Positions 1 through 64,000 of a DNA stretch of 64,000 nucleotides are shown here, piece after piece (positions within the stretch are counted from its first letter, which is position 1; every line of letters begins with the position of its first letter). The DNA is taken from positions 1,054,001-1,118,000 of the forward strand of contig OZ287085.1 in the NCBI GenBank assembly GCA_965645245.1, in the 5' to 3' direction. Made by a program: the position numbers and the translations under genes. The notes under the pieces were generated by a model. That model saw only the letters and a list, made by a program, of their open reading frames with translations, was not told where the DNA came from and did no database searches. Source of the stretch: Massalongia carnosa. Its lineage: Eukaryota.

Positions 1-670
1 AACGCTCTTCAAGATCCTTTATATCCTGCTTATGCGTGGTGCTTATCCAGCCCAGTATCTGTAGAGCCCTGCTTCCCCATTTTGCTTTTGACGATCCTTC
101 AAAGGGCGTTCCTAGGAAGACGACTCCAATCGTTCTCTCAACGAGGGTAGTGCTAGATATGTCAGTACCGTTGTGCCTTGACAGCGCATTGGCGCACACG
201 AGACCCCTTAGGCTGTGCGAGACGAAAATAATCGGCCGTTCAGCCTGGACATAGACATCCTATTAGCATATTTCTGGTGGAAAGGTAGGGGTGCACCAAT
301 TCTTATAGTTTTGGTTTTCTCGCGGAGACCGATTAGGCCCTGGAACATTGCAGCCGCGTGATCATCAATAGTCAAATGCTCCGGGATGAATTTCGGTCCA
401 ACAAACGGATAGAAGTGAGCAAAGTCCGCATTGTACCCAAAAGAAGGATGCGAGCTGTTGGGGCTTGAGATAAGAGATCTTGCGGCCACAACAGCGATTT
501 ATCTAGACCCTCCCATGTCCAAGTTTTCACTGTCGCCGAACCCGTGGACGAAGACAATACTGTTTGGTCAGTACAAAGCAACCCGGACAAGAAATGACAT
601 CTGGTCCGTACTCTATATTCGCCTCTGGAGAATCAAAGAGGGGGTCGCCTAATCCATACGGTTCGGCCAT
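1..670 (-). pseudogene. SesB-like alpha/beta-hydrolase, copy A (5' part only; frameshifted, intron-2 donor mutated GT>AT)
   Basis: Mirror of 20238-20907. Encodes MAEPYG, IVFVHG, FGYNADF, IIFVSHSLRGL and GVVFLGTPFEGS, with the same lesions as copy B. Confidence 0.8.
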
Positions 671-1012
671 GCTGGCGTTGTCGTCGCAATACTACAGAGG
701 AGTCGTGCTTCAAATTTAGCACTATAACTTATGCGAGATAATCGTGATACCGCCTGCATGGAGAGACCAGGCGCTTCAGCACGTGCATAGCCTTGGCTCT
801 ATCTGCCATCTATCCCGCATGATGGCGGGGTGCCCTCCATCGGCGAGTCCGTACCTATATTTATACTTAGAGATGAACAGTGCCTTTGGGAAGTCTAGGG
901 CGTTGACTTTCTGACCGAACCTATGTGCGGTCTGAGCACGGTAAAGATAAGAGTTTTCAGTCTTATTCAATATAGCCTATAGCTCTAATGTCTACAATCT
1001 TCTGACACTGCA
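671..1012. promoter_or_regulatory. Short divergent intergenic region between hydrolase and NLR (probable bidirectional promoter)
   Basis: The two ATGs are head-to-head and 342 bp apart. The spacing is 343 bp in copies B (19895-20237) and C (32134-32476). A TATAAATA lies on the hydrolase-facing strand. Confidence 0.55.
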
Positions 1013-4000
1013 ATGGCCGGCAACACGCTAGCAGTCTCTACAGGCGCGAAGGATTTTGGCACCATTTCTGGCAACCAAGGCGCTGTGGTCGGTGACGTCT
1101 CAGGCCATGCGAAAGTGATTGGTCTGGGTCCTGTTCACATCGATATTGATCTTATGCTAAATCCTGATCAGGATCTCAGATATACAGTATTGTTCAATAT
1201 CCAGGCAAGTCGGCATTCGCAATGATATAGCGTTCTGTGAGCCAAGGCTGATAGCATTCTGCGTTTGTAGAAAGACCCGATACCCCACCAAGCCCATCAT
1301 CTACTGTTCCTTTCCGCCGCGACTCTGATTTCGTCGATCGCGGAAAGCTACTTGATCAGATCCACGAAAAGTGCTCCGCGCCAGCGTCAAGGGTAGCGCT
1401 TGTCGGCCTAGGCGGCGTTGGGTAAGCCAAAGGGCCTCAGGCTAGTTCTAATAGCTTACTTTCGCAAAGAAAGTCGCAGCTCGCCATCGAATACTGCTAT
1501 CGAATCAGAGAGCAGTTACCGGCGACGTGGGTTTTCTGGATACACGCCAGCAACGCAGCCCGTATCGAGCAAGGTTATAGAGAGATTGCAGAGCGAGTCA
1601 AGATTCCTGGCAGGGGGGACCCAAAGGCGGACATATTCCGGCTAGTTGACAAGTGGTTACGTGACGAGAAGAACGGAAAGTGGGCTCTGGTCCTCGACAA
1701 TGCCGACGAAGCTACTGTGCTTTTCGAAACTTGTGTTACGGGCCAGAAGACGCAGGCCAGCGGCTCTAGCGGCGGATCCATGCAATCACAGTTAGCATAT
1801 CTACCTCAGAGCCGAAACGGCTCGATTCTCATCACCTGCCGGACCAAAAGCGTGGCATTGCAGCTAGCGGAAGCAAATGACATAATACCGATTGAGCCGA
1901 TGAATCATACACATGCGCTAACGCTTCTTGAAAAGAAGCTGGGAGAACAGACCGATAGAGAAGATACTTCTGAGCTAGCAGTAGCACTTGAATTTATGCC
2001 GCTTGCCATTGTTCAAGCGGCTGCATACATTCGACTAAGAGTACCAAGATATTCTGTACGACAGTACATAGATGAGTTTCATAAGAATGATAAAAAAAGA
2101 ACTAGTCTTTTGAATCACGAAGCGGGACATCTTCGCAGGGACCGTGAGGCTAAAAACTCGATCATTATAACCTGGCAAATATCGTTTGATCATATTCATC
2201 AGACTAGGCCTTCGGCGGCTAATCTGCTGTCGCTTATGAGCTTTTTCGATCGACAGGGAATTCCGGAGGCTTTACTCAAGACACAAAATGAGGCAGGAAA
2301 TGAAAATACGGGAGAAAATGCTGGAGATGACGAAGATGATGACCACGAAGACGATAGCGATGAGGATACCGTATCCGATTCCAACGTTGACAAGTTTGAA
2401 AACAACATACTTATCTTGAGAGACTATTCATTCATCACCATCAGCATGGATGGAACTACCTTTGAGATGCACGGGCTAGTGCAGCTAGCCATCAGAAAGT
2501 GGCTAGAAGCATCTAATCAGCTCGAAAGATGGAAGCAGCAGTTCATCAAGAATCTCAGTACAGTATTTCCGACGGGAAAGTACGAGAATTGGACAAAGTG
2601 TCAAGCGCTTTTTCCTCACGCAAAGTCGGCAGTAGCACAGCAGCCAGCTGTCGAAAGCTCATTACAAGATTGGGCCTTGATACTATATCACGCTGCGTGG
2701 TATGCGTTGGCGAAAGGGAGTTACGTTGAAGCAGCGACAATGGCCTTAAAAGCAACAAGAACCAGGCAAAAAGTGCTGGGTCTAGAGGATGAAAAGACAT
2801 TGGAGAGTATGGCTATGCTAGCCATGGCATACAGCCATGGAGGGCGACCAAAGGAGGCAGAAAAGCTGGAGGTGCAAGTGATGGAGACGAGAAAGAGGGT
2901 GCTAGGGACGGAGCATCCACACACGCTGACCAGCATGAGCAACCTTGCGTCGACGTATTCGAATCAAGGACGATGGACGGAGGCCGAAGAGCTGGGGTTG
3001 CAAGTGATGGAGAAGAGTGCGAGGGTGCTAGGGACGGAGCATCCAGACACGCTGACCAGCATGAGCAACCTTGCATCGACGTATTCGAATCAAGGACGAT
3101 GGACGGAGGCCGAAGAGCTGAAGGTGCAAGTGATGGAGACGAGTGCGAGGGTGCTAGGGACGGAGCATCCTTCCACGCTGATGAGCATGAGCAACCTTGC
3201 GGCGACGTACGGGAATCAAGGACGATGGACGGAGGCCGAAGAGCTGGAGGTGCAAGTGATGGAGACGAGAAAGAGGGTACTAGGGACGGAGCATCCACAC
3301 ACGCTGACCAGCATGAGCAACCTTGCGTCGACGTATTCGGATCAAGGACGATGGACGAAGGCCGAAGAGCTGAAGGTGCAAGTGATGGAGACGAGAAAGA
3401 GGGTACTAGGGACGGAGCATCCACACACGCTGATGAGCATGGGCAACCTTGCGTTGACGTATTCGAATCAAGGACGATGGACGGAGGCCAAAGAGCTGGG
3501 GGTGCAAGGGATGGAGACGAGAAAGAGGGTGCTAGGGACGGAGCATCCACACACGCTGATGAGCATGGGCAACCTTGCGTCGACGTATCGGAATCAAGGA
3601 CGATGGACGGAGGCCGAAGAGCTAGAGGTGCAAGTGATGGAGACGAGTGCGAGGGTGCTAGGGACGGAGCATCCTTCCACGCTGACCAGCATGAGCAACC
3701 TTGCGTCGACGTATTTCAATCAAGGACGATGGACGGAGGCCGAAGAGCTGGGGGTGCAAGTGATGGAGACGATAAAGAGGGTGCTAGGGACGGAGCATCC
3801 AGACACACTGATCAGCATGAGCAACCTTGCGTCGACGTATTCGAATCAAGGACGATGGACGGAGGCCGAAGAGCTGGAGGTGCAAGTGATGGAGACGAAA
3901 AAGAGGGTGCTAGGGACGGAGCATCCTTCCACGCTGACTAGCATGAACAACCTTGCGTTGACGTATTCGAATCAAGGACGATGGACGGAGGCCGAAGAGC

Positions 4001-4245
4001 TGGGGGTGCAAGTGATGGAGACGAAAAAGAGGGTGCTAGGGACGGAGCATCCTTCCACGCTGACTAGCATGAACAACCTTGCATTCACGTGGAAGTCTCA
4101 AGGCCGCAATGATGAGGCTCTCTCACTGCTAAAGGAATGTTTTGAGCTAAGAAAACACAAATTGGGTCCTCAACATCCTGATACAGAGTCTTCGCTTGAG
4201 GCTCTCAATGGGTGGCAGATGAAGAGTTTATCATTGGAGTCTTAA
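1013..4245 (+). CDS. Fungal NLR (short N-terminal motif - NB-ARC - TPR), copy A, ~1022 aa; exons 1013-1121, 1172-1204, 1271-1421, 1470-4245
   Basis: Splicing gives VPFRRDSDFVDR...ALVGLGGVG|KSQLAIEY (Walker A split by a 48-nt GT-AG intron), Walker B WALVLDNAD, LEFMPLAIVQAAAYI and MHGLV. These are followed by 10 near-identical 42-aa TPR units (VLGTEHPxTLxSMxNLAxTYxNQGRWTEAEEL). No internal stops. Confidence 0.92.
2872..4132 (+). repeat. 126-bp tandem TPR-coding repeats (10 units) in NLR A
   Basis: GTEH occurs 10 times at 42-aa spacing, with very high nucleotide identity between units. Confidence 0.95.
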
Positions 4246-4412
4246 AGCGATTAATATAAATCAGAACCAAATCCCATTCTTCTTGAAACTTAACTGTTTG
4301 AGCGTTTGGTGAATAAAGCAGCGTAAGAATGCTACTTTTTATTTTGTCCAAAGCTGAAAGCTCAGAACATGAGTGACAGAACGATCGAGCTCGCTGACGC
4401 ACGCGACTACCC

Positions 4413-4691
4413 CTAGGTTTTGAACTCGCCCGCGGTAGCAGAAAGGCCTAAGCGGTGTGCTCGAACTGTTCCAAATAGCAGGCAGTCGTCAAACCTTCTC
4501 CCTTGAGCATTCGTCTCCGCGCCCTTGTCTAGCAACATCTCCGCCACCTTCTCGTGGTCTAGTTCCGCTGCCCATATTAACGCTGTCCGCCCGTGCTGAG
4601 CTTGTGCCTCCAGCTGTACCAATTTAGCACTCATGATCATGCTCAGGATTAATTCGTGTCTATTGAACGCTGCAAGCCTGTTGTCATTCAT
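4413..4691 (-). pseudogene. Ankyrin-repeat gene remnant, copy A
   Basis: HGRTALIWAAELDHEKVAEMLLDKGAETNAQG is one clear ankyrin repeat. No longer ORF is present. Confidence 0.6.
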
Positions 4692-5550
4692 GACTGGCAG
4701 GTCTTCATATCATGATAAAGCCCGCCATAGCGAGTGAAATCATAGTCGAAATTCATTATCTTCTACTCGGCACAGTTCACGAGTCTTTGATACAACTGCA
4801 TCTTTCAGCTCGAAAGCAGCATTTCGGAAACGAGCCGCCGAATGTTCAGAACCTGATGTTGCTGTATCTCGAGCCGCATTTGACTTGTCAGACTAGACAC
4901 ATTTTGCATGATAGGCGGAATTTATGCTGCTTCTCAACAATGCTTGGAGGTTTGATTTTCTTGCACATATTTTGGCAACTTCGATGAAAAGCATCGCTCT
5001 TGCTTCTGATTGAAATCAGTATTATGAATTCATCCGTTATAGCAGTTCAGAATCTACTGCATTTTGAGGCTTGATAACCCGACTCTCGCTTGTGATAGGA
5101 TTGGCGATGATTTATGTACTTTATCGCAAGTGATTAGAACGTCATGGGGCGGCAAGTATATATTTTCAAAGAAATCGGATTGCGTATCAGCACTCCAGTG
5201 TGGAATACGCTCAAGTTAATGGTTTTATGCATATGACTGTGATAGTGAATACTACTATACGGCAGACACGTTCATAAATTAAGGTGTTGATTCATATTGG
5301 GCTTAAAGTGGAGATGAAGTCTTGTCTAATCTTCTCGTATATAGCTCGTTCAGCAGATCATTGTCTCATTTCGTCGTAATCATCATTATCATCACTCATG
5401 CAAGTCATGATGTTATTCTATTAGCGCTTGAACTCTTTCTCATACAATTCATTTCTCCTAGATCACACCATATACATTCATATTAACTGATAGAGGTCAT
5501 TTCAGGCTGAATCAGCAAGTCAGATTTCGATTGTCAGATTAAATGCTTCG

Positions 5551-7903
5551 CTACTGACCTCCACTGCTGACTCCTAAATGTTTCACCGCCTCAATCACGT
5601 TCCTCAAACCTTCCTCCCTCTTTGCAAACGACCAAGACCACTTCCTCACACTCTCCGAATCAATCCTTTCCTCTAACGCCTGATTCCGAGCCTTGATCTG
5701 CTCGTTCACGAATCGTTCTCTCACACTCCCCGTCATACTCTGAATATGTAACATGCGATCAATGACCTCGATACCAAGACCATACCTATCGGTCCCATTG
5801 TGAATAGCCAGCTTCAGCTGGGTGTCATGGTTTCCTTTCTCCCTCTACCCATGAACATGTAGGTTGGCTCCCGCGCCAGGACGCTTGTATATCAAGCGGT
5901 GAATCATCCAATGGTAGGAATGACAATTGAAGATCACAGGCTTGTCGGATGCGAAAATAGAGGAGTACTGCACATCGCTAAGGCCCTGGGAATGTTGTTC
6001 TGGGGATATGAGCTTGAAAAGATCGACCACATTGACAAATCGTATTTGGAGATCCGAGTGCCTTTTGTGCAATGTGCGAAGGCGTCATCCATGGAGAGGT
6101 ATGGTAGGTGGTTTTGCTTATCTGCTACGATGCTGTGGAGATAGTTACCATCAGGTGGGAGGTAGATTCGCACGACTTCCGGACTCTTGTTCGCTACAAC
6201 GTCGAGAAACCAGGAACTTGGTGCGTAAAGCCGTTGTGATCTTGTCGCCAAACTGTGGCGGTTATGAGGATGTTGAGGGAGGAAACCTTGGCTCGTCATT
6301 CGACTTCGTTGCATTGCTCGAGTCATTTGCAATGTTGGTTGATCATAGAGTCAATGACGTGGACGAAGGACTCGTAGGTCTTAAGGAGACCGTGGCGGCC
6401 TAACAGATGTAGCCTTCTAGCCATCTTTCAACTGTATGCTTGCTGAGCATTTTCATGATACGCCCGCTGAAGACTAGATTTCCGCCATCTGCATGCTCGT
6501 CCATATAATCGCCTATTCAAACCTTCTTAGAAACTTTGTACAGCTCTTCAAGCTGGTTTCATTCCGTCTCGTCCGGGCCGAATATGCGCAGATTCTGCAT
6601 ATTTGCTGCGAGGAGTTCTCGCAAGAAGATTGTCATATTGAACAAGCTTGGGTCATCTGTAACTCTAGGCATAATTTGATTGAATTTGAACCCTCAGAAG
6701 TCTGGCATACCTAACGCCTTTGCAGTACACCACCACTGCCGACGGAATTCGCACTCATACGATGAATGCCGCTTGATGCAAGTTGCTTCAGTTCAGGAAT
6801 CAGCCGTGCCTCTTCATCGAAGACTTCTTCCGGCTTGTAGCTAGCTACACATCCATTATTCAAGTACAGCGAGGTGCTTTGGATAGGTATCCACATCGAT
6901 AACTGAATTCTGATGAGCTCGCTAGAAGCCCTCGAGGTAGTGATCATCAACTTGTCGTGGTGCGGTCCATCCCTTCGGGCTGCTGAGGATGATCATAGGT
7001 CAGTGTGAACGGAAAGCTTTACCTGAGACGCGAACCTGATCTTGTTGATTGCGGATCTCGAGGACGCAACGCTTCATGATAGCTGCCATTGCTTGATGCA
7101 TGATCGCATGATCACTTCCTTCAACGAAGTATGGTGTTCACTCATAGCCGATGAAGAGTCATTCCAACTCCTTGTGGCTTATCCTTGACAAGATCGATGA
7201 GTCATAGATCTTATTCACTGAGATGCAACACAGAAAGAGCTGCATTATCGTTGATGAAGTTGAGATACTTAAGGTTGTGCCAACTGATGACTAGAGAACT
7301 TGTCTCCGCTTCAAGATCCTCAACCATCGTCAACGTTATAGTATTAGGATTGTCGAACACAGTTCTAAAAGCATGAAAAATCGAGTAAACGAGCTCCTCG
7401 CCTTCATGCACACGTGCTGGAGTCTCAGGAGTAGCATGGATATCAACTCCGCCTGGGAAAGGAGAGCTGCTTGAAGAACTTCCTCATGCCCTCTACATCC
7501 TCAGTGATATCAGGATAGACTTCCGAGTAAGTCCCTCGAGATAGGCCTGAGAGAGCACAGCAGAAGCGCCATGTCCAGATCCAGATATGAAAAGGGTGTT
7601 CAAGCCATATTGCTTGATCAATCGATTCATATGAATCCATGTGAAAGCTTGACCTGCATCTGAGCCCCAGTGTCCCAGCCAACGAGCTTTGAGATGTTGA
7701 ACTCCAAGAGGCTCCTTCAAGAGAGGATTCTGGCGTAGATAAAGCAAGCGGAGACATAAATAGAGGCTGGCTGAGAAGTAGGCGTCCATCCGACGAACCT
7801 CATCTTCGCCGAGGGGCTCGCCTTTGACTGTTCAGCGAGCGGGGCCGTATGAAGAATTATTTCCCACTACTGCGTGAGTAGTGTCATCTGTACTCCGCGC
7901 CAT
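5551..7903 (-). pseudogene. xfp: Xylulose-5-P/fructose-6-P phosphoketolase pseudogene, copy A
   Basis: Fragments [54 protein letters not shown] and NLHVHG. Many stops and frameshifts, plus a private ~125-bp deletion near 6060. Confidence 0.9.
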
Positions 7904-8237
7904 GGCGTTCTATGCCTTATTGTCAGGATCTGTATCCGTCAATGAATGAGCTGAATTGAGTATGAGAGCAACGACCAGCTTTGTTTACGGTACGCCTTGA
8001 GTTCGCGTGCCTCTCCCGGCTCGTACGATTTATGACATTTGCGGCGAAAGGCTCATCCCGCCGTTTCCACTTAACACCTGACCTCAACCTCACACGTGCC
8101 ATACTAAGCTACATCTGGCCATATATTTTCCATCATTCAGCCCATTTACTTGGTAATATTACAACAAGTTTGCTATCTCGGAGACCAACTCGATCAACAC
8201 TGCATCACAACATCGTCTTCGTCCACCAACCCCAAAG

Positions 8238-9264
8238 ATGCCCTCCTCCAGCACAAGCATAGCCATCATCGGCGCCGGTTCCGTCGGCTCCTCCATCGCT
8301 CACTCCCTTCTCCTCCGCCGCCTCGTCGGCGAGCTCATCCTCGTCGACATCGACCAAAACCGCTGCCGCGCGCAAATCCTCGACCTCTCCGATGCTTCCT
8401 ATCTCTCTCACGTACGAGTCAAGCACGGGGATCATGTTTCTGCAGGTCAAGCAGATATCATCATCATTACAGCGGGCGCGAAGCAGAATCCTGGAGAGTC
8501 AAGGTTGGATCTCGTGGATAGAAACTTCAAGATTCTACAAAGTGTGCTAGGGGGGATGCAGCCGATTAGGAAGGATGCGGTTCTCCTGCTTGTGGCGAAT
8601 CCCGTGGACGTCTTGACGCATTTTGCGCAGAAGCTTTCGGGGCTGCCGAGAGAGCAGGTGTTGGGGAGTGGGACATTGCTGGATTCTATCCGACTGAGGA
8701 GTCAGATTGCTGAGAAGCTAGGGGTGAGTGGCTCGGTGTCCCGTTGAAGATGAGGGGACTGATGGCGGTGCAGGTCGCCGACTCAAATATCAGTGCACAT
8801 ATCCTCGGCGAGCATGGAGACTCTCAATTCGTGCGTCTCACCTTTCCCTTCCTTTGCCACCCTACTCACACGCATCTCAGGTCCACTGGTCAGCCGTCTC
8901 TGTCGCCGGTGCCCCCCTCTCCACTCTACTCACCCTCACTCTTGACGAACGTCAAACTATCGCAACAATCGTCAAGTCTAAAGCCATGGACATCATCGCC
9001 TCCAAAGGCTTCACCGCCTACGGCATCAGCGCAGCAGCGACCTCGATTTGTGAAGCTATCGTCTACGATCAGCATCAGATCTTCCCACTCAGTCACTGGC
9101 AAGAGGATTTACAGTGCTGTTTGAGTCTTCCAGCGGTTTGGGGGAGGTCAGGCCTTGTGAAGACGGTGAAGATACAGTTGAATGAGGAGGAGAGAAGGCT
9201 GGTTACCGAGTCGGCGAAGCAGTTGAGGAGTGTTATTGAGCATTGTTTGAAGAATCATTCGTAG
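8238..9264 (+). CDS. ldh: L-lactate dehydrogenase, 308 aa; exons 8238-8723, 8774-8830, 8881-9264
   Basis: IGAGSVG Rossmann motif, TAGAKQNPGESRLDL (Gln at the LDH specificity position), VANPVD, SGTLLDSIR and GEHGDSQ. Two 50-nt GT-AG introns restore one open frame. Confidence 0.9.
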
Positions 9265-10824
9265 CTCGGTTATGAAAGAATGAGATGAGATTTGAGACGA
9301 GCTAAGAGAAAGAGTCGGGCAAAAGTTATTGACTATTGTGAATTGATGAACATGCTAAACTACGAAAACCACATTGCCATTACCGCATTTCTATCCAATT
9401 CGTTCCTTAGGAAGCCGGAGACCTGATGATTGAGTCCGGGATGCTTGGCCGAGCTGATGAGTCAGTAGGATTTTTAGCCATCTAAGTTCGACTTGAATTA
9501 AGTGGTCTTGTAATCCAATTGATAGGATACATCTACCACGAAACCGCGAACTGAGTATTCCATACCCACTTATATCCCCCTTTGATCAACACAATCCGGG
9601 AACCTCCTGCTGATAACTCGAGTACACCGACAATACAACGATCTCTTGATCGTCATTATCCACGTCTACTTTCCGTTACTCAACCCAACCCAAATCCTTA
9701 CCGCATAAGAATCTACAATCAATCCTCAGCAACCACCAGAATCGCATCTATACGACCAGTCCTTGCAGATAGATCCAAACATCATCCAGGGGCTTCAGAT
9801 ATGTGCTGAAGAAACTTTATTTACCAAAACCCTTGACAGCCAGCCCCAAAACTTTCCCTATACGTATGACATTCGAGTAGCGCTGATACAGAGATGACCA
9901 AACAAATCAAGAGGCATTCTCATAACATTATCAACAATAATACAGATCATCTTTCTCCCCATCTCGCGGAGCACCGATCTCAATGCCTGGCAGGTTTCCG
10001 GAACCGCCGCTGCCCCTCGCCTTAATACCAAGACGGAGACGTTCTCTCATCTCGCCGCATCATAGAGACTGCTTCGTATTGCATCACGTGGAGTTGGAGT
10101 TCGAGAAGGGAGAACAGTTCGGAAAAGTGGCGAGCTCGGGAGTGTTGGAATTTTGAGGGAAGGTGGAGATATCAAGAAGAAGCCGTCAACTAAGATGAAA
10201 GATGAAAAATGCAGTGAAGAGGAGGGCTTGGCGAGAGGCGATAGTTTCAAGGGAGATGGGGATGGGGATGGGAGTGAGCCTGGGACCAGTAGCGAGGTCT
10301 TTAGGCGGAGGAAATCAAGTGGGACTTGTGCGTGACTGGCGGCTTGGAGGCAAAAGCAAAACGCGAATTCGCGGTAGGGCGTGGCGTGAAGGTGGCAGTA
10401 GGTGGGGTTGCGATTCCGAAGTGTGAGGTGAAGTCGATGACCATAACGATGATGAAGAATATCATGTGGCTGTTGAGGGGCCTTTGGCCTTCTGTAGTTC
10501 TACTTGCACCTGTGGTAGACGAAATACATTACTCTACTGTCATGTCCGAGATTCAAGATTCATTTGTCAATACTTCTTACGGATATGTGCTGTAGGGGAA
10601 AGACCTCCTCCAAAGGAACATATTTTAGCACAAGGAAATCTTGTAGCAGATCATCTTCGATGATTTTATGCTTAAATTGAGGTAGAAGAAGTTGAGAAAT
10701 CAGTCTGCCCTATACTTCATTTATCAAGAAGTATCATTGCCTATCTAAAGACATAAAGTCTCTGGTATAGCCAAGTCGATGATCTACCTACACGCCGAAA
10801 CTGTAATGCTCGTTGCCACAGTGC

Positions 10825-12207
10825 TTATTGAGATTGTGCTTCTACAGCGTGATCGCTCAATCCGACTGCCTCAAGGGCATTGCTAGGACCTCCAACCCGG
10901 CCAGGATAAGTAGCAGAATCTACGGCATTGAGAGAGGAATTCCTGATTTCGCCAGGATCCGCCCGACGTTGATAGTGTCCGGTCGACATTCCGCTCCCCA
11001 GAAGTCCAGCTTCCAAGTTCTTCGCGTCTCTAGCACGCCTTGTACTCTCGACATCGTGTGCCAATAACGTACCCCCATCATCGGAGGAAAACAAAGGCGA
11101 TTTCCAGTGATTCATCAGATGTGCAGTCAAGCCGATGAAGATTACGCCACCGAGTATGTTGCCCAATACTGCTGCAGACTGATTGTACCATAAACGACCA
11201 ATGGTTGATGGTGCTCCATACATGAGGCCGAGGGAGACGAAGAACACTGTCACCCTGTACATCAGCGATCCGAGGAAGGAAGAGTGACATACGTAACCGA
11301 CTGTTTGCCACGCAATGTTCGAAACCGCAGATGACGAACATGACGATTGGGAACCAAAGCGCCAGGATTTTACCAGCAGCTCCACGAGCTGCAATACCCA
11401 GCAAGAACGCCATGCAGACCATCATGTTGGCTGGGATGGCTCTCAAAAAAATTTCGACCCAGCCTGTTGAATATTTCAATCAACATTCATCCGTCAGACT
11501 CTAGGCAAAACCACTTACTCAGCTCTTCCAGCTTGAGGAGAACAACTCCATCGAGATAAGTCCGATATTGTTGATCATGGAACAGGCTGGTGAGGTAGCC
11601 AAGGAAATACGCTACCAGCAAGCAGCCAGCCCAATTCCCCACGTAGACAAGCATCAAGTTCAGTAGAAGCGAGCTTACACCTACGAATCGATTGTAGAAA
11701 CCTGTGGTGATCAGTAAGAGGAGTTGAAGCTGCTAGCATCGCCGCCCGACTTGCCAATCGCCAGAATCATTGTGTTTCCGGTGAACAGATCCCCACCAAA
11801 CATCGCAATAAAGTGTAGTGCTATACGACGTCATGAGAAACTTCAACTGAGGCTCAACAAGCAAGTGTTCACCGACCAAATGCGAAGAACGCCCCGTTCA
11901 GGAACTTTGGCAGCGAGGGCCAACGCGCTCTCACATCCTCTGGCACACCACCAGCGATGCTCACAGCTGTGAGACCGCCCAAGCCAACCCAGATTCCTGC
12001 CAGAAGGGCGAGGAAAAGCTGCTTGTCCGGCGGGTTGACCACCTTCCTCGTGGCATTATACAGCACGGCATCTTCGAGCAGTAAGCCGGAGAGCATGTCG
12101 GATGGTGCAGGTTGAAGACCCACAGCTGTTGGGGTATTCGAGGTCCAGTGTAGCCGGTGCTCACGGCTGGCCGCCACGTCTGGCGTTTCCTTGTCATGTT
12201 TATACAT
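10825..12207 (-). CDS. Formate-nitrite transporter (FNT) family channel, 5 exons, apparently intact (start ATG uncertain: 12222, 12207 or 12096)
   Basis: The spliced product contains LAGIWVGLGG, GGDLFTGN, VYVGNWAG, FLRAIPANMMVC, GKILALWFPI, GFEHCVANMFF and LGNILGG, which are FNT signature motifs. Confidence 0.88.
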
Positions 12208-12866
12208 ACACATCGCCGGCATGGAGCTATCGGGCTTGTCGTTCCAAGCTATGCGGGGTGGTAGCTGCGACGACAAAAGCACAGGTATGGAAAATTTGTG
12301 TCAAGTCGATCACAAGCGCAAAGCGGAATATATATAAATATAAATTTGCAGCTCATATTAGGTGTTCTAATCAGGGCCACTTTTATTCGCGTGTTTCATG
12401 ATGAAGTTCATGTAAATGTTACGCCGGAGGAGCGAAATCACGAGGCAGTTATCGCCAATCCGCTTAGCCAATTCTAGCAATGTACTAACTCCGATCGCTG
12501 TCATACTTCGTAATATATTGTAACCAATTGTTGAAATAGCACTAGGTATATGACTATGACTAATCGTGTCAAGAAACTAGTAGAAGTGTATGGCTAGACG
12601 TAGCTTAGTATGGCACGTGTGAGGTTGAGGTCAGGTGATGCTTAGTGAAAACGGCGGGATGAGCCTCAGATTCGCCGCAAATTTCATAAATCGTACGAGC
12701 GGGGTCATACGAGAGGCCAACTATCACCTTTTACATCTGTGCCTGTGCTTCTCGTCCTTGAAAATGTGAACTTAAGGCGTACCGTAAACAAAGCTGGTCG
12801 TTGCTCTTATACTCAACTCAGCTCATTCATACGGATACAGATCCTGGCAACAAGGTATAGAACGCC

Positions 12867-15363
12867 ATGGCGCGGAGTACAGATGACACTGCTCTCGCAG
12901 TAACTAGTGGAAAATAACTCTTCATACGGCCCCGCTCGCTGAACAGTCAAAGGCGAGCCCCTCGGCGAAGATGAGGTTCGTCGGATGGACGCCTACTTCT
13001 CAGCTAGCCTCTATTTATGTCTCCGCTTGCTTTATCTACGCCAGAATCCTCTCTTGAAGGAGCCTCTTGGAGTTCAACATCTCAAAGCTCGTTGGCTGGG
13101 ACACTGAGGCTCAGATGCAGGTCAAGCTTTCACATGAATTCATATGAATCGATTGATCAAGCAATATGACTTGAACGCCCTTTTCATATCTGGATCTGGA
13201 CATGGCGCTTCTGCTGTGCTCTCTCAGGCCTATCTCGAGGGACTTACTCGTAGGTCTATCCTAATATCACTGAGGATGTAGAGGGCATAGGAAGTTCTTC
13301 AAGCAGCTCTCCTTCCCAGGCAGAGTTGATATTCATGCTACTCCTGAGACTCCAGCAAGTGTGCATGAGGGCGAGGAGCTCGGTTACTCGGTTTTTCATG
13401 CTTTTAGAACTGTGTTCGACGATCCTGATACTATAACGTTGACGATGGTTGAGGATGTTGAAGCGGAGACGAGTTCTCTAGTAATCAGCTGGCACAGCAT
13501 TAAGTATCTCAACTTCATCAACGATAATGCAGCTCTTTCTGTGTTGCATCTCAATGAATAAGATCTATAACCCATCGATCTTGTCAAGGATAAGCCACAA
13601 GGAGTTGGAATGCCTCTTCATCGGGTATGGGTGAACATCATACTTCGTTGAAGGAAGTGATCATGAGATCATGTATCAAGCAATGGCAGCTATCATGAAG
13701 CGTCGCGTCCTCGAGATCCGCAATCATCAAGATCAGTCTCGCATCTCAGGTAAAGCCTTCCGTTCACACTGACCTATGATCATCCTCAGCAGCCCGAAGG
13801 GATGGACCGCACCACGACAAGTTGATGATCACTACCTCGAGGGCTTCTAGCGAGCTCATTGGATTTCAATTATCGATGTGGATACCAATCCAAAGCACCT
13901 CGCTGTACTAGAATAATGGATGCGCAGCTACAAGCCGGAAGAAGTCTTCGATGAAGAGGCACGGCTGATTCCTGAACTGAAGCAACTTGCATCAAGCGGC
14001 ATTCATCGTAAGAGTGCGAATTCTGTCGGCAGTGGTGGTGTACTGCGAAAGGCGTTAGTTAGGTATGCCAGCCGTTCGAGGGTGCAAACTCGATCAAATT
14101 GTGCCTGGAGTTACAGATGACCCAAGCTTGTTCAATATGACAATCTTCTTGCGAGAACTCCTCGAAGCAAATATGCAGAATCTGCGCATATTCGGCCCGG
14201 ACGAGACGGAATGAAACCAGCTTGGAGGGCTGTACAAAGTTTCTAAGAAGGTTTGAATAGGCGATTATATGGACGAGGATGCAGATGGCGGAAATCTAGT
14301 CTTCAGCGGTCGTATCATAAAAAAGCTCAGCGAGTATACAGTTGAAGAATGGCTAGAAGGCTACATCCTGTCAGGCCGCCACGGTCTCCTTCAGACTTAC
14401 GAGTCCTTCGTCCACCTCGTTGACTCTATGATCAACCAACATTGCAAATGACTCGAAAAATGCAACGAAGTCGAATGACAAGCCAAGGTTTCCTTCCTCA
14501 ACATCCTCATAACCGTCACAGTTTGGCGACAGGACCACAACAGCTTTACACATCAAGTTCCTATTTTTCTCAACGTTGTAGCGAACAAGAGTCCGGAAGT
14601 CGTGCGAACCTACCTCCCACCAGATGGTGACTGTCTCCGCAGTACCAACTACATCAACGTCATCGTAGCAGACAAGCAAAACAACCTACCATATCTCTCC
14701 ATGGATGACGCCTTCGCACATTGCACAAAAGGCGTTGGAATATAGGACCAGACATTCAATGATCAAGGCTACTCTCCAGACGTCGTAATGGCAGGATGTG
14801 GCGACGTGTCAACAGTAGAAGCCCTCGCAGCAACGGCTCTACTCCGCGAGCATCTCCCGGATCTCCAAATACGATTTGTCAATGTGGTCGATCTTTTCAA
14901 GCTCATATCCCCAGAACAACATTCCCAGGGCCTTAGCGATGTGCAGTACTCCTCTATCTTCCCATCCGACAAGCCTGTGATCTTCAATTGTCATTCCTAC
15001 CATTGGATGATTCACCGCTTGACATACAAGCGTCCTGGCGCGGGAGCCAACCTACATGTTCATGGGTAGAGGGAGAAAGGAAACCTTGACACCCCGCTGA
15101 AGCTGGCTATTCGCAATGGAACCGATAGGTATGGTCTTGGTATCGAGGTCATTGATCGCATGTTACATATTCAGAGTATGACGGGGAGTGTGAGAGAACG
15201 ATTCGTGAACGAGCAGATCAAGGCTCGGAATCAGGCGTTAGAGGAAAGGATTGATTCGGAGAGTGTGAGGAAGTGGTCTTGGTCGTTTGCAAAGAGGGAG
15301 GAAGGTTTGAGGAACGTGATTGAGGCGGTGAAACATTTAGGAGTCAGCAGTGGAGGTCAGTAG
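12867..15363 (+). pseudogene. xfp: Phosphoketolase pseudogene, copy B
   Basis: Same motifs as copy A plus GRIIKKLSEYTVEEWLEGYILSGRHG and MAGCGDVSTVEALAA. Multiple stops. Confidence 0.9.
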
Positions 15364-16217
15364 CGAAGCATTTAATCTGACAATCGAAATCTGACTTGCT
15401 GATTCAGCCTGAATTGACTTCTATCAGTTAATATGAATGTATATGGTGTGATCTAGGAGAAATGAATTGTATGAAAAAGAGTTCAAGCGCTAATAGAATA
15501 ACATCATGACTCGCATGAGTGATGATAATGATGATTACGACGAAATGAGACAATAATGTGCTGAACGAGCTATGTACGAGAAGATTAGAAAAGACTTCAT
15601 TTCCACTTTAAGCCTAATATAAATCAACACCTTAATTTGTGAACGTGTCTGCCGTACAGCAGTATTCACGATCACAGTCATATGCATAAAACCATTAACA
15701 TGAACGTATTCCAAACTGAAGTGCTGATACGCAATCCGATTTCTTTGAAGATATATACTTGCCGCCTCATGACATTCTGATCACTTGCGATAAAGTACAT
15801 AAATCATCCCCAATCCTATCACAAGCGAGAGTCAGGTTATCAAGCCTCAAAATGCAGTAGATTCTGAACTGCTACAACGGATGAATTCATAATATTGATT
15901 TCAATCAGGAGCAAGAGCGATGCTATTCATCAAAGTTGCCAAAACATGTGCAGGAAAATCATAACTCTAAGCATTGTTGAGAAGCAGCATAAATTCCGCC
16001 TATCATGCAAAATGCGTCTAGCCTGACTAGTCAAATGCGGCTCGAGATACAGCAACATCACATCAGGTTCTGAACATTCGGCGGCTTTTTTCCGAAATGC
16101 TGCTTTCGAGCTGAAAGATGCAGTCGTGAACTATGCAGGGTAGAAGAAGATAATCAATATCGACTATGGTTTCACTCGCTATGGCGGGCTTTATCATGAT
16201 ATGAAGACCTGTCGGTC

Positions 16218-16500
16218 ATGAATGACAACAGGCGTGCAGCGTTCAATGGACACGAAGTTATCCTGAGCATGATCATAGGTGCTAAATTGGTGGAGCTGGA
16301 GGCACAAGCTCAGCACGGGCGGACAGCGTTAATATGGGCAGCGGAACTAGACCACGAAAAGGTGGCGGAGATGTTGCTGGACAAGGGCGCGGAGACGAAA
16401 GTTCGAGGGAGAAGGCTTGACGACTGCCTGCTATTTGGAACAGTTCGAGCACACCGCTTAGGCCTTCTGCTCCTGCGGGCGAGTTCAAAACCCAGGAGCA
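16218..16500 (+). pseudogene. Ankyrin remnant, copy B
   Basis: GRTALIWAAELDHEKVAEMLLDKGAE. Confidence 0.6.
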
Positions 16501-16661
16501 GTCGCGTGCGTCAGCGAGCTCGATCGTTCTGTCACTCATGTTCTGAGCTTTCAGCTTTGGAGAAAAAAAAAAGTAGCATTCTTACGCTGCTTTGTTCACT
16601 AAACGCCTAAACAGTTAAGTTTTAAGAATAATAGGATTTAGTTCTGATTTTATGAATCGCT

Positions 16662-19600
16662 TTAAGATTCCACTGTTAAACTCTCCTTCTGCCACTTATT
16701 GAGAACCTTAAGCGAAGACTCTGTATGAGGATGTTGAGGACCCAATTTGTGTTTTCTTAGCTCAAAACATTCCTTTAGCAGTGAGAGAGCCTCATCATTG
16801 CGGCCTTGAGACTTCCACGTGAATGCAAGGTTGTTCATGCTAGTCAGCGTGGAAGGATGCTCCGTCCCTAGCACCCTCTTTTTCGTCTCCATCACTTGCA
16901 CCCCCAGCTCTTCGGCCTCCGTCCATCGTCCTTGATTCCAATACGTCGACGCAAGGTTGCCCATGCTGATCAGCGTGTGTGGATGCTCCGTCCCTAGCAC
17001 CCTCGCACTCGTCTCCATCACTTGCACCTCTATCTCTTCGGCCTCCATCCATCGTCCTTGATTCCGATACGTCGACGCAAGGTTGCTCATGCTGGTCAGC
17101 GTGGAAGGATGCTCCGTCCCTAGCACCCTCTTTCTCGTCTCCATCACTTGCATCTCCAGCTCTTCGGCCTCCGTCCATCGTCCTTGATTCCAATACGTCG
17201 ACGCAAGGCTGCTCATGCTGGTCAGCGTGGAAGGATGCTCCGTCCCTAGCACCCTCGCACTCGTCTCCATCACTTGCACCCCCAGCTCTTCGGCCTCCAT
17301 CCATCGTCCTTGATTCCGATACATCGACGCAAGGTTGCTCATGCTGGTCAGCGTGTCTGGATGCTCCGTCCCTAGCACCCTCGCACTCGTCTCCATCACT
17401 TGCACCCCCAGCTCTTCGGCCTCCGTCCATCGTCCTTGATTCGAATACGTCAACGCAAGGTTGCCCATGCTCATCAACGTGGCTGGATGCTCCGTCCCTA
17501 GCACCCTCTTTCTCGTCTCCATCACTTGCACCCCCAGCTCTTCGGCCTCCGTCCATCGTCCTTGATTCGAATACGTCAACGCAAGGTTGCCCATGCTCAT
17601 CAGCGTGTCTGGATGCTCCGTCCCTAGCACCCTCTTTCTCGTCTCCATCACTTGCACCTCCAGCTCTTCGGCCTCCGTCCATCGTCCTTGATTCGAATAC
17701 GTCGACGCAAGGTTGCCCATGCTGATCAGCGTGTGTGGATGCTCCGTCCCTAGCACCCTCTTTCTCGTCTCCATCACTTGCACCTCCAGCTCTTCGGCCT
17801 CCGTCCATCGTCCTTGATTCGAATACGTCAACGCAAGGTTGCCCATGCTCTTCAGCGTGTATGTATGCTCCGTGCCTAGCACCCTCGCACTCGTCTCCAT
17901 CACTTGCACCTCCAGCTCTTCGGCCTCCGTCCATCGTCCTTGATTCGAATACGTCAACGCAAGGTTGCTCATGCTGGTCAGCGTGGAAGGATGCTCCGTC
18001 CCTAGCACCCTCGCACTCGTCTCCATCACTTGCACCTGCAGCTTTTCTGCCTCCTTTCGTCGCCCTTCATAGCTGTATGCCATGGCTAGCATAGCCATAC
18101 TATCCAATGTCTTTTCATCCTCTAGACCAAACAATTTTTGCCTGGTTCTTGTTGCTTTTAAGGCCATTGTCGCTGCTTCAAAGTAACTCCCTTTCGCACA
18201 CGCATACCACGCAGCGTGATGTAGTATCAAGGCCCAATCTTGTAATGAGCTTTCGACAGCTGGCTGCTGCGCTACTGCCGACTTTGCGTGAGGAAAAAGT
18301 GCTTGACACTTTGTCCAATTCTCGTAATCTCCGTTCGGAAATACTGTACAGAGATTCTTGATGTACTGCTGCTTCCATCTTTCGAGCTGATTGGATGCTT
18401 CTAGCCACTTTCTGATGGCTAGCTGCACTAGCCCGTGCATCTCAAAGGTAGTTCCATCCATGCTGATGGTGATGAACGAATAGTCTCTCAAGATAAGTAT
18501 GTTGTCTTCAAACTTGTCAACGTTGGAATCGGATACGGTATCCTCATCGCTATCGTCTTCGTGGTCATCATCTTCGTCATCTCCAGCATTTTCTCCCGTA
18601 TTTTCATTCCCTGCCTCATTTTGTGTCTTGAGTAAAGCCTCCGGAATTCCCTGTCGATCGAAAAAGCTCATAAGCGACAGCAGATTAGCCGCCGAAGGCC
18701 TGGTCTTATGAATATGATCAAACGATATTTGCCAGGTTATAATGATCGAGTTTTTAGCCTCACGGTCCCTGCGAAGATGTCCCGCTTCGTGATTCAAAAG
18801 ACTAGTTCTTTTTTTATCATTCTTATGAAACTCATCTATGTACTGTCGTACAGAATATCTTGGTACTCTTAGTCGAATGTATGCAGCCGCTTGAACAATG
18901 GCAAGCGGCATAAATTCAAGTGCTGCTGCTAGCTCAGAAGTATCTTCTCTATCGATCTGTTCTCCCAGCTTCTTTTCAAGAAGCGTTAGCGCATGTGTAT
19001 GATTCATCGGCTCAATCGGTATTATGTCATTTGCTTCCGCTAGCTGCAATGCCACGCTTTTAGTCCGGGAGGTGATGAGAATCGAGCCGTTTCGGCTCTG
19101 AGGTAGATATGCTAACTGTGATTGCATGGATCCGCCGCTAGAGCCGCTGGCCTGCGTCTTCTGGCCCGTAACACAAGTTTCGAAAAGCACAGTAGCTTCG
19201 TCGGCATTGTCGAGGACCAGAGCCCACTTTCCGTTCTTCTCGTCACCTAACCACTTGTCAACTAGCCGGAATATGTCCGCCTTTGGGTCCCCCCTGCCAG
19301 GAATCTTGACTCGCTCTGCAATCTCTCTATAACCTTGCTCGATACGGGCTGCGTTGCTGGCGTGTATCCAGAAAACCCACGTCGCCGGTAACTGCTCTCT
19401 GATTCGATAGCAGTATTCGATGGCGAGCTGCGACTTTCTTTGCGAAAGTAAGCTATTAGAACTAGCCTGAGGCCCTTTGGCTTACCCAACGCCGCCTAGG
19501 CCGACAAGCGCTACCCTTGACGCTGGCGCGGAGCACTTTTCGTGGATCTGATCAAGTAGCTTTCCGCGATCGACGAAATCAGAGTCGCGGCGGAAAGGAA

Positions 19601-19894
19601 CAGTAGATGATGGGCTTGGTGGGGTATCGGGTCTTTCTACAAACGCAGAATGCTATCAGCCTTGGCTCACAGAACACTATATCATTGCGAATGCCGACTT
19701 GCCTGGATATTGAACAATACTGTATATCTGAGAGCCTGATCAGGATTTAGCATAAGATTAATATCGATGTGAACAGGACCCAGACCAATCACTTTCGCAT
19801 GGCCTGAGACGTCTCCGACCACAGCGCCTTGATTGCCAGAAATGGTGCCAAAATCCTTCGCGCCTGTAGAGACTGCTGGCGTGTTGCCGGCCAT
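16662..19894 (-). CDS. Fungal NLR (motif - NB-ARC - TPR), copy B, ~1022 aa, 10 TPR units
   Basis: Same four-exon structure as copy A and an open reading frame. The repeat array differs unit by unit from A. Confidence 0.92.
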
Positions 19895-20237
19895 TGCAGT
19901 GTCAGAAGATTGTAGACATTAGAGCTATAGGCTATATTGAAAAAGACTGAAAACTCTTATCTTTACCGTGCTCAGGACCGCACATAGGTTCGGTTAGAAA
20001 GTCAACGCCCTAGACTTCCCAAAGGCACTGTTCATCTCTAAGTATAAATATAGGTATGGACTCGCCGATGGAGGGCACCCCGCCATCATGCGGGATAGAT
20101 GGCAGATAGAGCTAAGGCTATGCACGTGCTGAAGCGCCTGGTCTCTCCATGCAGGCGCTATCACGATTATCTCGCATAAGTTATAGTGCTAAATTTGAAG
20201 CACGACTCCTCTGTAGTATTGCGATGACAACGCCAGC

Positions 20238-21432
20238 ATGGCCGAACCGTATGGATTAGGCGACCCCCTCTTTGATTCTCCAGAGGCGAATATAGAGTAC
20301 GCACCAGATGTCATTTCTTGTCCGGGTTGCTTTGTACTGACCAAACAGTATTGTCTTCGTCCACGGGTTCGGCGACAGTGAAAACTTGGACATGGGAGGG
20401 TCTAGATAAATCGCTGTTGTGGCCGCAAGATCTCTTATCTCAAGCCCCAACAGCTCGCATCCTTCTTTTGGGTACAATGCGGAATTTGCTCACTTCTATC
20501 CGTTTGTTGGACCGAAATTCATCCCGGAGCATTTGACTATTGATGATCACGCGGCTGCAATGTTCCAGGGCCTAATCGGTCTCCGCGAGAAAACCAAAAC
20601 TATAAGACTCGGTGCACCCCTACCTTTCCACCAGAAATATACTAATAGGATGTCTATGTCCAGGCTGAACGGCCGATTATTTTCGTCTCGCACAGCCTAG
20701 GGGGTCTCGTGTGCGCCAATGCGCTTTCAAGGCACAACGGTACTGACATATCTAGCACTACCCTCGTTGAGAGAACGATTGGAGTCGTCTTCCTAGGAAC
20801 GCCCTTTGAAGGATCGTCAAAAGCAAAATGGGGAAGCAGGGCTCTACAGATACTGGGCTGGATAAGCACCACGCATAAGCAGGATATAAAGGATCTTGAA
20901 GAGCGTTCGGCAAAGCTCATCAGCGTTAACGAAGCTTTCCAGAAATTCCTGAAAGCACAGTTTGTGGAAGTAGCTTGTTTCTTTGAACAGTATGCTATAT
21001 ATAAAGGAGGGACGAAGATAGGATTTATTGTGCTCAAGGAATCGGCTTGCCTGCCTGGTATCGATCCACAGTCAATCCAGGCGAACCATGTTGATATGTG
21101 CAAGTTTGAGGATGAAGATCGAGAGGGATACAAGAGAATTCCACAAAAATTGGCTCAATGGATATCGGATCTTGATAGTCGATCCAAGGGATCTGAAGAG
21201 GATCGCCAGGTCTGACATCTCTTTCGCGCGCTTGAAATCAGCTGAAACCCAACAGAAACATTCGGTTCGTATGGGCGATATTAAATTCAGGGACAAAATC
21301 GATAACAATCGAGGTGTGCTTATGGGTCATGCAAACAGTACGGCCATAGACGGGGTTAGGATAACTGGAAGTAATATCATTGTAAAGATCACCTATCCTT
21401 TCGATAGCGATGTACAAGCTGATAGAGCATAA
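20238..21432 (+). pseudogene. SesB-like alpha/beta-hydrolase with C-terminal candidate amyloid motif, copy B (disrupted)
   Basis: DIVFVHG, IIFVSHSLGGL nucleophile elbow, VFLGTP and ANHVDMCKF. The last exon encodes KHSVRMGDIKFRDKIDNNRGVLMGHANSTAIDGVRITGSNIIVKITYP. A 5-nt deletion leads to TAA at 20407-20409, and the intron donor at 20602 is AT instead of GT. Confidence 0.85.
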
Positions 21433-21659
21433 AGAATAATTATCATGACATTAACCCAAAAGACTCTGTGTAGAGAAATGGCGGAACTACTAGTAAACAT
21501 CATTCTAGGACATTATTCAGGAACATGAAATTATCAACTGACATTTTGACGTCTTTCAAAACAATGTTTTTCTTGCGCAGTCACCAGCTTCGAGTGGAGG
21601 TTGACTCCTTGTGAGAGGGGAAGAGCTCGCATGACAAGAGTTACAGGCTTCAAATATGC

Positions 21660-22158
21660 CGCAGCTAGAGGGGTTCAGTAGTATTTTCTTTGAATTAATT
21701 TCACTGTCCGCCTAATTCTAAAGTGACCCGCATTGGAGTCGTCATGATTCTATCGCAGTAGCGCTTCTCTCAATATGCCTGAAGATACGTATCATTTATT
21801 GTCTCTGCATAAAAGGCCGTCTTCTATGTGTCAAAGGTTTTCTTTGTTCTTATTATCTCCCCGCGATTCTTCTTCGAATGTCAGGATATTGAACTGCGAG
21901 TGACTTTGAACATATTTGTTGATCTTCAGCGTTTCATACAAGCTATTTCTCTTGTGTTGCTCCCACTGTGCCGACGAGACGACAAGATGCCGTCTCTGCT
22001 GCGCGAGTTGATCAGACTCTTGCAGTGTCAGAAAAACGATGCGTAACTCGAGCGGTGAAGTAGTAAAGGCTGAGTCCTTCTCTGAAACTTTCATTAATTT
22101 TTTTAGAGAAATTTGAGACTTCTTCTCGAATGCCTTCACTAGTTGAAACTCTGTAGGC
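21660..22158 (-). mobile_element. Degenerate Gypsy integrase-region fragment carried inside copy B
   Basis: Homologous to ~48810-49280 (REALLRQNHDD...RRTV.LIQRKY). Confidence 0.85.
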
Positions 22159-22410
22159 CAGTGTTCGCAATGGAGTGACTGGATTGGATTGGAGTGGCGC
22201 TCCAATCCAATCCATTAAGTCTAGACCTATATGGATTGGAGTCCATTAAGATTAAACCTTAATGGATTGGACTCCATTAAGGAATATATTTAATGGATGG
22301 AGTGGATCGGAGTCCATGGATCTCCAGTGGAGTAAATCCAGTGGACTCCACTGGATTAAATCCATTTAATTCATTTAATCCATGGACTCCATGGACTCCA
22401 CTGAAGTGCA
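22159..22410. mobile_element. Probable end of a DNA transposon (hAT-like) with subterminal TGGA/TCCA repeats
   Basis: Starts CAGTGTT exactly where copy B stops matching copy C. Dense TGGATTGGA, TGGACTCCA and TCCATTAA repeats in both orientations. Confidence 0.45.
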
Positions 22411-22419
22411 GTGCGTACA

Positions 22420-22908
22420 GTATTTCTTTGATGCTTTTCGAAAGTCTGTGGCCAATGGTTCCAGCTTTTTCCACCAATCAGGGCCTCGAGTATCAATGAT
22501 CTCATCTTCGTCGGGGTTGGATATCTTCAAAAATCGCTTGAGTTGCTCCCATCTTCGAAGATTCATGGCTTGAATCACCATGTCATGTATGGCAAATTTA
22601 GGATACGTGTTCCAATAGTCAGTAAGACGTGGCATCAGTGTATACCCCATATATAACAGAATTCCCAGAAAAGCTCCTACTTCAGAAGAAGAGGTGTCAT
22701 GCCATTGACGTCTCTTGATGTCGTTTAGGGCATACTTCTTTTTCGCTTTAAGATTGGTGTTTTTAGCTATGATTTCAAGCATTTCAAAGCTAAAGAAGAG
22801 GCAGAATAAAATGAAAGGAGTCTGATTTATCAAGCGCAACGTCTCGTCCGGCTGTGGTTTTCGAAATGGGATCGAAATTGGACAATAATTTGATGACGGA
22901 GGGGGCAT
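22420..22908 (-). pseudogene. piggyBac-like transposase N-terminal fragment
   Basis: PFILFCLFFSFEMLEIIAKNTN...EVGAFLGILLYMG...DYWN...MNLRRWEQLKRFLKIS...KKLEPL matches the piggyBac transposase pattern. Truncated before the DDD core. Confidence 0.8.
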
Positions 22909-23477
22909 GGAGTCAATTATGCTTTGTACGCTGGGTTTATTCTTTTTGGCCTGTTCTTTCAGAATTTAGGGGGGCAAAGCGTCTGATTGGTCAGGAACTT
23001 CTATCTCAATGCCCCTCATGATTATTCTAAAGAAATTGTAGATGTTTTAATGATTTTCAACTGATGTTTACCTTCTTATTTACAAAAAAGGGGAGAATAT
23101 TTTGAAGTTCGCGACTCAGCCCTACGGTATCTCACTAAGCCTATTTAAGGTGGCTGCCAAATTGCCACACGAAGGGATATGCGAAAAGCTTCAGATATCG
23201 GCACGACTTCGGCAATTACGAGGAGGCAAAGGTATGCAGCAAGAATGCTACATTTCGGAGGCAATTCAGCTGTTCATGATCACTGAGTGTCTCGGTGTCT
23301 CCGATCAGCAATGAGGTATATTTTGCCCAGCTGAAAAGGTTCAAAGGAAGCAGGTTCATGCATTTGATATAGGCCGAGATGGAGGCCCTCAAGCAGTATA
23401 AAGAGACGGTGATTTCTCATGTAATTTAGCTATTCAGTCGTTCAGAATTCAGTTCAGCAGATAGCTAAATTTGGAGT

Positions 23478-23737
23478 ATCTTCACTGGAAATACGGAGTA
23501 CCTGCATCACGTTTGCCAAGCACTTCTCTTTGCCTATCCTTGATAGCCCTAGACCCTCTTCTCCTGCATCCCGCTGCCGTATGCCTGGTTGATTTTTTGT
23601 TCAACAGCATCTTCAATGGAAATACGAAGTAGCTGTATCACTTTTGTCAAGCACTTCTCTTTGCCTATCCTTGATAGCCCTAGATCCTCTTCTCCTGCAT
23701 TCCGCTGTCGTATGCCTGATTGATTTTATTTCAACAG
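23478..23737. repeat. Two tandem ~130-bp imperfect repeats
   Basis: ATCTTCA.TGGAAATACG...CAAGCACTTCTCTTTGCCTATCCTTGATAGCCCTAGA...TTCAACAG starts at 23478 and again at 23609. Confidence 0.85.
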
Positions 23738-25076
23738 GTTATAAGCCCGGATAGTACTCTATTCAAATCCAGGAGTATTTTTTCACTAGATCTTTTATCT
23801 TCGGGGATATAGCCCGTGTGCTTGTTTGAACTCCTAGCTATCCATTTCGGCACACGAATAGGATGACTTCTTCACCACCAAAATGTCTGCCCTAGAGGAC
23901 AGCCAAGATACCGGAAGTGCCATGAGGGCATGCACCACCCTCGAGGCTAGCAAGGCCTCCTCATCAAAGGACAAGGGCCTAGCGGCTATGACAGCCATTG
24001 ATGGGGGATATCGAGATGGTTAAGGACAGTCCCCCTCCGACTGTCCCCCCCTGTGTAAATCTTTACTAGTAAACAGTCATTTTACTACTCATCCAGGGTG
24101 CGTACAAGCTAGCAGTTACACTACGTATTCCCCCCCGTCCCTCCTCCATACCCTCACCCTCATCCTCACCCTCACCCTCACTTATCATTTGCCCTTCTTG
24201 AACTAGTTCGTGTCAATCTCGTTATATTGCTACTAAGTATGTTTGGGCTATTGCTCACAGCCCCCGGCCTCGAGAGGGGGACTCGATAAGGGCCTTGCTG
24301 TCTACTAATGTAAGACCCTCTCGCAGGCCTTGGGCTGTGAACAGACTCCCTCTATCTAAGCGACAGAAGAACTGGAGTGGGTGGGTGGGAAAGAAAACGT
24401 TGCAAACAGTGCTATCAAAATGCTATGCTTTTTGATTGTCTTGAGATGTGAGATGATGAGGGATACCGTCTGGGACCTCCTCTTTATATATCTTCTTCCT
24501 ATTCTCCTTGTCCTACTCTACCATCCCAGTATGCCCCATCAACGCGGCCCATAGCAAGGCATACACAAATCCGAAACCTAACTGTCGTCCGAAGGATCGA
24601 TGCGGTGCTAAGATCTCTATGCCGTGCTGAGACATCCTTATGGTGCTGAGACATCTATGCCGTCCGAGAGATCCATGCGGTGCCGAAATCAAAGCGGGAG
24701 CTGTCTCGATTAACGACGCACTAGCTCTCAGCATAGCCGAACTAGATAGGTATATGACTATGACTAATCGTGTCAAAGAACTAGTAAGTAATAATGATGG
24801 AAGTGTATGGCAAGACGTAGCTTAGTATAGCACGTGTGAGGTTGAAATCAGGTGATGCTTAGTGGAAACGGCGGGATGATCGCCGCAAATTTCATAAATC
24901 GTACGAGCGGGGTCATACGAGAGGCCAACTATCACCTTTTACATCTGTGCCTGTGGTTCCCGTCCTTGAAAACGCGAACTCAAGGCGTACCGTAAACAAA
25001 GTTGGCCGTTGCTCTTATACTCAACTCAGCTCATTCATTGACGGATACAGATCCTGACAATAAGCCATAGAACGCC

Positions 25077-27860
25077 ATGGCGCGGATTATAGATGACACT
25101 GCTCACGCAGTAGTGGAAAATAATTCTTCATACGGCCCCGCACGCTCAACAGTCACAGGCGAGCCCCTCGGCAAAGATGAGGTTCGTCGGATGGACGCCT
25201 ACTTCTCAGCCAGCCTCTATTTATGTCTCCGCTTGCTTTATCTACGCCAGAATCCTTTCTTGAAGGAGCCTCTGGAGTTCAACATCTCAAAGTGTTAGAT
25301 GAGACAGCCATCCTATGTGCCGTGCCAGACGGCAACATAACGGCTTGGGAATAACGTCTCAAGTGATCCGCACACGGCTAGTTAATGAGGTGGTACGGCA
25401 GGGAGATTCAAGGCAAACCTGCCCTGCCGCTGTGCCTGCTCTCTATCTTATTCATCTCTCATCTATCTAGCTATATAAACATAGTAGATAGCCACCTATA
25501 TAGAACAATCAATCCTTCCCACACATACTATTACCTACCTATTTAACTCAACACAAAGCTCGTTGACTTGGACACTAGGGCTCAGATGCAGGTCAAGCTC
25601 TCACATGGATTCCTATGAATCGATTGATCAAGCAATATGACTTGAACGCCCTTTTCATGTCTGGATCTGGACATGGCGCTTCTACTGTGCTCTCTCAGGC
25701 CTATCTCGAGGGACTTACTCGGAGGTCTATCCTGATATCACCGAGGATGTAGAGGGCATGAGGAAGTTCTTCAAGCAGCTCTCCTTCCCAGGCGGAGTTG
25801 ATATCAATGCTACTCCTGAGACTCCAGCAAGTGTGCATGAAGGCGAGGAGCTCGGTTACTCGATTTTTCATGCTTTTAGAACTGTGTTCGACAATCCTAA
25901 TACTATAACGTTGACGATGGTTGAGGATGTTGAAGCGGAGACGAGTTCTCTAGTCATCAGTTGGCACAACATTAAGTATCTCAACTTCATCAACGATAAT
26001 GCAGCTCTTTCTGTGTTGCATCCCAATGAATAAGACTGTGTTGCATCTCAATGAATAAGATCTATAACTCATCGAACTTGTCAAGGATAAGCCACAAGGA
26101 GTTGGAATGCCTCTTCATCGGCTATGAGTGAACATCATACTTCGTTGAAGGAAGTGATCATGAGATCATGCATCAAGCAATGGCAGCTATCATGAAGCGT
26201 TGCGTCCTCGAGATCCGCAATCATCAAGATCAGGCTCGCATCTCAGGTAAAGCCTTCCGTTCACACTGACCTATGATCATTCTCAGCAGCCCGAAGGGAT
26301 GGACCGCACCACGACAAGTTGATGATCACTACCTCGAGGGCTTCTAGCGAGCTCATCAGATTTCAATTATCAATGTGGATACCCATTAAAAGCACCTCGC
26401 TGTACTAGAATAATGGATGCGCAGCTACAAGCCGGAAGAAGTCTTCGATGAAGAGGCACGGCTGATTCCTGAACTGAAGCAACTTGCATCAAGCGGCATT
26501 CATCGTAAGAGTGCGAATTCTGTCGGCAGTGGTGGTGTACTGCGAAAGACGTTAGTTAGGTATGCCAGACGTTCGAGGGTGCAAACTCGATCAAATTGTG
26601 CCTGGAGTTACAGATGACCCAAGCTTGTTCAATATGACAATCTTCTTGCGAGAACTCCTCGCAGCAAATATGCAGAATCTGCGCATATTCGGCCCGGACG
26701 AGACGGAATGAAACCAGCTCGGAGGGGTGTACAAAGTGTCTAGGAAGGTTTGAATAGGCGATTATATGGACGAGGATGCAGATGGTGGAAATCTAGTCTT
26801 CAGCGGTCGTATCATAAAAAAGCTCAGCGAGCATACAGTTGAAGGATGGCTAGAAGGCTACATCCTGTCAGGCCGCCACGGTCTCCTTCAGATTTACGAG
26901 TCCTTCGTCCACCTCGTTGACTCTATGATCAACCAACATTGCAAATGACTCGAAAAATGCAACGAAGTCGAATGACAAGCCAAGGTTTCCTTCCTCAACA
27001 TCCTCATAACCGTCACAGTTTGGCGACAGGACCACAACAGCTTTACACATCAAGTTCCTATTTTTCTCAACGTTGTAGCGAACAAGAGTCCGGAAGTCGT
27101 GCGAACCTACCTTCCACCAGATGGTGACTGTCTCCGCAGTACCAACTACATCAACGTCATCGTAGCAGACAAGCAAAACCACCTACCATACCTCTCCATG
27201 GATGACGCCTTCGCACATTGCACAAAAGGCATTGGAATATAGGACCAGACATTCAGTGATCAAGGCTACTCTCCAGATGTCGTAATGGCAGGATGTGGCG
27301 ACGTTTCAACAGTTGAAGCCCTCGCAGCAACGGCTCTACTCCGCGAGCATCTCCCAGATCTCAAAATACGATTTGTCAATGTGGTCGATCTTTTCAAGCT
27401 CATATACCCAGAACAACATTCCCAGGGCTTTAGCGATGTGCAGTACTCCTCTATCTTCGCATCCGACAAGCCTGTGATCTTCAATTGTCATTCCTACCAT
27501 TGGATGATTCACCGCTTGACATACAAGCGTCCTGGCGCGGGAGCCAACCTACATGTTCATGGGTAGAGGGAGAAAGGAAACCATGACACTCCGCTGAAGC
27601 TGGCTATTCGCAATGGGACCGATAGGTATGGTCTTGGTATCGAGGTCATTGATCGCATGTTACATATTCAGAGTATGACGGGGAGTGTGAGAGATCGATT
27701 CGTGAACGAGCAGATCAAGGTTCGGAATCAGGCGTTGGAGGAAAGGATTGATTCGGAGAGTGTGAGGAAGTGGTCTTGGTCGTTTGCAAAGAGGGAGGAA
27801 GGTTTGAGGAACGTGATTGAGGCGGTGAAACATTTAGGAGTCAGCAGTGGAGGTAAGTAG
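25077..27860 (+). pseudogene. xfp: Phosphoketolase pseudogene, copy C, interrupted by a solo LTR
   Basis: Collinear with copy B apart from the insertion at 25293-25553. Confidence 0.9.
25293..25553. mobile_element. Solo LTR (261 bp)
   Basis: TGTT...AACA ends, a 5-bp TSD CAAAG on both sides, an internal TATATAAA, and absent from copies A and B. Confidence 0.9.
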
Positions 27861-28714
27861 CGAAGCATTTAATCTGAAAATCGAAATCTGACTTGCTGAT
27901 TCAGCCTGAATTGACTTCTATCAGTTAATATGAATGTATATGGTGTGATCTATGCGAAATGAATTGCATGAAAAAGATTTCAAGCGCTAATAGAATAACA
28001 TCATGACTCGCATGAGTGATGATAATGATGATTACGACGAAATGAGACAATGATCTGCTGAACAAGCTATGTACGAGAAGATTAGACAAGACTTCATCTC
28101 CACTTTAAGCCTAATATGAATCAACACCTTAACTTGTGAACGTGTCTGCCGTACAGCAGTATTCACGATCACAGTCATATGCATAAATCCATTAACTTGG
28201 GCGTATTCCATACTCGAGTGCTGATACGCAATCCGATTTCTTTGAAGATATATACTTTCCGCCCCATGACGTTCTGTTCACTTGCGATAGAGTACATAAA
28301 TCATCCCCAATCCTATCACAAGCGAGAGTCAGGTTATCAAGCCTCAAAATGCAGTAGATTCTGAACTGCTACAACGGATGAATTCATAATACTGGTTTCA
28401 ACCAGGAGCAAGAGCGATGCTTTTCATCGAAGTTGCCAAAACATGTGCAAGAAAATCATAACTCCAAGCATTGTTGAGAAGCAGCATAAATTCCGCCTAT
28501 CATGCAAAATGCGTCTAGCCTGACTAGTCAAATGCGGCTCGAGATACAGCAACAGCACATCAAGTTCTGAACATTCAGCGGTTCGTTTCCGAAATGCTGC
28601 TTTCGAGCTGAAAGATGCAGTCGTGAACTATGCCGGGTAGAAGAAGATAATCAATTTCGACTATGATTTCACTCGCTATGGCGGGCTTTATCATGATATC
28701 AAGACCAGCGGGTC

Positions 28715-28993
28715 ATGAATGACAACAGGCGTGCAGCGTTCAATAGACACGAATTAATCCTGAGCATGATCATGGGTGCTAAATTGGTAGAGCTGGAGGC
28801 ACAAGCTCAGCACGGGCGGACAGCGTTAATATGGGCAGCGGAACTAGACCACGAGAAGGTGGCGGAGATGTTGCTGGACAAGGTCGCGGAGACGAAAGTT
28901 CGAGGGAGAAGGTTTGACGACTGCCTGCTATTTGGAACAGTTCGAGCACACCGCTTAGGCCTTTCTGCTCCTGCGGGCGAGTTCAAAACCTAG
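28715..28993 (+). pseudogene. Ankyrin remnant, copy C
   Basis: GRTALIWAAELDHEKVAEMLLDK. Confidence 0.6.
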
Positions 28994-29159
28994 GGGTAGT
29001 CGCGTGCGTCAGCGAGCTCGATCGTTCTGTCACTCATGTTCTGAGCTTTCAGCTTTGGAGAAAAAAAAAAGTAGCATTCTTACGCTGCTTTGTTCACCAA
29101 ACGCCCAAAAAGTTAAGTTTTAAGGATAATAGGATTTAGTTCTGATTTTATGAATCGCT

Positions 29160-32133
29160 TTAAGATTCCACTGTTAAACTCTCCTTCTGCCACTTATTGA
29201 GAACCTTAAGCGAAGACTCTGTATGAGGATGTTGAGGACCCAATTTTTGTTTTTGTAGTTGAAAACATTCCTTTAGCAGTGAGAGAGCTTCATCATTGCG
29301 GCCTTGAGACTTCCACGTGAATGCAAGGTTGTTCATGCAGGTCAGCGTGGAAGGATGCTCCGTCCCTAGCACCCTCTTTCTCGTCTCCATCACTTGCACC
29401 TCCAGCTCTTCGGCCTCCGTCCATCGTCCTTGATTCCAATACGTCGACGCAAGGCTGCTCATGCTGGTCAGCGTGGAAGGATGCTCCGTCCCTAGCACCC
29501 TCTTTCTCGTCTCCATCACTTGCACCCCCAGCTCTTCGGCCTCCGTCCATCGTCCTTGATTCGAATACGTCAACGCAAGGTTGCCCATGCTCATCAGCGT
29601 GTCTGGATGCTCCGTCCCTAGCACCCTCTTTCTCGTCTCCATCACTTGCACCCCCAGCTCTTCGGCCTCCGTCCATCGTCCTTGATTCGAATACGTCAAC
29701 GCAAGGTTGCCCATGCTCATCAGCGTGTCTGGATGCTCCGTCCCTAGCACCCTCTTTCTCGTCTCCATCACTTGCATCTCCAGCTCTTCGGCCTCCGTCC
29801 ATCGTCCTTGATTCGAATACGTCGACGCAAGGTTGCCCATGCTGATCAGCGTGTGTGGATGCTCCGTCCCTAGCACCCTCTTTCTCGTCTCCATCACTTG
29901 CACCCCCAGCTCTTCGGCCTCCGTCCATCGTCCTTGATTCGAATACGTCAACGCAAGGTTGCCCATGCTCATCAGCGTGTCTGGATGCTCCGTCCCTAGC
30001 ACCCTCTTTCTCGTCTCCATCACTTGCATCTCCAGCTCTTCGGCCTCCGTCCATCGTCCTTGATTCGAATACGTCAACGCAAGGTTGCCCATGCTAGACA
30101 GTGTGTCTGAATGCTCCGTCCCTAGTACCCTCTTTCTCGTCTCCATCACTTGCACCCCCAGCTCTTGGGCCTCCGTCCATCGTCCTTGATTGCAATACGT
30201 CGACGCAAGGTTGCTCATGCTGCTCAGCGTGTCTGGATGCTCCGTCCCTAGCACCCTCGCACTCGTCTCCATCACTTGCACCTGCAGCTTTTCTGCCTTC
30301 TTTCGTCGCCCTCCATCGCTGTATGCCATGGCTAGCATAGCCATACTCTCCAATGTCTTTTCATCCTCTAGACCTAGCAATTTTTGCCTGGTTCTTGTTG
30401 CTTTTAAGGCCATTGTCGCTGCTTCAACGTAACTCCCTTTCGCCCACGCATACCACGCAGCATGATATAGTATCAAGGCCCAATCTTGTAATGAGCTTTC
30501 GACAGCTGGCTGCTGCGCTACTGCCGACTTTGCGTGAGGAAAAAGCGCTTGACACTTTGTCCAATTCTCGTAATCTCCCGTCGGAAATACTGTACTGAGA
30601 TTCTTGATGAACTGCTGCTTCCATCTTTCAAGCTGATTGGATGCTTCTAGCCACTTTCTGATGGCTAGCTGCACTAGCCCGTGCATCTCAAAGGTGGTTT
30701 CATTCATGCTGATGGTGATGAACGAATAGTTTCTCAAGATAAGTATGTTGGCTTCAAACTCGTCGACGCTGGAATCGGATACGGTATCCTCATCGCTATC
30801 GTCTTCGTGGTCATCATCTTCGTCATCTCCAGCATTTTCTCCCGTATTTTCATTTCCTGCCTCATTTTGTGTCTTGAGTAAAGCCTCCGGAATTCCCTGT
30901 CGATCGAAAAAGCTCATAAGCGACAGTAGATTAGCCGCCGAAGGCTTGATCTGATGAATATGATCAAATGAAATTTGCCAGGTTATAATAATTGAGTTTT
31001 TAGCCTCCAAGTCCCTTCGAAGATGTCCCCCTTCGTGATTCAAGAGACTTGCTTTTCTTTTATCATTCTTATGGAACTCATCTACATACTGCCGTACTGA
31101 ATATCTTGGTACTCTTTGACGAATGTATGCAGCCGCTTGAACAATGGCAAGCGGCATAAATTCAAGTGCTATTGCTAGCTCAGAAGTATCTTCTCTATCG
31201 ATCTCTTCTTCCAGCTTCTTTTCAAGGAGCGTTAGCGCATGAGTATGATTCATCGGCTCAATCGATATTATGTCACTTTCTTCCGCTAGCTGCAATGCCA
31301 CACTTTTAGCCCGGGTGGTGACGAGAATCGAGCCGTTTCGGCTCTGAGGTAGATATGCTAACAGTGATTTCGTGTGCTCGCCGCTAGACCCGCTGGCCTG
31401 CGCCTTCTGGCCCGTGACAAGAGTTTCGAACAGCACAGTAGCTTCGTCGGCATTGTCGAGGACCAGAGCCCACTTTCCGTTCTTCTCGTCGCGTAACCAC
31501 TTTTCAACTAGCCGGAATATGTCCACCTTTCGATCCTCCCGGCCAGGAATCTTGACTTGCTCTGCAATCTCTCTATAACCTTGCTCGATACGGGCTGCGT
31601 TGCTGGCATGTATCCAGAAAACCCACGTCGCCGGCAACTGCTCTCTGATTTGATAGCAGTATTCGATGGCAAGCTGCGACTTTCTTTGCGAAAGTAAGCT
31701 ATTAGAACTAGCCTGAGGCCCTTTGGCTTACCCAACGCCGCCTAGGCCGACAAGCGCTACCCTTGACGCTGGCGCGGAGCACTTTTCGTGGATCTGATCA
31801 AGTAGCTTTCCGCGATCGACGAAATCAGGGTCGCGGCGGAAAGGAACAGTAGATGATGGGCTTGGTGGGGTATCGGGTCTTTCTACAAACGCAGAATGCT
31901 ATCAGCCTTGGCTCACTATATCATTGCGAATGCCGACTTGCCTGGATATTGAACAATATTGTTTATCTGAGAGCCTAATCAGGATTTAGCTTAAGATCAA
32001 TATCGATGTGAACAGGACCCAGACCAATCACTTTTGCATGGCCTGAGACGTCACCGACCACAGCGCCTTGGTTGCCAGAAATGGTGCCAAAATCCTTCAC
32101 GCCTGTAGAGACTGCTAGCGTGTTACCGACCAT
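29160..32133 (-). CDS. Fungal NLR (motif - NB-ARC - TPR), copy C, ~938 aa, 8 TPR units
   Basis: MVGNTLAVSTGVKDFGTISGNQGAVVGDVSGHAKVIG|SQINNIVQYPE|RPDTPP...GLGGVG|KS, same introns as A, open frame. It is 84 aa (two repeats) shorter than A and B. Confidence 0.92.
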
Positions 32134-32476
32134 TGCTGCGTCAGAAGATTGTAGACATTAGAGATTGTAGATATTAGAGCTCGGAGCTATATTGAATAAG
32201 ACTGAAAACCATTATCTTTACCGTGCTCAGGACCGCACCTAGGCTCGGTCGGAAAGTCGACGCCCAAGACTTTCCAGAAGCACTGTTCATCTCTAAGTAT
32301 AAATATAGGCACGGACTCGCCGATGGAGGGCCCCCCGCTATCATGCGGGATAGATGGCTGATAGAGCCAAGGCTATGCACGTGCTCCATGCAGGCGGTAT
32401 CACGATTATCTCGCATAAGTTATAGTGCTAAATTTGAAGCACGACTCCTCTGTAGTATTGCGATGACAACGCAAGC

Positions 32477-33697
32477 ATGGCCGAACCGTACGGATTTGGC
32501 GACCCCCTCTATGATTCTCCAGAGGCGAATATAGAGTACGCACCAGATGTCATTTCTCGTCCGGGTTGCTTTGTACTGATCAAACAGTATTGTCTTCGTC
32601 CACGGGCTCGGCGGCGATAGAGTGAAAACGTGGACATGGGAAGGTCGAGATAGATCGCTGTTGTGGTCGCAAGATCTCTTACCTCAAGCCTGCCCAACAG
32701 CTCGTATCCTTTCTTTTGGGTACAATGCGGATTTTGCTCATTTCTATCCGTTTGTTGGACCGAAATTCATCCCGGAGCATTTGACTATTGATGATCACGC
32801 GACTGCAATGTTCTAGAGCCTAATCGGTCTCCGCGAGAAAACCAAAATTGTAGGAATCGGCGCACCCCTACCCTTTCCACCAGAAATATGCTAATAAAAT
32901 GTCTATGTCTAGGCTGAACGGCCGATTATTTTCGTCTCGCACAGCCTAAGGGGCCTCGTGTGCGCCAACGCATTGTCAAGGTACAAAGGTACCGACATGG
33001 CTAGCACTACTCTCGTAGAGAGAACGATTGGAGTCGTCTTCCTTGGAACGCCCTTTGAAGGATCGTCAAAAGCAAAATGGGGAAGCAAGGCTCTACAGAT
33101 ACTGGGCTGGATAAGCACCACGCATAAGCAGGATATAAAGGATCTTGAAGAGCGTTCGGCAAAGCTCATCAGCGTTAACGAAGCCTTTCAGAAATTCCTG
33201 AAAGCGCGGGATCGTTCAGAATCAAGAGAGTTTGTGGAAGTAGCTTGCTTCTTTGAACAGTATGCTATGTACAAGGGAGGGACGAAGATGGGGTTTATCG
33301 TGCCCAAGGAATCGGCTCGCCTGCCTGGTATCGATCCACAGTCAATCCAGGCGAATCATGTTGATATGTGCAAGTTTGAGGATGAAGATCGAGAGGGATA
33401 CAAGAGAATTTCACAAAAGTTGGTTCAATGGATATCGGATCTTGATAGTCGATCCAAGGGATCTGAAGAGGATCGCCAGGTCTGACATCTCTTTCGCGCG
33501 CTTGGAATCAGCTGAAACCCAACAGAAACACTCGTATGGGCGATGTTAACTTTAGGGACAAAATCGATAACAATCGAGGTGTGATTATGGGTAATGCAAA
33601 CAGTACTGCCACAGACGGGGTTAGGATAACTGGAAGTAATATCACTGTAAGAATCACCTATCCCCTCGATAGCGATGTACAAGCTGATAGAACATAA
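32477..33697 (+). pseudogene. SesB-like alpha/beta-hydrolase with C-terminal candidate amyloid motif, copy C (disrupted)
   Basis: The N-terminus is intact (IVFVHGLGGDRVKTW...DLLPQACPTARILSFGYNADF). CAG>TAG at 32814-32816, and a 5-nt deletion at the start of the last exon shifts the motif (MGDVNFRDKIDNNRGVIMGNANSTATDGVRITGSNITVRITYP) out of frame. Confidence 0.85.
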
Positions 33698-33959
33698 AGA
33701 ATACTTATCATGGCATTAACCCAAAAGACTCTGTGTAGACCGAGGGATAGGAAATTACGGAACTACTAGTCAACATTGCGGAGTTATTCTAGGACATTAT
33801 TCAGGAACACAAAATTATCAACTGACATTTTGACGTCTTTCAAAACAATGTTTTTCTTGTGCAGTCACCAGCTTCGAGTGGAGGTTGACTCCTTGTGAGA
33901 GGTGAAGAGCTCGCATGACAAGAGTTACAGGCTTCAATAATGCCGCAGCTAGAGGGGGT

Positions 33960-35948
33960 CAAGTAGTATTTTCTTTGAATTAATTTCACTGTCCGCCTAA
34001 TTCCAAAGTGACGCGCAATGGAGTCGTCATGATTCTGTCGCAGTAGCGCTTCTCTCAATATGCCTGAAGATACGTATCATTTATTGTCTCTGCATAAAAG
34101 GCCGTCTTCTATGTGTCAAAGGTTTTCTTTGTTCTTATTATCTCCCCGCGATTCTTCTTCGAATGTCAGGATATTGACCTGCGAGTGACTTTGAACATAT
34201 TTGTTGATCTTCAGCGTTTCATACAAGCTCTTTCTCTTGTGTTGCTCCCACCGTGCCGACGAGACGACAAGAGGCCGTCTTTGCTGCGCGAGTTGATCAG
34301 ACTCTTGCAGTGTCAGAAGAGCGATGCGTAACTCGAGCGGTGAAGCAGTAAAGGCTGAGTCTTTCTCTGAAACTTTCATTGATTGTTATAGAGAAATTTG
34401 AGACTTCTCCTTCACGAATTGAAACTCTGTAGGCTTCGAATCGGCCTTTCCTTCGTTTAGTTTAGATGAAGACTTTTTCTTCTTTTTAATTCTTCTTACT
34501 GCTTCAAGAATCTCGAGAGTTTCATTCTCAGTTCCTTCAGTAGTCAGCAAGAAACGCGCGCTTGAATCATTTTCGATCTCATCAACGAAAGAGTTCTATG
34601 ACTCATCATCAGTTCCGTTAACAGATTCAAGTTCTATGAATTCATGCACAATTGTGCTATCAACAGTGGGCTCCCATTGTGACGGTTCGACCATGCGTGG
34701 TGCCGACGGCAGCACCTACAGCGAACATAACAGGAGTCCCAATTATAGTAGAATAAAACTTGGTCTGCGGACTAAGTGTTGTGCCTTTTGGTCGGGAGGA
34801 CAGGTGGCGCAATGGTAGAAAGCTATTCACTATTTCGCTTCGTCACACCCATTTCATAACATTTCTCCTAAAAGCAGTTACAGGAATGTCGATTATCGAC
34901 GAAATAACTCACTTCTTCGTCTCGAACTTTTCTTCGAGTTTCTCTGTCCCTTGTCGAACGCCCAGTGACCTTCCTGCTTCTCTGGAAACTACTGCACCGA
35001 CTTGATGGGACAAGTTGGGTTCATTTTCAGCATAGTCTGGACGCCTTGAGGGCCCGTCCGCAGGATTATAGCGCCCTGGTCGGTATTCAATTACCAGGTT
35101 GAGACTAGAGATTCTCTTCCACCATCTCGCTTCTCTTCGCGATAAACTCTTAGTGGTGAGAAACGTACGAAGGTTGCAGTGATTAGTGATCACACGAATG
35201 GGATGCATTGCCCCTTCAAGATAGTGTCGCCATTGCTTGCATGCTTCGACGATCGCTAACATCTCAGTTTCGCCCACTTCATATTCTAATTAAGTTCAGC
35301 TGGGGCCATTTTCCTTGACCAAAAGGCGATAGGATGCCAGCGTCCGGTTTCCTCGACTAATTGTGATATAATTGCAGAAATCGCGACTCCTGAGGCGTCC
35401 GTTTCTAATTGGATTTTCCTCTTCTGGTCGAAGTGCAATAGCATGAGAGCAGTCGTGAAAACAAATTTCACTTTTTCGAAGGATTCCTTGGCTTCCTTTG
35501 TGAACGTAAATTGGCCGTCGAATTTACCTCTTATCCCTCCTTTGAGTAGGATAGTAAGGGCAATTACTATCCGCGAAAATCCGTCTATAAATCGTCTATA
35601 GAAGTTCGCAAAACCCAAGAAAACTTGTACGTCTCTATGATTTTTGAATTCTGGCAAGTTTATTATCGTCGTTATGCGAGAGGAGTTCATTCTTATGCTC
35701 GTTGGAGTCAAAATAAATCCTAAGAATTCAATCTCGAACTTATCGAAAAGGCATTTGAAGGGTTTGACATGCAGATTATATTTCCGAAGCTTCTCGAGTA
35801 TCATTCGAACGTGATTCGCATGCTCTTCGGTTTTTTTTAGAAAACATCAAAATATCGTCCAGATACACTACTACGAATACGTCCAAATATTCCCTTAGAG
35901 CTTCGTGAATATACGCCTGAAACGTGACAGATGCATTCGCTAACTCAA
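33960..35948 (-). mobile_element. Degenerate Gypsy pol remnant (RT end, RNase H, start of integrase), same family as 46283-53032
   Basis: FLGFANFYRRFI, ETDASGVAI, HPIAFWSRK, EMLAIVEACKQWRHYLEG and NPADGPSR, with stops and frameshifts. Confidence 0.92.
34678..34847. mobile_element. Solo LTR (170 bp)
   Basis: TGTGACG...CGTCACA terminal inverted repeats and TSD CCCAT. Absent at the homologous site near 49520. Confidence 0.9.
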
Positions 35949-36978
35949 TGTAATACGGATGGCGCTAGAGGGATACGTGATCGCCTATGGCGGTTGCGGG
36001 ATTAACTAGCGTGGACCATGCCGTAGTACGAAGTCGCATAAGCCATCGAGGCTGACACACTGCCATCTTGCCCCGAAACTTCGGAGTTATTGTTATCACG
36101 TTCTTGACTACTTACAGATCAAACACCTGTCGAGGCCGTGGTGGTAGATTGCCATGGAGTGTAAGGCGGACTCCTGTGGAGACGCCGAGGAACTCTATAT
36201 GGGATCTACTGGCCTACTCGGAGCTACTGGATCTCTTGATGGTTCAAGAGAGGTAGCAGGAGGCACGGCTCGCTGGACGCAGCTTGAGCTAGGCTCCCCG
36301 GTGTAAACTTCAGCTTCAACCTTTATTACTACGTTGGTAGTAATGTCGGCTGAATGAACCTACATGACCTCGTTGTCTAGACCTTGTGTCTAGAGGCAGG
36401 TCCGCAGTGTAGCGAGGTATTCAGTCGGAGGTAACCTTCCATCACTAGGTAGTGGTGACGGCGAAATGAAGCTACATAGCCTGAGGCATGTAGTGAGGGA
36501 TCTAGCCGGGGGTAGAATTGTTCTACCTTGCAAGGGAAGATCTAGAAGGCTGCTCGAGGCTGACTAGATGATCCAGCGAACGCCGAGTTCGTGGATGGAT
36601 CCTGAGGGATGGTTGGATGTAATGCGATAAAGTCGGATGTGGATTGCAAGGCTGTAATGCTCGCAAGACTCCCAAGGCTTACAAGGCTCCTAAGGTTCCA
36701 AGGCTCCCAAGGCTATAGGCTTGGAGTGAGTAGGATAAATATCAGAACGAATCTTGTAGTATTCGTTAGCAATTAGTCTTTATTCTATGAACAACCTACG
36801 TTTGGGTCTCGGACGAGATCTCTTGGTCCAAGCACTTCCACATGCATTAGTTCTTTGGATCACATATACTCTCGGAGACTAGCACATAGTAGCTATCTTC
36901 CTCCTTTCACGCTGAGCATTTCCCCTTTCGAGATCAGTGTCGCTCGTGATAAGCTTACTGGTCTCGTAGCCCATTACA
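35949..36978. mobile_element. 1030-bp LTR, no matching TSD
   Basis: TGTAAT...ATTACA ends and nearly identical to 53586-54615. Flanks are CTCAA and CCTCA. Confidence 0.9.
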
Positions 36979-39900
36979 CCTCAGTAAGCGCAGCGCAGGG
37001 CTAACGCTGATGAGCCGCCTGATAAGCGCTCCAGGTCTGTTTCAACTGATTGTTGAAGTTCTTGGCTAGCCCTCTGCCAGTCGGAGTGTCCTCTATCATG
37101 TCAGCAGGCCGGACTCGAGCAATCTGCCTCGTATACGAGTCACGCTTACGCTGAGCCGGCGTAGCGTTGAGGGCGCGCCGTCGTCTACCGCGCGAGGCAG
37201 TCAGCTTGCGCTTGATCTTCTCACAAAAAGCGGAGATGCGTTGATCGTGTTCATGTTCTTTAAGACGTCTTCGTGCCTTCGTCTGCAAGTGAGCCAGATG
37301 CAGCTGAATTAGAGAAACGTGAGTTTTGGCTTCGATGATGATTTGCGGAGTAGCGCGAAATCCTCCGCTTATCGCTCACATACACTCTCGCTGTATGTCA
37401 CCGAGCTGTTTGTTGATCCTCTGCGTGCCGTCGGGACGGCCATATGGCGAATGCCAGACGGTAGAGCCAAAGGTAATTGCCGGTCGCACGACGGCGCTAT
37501 AAACGTGTCTCGCCTTCGTAAAGCACGCTCCCCACCTAGAAGCCTTAAGCCTGGATAATGCCAAGGTCTGCGTAGCCATTTTGCCCTGTATGAACTTTGG
37601 ATGAGGGCGCTATTTAAGCTTGGAGTTGATCTGAATTCCAAGCACTCGTATCGACGGCGAAGACGTCTTGTCCACGCCTCCTATGCACACGGCAGCCGTC
37701 ATGTCAAAGAGACGATCATTTCTGGCGAGATATAGGAGCTCGTATTTAGCAGGCGCGAAGTGCGTTCCATGACGTCTAGCCCACAGCTCGCAAATCTCGT
37801 GAGCACGTTCTAAAGCTCGACAGTTACTCGCAGTCGAGGTGCCGTATGCCAGTATATTGATGTCGTCAATAAACCCCAACGCGGTGACTTTGAGTCGAGA
37901 TCGCTCTAGCTCCTCCAAAATATCTTCGTTGTAAAAAATATAGAGAATGGGCGACACTGGCGACCACAGCGGTATACCGGCGTGAACAAGGCGCATCGAA
38001 GACGTCTAACCGCCGATTGTCAGTGTGGACCTTCTTTGCTGTAAAAAGCTGCCGACCCATGCTACGATCAATTCAGGAATTTTTCTCTTGCGCAGATTGT
38101 GTAGCATTCTCTCCGCCGAGACGTGATCAAAGGCACCGGCTACATCAATGCTCAAAAGCGTTTCCACTTTGTCTGACCCCGTGTTCCACACCATGTGTAT
38201 CTGTTCGGTAAGGAATTCAAGCGCCGTTTCACAGGATCTTTATCGTCGTCCTCCCATCTGAGACTAAGGAAACAGATTGTGGGTCTCCGCAATAGCGGCG
38301 ATGCGTTTAGCTATAATCGATTCCAAGACCTACCCAAGCGTATTCAGAAGCGCGATAGGTCTATAGGCCTAAACGAGAGTGTAGTTCGGCTTGTTCGGAT
38401 TCTTGATTGTAATAGTGTGAGCCTCGCGAAAGCAGAGTGGGTGATACCCCTGCTCTGCGCAGGTGCGAAACAGAAGGACCAACGTGGGCAGTATCGACTT
38501 GATCAGAAGCTTGAGTATTATATTCGGTATTCCGTCAAGGCCCGGAGCAGAGTCCGGCTTACAACGCTTGATTGCTGCCTCTATCTCCTCGCCTGTGATA
38601 AGAGACTCCGTTTCTGCGATAGCGGGAGGGTAGCGAAACGTTGTCGTGTCGCTGAGGTCTGCCGCGGTTGCATTGGGGAAGAAAGTGTCAGAAAGAAGAG
38701 ACGTCTTTTCGTCGAATGTGGACGCAGTGACTGCTGTGCCGTCCGCAAGCGTGTGCGTCAGATCGGGCACCTTGGGAATGTCTCGCGGTAAGTGACTGCG
38801 CGTACGAGCCCATCGAGCAAGACGCCATATGCCTTCGGACGCAGACGTCATCTCTGCTTAGGTTCTTCTGAAGTCGAGCTTCTTCTCCTTGGTGATGATC
38901 TTCTTCTTTTCATCCGCCGATTTGAGATACCTGCGCCACGTTGCCTCTGTCTTCTACCTCGTCAACTCGCGTCTTCGACATCGAGTCTCCGCTACAGCGA
39001 CAGCACAACGCTCGTTCCAGAAGGGTTTGGAGACGGGGCAGGGAGCCGTCCAGGGAATGGTCTCATTTATCGCGTCAATAATGGCGGACTGTAGTCGATT
39101 CGCTAAGTCGTCTATGGCTTGCGGGGTACGCGGCCACTCCGTGACTACAGGTAGACGAAGACTTTTCGCCAGATTTTCTTCATCGGCTCGCTTCCATGCT
39201 CTCTTGCGACGTTTCACGCTCAGCTCCAGCTCTAGCGTTAGCTTGGTAGAGACGGGTATGTGATCGGACGATTGGTTCATCTCCGGACAGGTGTGACAGT
39301 GCAGCAGACTGTGTCTCAGGGAGTTGGTCATGAACACTAGGTCTATCGTGCTCGTGGATCTGCGTGCGTCCTAAGTGACAGCCACTAGGTAGAGTGAGCT
39401 GCATAGACGCCGCACGAACGACGTCGAGAAGCTGGTCGGCCGCTTGATGTTGTGTAGGCCTGGAGGGGCCACTCCACAGAGGGTGAGGCAGATTAAAGTC
39501 TCCCAGCATGATGTGTTCCTCTTCATCCGCTCATGAATCTTTCGTCTCACCGCCTCCACGCTTTCGAGTAGCTGGCGAGAAGAGTGCAAGTCGGGTGATT
39601 GACTGTAGACGTTATCTATATTGATGTATCGTGGCTCATTACTCGCAGATATTCTTAGTCTCAATGTGCACACGTCCGGCGTGAGGAAGTCCACAGCCCA
39701 AGAATTGACATCCAATCTTTTATTAATATAGAAACACACACGTAAATTCTCATTCGACATAAACACAAGATGAAAGCCGGAATTGAACGGATTGTACGAC
39801 GTGCAAACGCTGGGGTTGCGCCATGGTTCCTGAATTGCTAAGACGTCATACTCCTTTATTCTCTTGTCCGCCAGTAGAGGGGTCATGACCCCGTTCTTGC

Positions 39901-42480
39901 GCTTTCTGATGTTATACTGTAATATTGAAAGAGATGTTTGTCCCGCCATTACTGGGTATTTCGGGAGCCTTTGCCGCTGATTCTGTGAAGCGGCGGGCGG
40001 CCGCGCTTCGGCTTGGGCTGTGGCTGCGTCTGCGAATGCGCCTTCGGCGCCGGAGGAGGCATGGGGTAACGAAGGAGTGCAAGGGCGCTGTCAGACCTAT
40101 GAGAAGACGAGGCCGGCTGTGAGTCAGGTACTGTTAAATAAACAGTTGACGGCATAATGTTGAAATTACTACGGAGGTGACTGCTTATAGCAGTCATGGC
40201 AGCCTGCAGGGCTGAGCTAGAACTAATGGGGCTAAGCGAGTATTCCAACACTCCCCTTCGAGCGTGGCTCCCCTTTCGCCTCCAAAATTGAAACTATCCA
40301 GCTTTTATCACTCCCCTTGCGAAGTGATTCATCCAGCTGTGTCCGATTCGCTCCCCTTGCGGAACGAATCTAGCTCCCTCTGACTCCATTTTCCCTAAGC
40401 ACGTAGTTCTTTCTTATGTCTTTTGTTGTCCTGCTTTGTAGCCTCATTAAACCCATAACCATCTCTCGAAACGTAGCTTTTGTGAGTGTATGGGTGGATG
40501 GGAAGAGTACTATGGACGTGTTTTGTTGATGGCCTGAGCAGGGCTTTTCTCGATGTCTCTGTTAGACATTTTCCCGCAGACCATTGACGTTGGTGGCCTG
40601 ATCGCAGGGCTTTTATCTCCCCTTGCTGATCTGACCAGTAATGCAAGATGTGAAGTCTTCGAGGCACCGCCCGTTGTAGATGTCCTCCTCAGCACGTTTC
40701 GTACGTACACCACTTTCGATGACGTTTCCGCTTCGTTTCCGCTTCGTTTCTCATCCCTTTCGATGTCGTTTCCACTTCGTTTTCGCGCTTTCCACGTCTG
40801 AACTTTCACCTCATCATCTTCTTGATACGACATGATAGTACGTAGTCTATGCATGAAGGATGCCGTCGGAGGGGCGCAAAGCACAAACCCGGGACTCATA
40901 ACCTGTTAAATAAACAGTTGACGGCATAATGTTGAAATTACTACGGAGGTGACTGCTTATAGCAGTCATGGCAGCCTGCAGGGCTGAGCTAGAACTAATG
41001 GGGCTAAGCGAGTATTCCAACAGGTACAACCGACACGCTGGCTCTGCGCCTAGTAGGAGATAGCGAGGAGCCTTCTCCAGGTCCCTGCGAGTCTGCCCTC
41101 TTGCCGTGTGTAGAGGGGAGAGCCGGAAAGCTGTTGGTGACTGTATTAATGTCGAGGCTCATAATCGTGGAGCCGTCCTGAGTGAACTCGTTCGGCTCCT
41201 CGGTCTCGGGGGTTGGCGAGCGGCTTCGCTCACGCACTGCCTGATAACGTGTTGGCGCAGGTGTATGAGACGTCGTGTCGCCGGCGTTATTGAGTCGTTC
41301 TACTGTCTGACTTTGTCGAGGAACGACAACCGCCTCCGTCTCGACTTGCCATGTTGGTCGGTTCTTCCAGATGCCATTCAGGCGCTCCTTCTCCTCTTTT
41401 CGGACGGGGCAGAGGTGAGACCACGCCGGATAATTCCCGCCGCACACGGCGCATTTGCGTCGATCCGCAGGCGCTTTGCATGCTTGTGAGCGTTGTCCTT
41501 GAGCGCAGCCTACGCATCGAATTGCGTTCTTGCATGCGGTGCCCGTATGTCCGTACTTCTGGCAGTGAAAATACTGTTTTAGACGACAGTTCTTATCGAA
41601 GTACTCACATATTCTATGCGAGTAATCCTGCAGAAGACCCTCTTTAATCAGTCTGTTTGCCGTCTCTGCGGTGGCTACTTCAACTATTAGCGAGGAGTGA
41701 ATCTTGGCTTCTGAAACTGCCCTTTTGGTCCATGCAATGCGGCAGATCTGCAGTCCCGGATGAAGCTGCTCATTCTGTTTCTCTAGACTCTTGATGGTAG
41801 CTTGTGCGTTAACTGTGTCGACGCTGTCTACGCGCACCCCATGCGCTAACACAGCGAATGTGCGTCGCACTACATACGCTGAGTCCGCAAGCCCTTTATG
41901 TAGCTGTTGATCCATCTCCATTCTAGCCTTAGCTTCCATCGTGCACGCCAGCAGCTCCAAGTCGCCGCTTAGGAGCCGTCGCACCGCCTGTACATCGCCG
42001 GTCTTCTCCTCGATAGTCTTGATTCTGTCTATAAGTGCCTTGTTCGACAATGCTTTGATTCCGACTTTCTCTGCGTCGTTCCTGAACTTGATCTGAACGG
42101 ACTTTCTTCTCTTTATCTCCTCCAGCTGTCGTTGCTGCTCCATTACGGAGTTGCGCGTCGCCGTCGTATTGCTGTCGTTTCTGCTTCTTCCCGCGGACGC
42201 TTCCGCGGCGTAGCTCTTGACTGCTGCCGTCGTCTTGGTCGTGTTCGCTTCTATGCGCGTTAATTGCTGTTGAATCAGCTGTACATTATTGCGTAGCTCG
42301 CTCTCCGGAAGCGCGAGAAAGTAAATCAACTCCTTTACTTCTTGTAGCAGTGTCAAGATCTGTGATCCCTTAATTATCTCTCTTGATTTGTCGCGTAGCT
42401 GTTTTTCAATGTCAGCTATTGTGCGTACTGCTCGGCTCGTAAGGTTAGCGCTGCTTTTCTTCTCTTGTAGCGCCCGCGCG
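36979..42480 (-). mobile_element. Tad1-like LINE, degenerate. ORF1 ~42356-39949 is split by a TRIM; ORF2 runs from 39949 (endonuclease + RT) and is 3'-truncated by the LTR.
   Basis: ORF1 has CCHC knuckles (CQKYGHTGTAC, CAVCGGNYPAWSHLC). ORF2 has LQYNIRK, AIQEPW, GDFNLPHPLW, SDHIP, APGLDGIPN, DVAGAFDHV and GFIDDI. Confidence 0.92.
40132..41022 (-). mobile_element. TRIM-like non-autonomous LTR retroelement (891 bp)
   Basis: 119-bp LTRs at 40132-40250 and 40904-41022 that look identical. TG...CA ends, TSD GGTAC, PBS GGTTATGAGTCCC and PPT GAAGGGGAG. Confidence 0.93.
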
Positions 42481-42899
42481 CCTACTCGGCATCGATATAA
42501 CGTCGGTACGCGTTACAAGGGAAGAGGTGTTGAGAGAATAGATAGATGTGAGAGTCAAATCAATAATAGTAGCGTAGATTGTGGTTGTCGATTGAATTGT
42601 TCTCCCTATTGAAGGGTTAAAATTGACTATGTTTAAATAATAGATGATTGAGAATCTCGATAATATGAATGCATTAAAACATCTTTTGAATCAAACTATT
42701 AATCAGTTCAATAAATATAACATCTACGACTGATTTAAATAAATATGTTATTTACGAAAATCGTAGATGTCGTATTGAGCTTAGTCTCAAGATAAGATAA
42801 GATTATGTCGATTAATATAGAATAATTAACAATAGAAAAAGATTGTTGCATAACAACTCGTCATTCTTAATATTACGATTATACATATCTTTATTATTA

Positions 42900-43047
42900 C
42901 GCCGCGCAACGGGTCGGAGTTCTCTACTGAAAACCCAACCCGTTTGTGGCGAACCCTAAGATTTTTGGTGTCCGGGGTGCGTTTTGAAAGTAAAACCCGG
43001 TGTCGAAAAAGCAATTCTGTGGCGAAAACCCAACCAGTTGCGCAGCG
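42900..43047. mobile_element. Possible Tc1/mariner-type MITE
   Basis: Flanked by TA on both sides. Ends CGCCGCGCAACGGG and CCAGTTGCGCAGCG form a 12/14 inverted match. Internal AAAACCC and TGTGGCGA repeats. Confidence 0.5.
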
Positions 43048-46000
43048 TATTTATTACCCTTGAAGAGATATTGGGTGCTCTAAAACCCGTTGCGCCACAC
43101 AAACAGAGATAACTACTTCACATAAATAATTTATCTTGTTAAATTATCCTCCAACCCCGAGATATCAACTGCACATCATATATGGTGCTGGGCGTATAGA
43201 GGAAAGACTTAGTCTCATCGTTTCAATTACGATCATAAACTTGTCGCGAAAATGACTACACTCGAACAAACAAACGCGCTTTCGAGAGCGCACAGCGAAA
43301 GGAGGGAATGTTTACACGTAAAGATCAAGGAGTATCTTGATCGAGTGGGCACCGTTGGTGACCCGGAGGCGTTGCAGTTGCTGAGAAACTCAGCGGAAAT
43401 TTTGCAAGCGCAAAATCTAGTCGATGATAAAGTTGCAGAAACTCCCAACAACATAGGTGACACATTACAGGCAATCCAACAATCATTGACACGCATAGAG
43501 CACAATGAGATCACTCCTCGCAGCTATGCCGCTGCTGCCACAAGGCAAGGCCGAGATGAGCCCGCACCCCCAAAGAACCAAAACGTCAAGCCTCAACAGG
43601 CCCACAAAGACAAAGCACCCACACCAAGAGAAGCGCGACGTGCCCAGGAAATCACCGTTCACATCATGGAGGATGCGGACAAGGAAAAAATGAAGCTAAT
43701 GCCAACCAAGGAGTTAGTAGAAACACTACAAAATGGAGCTGAAGGAATAAGAGGAGTGTCGCGTTTTTAAAACGGCGACATCAGGATTCACGCAGAGTCA
43801 TTGGAAGCAAAGAAGACCCTGCAGGAGAAGACCGATTGCACCCGCATGGTGGCCGCCTCAGCTGCGGTGCACACCCGCACCTTCACCGTAAGAGCGAATG
43901 GAATCAGGGTAGAAAACATCAAAGTGGCCAATCAATCAACAGCAATCACCTACCTTCAGGCCGCTAACGCACGCCTGCACCCTAACCTGAAGATCGTCAA
44001 AGTAGCCTGGTCAATCAAGGCTATTAGAGAGAAAAAAGCGTAGTCGACGCTTCATATAGAGGTCGCCACCGCCGAGATGGCTAACCGGCTCATCACCGAG
44101 GGCCTAATAGAAAGCTACGAAATAAAGGACTGCGAGCGCTTCACACGTGGTTGCACCATGACTCAATGCTTCAACTGCCAAAAATATGGACACATCGGTA
44201 GAGCATGCCGCAATCCCGCCGCCTGTGGTCACTGCGCCGGTAGACATCAAAGCAAAGAATGCAATCTGGAGACAACGGGGCAATACCGCCGTTGCGCCGT
44301 ATGCGGAGAGAAGGGACACGAAGCATGGTCCATAGCATGCAAAGTCAGATTAGCTGAAAAGCGAAAAACTGAAATAGCAATGCAAAACCGCGCCCCCCTC
44401 TATGCAATCGAATCACAGCCGCCATCATTTCAATTTCAACTTCAACGAGAGTCGACACCCACAGTCACACACACGGACGAAATTCCGTCAACGTGGAAGA
44501 TAGTAAACGGCAAGAAAAGAAAAATACACAACGCTACGCCCTCATCCGGCACACTTCCGGGCCCTCATCGGGGAGACGACTCACCTACCTGGGCTAATAT
44601 AGGCATCATAAATCCTGACAAAATGGTAAAGGCCTTAGCAAATCCAGTGCTGGGTAGGCCTCGTGCAGATTTCGTAGAATTAACGGCAGGAACTCAGGTC
44701 ACATCGAACACAACGGCCGAAACGATGGAAATCCTATGAGGGACACAAAATCCCTCTCTATATTGCAGTATAATGTCAGAAATGACAGAGTGAGTACTAT
44801 GATACCCCTCTTAGCAGACACAAACACCCAGGACTATGATATTATTGCAATACAGGAACCGTGGCGCAATCCATCCGCCCCCACATCGCTTAGTTCTCAT
44901 CAAAGCGGCTTTCACCTCCTATACCGCCCAGGAGGTGACACCAGAGTATGCTTTTATGTCAACGACCTAATAGACACTGACAGCTGGGAGGTGGAATTCA
45001 CCTCGGCCGACATGTGCACTTTGAAAATAAAGACCTACACCGAAGGCGTTATGGAAACAATTCACGTCCATAATGTGTATAACCCCTCTCCCGCTTCCTA
45101 TTCATCCACTGACAGTCCCACGACCTTACCGGCGGCTCGGAGCATGCTTACCGCCGATGCGCATCACATACTACTTGGAGATTTCAACCTGCATCATCCC
45201 TTTTGGAATGGTCCCTCAAGACCCACACAACGCGCTGCTGCTGATCAATTACTGGAAACAATCGATGATCATAATCTTTCGTTGACACTGCCGAAAGGCA
45301 CCGTAACCTGGGAAGCAAGAAACACGTCTAGCACGATAGATTTGGTTTTCATGTCAGAATACCTGGTCGAAAGACTCGAACACTGCATGTCCAGACCAGA
45401 ATTGAATCAATCGTCCGATCACGTGCCGATATCAACCCGCATCCTACTCGGAAGCGAGCCGCAACCGAAAATCAAACGAAGAGCATGGAAACTTCTAAAC
45501 CTGGAAAAAGTAAGGGAGGCCGAACGACACGCCCCTATACCGGAGTCTCCCCGTACCACTGCCGAGATTGATGCGTACACGGAATCGATTCAAAAATTTC
45601 TACAAAATGTCATCAACGAAGCAGTTCCATGGGCAAAATCTAGCGAATATGCTAAGCCATTCTGGACAGAAGAATGCAGCATTGCCACCAAAGCCACACG
45701 GAAACTACGCCGCATATGGTCCAGCACGTTAGACCTAACGGACTGGTCTAACTATATGAAATCCAATGATAAAAAACAGAAAATCATTCAAAAGGCAAAG
45801 AGAACAAACTTTCGTCGAGAAATCAATAAGGCCACCGAAACGCCTCAGGGACTATGGCGGCTAGCGAAATGGGCCAAAGACAAAAGTCATCAATCTAGAG
45901 AAGTATCCAAAATGCCGATGCTAAAATTCAATGACCAAGTAGCAGACACGTTTGACCAAAAAGCCGAAATGCTGAAAGGTGTCTTCTTTCCCGCACCACC

Positions 46001-46282
46001 ACCGGCCGACCTAAGCGACATAGAAGGATCCTTCTATCCTACATCGCCGCACTGCCCAATAATCATCACCAAGTCAGAAGTATCGACGGCCCTGAGTCGG
46101 CTCGAGTCCGATAAGGCACCGGGCCCAGACGGCATATCTAACAGAATACTCAAAGCATGCAGCGAAATACTTGTCGAACTACTAACACCTCTGTTTCAGG
46201 CGTGCGTCACACACTCGTACCACCCGCGGGCCTTCAAAATGGCAAACACAATAGCGCTGAAAAAAATAGGCAAAGGAGACTA

Positions 46283-49200
46283 TGTGAGGCGAAGTACGAA
46301 CAGTGTGACTATATGGCTCTACAGTAGTGGTAGGACAATAGAATAGGAGTCGCTATGGAACAGCAGTAGGTGGAGTGTAATCTATAGATTGATCAGTGGC
46401 CCTCCGAAAGAGGTGGGCGAAGGGCTGTTTATCATATAGCCCCACCTTGATCAGGCCACGTTCGTCAAACTAATTGCTATTACATGATTGGACCGGTTGA
46501 GACTATCGCATGGGTGTCTTCCCGCGCACCCCCTGCAGAAGTGTGCGACCGCTTCCTGTCTTATAGAAAGCTGTCCTGACAGTACCCTCCTCCTAGGGCT
46601 CATGTCCTCATGGGCTTGCTGTCGCGTTTTGTATAGTCTCAATCCATCCTCAGCCTAACCCCCGTCGAGTCCCCTGTTATGAGTCCTTTGACATTCCGAA
46701 CATGATTCATGCTTTTGCCTTCAGACTCTCGCACATGGGACTCAAGCGCTGCATCCAGAATCTCCGTTCATGTCGTTTGAGCCATATCTCCAGTAGAACT
46801 GGTGAGTTATCGGCCAGTGTAGTGAATTCCAGTGAGGTTTCGTGAAGAATGTGTGAATAATCCCCCACTTCTCATAAAACTCCCCATCTTTCTCTTTCCT
46901 TTCTCCCTTCTACAAGCACAATCCTAATGCCCAAAACTCCAGAACACCGTGTTATTTCTGCCCCTTCCTTGTCCCCTGATGAGCTCGGGGATTCCCCACT
47001 ACCTCGCGGTAGTGGAAGACGTCTTCCGCCTTCTGGTCTGAGGGAAGTACGTGTTCCTGGCGATTCCCCTTCTGTTGCTCGGTCTTCAGCTCGTTCTCTT
47101 GCGGTTGGTGAGGCCATATCAATTCTTCTCTGCGCCGTCCTCTGTGTCTCCGTCCTCGGCTCCTCCGCCCCTGCGGTCGCTTCCTTCCCGTTCCGGTCGG
47201 TCTTCTGTCTTTTGTAACCCAATGGGCGTTCGTCGGGTGGTGAGAGCTCGTCCGGATTTTATATAGAGGGAGGGTCAACTTCGGCTTCGCGCTCTGCTTC
47301 GGGCTCGCCGGCCTATCGCGGGCCTTCAGGAGATGGTGTGCGTGCGCCTCCTTCCCGTGTGGCTCCTCCCCCCACCAGGCATTCTCCGGCCTCTCGCGGG
47401 TCGCGCGGTGTTGCCTTCCCTCCTCACGAGGATACGTGTGAAGAATGGGAGGGGATTGACCTTGATGGCTACAAGGTCAATGGAGGAGTGATTTGCTTTT
47501 TTCAGAGCGTTAGCAAGGGATACGACGGCCGTTAGATAGAATGAAATTTTAGATTTTCAATCTTTATCCCCTCTCATTTCTTGTTCCTCTTCCGTCTTTT
47601 CTTGACGTGAGAATCATCAGGATTTGCTGGATATTGCTGATGATATATTCTAATCAGGTACTGAGATCCTTCCATGTCTTCGACTGGTAACCATTGATTA
47701 TCTGTATCTGAGTAGCCTAACCATTTCACTAAGTATTGGAGTTTACCATAATGAATCCTACTGTCTAGGATTTTCTCTACTTCCCACTGCTCTTCCCCCG
47801 CGACCTCTATTGCGGGAGGCTCTTCTGATCCTCTTTTTGGATCTATATTGTGGGGTTCTAACAAGGAGACATGAAATACATTATGTACTTCCTTCAGTAA
47901 GCTGGGTAGTCGCAGGCGGTAAGCATTCTTCCTTACGAGATCTATTATCTCATATGGTCCATAATATTTATAATCTAATTTCTTGGATGGCCTAGTAGAC
48001 TTGATGTTTTTAGCGCTCAGCAGAACTTTCTCACCTACTTTATATGTCTTGGGCATATGGTTTTCATTATAGAACTTAGCTTGAGAGTTTACAGCCTCAT
48101 TGAGAAGTTTCCGCAACTTTTCTCTTTGTTTCAGCATGTTCACCGCTCGAAGGCGAGCTGCTGGGGTCTCGCTCTCCCTTGCTTCGAGAATACTATCTTC
48201 CCACTTTAGGGCTTCCCCGAACATTGCTTCGAACGGTGTCATGTTGATGACGCTGTGCAAACTATTGTTGTAAGCAAACTCAGCCATTGGTAACCAATAT
48301 AACCAGTCATCTTGCTGATAGTTCACATAACACCTCAGGTACTGTTCTAAGGTTTGGTTTTATCTCTCCATCTGCCCATCGGTTTGAGGATGGAAGGCTG
48401 TGCTATAATTGAGCCGTACTCGGAGGTAATAACAGAAGTGCGACCAGAATTTGGAGGTGAAAAGACTTCCCCGCTCTGTTACAATCGACACTGGCATACT
48501 GAATTTGGTAAATATTTCTTCGACAAGGACATCGCTCATGTTCTCAGCTTCCCAGTCCTTTCTTGCGGGTATGTAGCGAGAGAATTTCGTATACCTGTCT
48601 ATCGTTACCAGGATAGAGTCATAAACTTGCCCCCACCGAATACTTGGCGGAAGGTCGGTTATAAAGTCCATTGTCCAATTTTGTCTAGGTCCTTGGGGGA
48701 TTGGCAACGACAAAAATTCTCCGTAAGGCTTATGTCTTGGAGCCTTGACCTGATGACAACCAGTACAGGTTTCGACATAACTTTTGATGTCTCTTCGTAT
48801 TTTAGGCCAGTAGTATTTTCTTTGAATTAATTCCACTGTCCGCCTAACTCCAAAGTGGCCCGCATTTGGGTCGTCATGATTCTGTCGCAGTAGCGCTTCT
48901 CTCAATATGCCTGAAGGTACGTACCATTTATTGTCTCTGCATAAAAGGCCGTCTTCTATATGCCAAAGGTTTTCTTTGTCTTTATTATCTCCCCGCGGTT
49001 TCCCTTCCAATGCCAGGGTATCTACCTGCGAGTGACTTTGGACACCTTTGTTGACTTCCAGCGTTCCATACAAACTCCTCCCTCTTGTGTTGCTCCCACT
49101 GTGCCGACGAGGCGGCAAGGGGCCGTCTCTGCTGCGCGAGTTGATCAGACTCTTGCAGTGCCAGAAGGACGGTGCGTAACTCGAGCGGAAGGCTGAGTCC

Positions 49201-52200
49201 TTCTCTGAAACTTCCTTTGATTGTTCTAGAGAAATTCGAGACTCCTTCTCGGATGTCTCCACGAGTTGGAACTCTGTAGGCTTCGAATCGGCCTTTCCCT
49301 CGTCCAGTTTAGGTGAAGACTTTCTCTTCTCCTTAACTCTTCTTACTGCTCCAAGAACCTCGAGAGTTTCATTCTCAGTCCCTTCAGTAGCCAGCAAGGA
49401 ACGCGCGCTTGGACCATTTTCGGTCTCATCAACGGAAGAGTCCTCTGATTCATAATCAGTTCCGTTAACAGATTCAGGTTCTATGAATCCATGCACAATT
49501 GTGCTATCAACAGTGGGCTCCCATTCCATAACATTTCCCCTAGGAGCAGTTACAGGGATGCCGGTTATCGACGCAACCACCCACTTCTTTGTCTCGAACT
49601 TTTCTTCGAGTTTCTCTGTCCCCTGTCGAATACTCAGAGGCTCCCCTGCTTCACTGGAAACTACTGCACCGACTTGATGAGACAAGTTGGGTTCATTTCC
49701 AGCATAGTCTGGACGCCTTGAAGGCCCGTCCGCAGGATTATAGCGCCCTGGTCGGTATTCAATTACCAAGTCGAGACTAGAGAGTCTCTACCACTATCGC
49801 GCTTCTCTTCGCGATAAATTCTTGGTGGTGAGAAACGTACGAAGGTTGCAGTGATCGGTGATCACACGAATGGGATGCATTGCCCCTTCAAGATAGTGTC
49901 GCCATTGCTTGCATGCTTCGACGATCGCTAACATCTCAGTGTCGCCCACTCCATAACTGAGTTCAGCTGGGGCCATTTTCCTTGACCAAAAGGCGATAGG
50001 ATGCCAGCGTCCGGATTCTTCGACTAACTGTGATATAATTGCAGAAATCGCGACTCGTGAGGCGTCCGTTTCTAATTGGATTTTCCTCTTCAGGTCGAAG
50101 TGCAATAGCATGGGAGCAGTCGTGAAAACAAGTTTTAATTTTTCGAAGGATTCCTTGGCTTCCTTTGTGAACGTAAACTGGCCGTCGAATTTACCCCTTT
50201 TTCCTCCTTTGAGAAGGGTATTAAGGGCAGTTACTATCCGCGAAAACCCGTCTATAAATCGTCTATAGAAGTTCGCAAAACCCAAGAAGACTTGTACGTC
50301 TCTATGATTTTTGGGTTCTGGCCAGTTTGTTATCGTCGTTATGCGAGAGGGGTCCATTCTTATGCCCGTTGGAGTCAAAATAAATCCTAAGTATTCAATC
50401 TCGGACTTATCGAAAAGGCATTTGGAGAGTTCGGCATGCAGATTATATTTCCGAAGCTTCTCGAGTATCATTCGAACGTGATTTGCATGCTCTTCGATTT
50501 TTTTAGAAAACACCAAAATATCGTCCAGATACACTACTACGAATACGTCCAGGTATTCCCTTAGAGCTTCGTGAATATACGCCTGAAACGTGGCAGGTGC
50601 ATTCGCTAACCCAAAAGGCATTACTAGATATTCGTAGTGACCGTACCTGCATCTGAACGCGGTCTTCCATTCGTCGCCGGCTCTAATGCGTATAGAGTTG
50701 AAGGCGTCCCGAATGTCGAATTTGGTAAAGATCAGCGCTCCTATCAACACTTCAACTAATCCTTGAATTAATGGGAGTGGATATCGATAATCGACGCATA
50801 GTCGCAGGCCACCATCTTTTTTCTTCGCGAATAATATTGGTGCTCCAGCCGAGGACTTGCTTGGAACTATGTAACCTTTAGCTAATTGCTCGTCCAAATA
50901 CTCACGGAGTGCATTTAATTCTGTCAGTGATAAATTATAAATAGGCCCGAAGGGAATGTTTCCTTCGGTCTCAATCGCATGATCATGAGGTCCATGTTCT
51001 GGTAGTTTATGTGCTTTCTCTTTGGAGAACACATCACTATAGTCAGCATATTTGGAAGGGATTTCAGTTGGTACTTCAGTCACAGAACCAATTACTGTTC
51101 CCGTTTGGTCGAGATCTTGAACATTTAGAAGATATGCTTGTATTCCCTCTTCTACGCACAGCCTTCGTATCCCCTGGGCGTCCACTACCGCTATATCTGG
51201 ATGACTATTGGAAGTTTTACTTCGAGGGACTTGTGTCCGCTCGACTACAGGCTCACCAGTCTCAAGGTCATAGACCTCATGCAGACACGCCTGACCATCC
51301 TCGTTTTCCGATGGACGAACATGGAACAATTTGCGCTCATGCCAGCGGATAACCGGATCAACCTGATCTAGCCAGGGCATTCCCAGTATCATATCAACGC
51401 CAAACATGTCAGCACCCACGAACGTTTGATCCGCTCGTACCTCTACACCCTTATCATCAACGACTCCAACTCGTAGAGTGTGATTATGATAAGTTTGTAG
51501 AGGCGTTCTATCCAGTGTCTTCAATTCCGACGGCGGTGGGGACTCGACAGGGATTCGTAAGGCAGCCTCCTTCACCTTTATTTGGGAAAGGAAATTCCAA
51601 GTAGAACCGCAGTCGATCATAGCGCGTATTTGCAGAAGTACCTTGTCAATGTATAATGTCACTACAGTGAATAGATGTTTTACCGTTTCACCTCATTGTC
51701 TGCGAGCCAAAACAATCGAGGCAATATCGATTGGCTCTAGGCTTTTCCCGACCTTCGAGATGGTGCTCTACACTCGGAGCGTTTGTGACCTTTCTTGTTA
51801 CAATTCCAGCATGTAATTCCAAAGTTATCGTAATTTTCTTCACGAGGCCTCTTGGAATTAGGCCGAGTAACAACAGCCTGTGTCGTGTTAGCGTTCTTGG
51901 GCTCATCGGGTTTAGAAGAGGTGGTTCTCATATAGGTAGAGGATCGCCGGGCGTACGACGGCCGTGAGGATCTCTCTCCATTTTCAGAACGAGATTGTGT
52001 TCTAGTAGAGGTGGTGCGAAGAAAGTCGGGTTTCGGCTCCACCCGCTCGGCCACTCGTGCGGCTTCGATCAACTCTACACGATTCTTGCCTTGTGAGTTG
52101 GCGCGAATAATAGCTCGTTGCAAGTAGTCATGTAGGGAATGTAAGAGGTTACTATGCTTTTGTGACTCCGAAGGCCTTTCCGGTAGTTGATCTTCGAGAG

Positions 52201-53032
52201 TCTCCAAGTAAGAAACCAATTCCGAGACGGATTAACCCGGACGTTGTTTAAGCTTCTTAAATTGACCGCCGATGTCTAATAGTCGGAGGTGTTTGGGTTT
52301 GAGTTTCTCCTGTAAAAAGTGAGTCATATGTTCCCACGTATAGGAGGGTTGGTCTGGGGTTGGTCTTTCGCGATGCCAGTCATTCGCCGGGGTGCCGTCA
52401 ATAAAGTTCTCAGCATAGAGAATCTTTGCCCTGTCAGTCGCATAAGTGATGGGTTTAGTCTCGAACGTCCGTTGACATTCTCTAATGAAGGTCTCATAGT
52501 CCTTCTGATTAGTACCCGTGGAAAGCTTAGGGTCAGCAACTTTAAAGGACTTTTCGAGACTAAGAGGGTCCACTTCCTTTGCTCTGAGAGGTATTGTCAT
52601 AGTAAGAGGTTCTGTTGGGAAACCAGCGTCTCGTTCGGCCCTGGCCTTTTCGAGGTTAGTTGCCAATTGGGCTCGGGCGCGCTGGTCGTTGATATCATCC
52701 AACTCCTGTTGCATCTCTTCCATAGTTGGTAGTCGCTGGTCATTACCAGGCCCCTCGCCAGAGGTACGCGTTGTAGAAGAATCGTCAGTTCCTTCAGGTT
52801 GGGTAATGGGGTTACCTCTAGCAGATGCAGCAGGACGACCTCGTGGTGCCATATCGTAGTCGGACCGTTCTTCGTTTTAAGACTGATCAATATGTGAGAC
52901 GAAGTACGAACAGTGTGATTATATGACTCTACAATAGTGATAGGACAATAGAATAAGAGTCGCTAAGGAATAGCAGTAAATGGACTGTAATCAATAGATT
53001 GATCAGTGGTGGTGGGCAAAGGGCTCTTTATC
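46283..53032 (-). mobile_element. Gypsy/Ty3 chromovirus, degenerate. 3' LTR 46283-46581, gag 52852-51737, pol ~51700-47574, 5' LTR 52893-~53032 truncated.
   Basis: Gag CWNCNKKGHKRSEC, protease IDCGS, RT YLDD, RNase H TDAS, integrase HHCC, MDFIT and HPQTDGQ, GPY motif, and chromodomain WEVEKILDSR..YLVKWLGY. PPT AGGAGGAGGGTAC next to the LTR. Several in-frame stops. Confidence 0.95.
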
Positions 53033-53585
53033 TTATAAAGAAGTCAAAAAGTCAAAAACGTCAACAAGCAAGCTCTCCGTCATGCAAAACAATTGCCTTC
53101 GCACCATAGCCGGTGCCTTTAAAGCCACTCCCATCTCAGTACTAGAAGCAGAGACATTCATAGCGCCCATAGACACGCATCTCGACATGCTACAAGCACA
53201 GGCAAGGCACCGGCTCCGAGCCGGAGGCCAATTGAAGATCATCTCCTCCGCATGCAACAAAATAGCTGACAAACTTAGAGGCAAGGCAGGTCGCAAACGA
53301 CTTCAAAAGCCCACCCCGGGAGAGCTGAAATACATCTGGGCCAAAAGCCTACAGATCGACTCAAAAATAGTTCAACCACCAAAGGCACACCCAGCATGGT
53401 TCGAAGTCTACCCGGCGTGGCACCGCGAAGTTACCGTTGCGGCAACGGCCCGACACAAGCAGATACAAACAATCAAAGCACAACAAATGAAGGTCTGGAA
53501 CGACTCATGGTTCGCATATCAAAATCGCGTCATCGAACCCTCCATAGCACAATCAGTCCCACTGAGCAAAAAACGGCTGAAAAAT

Positions 53586-54615
53586 TGTAATACGGATGGC
53601 GCTAGAAGGATACGTGATCGCCTATGGCGGTTGCGGGATTAACTAGCGTGGACCATGCCGTAGTACGAAGTCGCATAAGCCGTCGAGGCTGACACACTGC
53701 CATCTTGCCCCGAAACTTCGGAGTTATTGTTATCACGTTCTTGACTACTTACAGATCAAACACCCGTCGAGGCCGTGGTGGTAGATTGCCATGGAGTGTA
53801 AGGCGGACTCGTGTGGAGACGCCGAGGAACTCTATATGGAATCTACTGGCCTACTCGGAGCTACTGGATCTCTTGATGGTTCAAGAGAGGTAGCAGGAGG
53901 CACGGCTCGCTGGACGCAGCTTGAGCTAGGCTCCCCGGTGTAAACTTCAGCTTCAACCTTTATTACTACGTTGGTAGTAATGTCGGCTGAATGAACCTAC
54001 ATGACCTCGTTGTCTAGACCTTGTGTCTAGAGGCAGGTCCGCAGTGTAGCGAGGTATTCAGTCGGAGGTAACCTTCCATCACTAGGTAGTGGTGACGGCG
54101 AAATGAAGCTACATAGCCTGAGGCATGTAGTGAGGGATCTAGCCGGGGGTAGAATTGTTCTACCTTGCAAGGGAAGATCTAGAAGGCTGCTCGAGGCTGA
54201 CTAGATGATCCAGCGAACGCCGAGTTCGTGGATGGATCCTGAGGGATGGTTGGATATAATGCGATAAAGTCGGATGTGGATTGCAAGGCTGTAATGCTCG
54301 CAAGACTCCCAAGGCTTGCAAGGCTCCTAAGGTTCCAAGGCTCCCAAGGCTATAGGCTTGGGGTGAGTAGGATAAATATCAGAACGAATCTTGTAGTATT
54401 CGTTAGCAATTAGTCTTTATTCTATGAACAACCTACGTTTGGGTCTCGGACGAGATCTCTTGGTCCAAGCACTTCCACATCCATTAGTTCTTTGGATCAC
54501 ATATACTCTCGGAGACTAGCACGTAGTAGCTATCTTCCTCCTCTCACGCTGAGCATTTCCCCTTTCGAGATCAGTGTCGCTCGTGATAAGCTTACTGGTC
54601 TCGTAGCCCATTACA
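53586..54615. mobile_element. Solo LTR (1030 bp) inserted in LINE ORF2
   Basis: TGTAAT...ATTACA ends with TSD AAAAT on both sides. Confidence 0.93.
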
Positions 54616-55429
54616 AAAATACACACGCAGCTAAAAAAGGCAGAAAGCGCTCTAACAACTCAAATCCGCACTGGCAAGATCGGGTTAGCTGACTTCCTCT
54701 ACAAGCGACGGGTGCCCTCCGTCACCTCACCGGCCTGCTCATGTGGCTGGCACAGACAAACTCCAGAACATGTAATCATGTTCTGCAGACTTATTGACAA
54801 TAGAGAACAGATGTTTCGCGCCGCCGGCACGAGCGACTATCAGCAGCTGACCAAATCATCAAAAACTCTGAAGATACTAACTGCTTGGCTAATGAAAACA
54901 GGCTTATTGAATCAATTCTCACTAGCATCAACATTATTGTAAAATCAACAATAGTTGAACTTTTCTTTCTTTCTTCTCTTTTCACAAGGCATTATAGTTC
55001 CCACACGTCTTTTGCACTGCGTCTCCCGCCCGACGTCGACACGTAGTCAAATCGGACGGGTATCAAGGGACATGGTTTTTACACCTGTGAAAGGTTTTCC
55101 ATGTAACATAACTTAGATAGCTTTGCCCGCATGGGCCGGCCAACGGCCGGTGTCATATCGGAGTATGAATACATCATCATTATTAATACTTATCAAAATT
55201 AAGCACTACAAAAGTTGAATTAAAAAATTTGATTAAATTTCAAAATACAAATTAAAAAATCACAAGAAAATAACTACAAGATGAACGAGATAAAGAAGTA
55301 TTCGAAGAAGACGGATAAGGAGAAATTAAAAAATATGACAAAAGATTTCAGATATTGATTTACATTAATTTTTCATAATTTAAGGAGATATAGACGCGGT
55401 TAATATAAAGGTAATTATCATAATAAAGG

Positions 55430-56440
55430 TATGCCCCAATAGATGTGTATTTGGATCATCTGCAGGCTAAAGCCAGATATCGACTACGAATCGCGGGGCA
55501 AAATGCACTCGCTAACTCCGCATGCAAGATAATAGCTAATAAGCTACGGGAAAGAGCAGGTCGAAGAAAAACTCCACCGCCAACACCCGGAGAACTGAAA
55601 CACACATGGGCCAAGGCAATGTTAATTAGAGAGGCCGCCGTCAGATTACCGCCTTCCGCGCCCCCGTGGTACGAGGCCAGTCCAGAATATCTCAAGGAGC
55701 TGAGAGAAGCGCGAACGGCCCAACGGGCACATCATACGCGGCTCATGGAGGATCATATAAAAATATGGAAGTCAACATGGGCGACTTATCAAAATCGCAT
55801 TCCACTCCCCACCGAGGCTCAACAAGCTTCGCTTAACAAAAAGAGATTTAAAATTCACAGCAATTTGGCAAAAGCGGAGAGTTCACTAGCAACGCAAATT
55901 CGCACGGAGAAAATCGGGCTAGCCAACTTTCTTTTCAACCGAAGGGTACCCAATGTAAACTCACCGGCGTGCATATGTGGATAGCTAAGGCAGACGACTA
56001 AACACGTTATCATGCACTGTCAGCTGATAGACGAAAGAAATAAATTATTTAATAATTGAAAACTAACAATTATCGTACGATAATTGAAAATTCCGCAAAA
56101 TTGAAATAGCTGACAGCATGGTTGATGCGGGCAGATATACTAAAACAGTTTTCAATTGCAGCGACCATGCTGTACGGATAGTTCCTGTCGATACAGCATT
56201 TGAAATGTTTGACTTCTTCGCTATTTCTTTCGTTCTTTTCCTTTTTCTTTCTAGGACCTCACAGATACACGTTATTAGATACACTGAGGGGTCATGAGGA
56301 TCCCGCAGGCGATAATTCTGGTAACTCGGTTTTTATTCCTTAAAAGGTTTTCCTATGTACAATAGTCATATAGAACCACGCCCACATGGGCCGGCCTTCG
56401 GCCGGTGACATATCGGTGTAAGAATTTATCATCATAATTA
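55430..56440 (+). mobile_element. 5'-truncated LINE 3' fragment (related family)
   Basis: LDHLQAKARYRL, PTPGELK, SSLATQIRTEKIGL, SPACICG. The 3' UTR resembles 55080-55180. Confidence 0.85.
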
Positions 56441-57863
56441 TAATAAAAGTAATACAGCGCCACCGTATAAGGCTGATTATTACTAAGCCTGATGACTCAG
56501 CGGTGCTTAACACGGTCATACTATAGTCAGGTCAAGCGATGACTAATGGGACCGGACAGAAGGTCTGAGCCCACGGAGAAACGTCCGCCCTTAGTTGGCA
56601 TAGTTGGCAGAGTACTGAAGAAACTCGACCTCGACTATGCCCACTGATCTATATAATATGGTATTAGTCCTACCTAGATAGATCATCTCATAATTTAACT
56701 ACTTCGTAATAAATTGTTCTACTCTTAACCCACTACACTACTCCTAGTCCAGAGTCACTCTAACAAAAGGTGTGTAAAAGGATGTCTATTGAGATATGCG
56801 AGCATGCTCGTCTATATACAGCTAATCTAGATTAGTCTAATCTGGAACTGCTTCTATCGTGGAAGGATAAAGATTTAAGCTAAGCTTATCACGGAGATAA
56901 ACAAGGATTAGAGTACTAAAGCATGCTATGTTATGTTATTGTAACAGTTAAAATTTATTTAATTTTCTACCAGCACAACAGATGAGATTGGATCAGATCT
57001 AGTTTAACCGTATCAGTTACTTAAGAACTTTAGCGGTTTCTTAAGCAACCTAGGCTCGGATAAACAATTATTACTTTGCTTAATAGAGGGTGACTACTTA
57101 AAAGAAGAAGACAACTTTATAGCTGTAAGAACCACTATTCAGGGAAGACGAATAGTAGTCGGCTACCTAAGAGACTAAGAATATAACAGGGGTGGTAATA
57201 AGTCACCTAAGCAACTGAGCCAAAAGGCTACTATGGTAGTTCTCCTATGGAGACACTACCGCTTATTACACTACATATAGGTGCCTCGCGCCCGGTACGT
57301 CACCGTACCTCCTTAGGCGCTCATGTATTGCGCCCGCTGGCTAGCAGTACTGAGTACCGCTGTAACAAAGAATAAAGAAGAGAAATCTATCTACAAAGAA
57401 GAATTTGAAATCTATATGCCTCGTTTGCCCTTCTTCTCGAAGATTCCATCCGGTTCTAGAAGCTTATCTCCGAAGCTTCGGTCGGAAAGAGCCGTTGGAT
57501 TTAGTGCTCACACACCCGAGTCCTGACAATAGCAATTCTTTATCTTATACATCAGTGTCATATACTGTTGAATAGGTCTATGACTATGGCTATATGACTA
57601 TGTAAAGATAGGGGCCTGTATGACCATGATGTTAAGGATGCAGAGTTGCTACGGAGTGCAGAGCAATCTGTTCCCTTTATATTGGTCACCTCTGCTAAGC
57701 GAGATGATAATAGTTTATCCGAGCCTCTATGCGATTAGATTAGATCTGATTTTATCTAATCTATCGACTAGGCAATGCTGGTAGAAGTTGAACATTCAAC
57801 ACCCTCCCTCAAGTTCTGCCAGTACTTGTTCTGATGATCAAAACCGCGCTGCGCGGTATGAAC

Positions 57864-60800
57864 TCAACTACATGAATTCATGTGAAGTTGTCTGATGAAG
57901 GAGAAGAATTTGACGTGGGTAAGCGGTTTGGTCAGTCCGTCCGCTACCATGTGTTCTGTTGAAACATAGGTAAGGTCTATTCGACCCTCTGTGACCTCAT
58001 TCCGTATGAAGTGATGCTGAATGTCGATGTGCTTAGTCCTTGAATGTAAGACGGGATTATTGGCCAGTGCTATAGCACTCTGATTATCACCTTTCAATGC
58101 TATAGCGCCTTCCCTTTCAAGTACATTCACTGTCGGAGTAGCATCATCCTGCATCAGGCCGAGTTCTGTCATCAATAAGCGTATCCATATGGTCTCCTTA
58201 GCAGCTAAGGTGAGTGCCATATATTCGGCTTCTGTGGATGAGAGGGCAACGGTTTTCTGTCTTTTTGAGGCCCAACTGATTGGTCCATTGTTCAGCATGA
58301 AGACGTATCCGGAGGTGGACTTGCGGTCTTCCTTGTCACCGGCCCAATCAGAATCGGAATAGCCCTGTATAGACAAATCTCCGCCACCAAAGGTAATGCC
58401 TCTGTCTCTGGTTGCACTGAGATATCTGAGAATCTGCTTGGCTGCCTCCATGTGTGATTTGCCAGGATTTTTGGCATGTCGGCTGACCACTGAGGTCGCG
58501 TAGGCAATGTCAGGCCTTGTTTCTATCATAGCAAACATGATGGAGCCGACGATTGCTTGATACTGTTTAATGTCTGATTCTGAGGCCTGGGATTCATTTC
58601 TGAATAGACTGCCTTCTTTCATTGGGGTGGTGGTAGTTTTCGCGTTCTGCATATGAAACTTCTCCAGGACCTTTTCGATGTAGGTAGATTGAGATAGTTT
58701 GATTGTTCTGTTATCGCGATTTCGTTCTACCTTTAGGCCTAGATAATGACTGATTGGGCCCATGTCCACCATCTTGAACGCAATGTTCAGTTGTTTCTTG
58801 ACTTCAGATATCATAGGAGATCCCTTTGGACCTATGATGTTCAGATCATCAACGAAGGAGGTAACAATTGGACCTCTTATTCCTGCCGAAGAGGAGAAGA
58901 TACTATGATCTGCGTGAAGTTTGGACAGACCCAGCTTGGTAAGTAGAAATTCGGATAGCCTTTCATACCATAGGCGTGGAGATTGTTTCAGGCCATAGAG
59001 AGCCTTGTTCAGTTTGCAGATCATGCCCGCTTTTTCATATCCTTTGGGCATTTGGACGTAAATCAATTGATCTATTACCCCATACAAGAATGCTGTGACG
59101 ACATCAAGCTGTTCGATGTCCAAGTCATGATGAGCTGCTATGGCAAACAATAATCGGAAGGCCATTGGTTTCACTACGGAGGCATAGGTCTGTTCGAAAT
59201 CTACTCCGTACTGCTGGAGATAGCCTTTCACCACCCATCTGGATTTGTACCGTGTGATATTTCCATTGACGTCTCGTTTCAGTTTGTATACCTATTTTCC
59301 ACTGAGAGCAGTATGATTGGGCTCCATATCCTCGGTTCTGACAAGAGTCCATGTTTCGTTCTCGAGAAGACTGTTGTGTTCATTGTCCATGGAACGACTC
59401 CAGCTTTCGGAATGTGGACCTTTCATAGCTTGATGGTATGTCTGAGGTTCAGCTATGTCGAGTTGAGACAGTGCGTCATAGTCTTCCAATCCTGATGATC
59501 CTTCCTTTTCCAAGGTTCTGGCAAGAAGAACGAGTGGATCCTCTGTGTCTATGTCATCGTATGTAGGAGTATGATTGGGTTCATCTAAAGCTGTGTCTGA
59601 TAGAAGAGACAATGCGTGTTCTATCTGAGCATGCTTCCTGGGTCTGCCACGTCCACGTTTTGGAATCGTTGTGGGGGATGAAATGACTGTTGATTTTGAT
59701 GGAGTGACTGTATCGGGAGTCATGATGGCCTCGTATGTAGGAACGTTGGTCTGGTCTTTGGAGATGGCGTCTTCGTGAATGCGCAGATCTTTGACCCTGA
59801 TGACCCTGTAGTCCTTTTCCAGAAAGACTCGATAGATTGTGCATCCATCGTACCCACACAAGACTCCGCGTTGGGCCCGAGGTAGAAATTTGGCCGATTT
59901 GCTGTTGGCGCCTTTGCGTTCTTCCTCATGAATGAGGACATACACGGTTGATCCCAACACTCGCAGATGATTCAGAGGAGGTGACTTTGACTCGTAAATT
60001 TCAAATGGGGTCTTTCCGGATAAAGCATTTGTAGGTCTGACGTTTTTTGTGTGAACCATAGCTAAAACCACCTCTGTCCATAGGTAGTCCGGAATGCCTC
60101 CTGCAATGATGGTACATCTAGTCATGTCCATGATAGTTCTGCCTGTTCGTTCAGACACACCGTTTTGTTCCTGTGAATACGGTGCGGAGGGTTCAAACGT
60201 TATCCCTTCTTTCAGGAACCAATCATCCGATTTCAGACTTCGAAGTTCTGTGCCGAAATCAGTTCGAAAGATGTTTATTGGCTTGCTCTTTCCTGTCTTG
60301 TTCTGAGCTAGACTGTAGTATGTCAACAGATGATCAAACCATTCGCTCTTCTTGATGCCTGTATACACATGAGTGTATCTGCTGGCATCGCAGGTGAAGG
60401 TAAAGAAGTACTGTTCTTCAAGAAGTCCTGCTGGTTTGATGGGTCCTACTAGATCGGAATGAACCTTTTGAAAGATGCCTGTTGCTCTCTCCTGAGGTGT
60501 CCGGTTGTATATCTTAGTGGCCTTTCCGAGTTCACAGGATGAACAGTACCAATCTTTGTTCACGTTGTCTGAGTACGACACATCGAGTCTTTTCAGAAAA
60601 GCTCGGCAGGTGATCAGGTTTAAATGACCAAGACGCGCATGCCATGTTGACAGGTCTGTTATGGCTGACGTGTGGTAGACTGATGTGTTCGGCCACTGAA
60701 AGGTGCTCTCATCTGTCTGCATAAGATGTGTAGCCACGTCTGGGGCGTCCAAGGTCTTTAGTACAAAGTTTGTATTGACTCTTGGCACATAGCCTATGAT

Positions 60801-61166
60801 GTTCTGACTAATCCCGTTGAATAGGGTCCAGTTAACATTGTCATAGTAGATGTTGTTTTGGTTGAGTAGTGCCAGACTGACGAGGTTCACTGGACACTGT
60901 GGAATGAAAAGAACGTTGTTCAGTATTAACACTGACGAGGGTGAGTCGTCCTGTAGTGCCAACGTTTTCCGGATCATTCCCCTCCCTGGAGACGTGCCAT
61001 CTGATGTAGATCCTGCCAGACCTGTGGAGCGTGTTATGTAGTTGATGAACGACGGCCTGTGATTGCATACGTGCATGTCCGCTGCGCTGTCTAGTAGCCA
61101 GGTGTCTCTGTTGAGATGGTTGATGGTCATGACCTTCTGTAGAGTGGTAGTCATGACCACTGTGAG
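57864..61166 (-). pseudogene. pol: Copia Pol (PR-IN-RT-RH) with one nonsense codon at 59292-59294
   Basis: WLLDSAA, WHARLGH...CSSC, VHSDL, RTDFGTE, QNGVSER, GK*VYKLK (normally Trp), LYGLKQSPR, FVDD, YSDSDWAG and ADGLTK. Confidence 0.92.
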
Positions 61167-62102
61167 TCAACTGCTCACTGTGGGAGTTGTAGTGACTGTG
61201 GTGCCTGGAGTTGACGTGGTGACTTCTGGCTTGGAGTTCTTTTGTCTCTTGACCCTCCCTGATTCAGCCGTGTCTCCTCTCGCCCGTTTTAGATGGGGGA
61301 ATTTCTGGAAACACTCATCTGGCCAATGTCGTGTTCTGTTCCTATTTACACACTCTGGAACGGTGCAACTTCCGATAGGTGCTCTACCTCTGTTGGAAGC
61401 GCCAGTGTGAAAAGCCTTGACAGTTAGGTTTCGTGCATAGGCTATGAGGATTTTTGTTGTTTCCGAAAGGTTTGTGGTGTCGTGCGTCCAGTCCCTGCGG
61501 AGTTGTGCAATGAGCGGGTCATACTTGTCTGTGCAGTTACCAAGCAGCATTCCCTGAAGTACAAACTCTATGGAGTCGACGTTCACCTTGACCTCTTCGA
61601 TCAACATGCCCTTGATCTGATTGAAGGCACCGTCATACTCTGAACAGTATTGACTGACTGTGTCGAAGTCTCTCATCTTTTTCGTACTAACCCTCAAGAT
61701 GACATCCGTGATGCTCATTGGTGCCACGTCCTGGAATCTATTCTTCAGAATGGCCCACATCTCGGCAGCGGTCTTTTTATTGATGAGGTTGTAGTGACAT
61801 GGTGCAACCAGTCCATGGATGATTCCAATAGCCTTGGTCATCTCGGTTTTCTGTCTGTTCTTATCATCCCGAAGTTCTTTGACGAGGATGCTGGTAGTAA
61901 GACTGGCCGGAGTAAACCCTGATACGATGAGGCTCTCTCTGATGGAGTCCAATGAGATCTCTGGTTGGATTTCCAGAATGGCTGTGTCACAGTTATTCTT
62001 CAGCAGAATACCTCTGGTGTAACTAGCCCATGCTGAGTAGTGTTCCGAGTTCTCTAGAAGGTGAGGCTTCTCTGTAGAACTGTTGATGTCAGGAAGAGAC
62101 AT
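61167..62102 (-). CDS. gag: Copia Gag (311 aa)
   Basis: KTAAEMWAILKNRF and a variant zinc knuckle CTVPEC...HWPDEC. Ends in TGA, in frame with pol. Confidence 0.85.
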   Translation of the reverse strand: MSLPDINSSTEKPHLLENSEHYSAWASYTRGILLKNNCDTAILEIQPEISLDSIRESLIVSGFTPASLTTSILVKELRDDKNRQKTEMTKAIGIIHGLVAPCHYNLINKKTAAEMWAILKNRFQDVAPMSITDVILRVSTKKMRDFDTVSQYCSEYDGAFNQIKGMLIEEVKVNVDSIEFVLQGMLLGNCTDKYDPLIAQLRRDWTHDTTNLSETTKILIAYARNLTVKAFHTGASNRGRAPIGSCTVPECVNRNRTRHWPDECFQKFPHLKRARGDTAESGRVKRQKNSKPEVTTSTPGTTVTTTPTVSS

Positions 62103-62539
62103 GATGAAGTCAGATGAAGAGAGTCAGATGAAGATGAAGAAGAGGTCTCTAGTAAACTTCTGTAGATTGAAAGGTATCTAAGTTTCTGAGATTGGTGCAG
62201 GAGTAGGATGTGCACTGGAATGAATGGAGGAGATTGGGAATATGTAATCTAGTTATAGACAAAACATTTCCTTTCCTTTGTCATCAAACTGTGATGTTCC
62301 TTTCTTTGCCACAACGCTTGTACCCGCATGAAAGAACTCTCTTCAGATGGTGAAACTTTCACTTGGTGGTGTGGAGATAGGCTGTCGGAACCACGGTCCG
62401 ACCGTTCCATTTAATAGGCCGGGCCTGTTAAATGGAATAAGGTTTTTTCCGGATTCCGAATTTCCCGATTGAGGCGTTCTGCTTAATTGAAGTCTGATTA
62501 CTCCATCTGTATACGCGTAGACTAGTCAGAAAGTCTGTT

Positions 62540-63250
62540 GATGAATGATGCAGCAAGGATCAAACCTTGGAACTGAATTTCCGAAGTCTGTCTCTGGATC
62601 AAAGTATGTTGAGTGGTGATGCAGCAAAAGTCAGAATGAAGTCTGCCCTTGGGTCAACGTCAGTCATTTGATGATTCAGCAGAAATCGGACCCTGAAAGA
62701 TATTTTAGATGGTCGGTCTCTGGGTCAAAGTAAGTTGAGTGGTGATGCAGCAAAAGTCAGAATGAAGTCTGCCCTTGGGTCAACGTCAGTCAATTGATGA
62801 TTCAGCAGAAATCAGAGTTTCATGAGTGGTCAAGGCCGCGCTGCGCGGTTTTTGAACAAAACTCAGTGAAAAGGTCTGTTCCTGGGTCAAAGTCAAATGA
62901 ATGATGATGCAGCAGAGGTCAATCGTTGGAACTGGTCCACTGGAGTTCTGTCTCTGGGTCAAAGTCAAATGAATGATGATGCAGCAGAGGTCACTCATTG
63001 GAACTGGTCCACTGGAGTTCTGTCTCTGGGTCAAAGTCAAATGAATAATGATGCAGCAGAGGTCACTCATTGGAACTGGTCCACTGGAGTCTGTCTCTGG
63101 GTCAATGTCAAATGAGTGATGATGCAGCAGAGGTCAAACCTTGGAGCTAGTCCACTGGAGTCTGCCTCTGGGTCAAAAGTCAAATGGATGGTGATGCAGC
63201 AGAGGTCAAACAATGGAATTGGTCCACTGGAGTCTGCCTCTGGGTCAACG
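62540..63250. repeat. ~72-bp tandem repeats in the Copia 5' leader
   Basis: CTGGGTCAAAGTCAAATGAATGATGATGCAGCAGAGGTC...GGTCCACTGGAG occurs about five times at 62882-63250, with degenerate copies further left. Confidence 0.9.
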
Positions 63251-64000
63251 TCATCCTCCGGAGTGCCTCTCAGATATTCGGGCATGAGAGCATTCTGATG
63301 GTCTGATATGAAGAGAATGTCTTCTGATGCTTGTAGTCTGGCAAAGAGCCTCTCTGCTTATAATGTAGATGATTTCCATGCTCTTTCTGATAACCCTTTG
63401 TAGGTAGGGAACGCTGGATCAGGTGGCGTTGTTGTTAAACGTCTCTATCTGATTGAGAGGTTGTCATGATGTGCTTTCACGAAGCTGTTCAACTAGCTAG
63501 ACTTGCGGGTGCGAATCCCGCCTGATTCAGGTCTGTAAACAAGTAGAGATTTAGTCTTTGCATTGTCCATCTAGTTCTTTTCGAGAAACGATAATGATGC
63601 TCAGCTAATGATTTTGCATCGTGATGCTGCGGATAAGAATTGCTTCGATTCCTGTATGATCGATAGCGCCCTTCCGGGCTCATAACCTGTTGAATAGGTC
63701 TATGACTATGGCTATATGACTATGTAAAGATAGGGGCCTGTATGACCATGATGTTAAGGATGCAGAGTTGCTACGGAGTGCAGAGCAATCTGTTCCCTTT
63801 ATATTGGTCACCTCTGCTAAGCGAGATGATAATAGTTTATCCGAGCCTCTATGCGATTAGATTAGATCTGATTTTATCTAATCTATCGACTAGGCAATGC
63901 TGGTAGAAGTTGAACATTCAACATATACATTTTTATTTATTACATAGCCTTATATGCATAGTTATATACCTATCCCAACAAAACTCACAGTATAGATTTA

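What the first reader, a model, noticed from the sequence alone, without database searches (positions are those of the whole stretch)
19700..21432. Candidate new amyloid signalling motif shared by an NLR N-terminus and the C-terminus of the adjacent SesB-like hydrolase
Seen: the spliced NLR has no effector domain, only ~48 aa before the NB-ARC: FG-TISGNQGAVVGDVSGHA----KVIGSQI(N/Y)(N/S)IVQYP. The head-to-head hydrolase, 343 bp away, ends in FRDKIDNNRGV(I/L)MG(N/H)ANSTA(T/I)DGVRITGSNI(T/I)V(R/K)ITYP (21271-21399 in copy B). The shared pattern is F..I-x-x-N-x-G-x-h-h-G-x5-A...(K/R)-h-x-G-S-(N/Q)-I-x3-h-x-Y-P, rich in G/N and beta-branched residues. The second half is invisible in the ORF track because it sits in a 33-nt micro-exon. 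Known: fungal NLRs activate effectors encoded by neighbouring genes by amyloid templating (NWD2/HET-S, PNT1/HELLP with the PP motif, the sigma motif of SesA/SesB clusters). Inference: this is a two-gene NLR-to-hydrolase amyloid switch. The motif lacks the central Q of PP/RHIM (NxGxQxGxN) and does not look like the HET-s repeat or the Q/N-rich sigma motif, so it may be an undescribed class.
Basis: partly seen in the sequence, partly recalled or inferred. Interest (0 to 1): 0.9.

Follow-up and report, generated by a model that had tools for sequence, protein, structure and literature searches.

The report
NLR–hydrolase pair sharing unnamed signalling motif
A fungal immune-receptor gene and the lipase-like gene next to it carry the same short glycine/asparagine-rich tail, a conserved and apparently unnamed relative of known amyloid signalling motifs, although all three lipase copies in this stretch are broken.

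Summary
The window has three copies of a head-to-head unit: an NB-ARC/TPR NLR and a SesB-like alpha/beta-hydrolase. The NLR N-terminus, including a 33-nt micro-exon, and the hydrolase C-terminus share a ~40-residue G/N/V/I-rich motif.

The motif is not a local accident. I found 69 distinct hydrolase C-termini that carry it, with named hits from four classes of Pezizomycotina. Eight related NLR N-termini carry it too. The two sides align profile-to-profile (P 9e-8). In independent metagenome loci the two neighbours' motifs co-vary.

It fails the tests for PP (PF17046 and my own PP profile), sigma, HET-s/HRAM, PUASM and GDQN. However, its core G-phi-phi-phi-G sits in the same register as the G-phi-Q-phi-G of PP/RHIM, 2 of the 69 keep the Q, and the NLR backbone belongs to a mostly PP-bearing family. 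I read it as an unnamed offshoot of PP with a second tetrad, working by templated co-assembly. That mechanism is inferred, not shown.

Against a working switch here: all three hydrolase copies are pseudogenes (frameshifts, a stop, a lost splice donor, a mutated GxSxG), while the NLRs stay open. No RNA data were available. In passing, I noticed a second, non-NLR partner family that carries the N-terminal motif.

The parts
19786..19894 (-). NLR copy B exon 1: start codon and first half of the motif (core N-x-G-A-V-V-G ... K-V-I-G)
   Evidence: NLR-side profile 79.4 bits
19703..19735 (-). NLR copy B micro-exon (33 nt): second half of the motif (G-S-Q ... Y-P). Flanked by a GT..AG intron (19736-19785) and a GC..AG intron (19637-19702)
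   Evidence: A conserved 30-nt micro-exon with canonical borders is present in L001. The second half is present in P0034, P0074 and P0134
19486..19636 (-). NLR copy B exon 3: Pro-rich linker and start of the NB-ARC (first half of Walker A)
16662..19437 (-). NLR copy B main exon, 939 codons open: NB-ARC, DUF7779 and 12 TPR_10 units. The TPR array at 16825-18054 is 9.8 x 126 bp at 92% identity
19895..20237 (.). 343-bp intergenic region between the two divergent start codons (presumed shared promoter; not tested)
20238..21432 (+). SesB-like hydrolase copy B, a pseudogene. Exon 1 20238-20296; exon 2 20349-20601, with deletions of 5, 3 and 1 nt that give an in-frame stop; intron-2 donor is AT at 20602; exon 3 20664-21209, with a 21-nt deletion; exon 4 21256-21432
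   Evidence: Other public contigs carry the missing bases and a G at 20602
21271..21399 (+). Hydrolase copy B C-terminal motif (core N-x-G-V-L-M-G ... R-I-T-G-S)
   Evidence: 70.4 bits with a profile built from 24 homologues that excluded the window
1013..4245 (+). NLR copy A: exon 1 1013-1121, micro-exon 1172-1204, exon 3 1271-1421, main exon 1470-4245 (939 codons open)
1..670 (-). Hydrolase copy A, N-terminal part only (cut by the window start). It has the same exon-2 frameshifts as copy B and a G->R change in the GxSxG elbow
29160..32133 (-). NLR copy C: exon 1 32025-32133, micro-exon 31942-31974, exon 3 31732-31882, main exon 29160-31683 (855 codons open)
32477..33697 (+). Hydrolase copy C, a pseudogene: an in-frame TAG in exon 2, a G->R change in the GxSxG elbow, and a 5-nt deletion at the start of exon 4 that puts the motif (33527-33664) out of frame

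Best explanation
This is a decaying, triplicated copy of a two-gene fungal immune module. The sensor is an NB-ARC/TPR NLR with no effector domain. Its first ~47 residues, encoded by exon 1 plus a micro-exon, form a signalling motif. The divergently transcribed partner is a SesB-like alpha/beta-hydrolase that ends in the same motif on a flexible tail.

The motif defines a conserved family that has no name in the literature I could search. Its signature is roughly h-x-h-G-D-V-N-[FY]-x3-I-[DE]-N-N-x-G-V-V-M-G-[HN]-A-Y-[SG]-T-A-x-D-G-V-[RK]-I-x-G-S. In other words it has two G-bounded hydrophobic tetrads. The first sits in the register of the G-phi-Q-phi-G core of PP/RHIM, but with V/I in place of Q.

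The most likely mechanism is inferred by analogy with NWD2/HET-S and PNT1/HELLP/SBP. Ligand-driven oligomerisation of the NLR brings its N-terminal motifs together. They adopt a cross-beta fold, and that fold templates the same fold in the hydrolase tail, which activates or relocates the enzyme.

What is shown: the motif, its conservation, its pairing and its co-variation. What is inferred: the amyloid fold, the templating and the outcome.

In this window the effector side is dead in all three copies while the NLR frames stay open. The local NLRs are therefore either orphaned or signal to an intact paralogue elsewhere.
For: Architecture and domains. Pfam finds TPR_10 (3e-162), DUF7779 and a weak NB-ARC match on the NLR, and DUF676/Abhydrolase_6 on the hydrolase and 17 homologues.

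Conservation on the effector side.
- 25 full-length hydrolase homologues were found. The named ones come from Dothideomycetes, Eurotiomycetes, Sordariomycetes and Leotiomycetes. 24 of the 25 align over the motif; P0025 is divergent.
- A profile search of 1.84 billion representatives gave 42 hits at E<=1e-3. 37 are hydrolase tails or fragments of them.
- In all there are 69 distinct instances, with G at columns 19, 23 and 37 in 67, 63 and 61 of the 69.

- A profile of 24 homologue tails, built without the window, placed all 7 NLR N-termini of this type plus P0047 as the top 8 of 62 NLR N-termini (7.7-16.9 bits). Every other N-terminus scored 5.0 bits or less.
- hhalign between the two sides gave P 9.4e-8.

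Pairing elsewhere.
- L001 has an intact hydrolase (80% identical, all four exons open). It lies head-to-head, 263 bp apart, with an ORF that starts with the NLR-type motif (69.5 bits).
- In L008 and L012/L013 the neighbour's N-terminus and the hydrolase tail share cluster-specific variants. Alignment scores are 86 and 58 on the diagonal against at most 45 and 41 off it.
- The cognate assignment ranks 1 of 24 permutations.
- L009 pairs such a hydrolase with an NB-ARC+TPR gene.

Flexible tail. In the AlphaFold2 model of P0001, residues 290-344 have pLDDT below 50 apart from 330-332 and no secondary structure, behind a confident hydrolase core.

Composition. G 15%, V 12%, N 9%, I 8%, L 1.4%, P 1.2%. 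This fits the bias reported for such motifs (bioRxiv 10.1101/2020.01.06.895854, passage read).

Constraint. The 23-codon motif core of NLR exon 1 shows only synonymous differences between copies B and C (read from the alignment). NLR dN/dS is 0.35-0.6.
Against: - No experiment or transcript supports the fold, the templating or even the splicing. No RNA run was listed.
- All three local hydrolases are disabled, and dN/dS across the hydrolase motif exon is 0.82.
- NLR-side instances are few. There are 8, of which 3 are the window's own copies. A word-seeded search with the NLR-side profile added no further NLR, and none of the 42 profile hits is an NLR N-terminus.
- The similarity of a single NLR/hydrolase pair is modest (p about 0.002).
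- In Lindgomyces and Dendryphion, the motif-bearing NLRs and hydrolases that I found lie on contigs of different length, so those particular proteins are not neighbours.
- Of 8 metagenome loci with a motif-bearing hydrolase and at least 500 bp upstream, 4 showed no partner within the 0.9-1.1 kb available.
- In 3 independent loci the partner is not a recognisable NLR.
Confidence: 0.6

Rival explanations
1. It is simply a divergent member of the PP (RHIM-like) family. It would be caught by the specialists' PP profiles and would cross-seed with PP, so no new family is needed.
For: - The context matches the PP system: an NB-ARC/TPR NLR N-terminus plus a lipase-like effector C-terminus, as in PNT1/SBP (mBio PMC7885112, passages read).
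- 31 of 62 readable N-termini of the related NLRs carry N-x-G-x-Q-x-G at the same place.
- The best, though non-significant, hhalign alignments to PP put N-x-G-phi-x-phi-G in register.
- 2 of 69 effector motifs (P0176, L003) have G-V-Q-[AT]-G.
- On the NB-ARC tree, NLRs with the motif are interleaved with PP-bearing ones.
Against: - The defining G-phi-Q-phi-G (bioRxiv 10.1101/2020.01.06.895854, passage read) is absent in 67 of 69 effector motifs and in 8 of 8 NLR-side motifs.
- Pfam PF17046, which is the PP model according to PMC12261475, gives no hit at E<=1 on the window peptides or on 17 homologues. It is on record, precomputed, for 10 of the 120 listed related NLRs.
- My own PP profile detects canonical PP on hydrolases L052 and L063 (21 bits). 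It gives at most 2.0 bits to the NLR-side motifs and at most 7.9 bits to the effector tails.
- The motif is about twice as long as PP and has a second conserved tetrad.
Confidence: 0.22
2. The shared peptide is not an amyloid switch. It could be a non-amyloid docking or regulatory segment, or sequence shared through the common origin of the two neighbours (partial duplication, or fission of an all-in-one hydrolase-NLR) that has been kept without a signalling role.
For: - All-in-one SesB-like-NB-ARC genes exist among the metagenome relatives. In L018-L021, L029, L032-L035, L037-L043, L046 and L050 the hydrolase match is followed about 1 kb downstream by an NB-ARC match in 14 loci.
- There is no direct evidence of a cross-beta fold.
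- Q is scarce (2.2%), unlike most named fungal motifs.
Against: - The two sides co-vary within clusters across loci that are only 30-58% identical in the hydrolase. This argues for selection on matching rather than for a relic.
- The motif sits on a predicted disordered tail outside the catalytic fold.
- Its composition, length and terminal positions match those reported for amyloid signalling motifs.
- The NLR-side motif has moved between NB-ARC backbones as a module: at least 4 label changes are forced by supported branches.
Confidence: 0.13
3. The whole unit here is a dead, repeat-associated duplicate, NLRs included, and has no present function in this genome.
For: - The window holds three copies in a region full of transposon remains and gene fragments: a piggyBac-like DDE fragment; LINE, Gypsy and Copia elements; and XFP_C fragments flanking the copies.
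- All hydrolase copies are disabled.
- The donor of the intron that follows the micro-exon is GC rather than GT in all three copies.
- Public contigs cover the stretch at very high summed depth in many short pieces, as repeats do.
Against: - The NLR reading frames of 939, 939 and 855 codons, and all small exons, are open in 3 of 3 copies.
- NLR dN/dS is 0.35-0.6, and the motif core has only synonymous changes between B and C.
- GCAAGT is the usual form of functional GC-AG donors (general knowledge, not tested here).
Confidence: 0.3

Closest known systems
PNT1 / HELLP / SBP cluster of Chaetomium globosum (PP motif, RHIM-related)
   Same: - An NLR without an effector domain carries a short motif at its N-terminus, and a neighbouring putative lipase (SBP) carries the motif at its C-terminus (PMC7885112, passages read; PMC3321046).
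- The related NLRs retrieved here mostly carry PP at the same position.
- The core register N-x-G-phi-x-phi-G is shared.
   Different: - The central Q is replaced by V/I/L/M in 64 of 69 effector motifs (A in 2, Q in 2, one gap) and in 7 of 8 NLR-side motifs (A in P0047).
- The motif is about twice as long, with a second [KR]-phi-x-G-[ST] tetrad.
- PP profiles do not detect it.
- No HeLo-like third gene carrying the motif was seen in the window.
- The canonical-PP hydrolases L052 and L063 are only 29-30% identical to this hydrolase clade.
het-eN / SesA / SesB sigma locus of Nectria haematococca (sigma motif)
   Same: A SesB-type alpha/beta-hydrolase whose C-terminal extension is homologous to the N-terminus of an adjacent STAND/NLR protein. 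There, an unnoticed 5' intron hid the NLR-side motif (PMC3321046), much as the micro-exon hides it here.
   Different: The sigma motif is a threefold repeat of GxGxQFNxx / GGTQNINT submotifs, rich in Q and aromatics. None of that is present here. Pfam NACHT_sigma gave no hit at E<=1.
NWD2 / HET-S and the HRAM families
   Same: This is the paradigm of NLR-to-effector amyloid templating between adjacent genes. The motif is G/N-rich and has a basic residue before a hydrophobic-x-G turn.
   Different: - HRAM is a 21-residue unit, present twice on the effector and once on the NLR. It has an invariant G19, hydrophobic residues at positions 5, 8, 10, 16 and 18, and R/K at 15 (PMC4518210).
- Here the NLR carries the whole motif, and the spacing is [KR]-phi-x-G rather than [KR]-phi-x-phi-G.
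- The effectors are hydrolases, not HeLo proteins.
- Pfam PF11558 gave no hit, and no solved amyloid chain matched.
PUASM and GDQN (recent fungal motifs)
   Same: Both are newly recognised NLR/effector motif pairs found by the same genomic logic (PMC9815663; PMC12261475).
   Different: PUASM is FxGxGxQxxGxGxF and is tied to PNP_UDP effectors. GDQN is NxxxGxQYxxxGxGDQNxVSxxxxQxN and is tied to SesA. Neither pattern is present here.

Membership tests
PP / RHIM / BASS3 superfamily | Central G-phi-Q-phi-G signature (pseudopalindrome centred on Q) | tested here: not met
   At the aligned column, Q occurs in 2 of 69 effector motifs; the rest are V39, I18, M4, L3, A2 and one gap. It occurs in 0 of 8 NLR-side motifs. 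The definition comes from passages read.
PP / RHIM / BASS3 superfamily | Detected by PP sequence profiles | tested here: not met
   Pfam PF17046 gave no hit at E<=1 on the window peptides or on 17 homologues. My own PP profile, built from 31 NLR N-termini, gave at most 2.0 bits on the NLR side and at most 7.9 bits on the effector side, while the positive controls L052 and L063 scored 21 bits. hhalign gave P 0.13 and 0.14. The authors' own profiles could not be read.
PP / RHIM / BASS3 superfamily | Context: N-terminus of an NB-ARC/TPR NLR and C-terminus of a neighbouring lipase-like effector | tested here: met
sigma motif | Threefold repetition of submotifs GxGxQFNxx / GGTQNINT | tested here: not met
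   No such submotif is present in the alignments. Pfam NACHT_sigma gave no hit at E<=1.
HET-s / HRAM | A 21-residue unit with G19, hydrophobic residues at 5, 8, 10, 16 and 18, and R/K at 15; two units on the effector and one on the NLR | tested here: not met
   I compared the pattern by eye with the columns. The spacing differs, and the NLR carries the full-length motif. Pfam PF11558 gave no hit. No solved chain matched at E<=10 apart from one chance hit. No HRAM2-5 profiles were on hand.
PUASM / GDQN | FxGxGxQxxGxGxF; NxxxGxQYxxxGxGDQNxVSxxxxQxN | tested here: not met
   The patterns, taken, are absent from the alignments.
NLR-associated amyloid signalling motif (generic) | [quoted passage not shown] | tested here: met
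   Seen in the window (three copies), L001, L008 and L012/L013. The cognate pairing ranks 1 of 24 permutations. In L008, L012 and L031 the partner is not a recognisable NLR.
NLR-associated amyloid signalling motif (generic) | Forms cross-beta fibrils and propagates by templating (prion-like) | not testable with these tools
   Indirect evidence only: composition and a disordered tail.
SesB-like (DUF676-type) alpha/beta-hydrolase effector | Alpha/beta-hydrolase fold with a GxSxG nucleophile elbow | tested here: met
   Met for the homologues: Pfam DUF676/Abhydrolase_6, invariant H117 S118 G120 G121 in 22 sequences, and a confident fold with Foldseek hits to esterases, thioesterases and monoacylglycerol lipases. 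The window's own copies are broken. The elbow glycine is R in copies A and C, and exon 2 is frameshifted in A and B.

The most novel reading that the evidence does not exclude
This is an undescribed fungal amyloid-signalling family. The glutamine-ladder core of PP/RHIM is replaced by an all-hydrophobic G-phi-phi-phi-G tetrad, followed by a second tetrad. The family is dedicated to one clade of SesB-like hydrolases in at least four classes of Pezizomycotina. It is read by two unrelated upstream partners: NB-ARC/TPR NLRs, and a protein with no known domain that carries the motif at its N-terminus.
Probability: 0.4. Interest if true: 0.65.

Novelty: new variant of a known kind. Interest (0 to 1): 0.5.

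Why it matters
Only about five or six families of NLR-associated amyloid signalling motifs are recognised in fungi: HRAM, PP, sigma, PUASM 1-2 and a provisional GDQN (PMC12261475). Each new family has been a useful test of how a cross-beta fold can carry specificity.

A family that keeps the PP register but swaps the buried glutamine for a hydrophobic residue, and adds a second tetrad, would make one question directly testable: is the Q ladder needed for RHIM-like signalling, and how are parallel pathways insulated from cross-seeding in one cell?

It also shows that such motifs are missed for mundane reasons. On the NLR side, half of the motif is in a 30-33-nt micro-exon. On the effector side, prokaryote-style gene callers report the tail as a separate small ORF.

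The non-NLR partner with an N-terminal motif, if real, would widen the set of upstream sensors that use this signalling mode.

For this genome specifically, the finding is a decayed locus and has little functional weight.

Tried and rejected
- **RNA evidence.** The look-up of sequencing runs listed no RNA holder. Laying the four listed runs (Logan contigs, kind unknown) gave DNA-like contigs that run through the introns, and no splice joints. They served only to show that other copies carry the bases missing from hydrolase copy B.
- **Complex prediction.** The NLR-side and effector-side peptides, two copies each, gave 'no answer' (score 0.00). This is not evidence either way. The queue was full on several earlier tries.
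- **Own genome.** None is held, so I could not look for an intact hydrolase paralogue or count motif instances genome-wide.
- **Adjacency in named genomes** (Lobaria, Lindgomyces, Dendryphion). This could not be checked.
- **ESM Atlas.** No usable hit for the non-NLR partner P0150 or for the hydrolase tail.
- **Earlier scan notes.** Nothing relevant.
- **Supplements of PMC9815663.** Five-to-six-letter strings from the motif are absent from the 9 files searched of the 11 held as text; files 9 and 10 were not searched. No rows were found for Lindgomyces, Dendryphion, Lobaria or Patellaria in the part of table S2 that is held; that file is cut. The .hmm and .fa supplements cannot be read. The only SesB-derived motif listed, PF07819_017, clusters with sigma.
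- **Motif NLR34 of PMC9815663.** It marks Fusarium NACHT NLR N-termini and has no effector partner. A link to the Fusarium members of this hydrolase clade could not be tested, because no sequences were available.
- **PNAS 2016 paper on PP/HELLP.** It is not held. What I say about it comes from other papers' passages or from recall.
- **Literature searches.** Searches found no paper describing this motif. Subscription journals are largely outside the library.
- **RIP as the cause of decay.** I considered and dropped this. Differences between copies are transitions in both directions, with no C->T/G->A excess (table 1).
- **L009.** The NB-ARC/TPR neighbour is clear, but I could not resolve an N-terminal motif.
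Full report
**What is in the window**

The finding lies in one of three copies of the same unit.
- Copy B is the one reported.
- Copy A (1-4245) is inverted, about 96-99% identical to B, and cut by the window start.
- Copy C (29160-33697) is direct and about 91-93% identical.

Each unit has a gene for an NB-ARC/TPR NLR and, head-to-head with it, a gene for a SesB-like alpha/beta-hydrolase. On the 939-codon main exon Pfam finds TPR_10 (12 units, E 3e-162), DUF7779 and a weak NB-ARC match. On the hydrolase it finds DUF676, Abhydrolase_6 and Hydrolase_4.

The surroundings are rich in repeats: phosphoketolase (XFP_C) fragments flanking the copies; a piggyBac-like transposase fragment; and LINE, Gypsy and Copia elements.

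The organism is an unnamed member of the Pezizomycotina.
- The closest named NLR is from Lobaria immixta (72% identity).
- The closest named hydrolase is from Lindgomyces ingoldianus (73% identity).

**The observation**

- The NLR starts at 19894.
- Exon 1 (19894-19786) encodes the first half of the motif.
- A 50-nt GT..AG intron follows, then a 33-nt micro-exon (19735-19703) that encodes the second half.
- Next come a 66-nt intron with a GC donor (GCAAGT), a 151-nt exon, a 48-nt intron and the long exon.
- The Walker A motif is reconstituted across the last junction, which supports the model.

The hydrolase starts at 20238, 343 bp from the NLR start, and ends in the motif at 21271-21399.

34 of 20,000 shuffles reach the observed score for copy B, and 24 of 20,000 for copy C.

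No transcript data could be had. The micro-exon therefore rests on comparison:
- Metagenome contig L001 has a 30-nt micro-exon in the same place, with canonical splice sites and the same G-S-Q...Y-P coding.
- Three annotated relatives contain the second half of the motif, and one model skips it.

**The motif is a family, and the two sides belong together**

On the effector side:
- Of 25 full-length hydrolase homologues, 24 end in the same motif.
- A profile made only from window and metagenome sequences found 42 proteins at E<=1e-3 among 1.84 billion representatives.
- 37 of these are such hydrolase tails, many called as separate small ORFs.
- The other 5 are repetitive proteins that I set aside.
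- In all I collected 69 distinct instances.

On the NLR side, the same type of N-terminus occurs in the window's three copies and in proteins from Lobaria, Lindgomyces (two) and Dendryphion. A weaker form occurs in Patellaria.

Three tests tie the two sides together and separate them from PP:
- A profile of 24 hydrolase tails, built without the window, ranks exactly these eight N-termini at the top of 62 NLR N-termini (7.7-16.9 bits against at most 5.0 for the rest).
- The reverse profile finds hydrolase tails as its best foreign hits.
- hhalign aligns the two profiles over 34 columns at P 9.4e-8.

**Pairing outside this genome**

A scan of metagenome contigs with the hydrolase alignment kept 80 loci out of 340 relatives.
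- *L001.* The hydrolase is 80% identical, all four exons are open and the catalytic elbow is intact. The NLR-type motif ORF lies head-to-head, 263 bp away (69.5 bits).
- *L008 and L012/L013.* The neighbour's N-terminus and the hydrolase tail share variants peculiar to that locus (G-G-V-F-A-G-N in one, S-I-A-[AT]-G-H in the other). Alignment scores are 86 and 58 for cognate pairs against at most 45 and 41 for non-cognate ones.
- *All four pairs together.* The true assignment is the best of 24 permutations.
- *L009.* It pairs such a hydrolase with an NB-ARC+TPR gene.
- *The misses.* Of 8 loci with a motif-bearing hydrolase and at least 500 bp upstream, 4 showed a partner. L012 and L013 are near-copies, so 3 of these are independent. 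The other 4 had only 0.9-1.1 kb to search.

This within-cluster co-variation is the argument used in the literature for functional coupling (PMC3321046).

**Relation to known motifs**

- *Pfam.* The models for HET-s, PP (PF17046, which PMC12261475 says is misnamed SesB) and sigma give nothing at E<=1 on the window peptides or on 17 homologues.
- *My own PP profile.* It detects canonical PP on two metagenome hydrolases (21 bits). It gives at most 2.0 bits to the new NLR N-termini and at most 7.9 bits to the tails.
- *hhalign to PP.* P is 0.13-0.14.
- *Published patterns.* The patterns for sigma, PUASM, GDQN and the HRAM template do not fit.
- *Solved structures.* No solved chain matches.

The motif is nevertheless not unrelated to PP.
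- The weak alignments put N-x-G-phi-x-phi-G in the PP register.
- At the Q column the 69 tails have V39, I18, M4, L3, A2 and Q2.
- Half of the related NLRs carry PP in the same position.
- On a quick NB-ARC tree, NLRs with the new motif are scattered among PP-bearing ones. At least 4 changes are forced by supported branches, so the N-terminal module has been exchanged between backbones.

I therefore read it as an unnamed branch of the PP/RHIM lineage that lost the glutamine and gained a second [KR]-phi-x-G-[ST] tetrad. My literature searches and the readable supplements of PMC9815663 show no description of it. The authors' profile files could not be read, and much of the literature lies outside the library.

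**Mechanism**

By analogy with NWD2/HET-S and PNT1/HELLP/SBP, oligomerisation of the NLR would nucleate a cross-beta fold in its N-terminal motif, and that fold would template the hydrolase tail.

Indirect support:
- The tail is predicted disordered behind a confident hydrolase core.
- The core fold is a generic esterase/lipase type.
- The composition is that of beta-arch motifs.
- The NLR-side core is conserved at the protein level between copies.

None of this shows amyloid.

**State of the locus**

Measured against intact homologues, every hydrolase copy here is broken.
- *Copies A and B.* They share 5-, 3- and 1-nt deletions in exon 2 that give a stop, and an AT in place of the GT donor of intron 2.
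- *Copy B.* It also lacks 21 nt of exon 3.
- *Copies A and C.* Both have R in place of the last G of the GxSxG elbow.
- *Copy C.* It also has a TAG in exon 2 and a 5-nt deletion that puts the motif out of frame.

Other public contigs carry the undeleted bases.

dN/dS is 0.20 for hydrolase exon 3 and 0.82 for the motif exon, so the decay looks recent. The NLRs are open, with dN/dS of 0.35-0.6.

**Verdict**

The kind of system is well known. The motif appears to be an unnamed, conserved variant with a PP-like register. In this window the effector side of the module is a relic.

Noticed in passing
L008:745-888(-), L012:8552-8710(-) (also L013), L031:610-738(-); proteins P0149-P0152: A second kind of partner. 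In three independent metagenome loci, the gene head-to-head with a motif-bearing hydrolase is not a recognisable NLR. It is a protein with the motif at its N-terminus followed by a ~220-residue helical region. The predicted proteins are 226-278 aa, and 867 aa in a Diaporthe ilicicola model. There is no Pfam hit and no ESM Atlas hit. Its motif co-varies with that of its hydrolase.
   Followed up: partly
P0176 and L003:1016-1141(+): Two of the 69 hydrolase tails keep G-V-Q-[AT]-G at the core, the G-phi-Q-phi-G of PP/RHIM. They may be intermediates between PP and the Q-less motif.
   Followed up: partly
window 16825-18054 (and the equivalent arrays in copies A and C): The TPR region is a 126-bp tandem array of 9.8 units at 92% identity. 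Unit number differs between copies (main exon of 939 codons against 855). This is the high internal repeat conservation typical of fungal NLR sensor domains.
   Followed up: no
window 20602: The intron-2 donor of hydrolase copy B is AT. The same holds for copy A, as read from its translation. Copy C and other public contigs have GT, so this is a further inactivating change.
   Followed up: yes
window 14746-15360 and 27243-27860; 5924-6400: Fragments of a phosphoketolase gene (XFP_C) flank the NLR copies and are duplicated with them. The duplicated segment therefore carried pieces of an unrelated gene.
   Followed up: no
window 22378-22965(-); 35000-62000: A piggyBac-like DDE transposase fragment lies about 1 kb downstream of hydrolase copy B. 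LINE-, Gypsy- and Copia-type ORFs fill the last 27 kb of the window.
   Followed up: no
window 33720-33830(+): A 37-codon open stretch lies just 3' of hydrolase copy C and resembles the NLR-side motif weakly (15.7 bits). The equivalent stretch in copy B has stops. It may be chance or a relic.
   Followed up: no
L052, L063 (metagenome loci): More distant SesB-like hydrolases (29-30% identical) end in a canonical PP motif (N-S-G-L-Q-L-G-Q-N). Different hydrolase clades therefore use different motifs.
   Followed up: partly
window 8157-9261(+): A lactate/malate dehydrogenase gene (Ldh_1_N and Ldh_1_C) lies between copies A and B. It appears to be an ordinary single-copy gene in the window.
   Followed up: no
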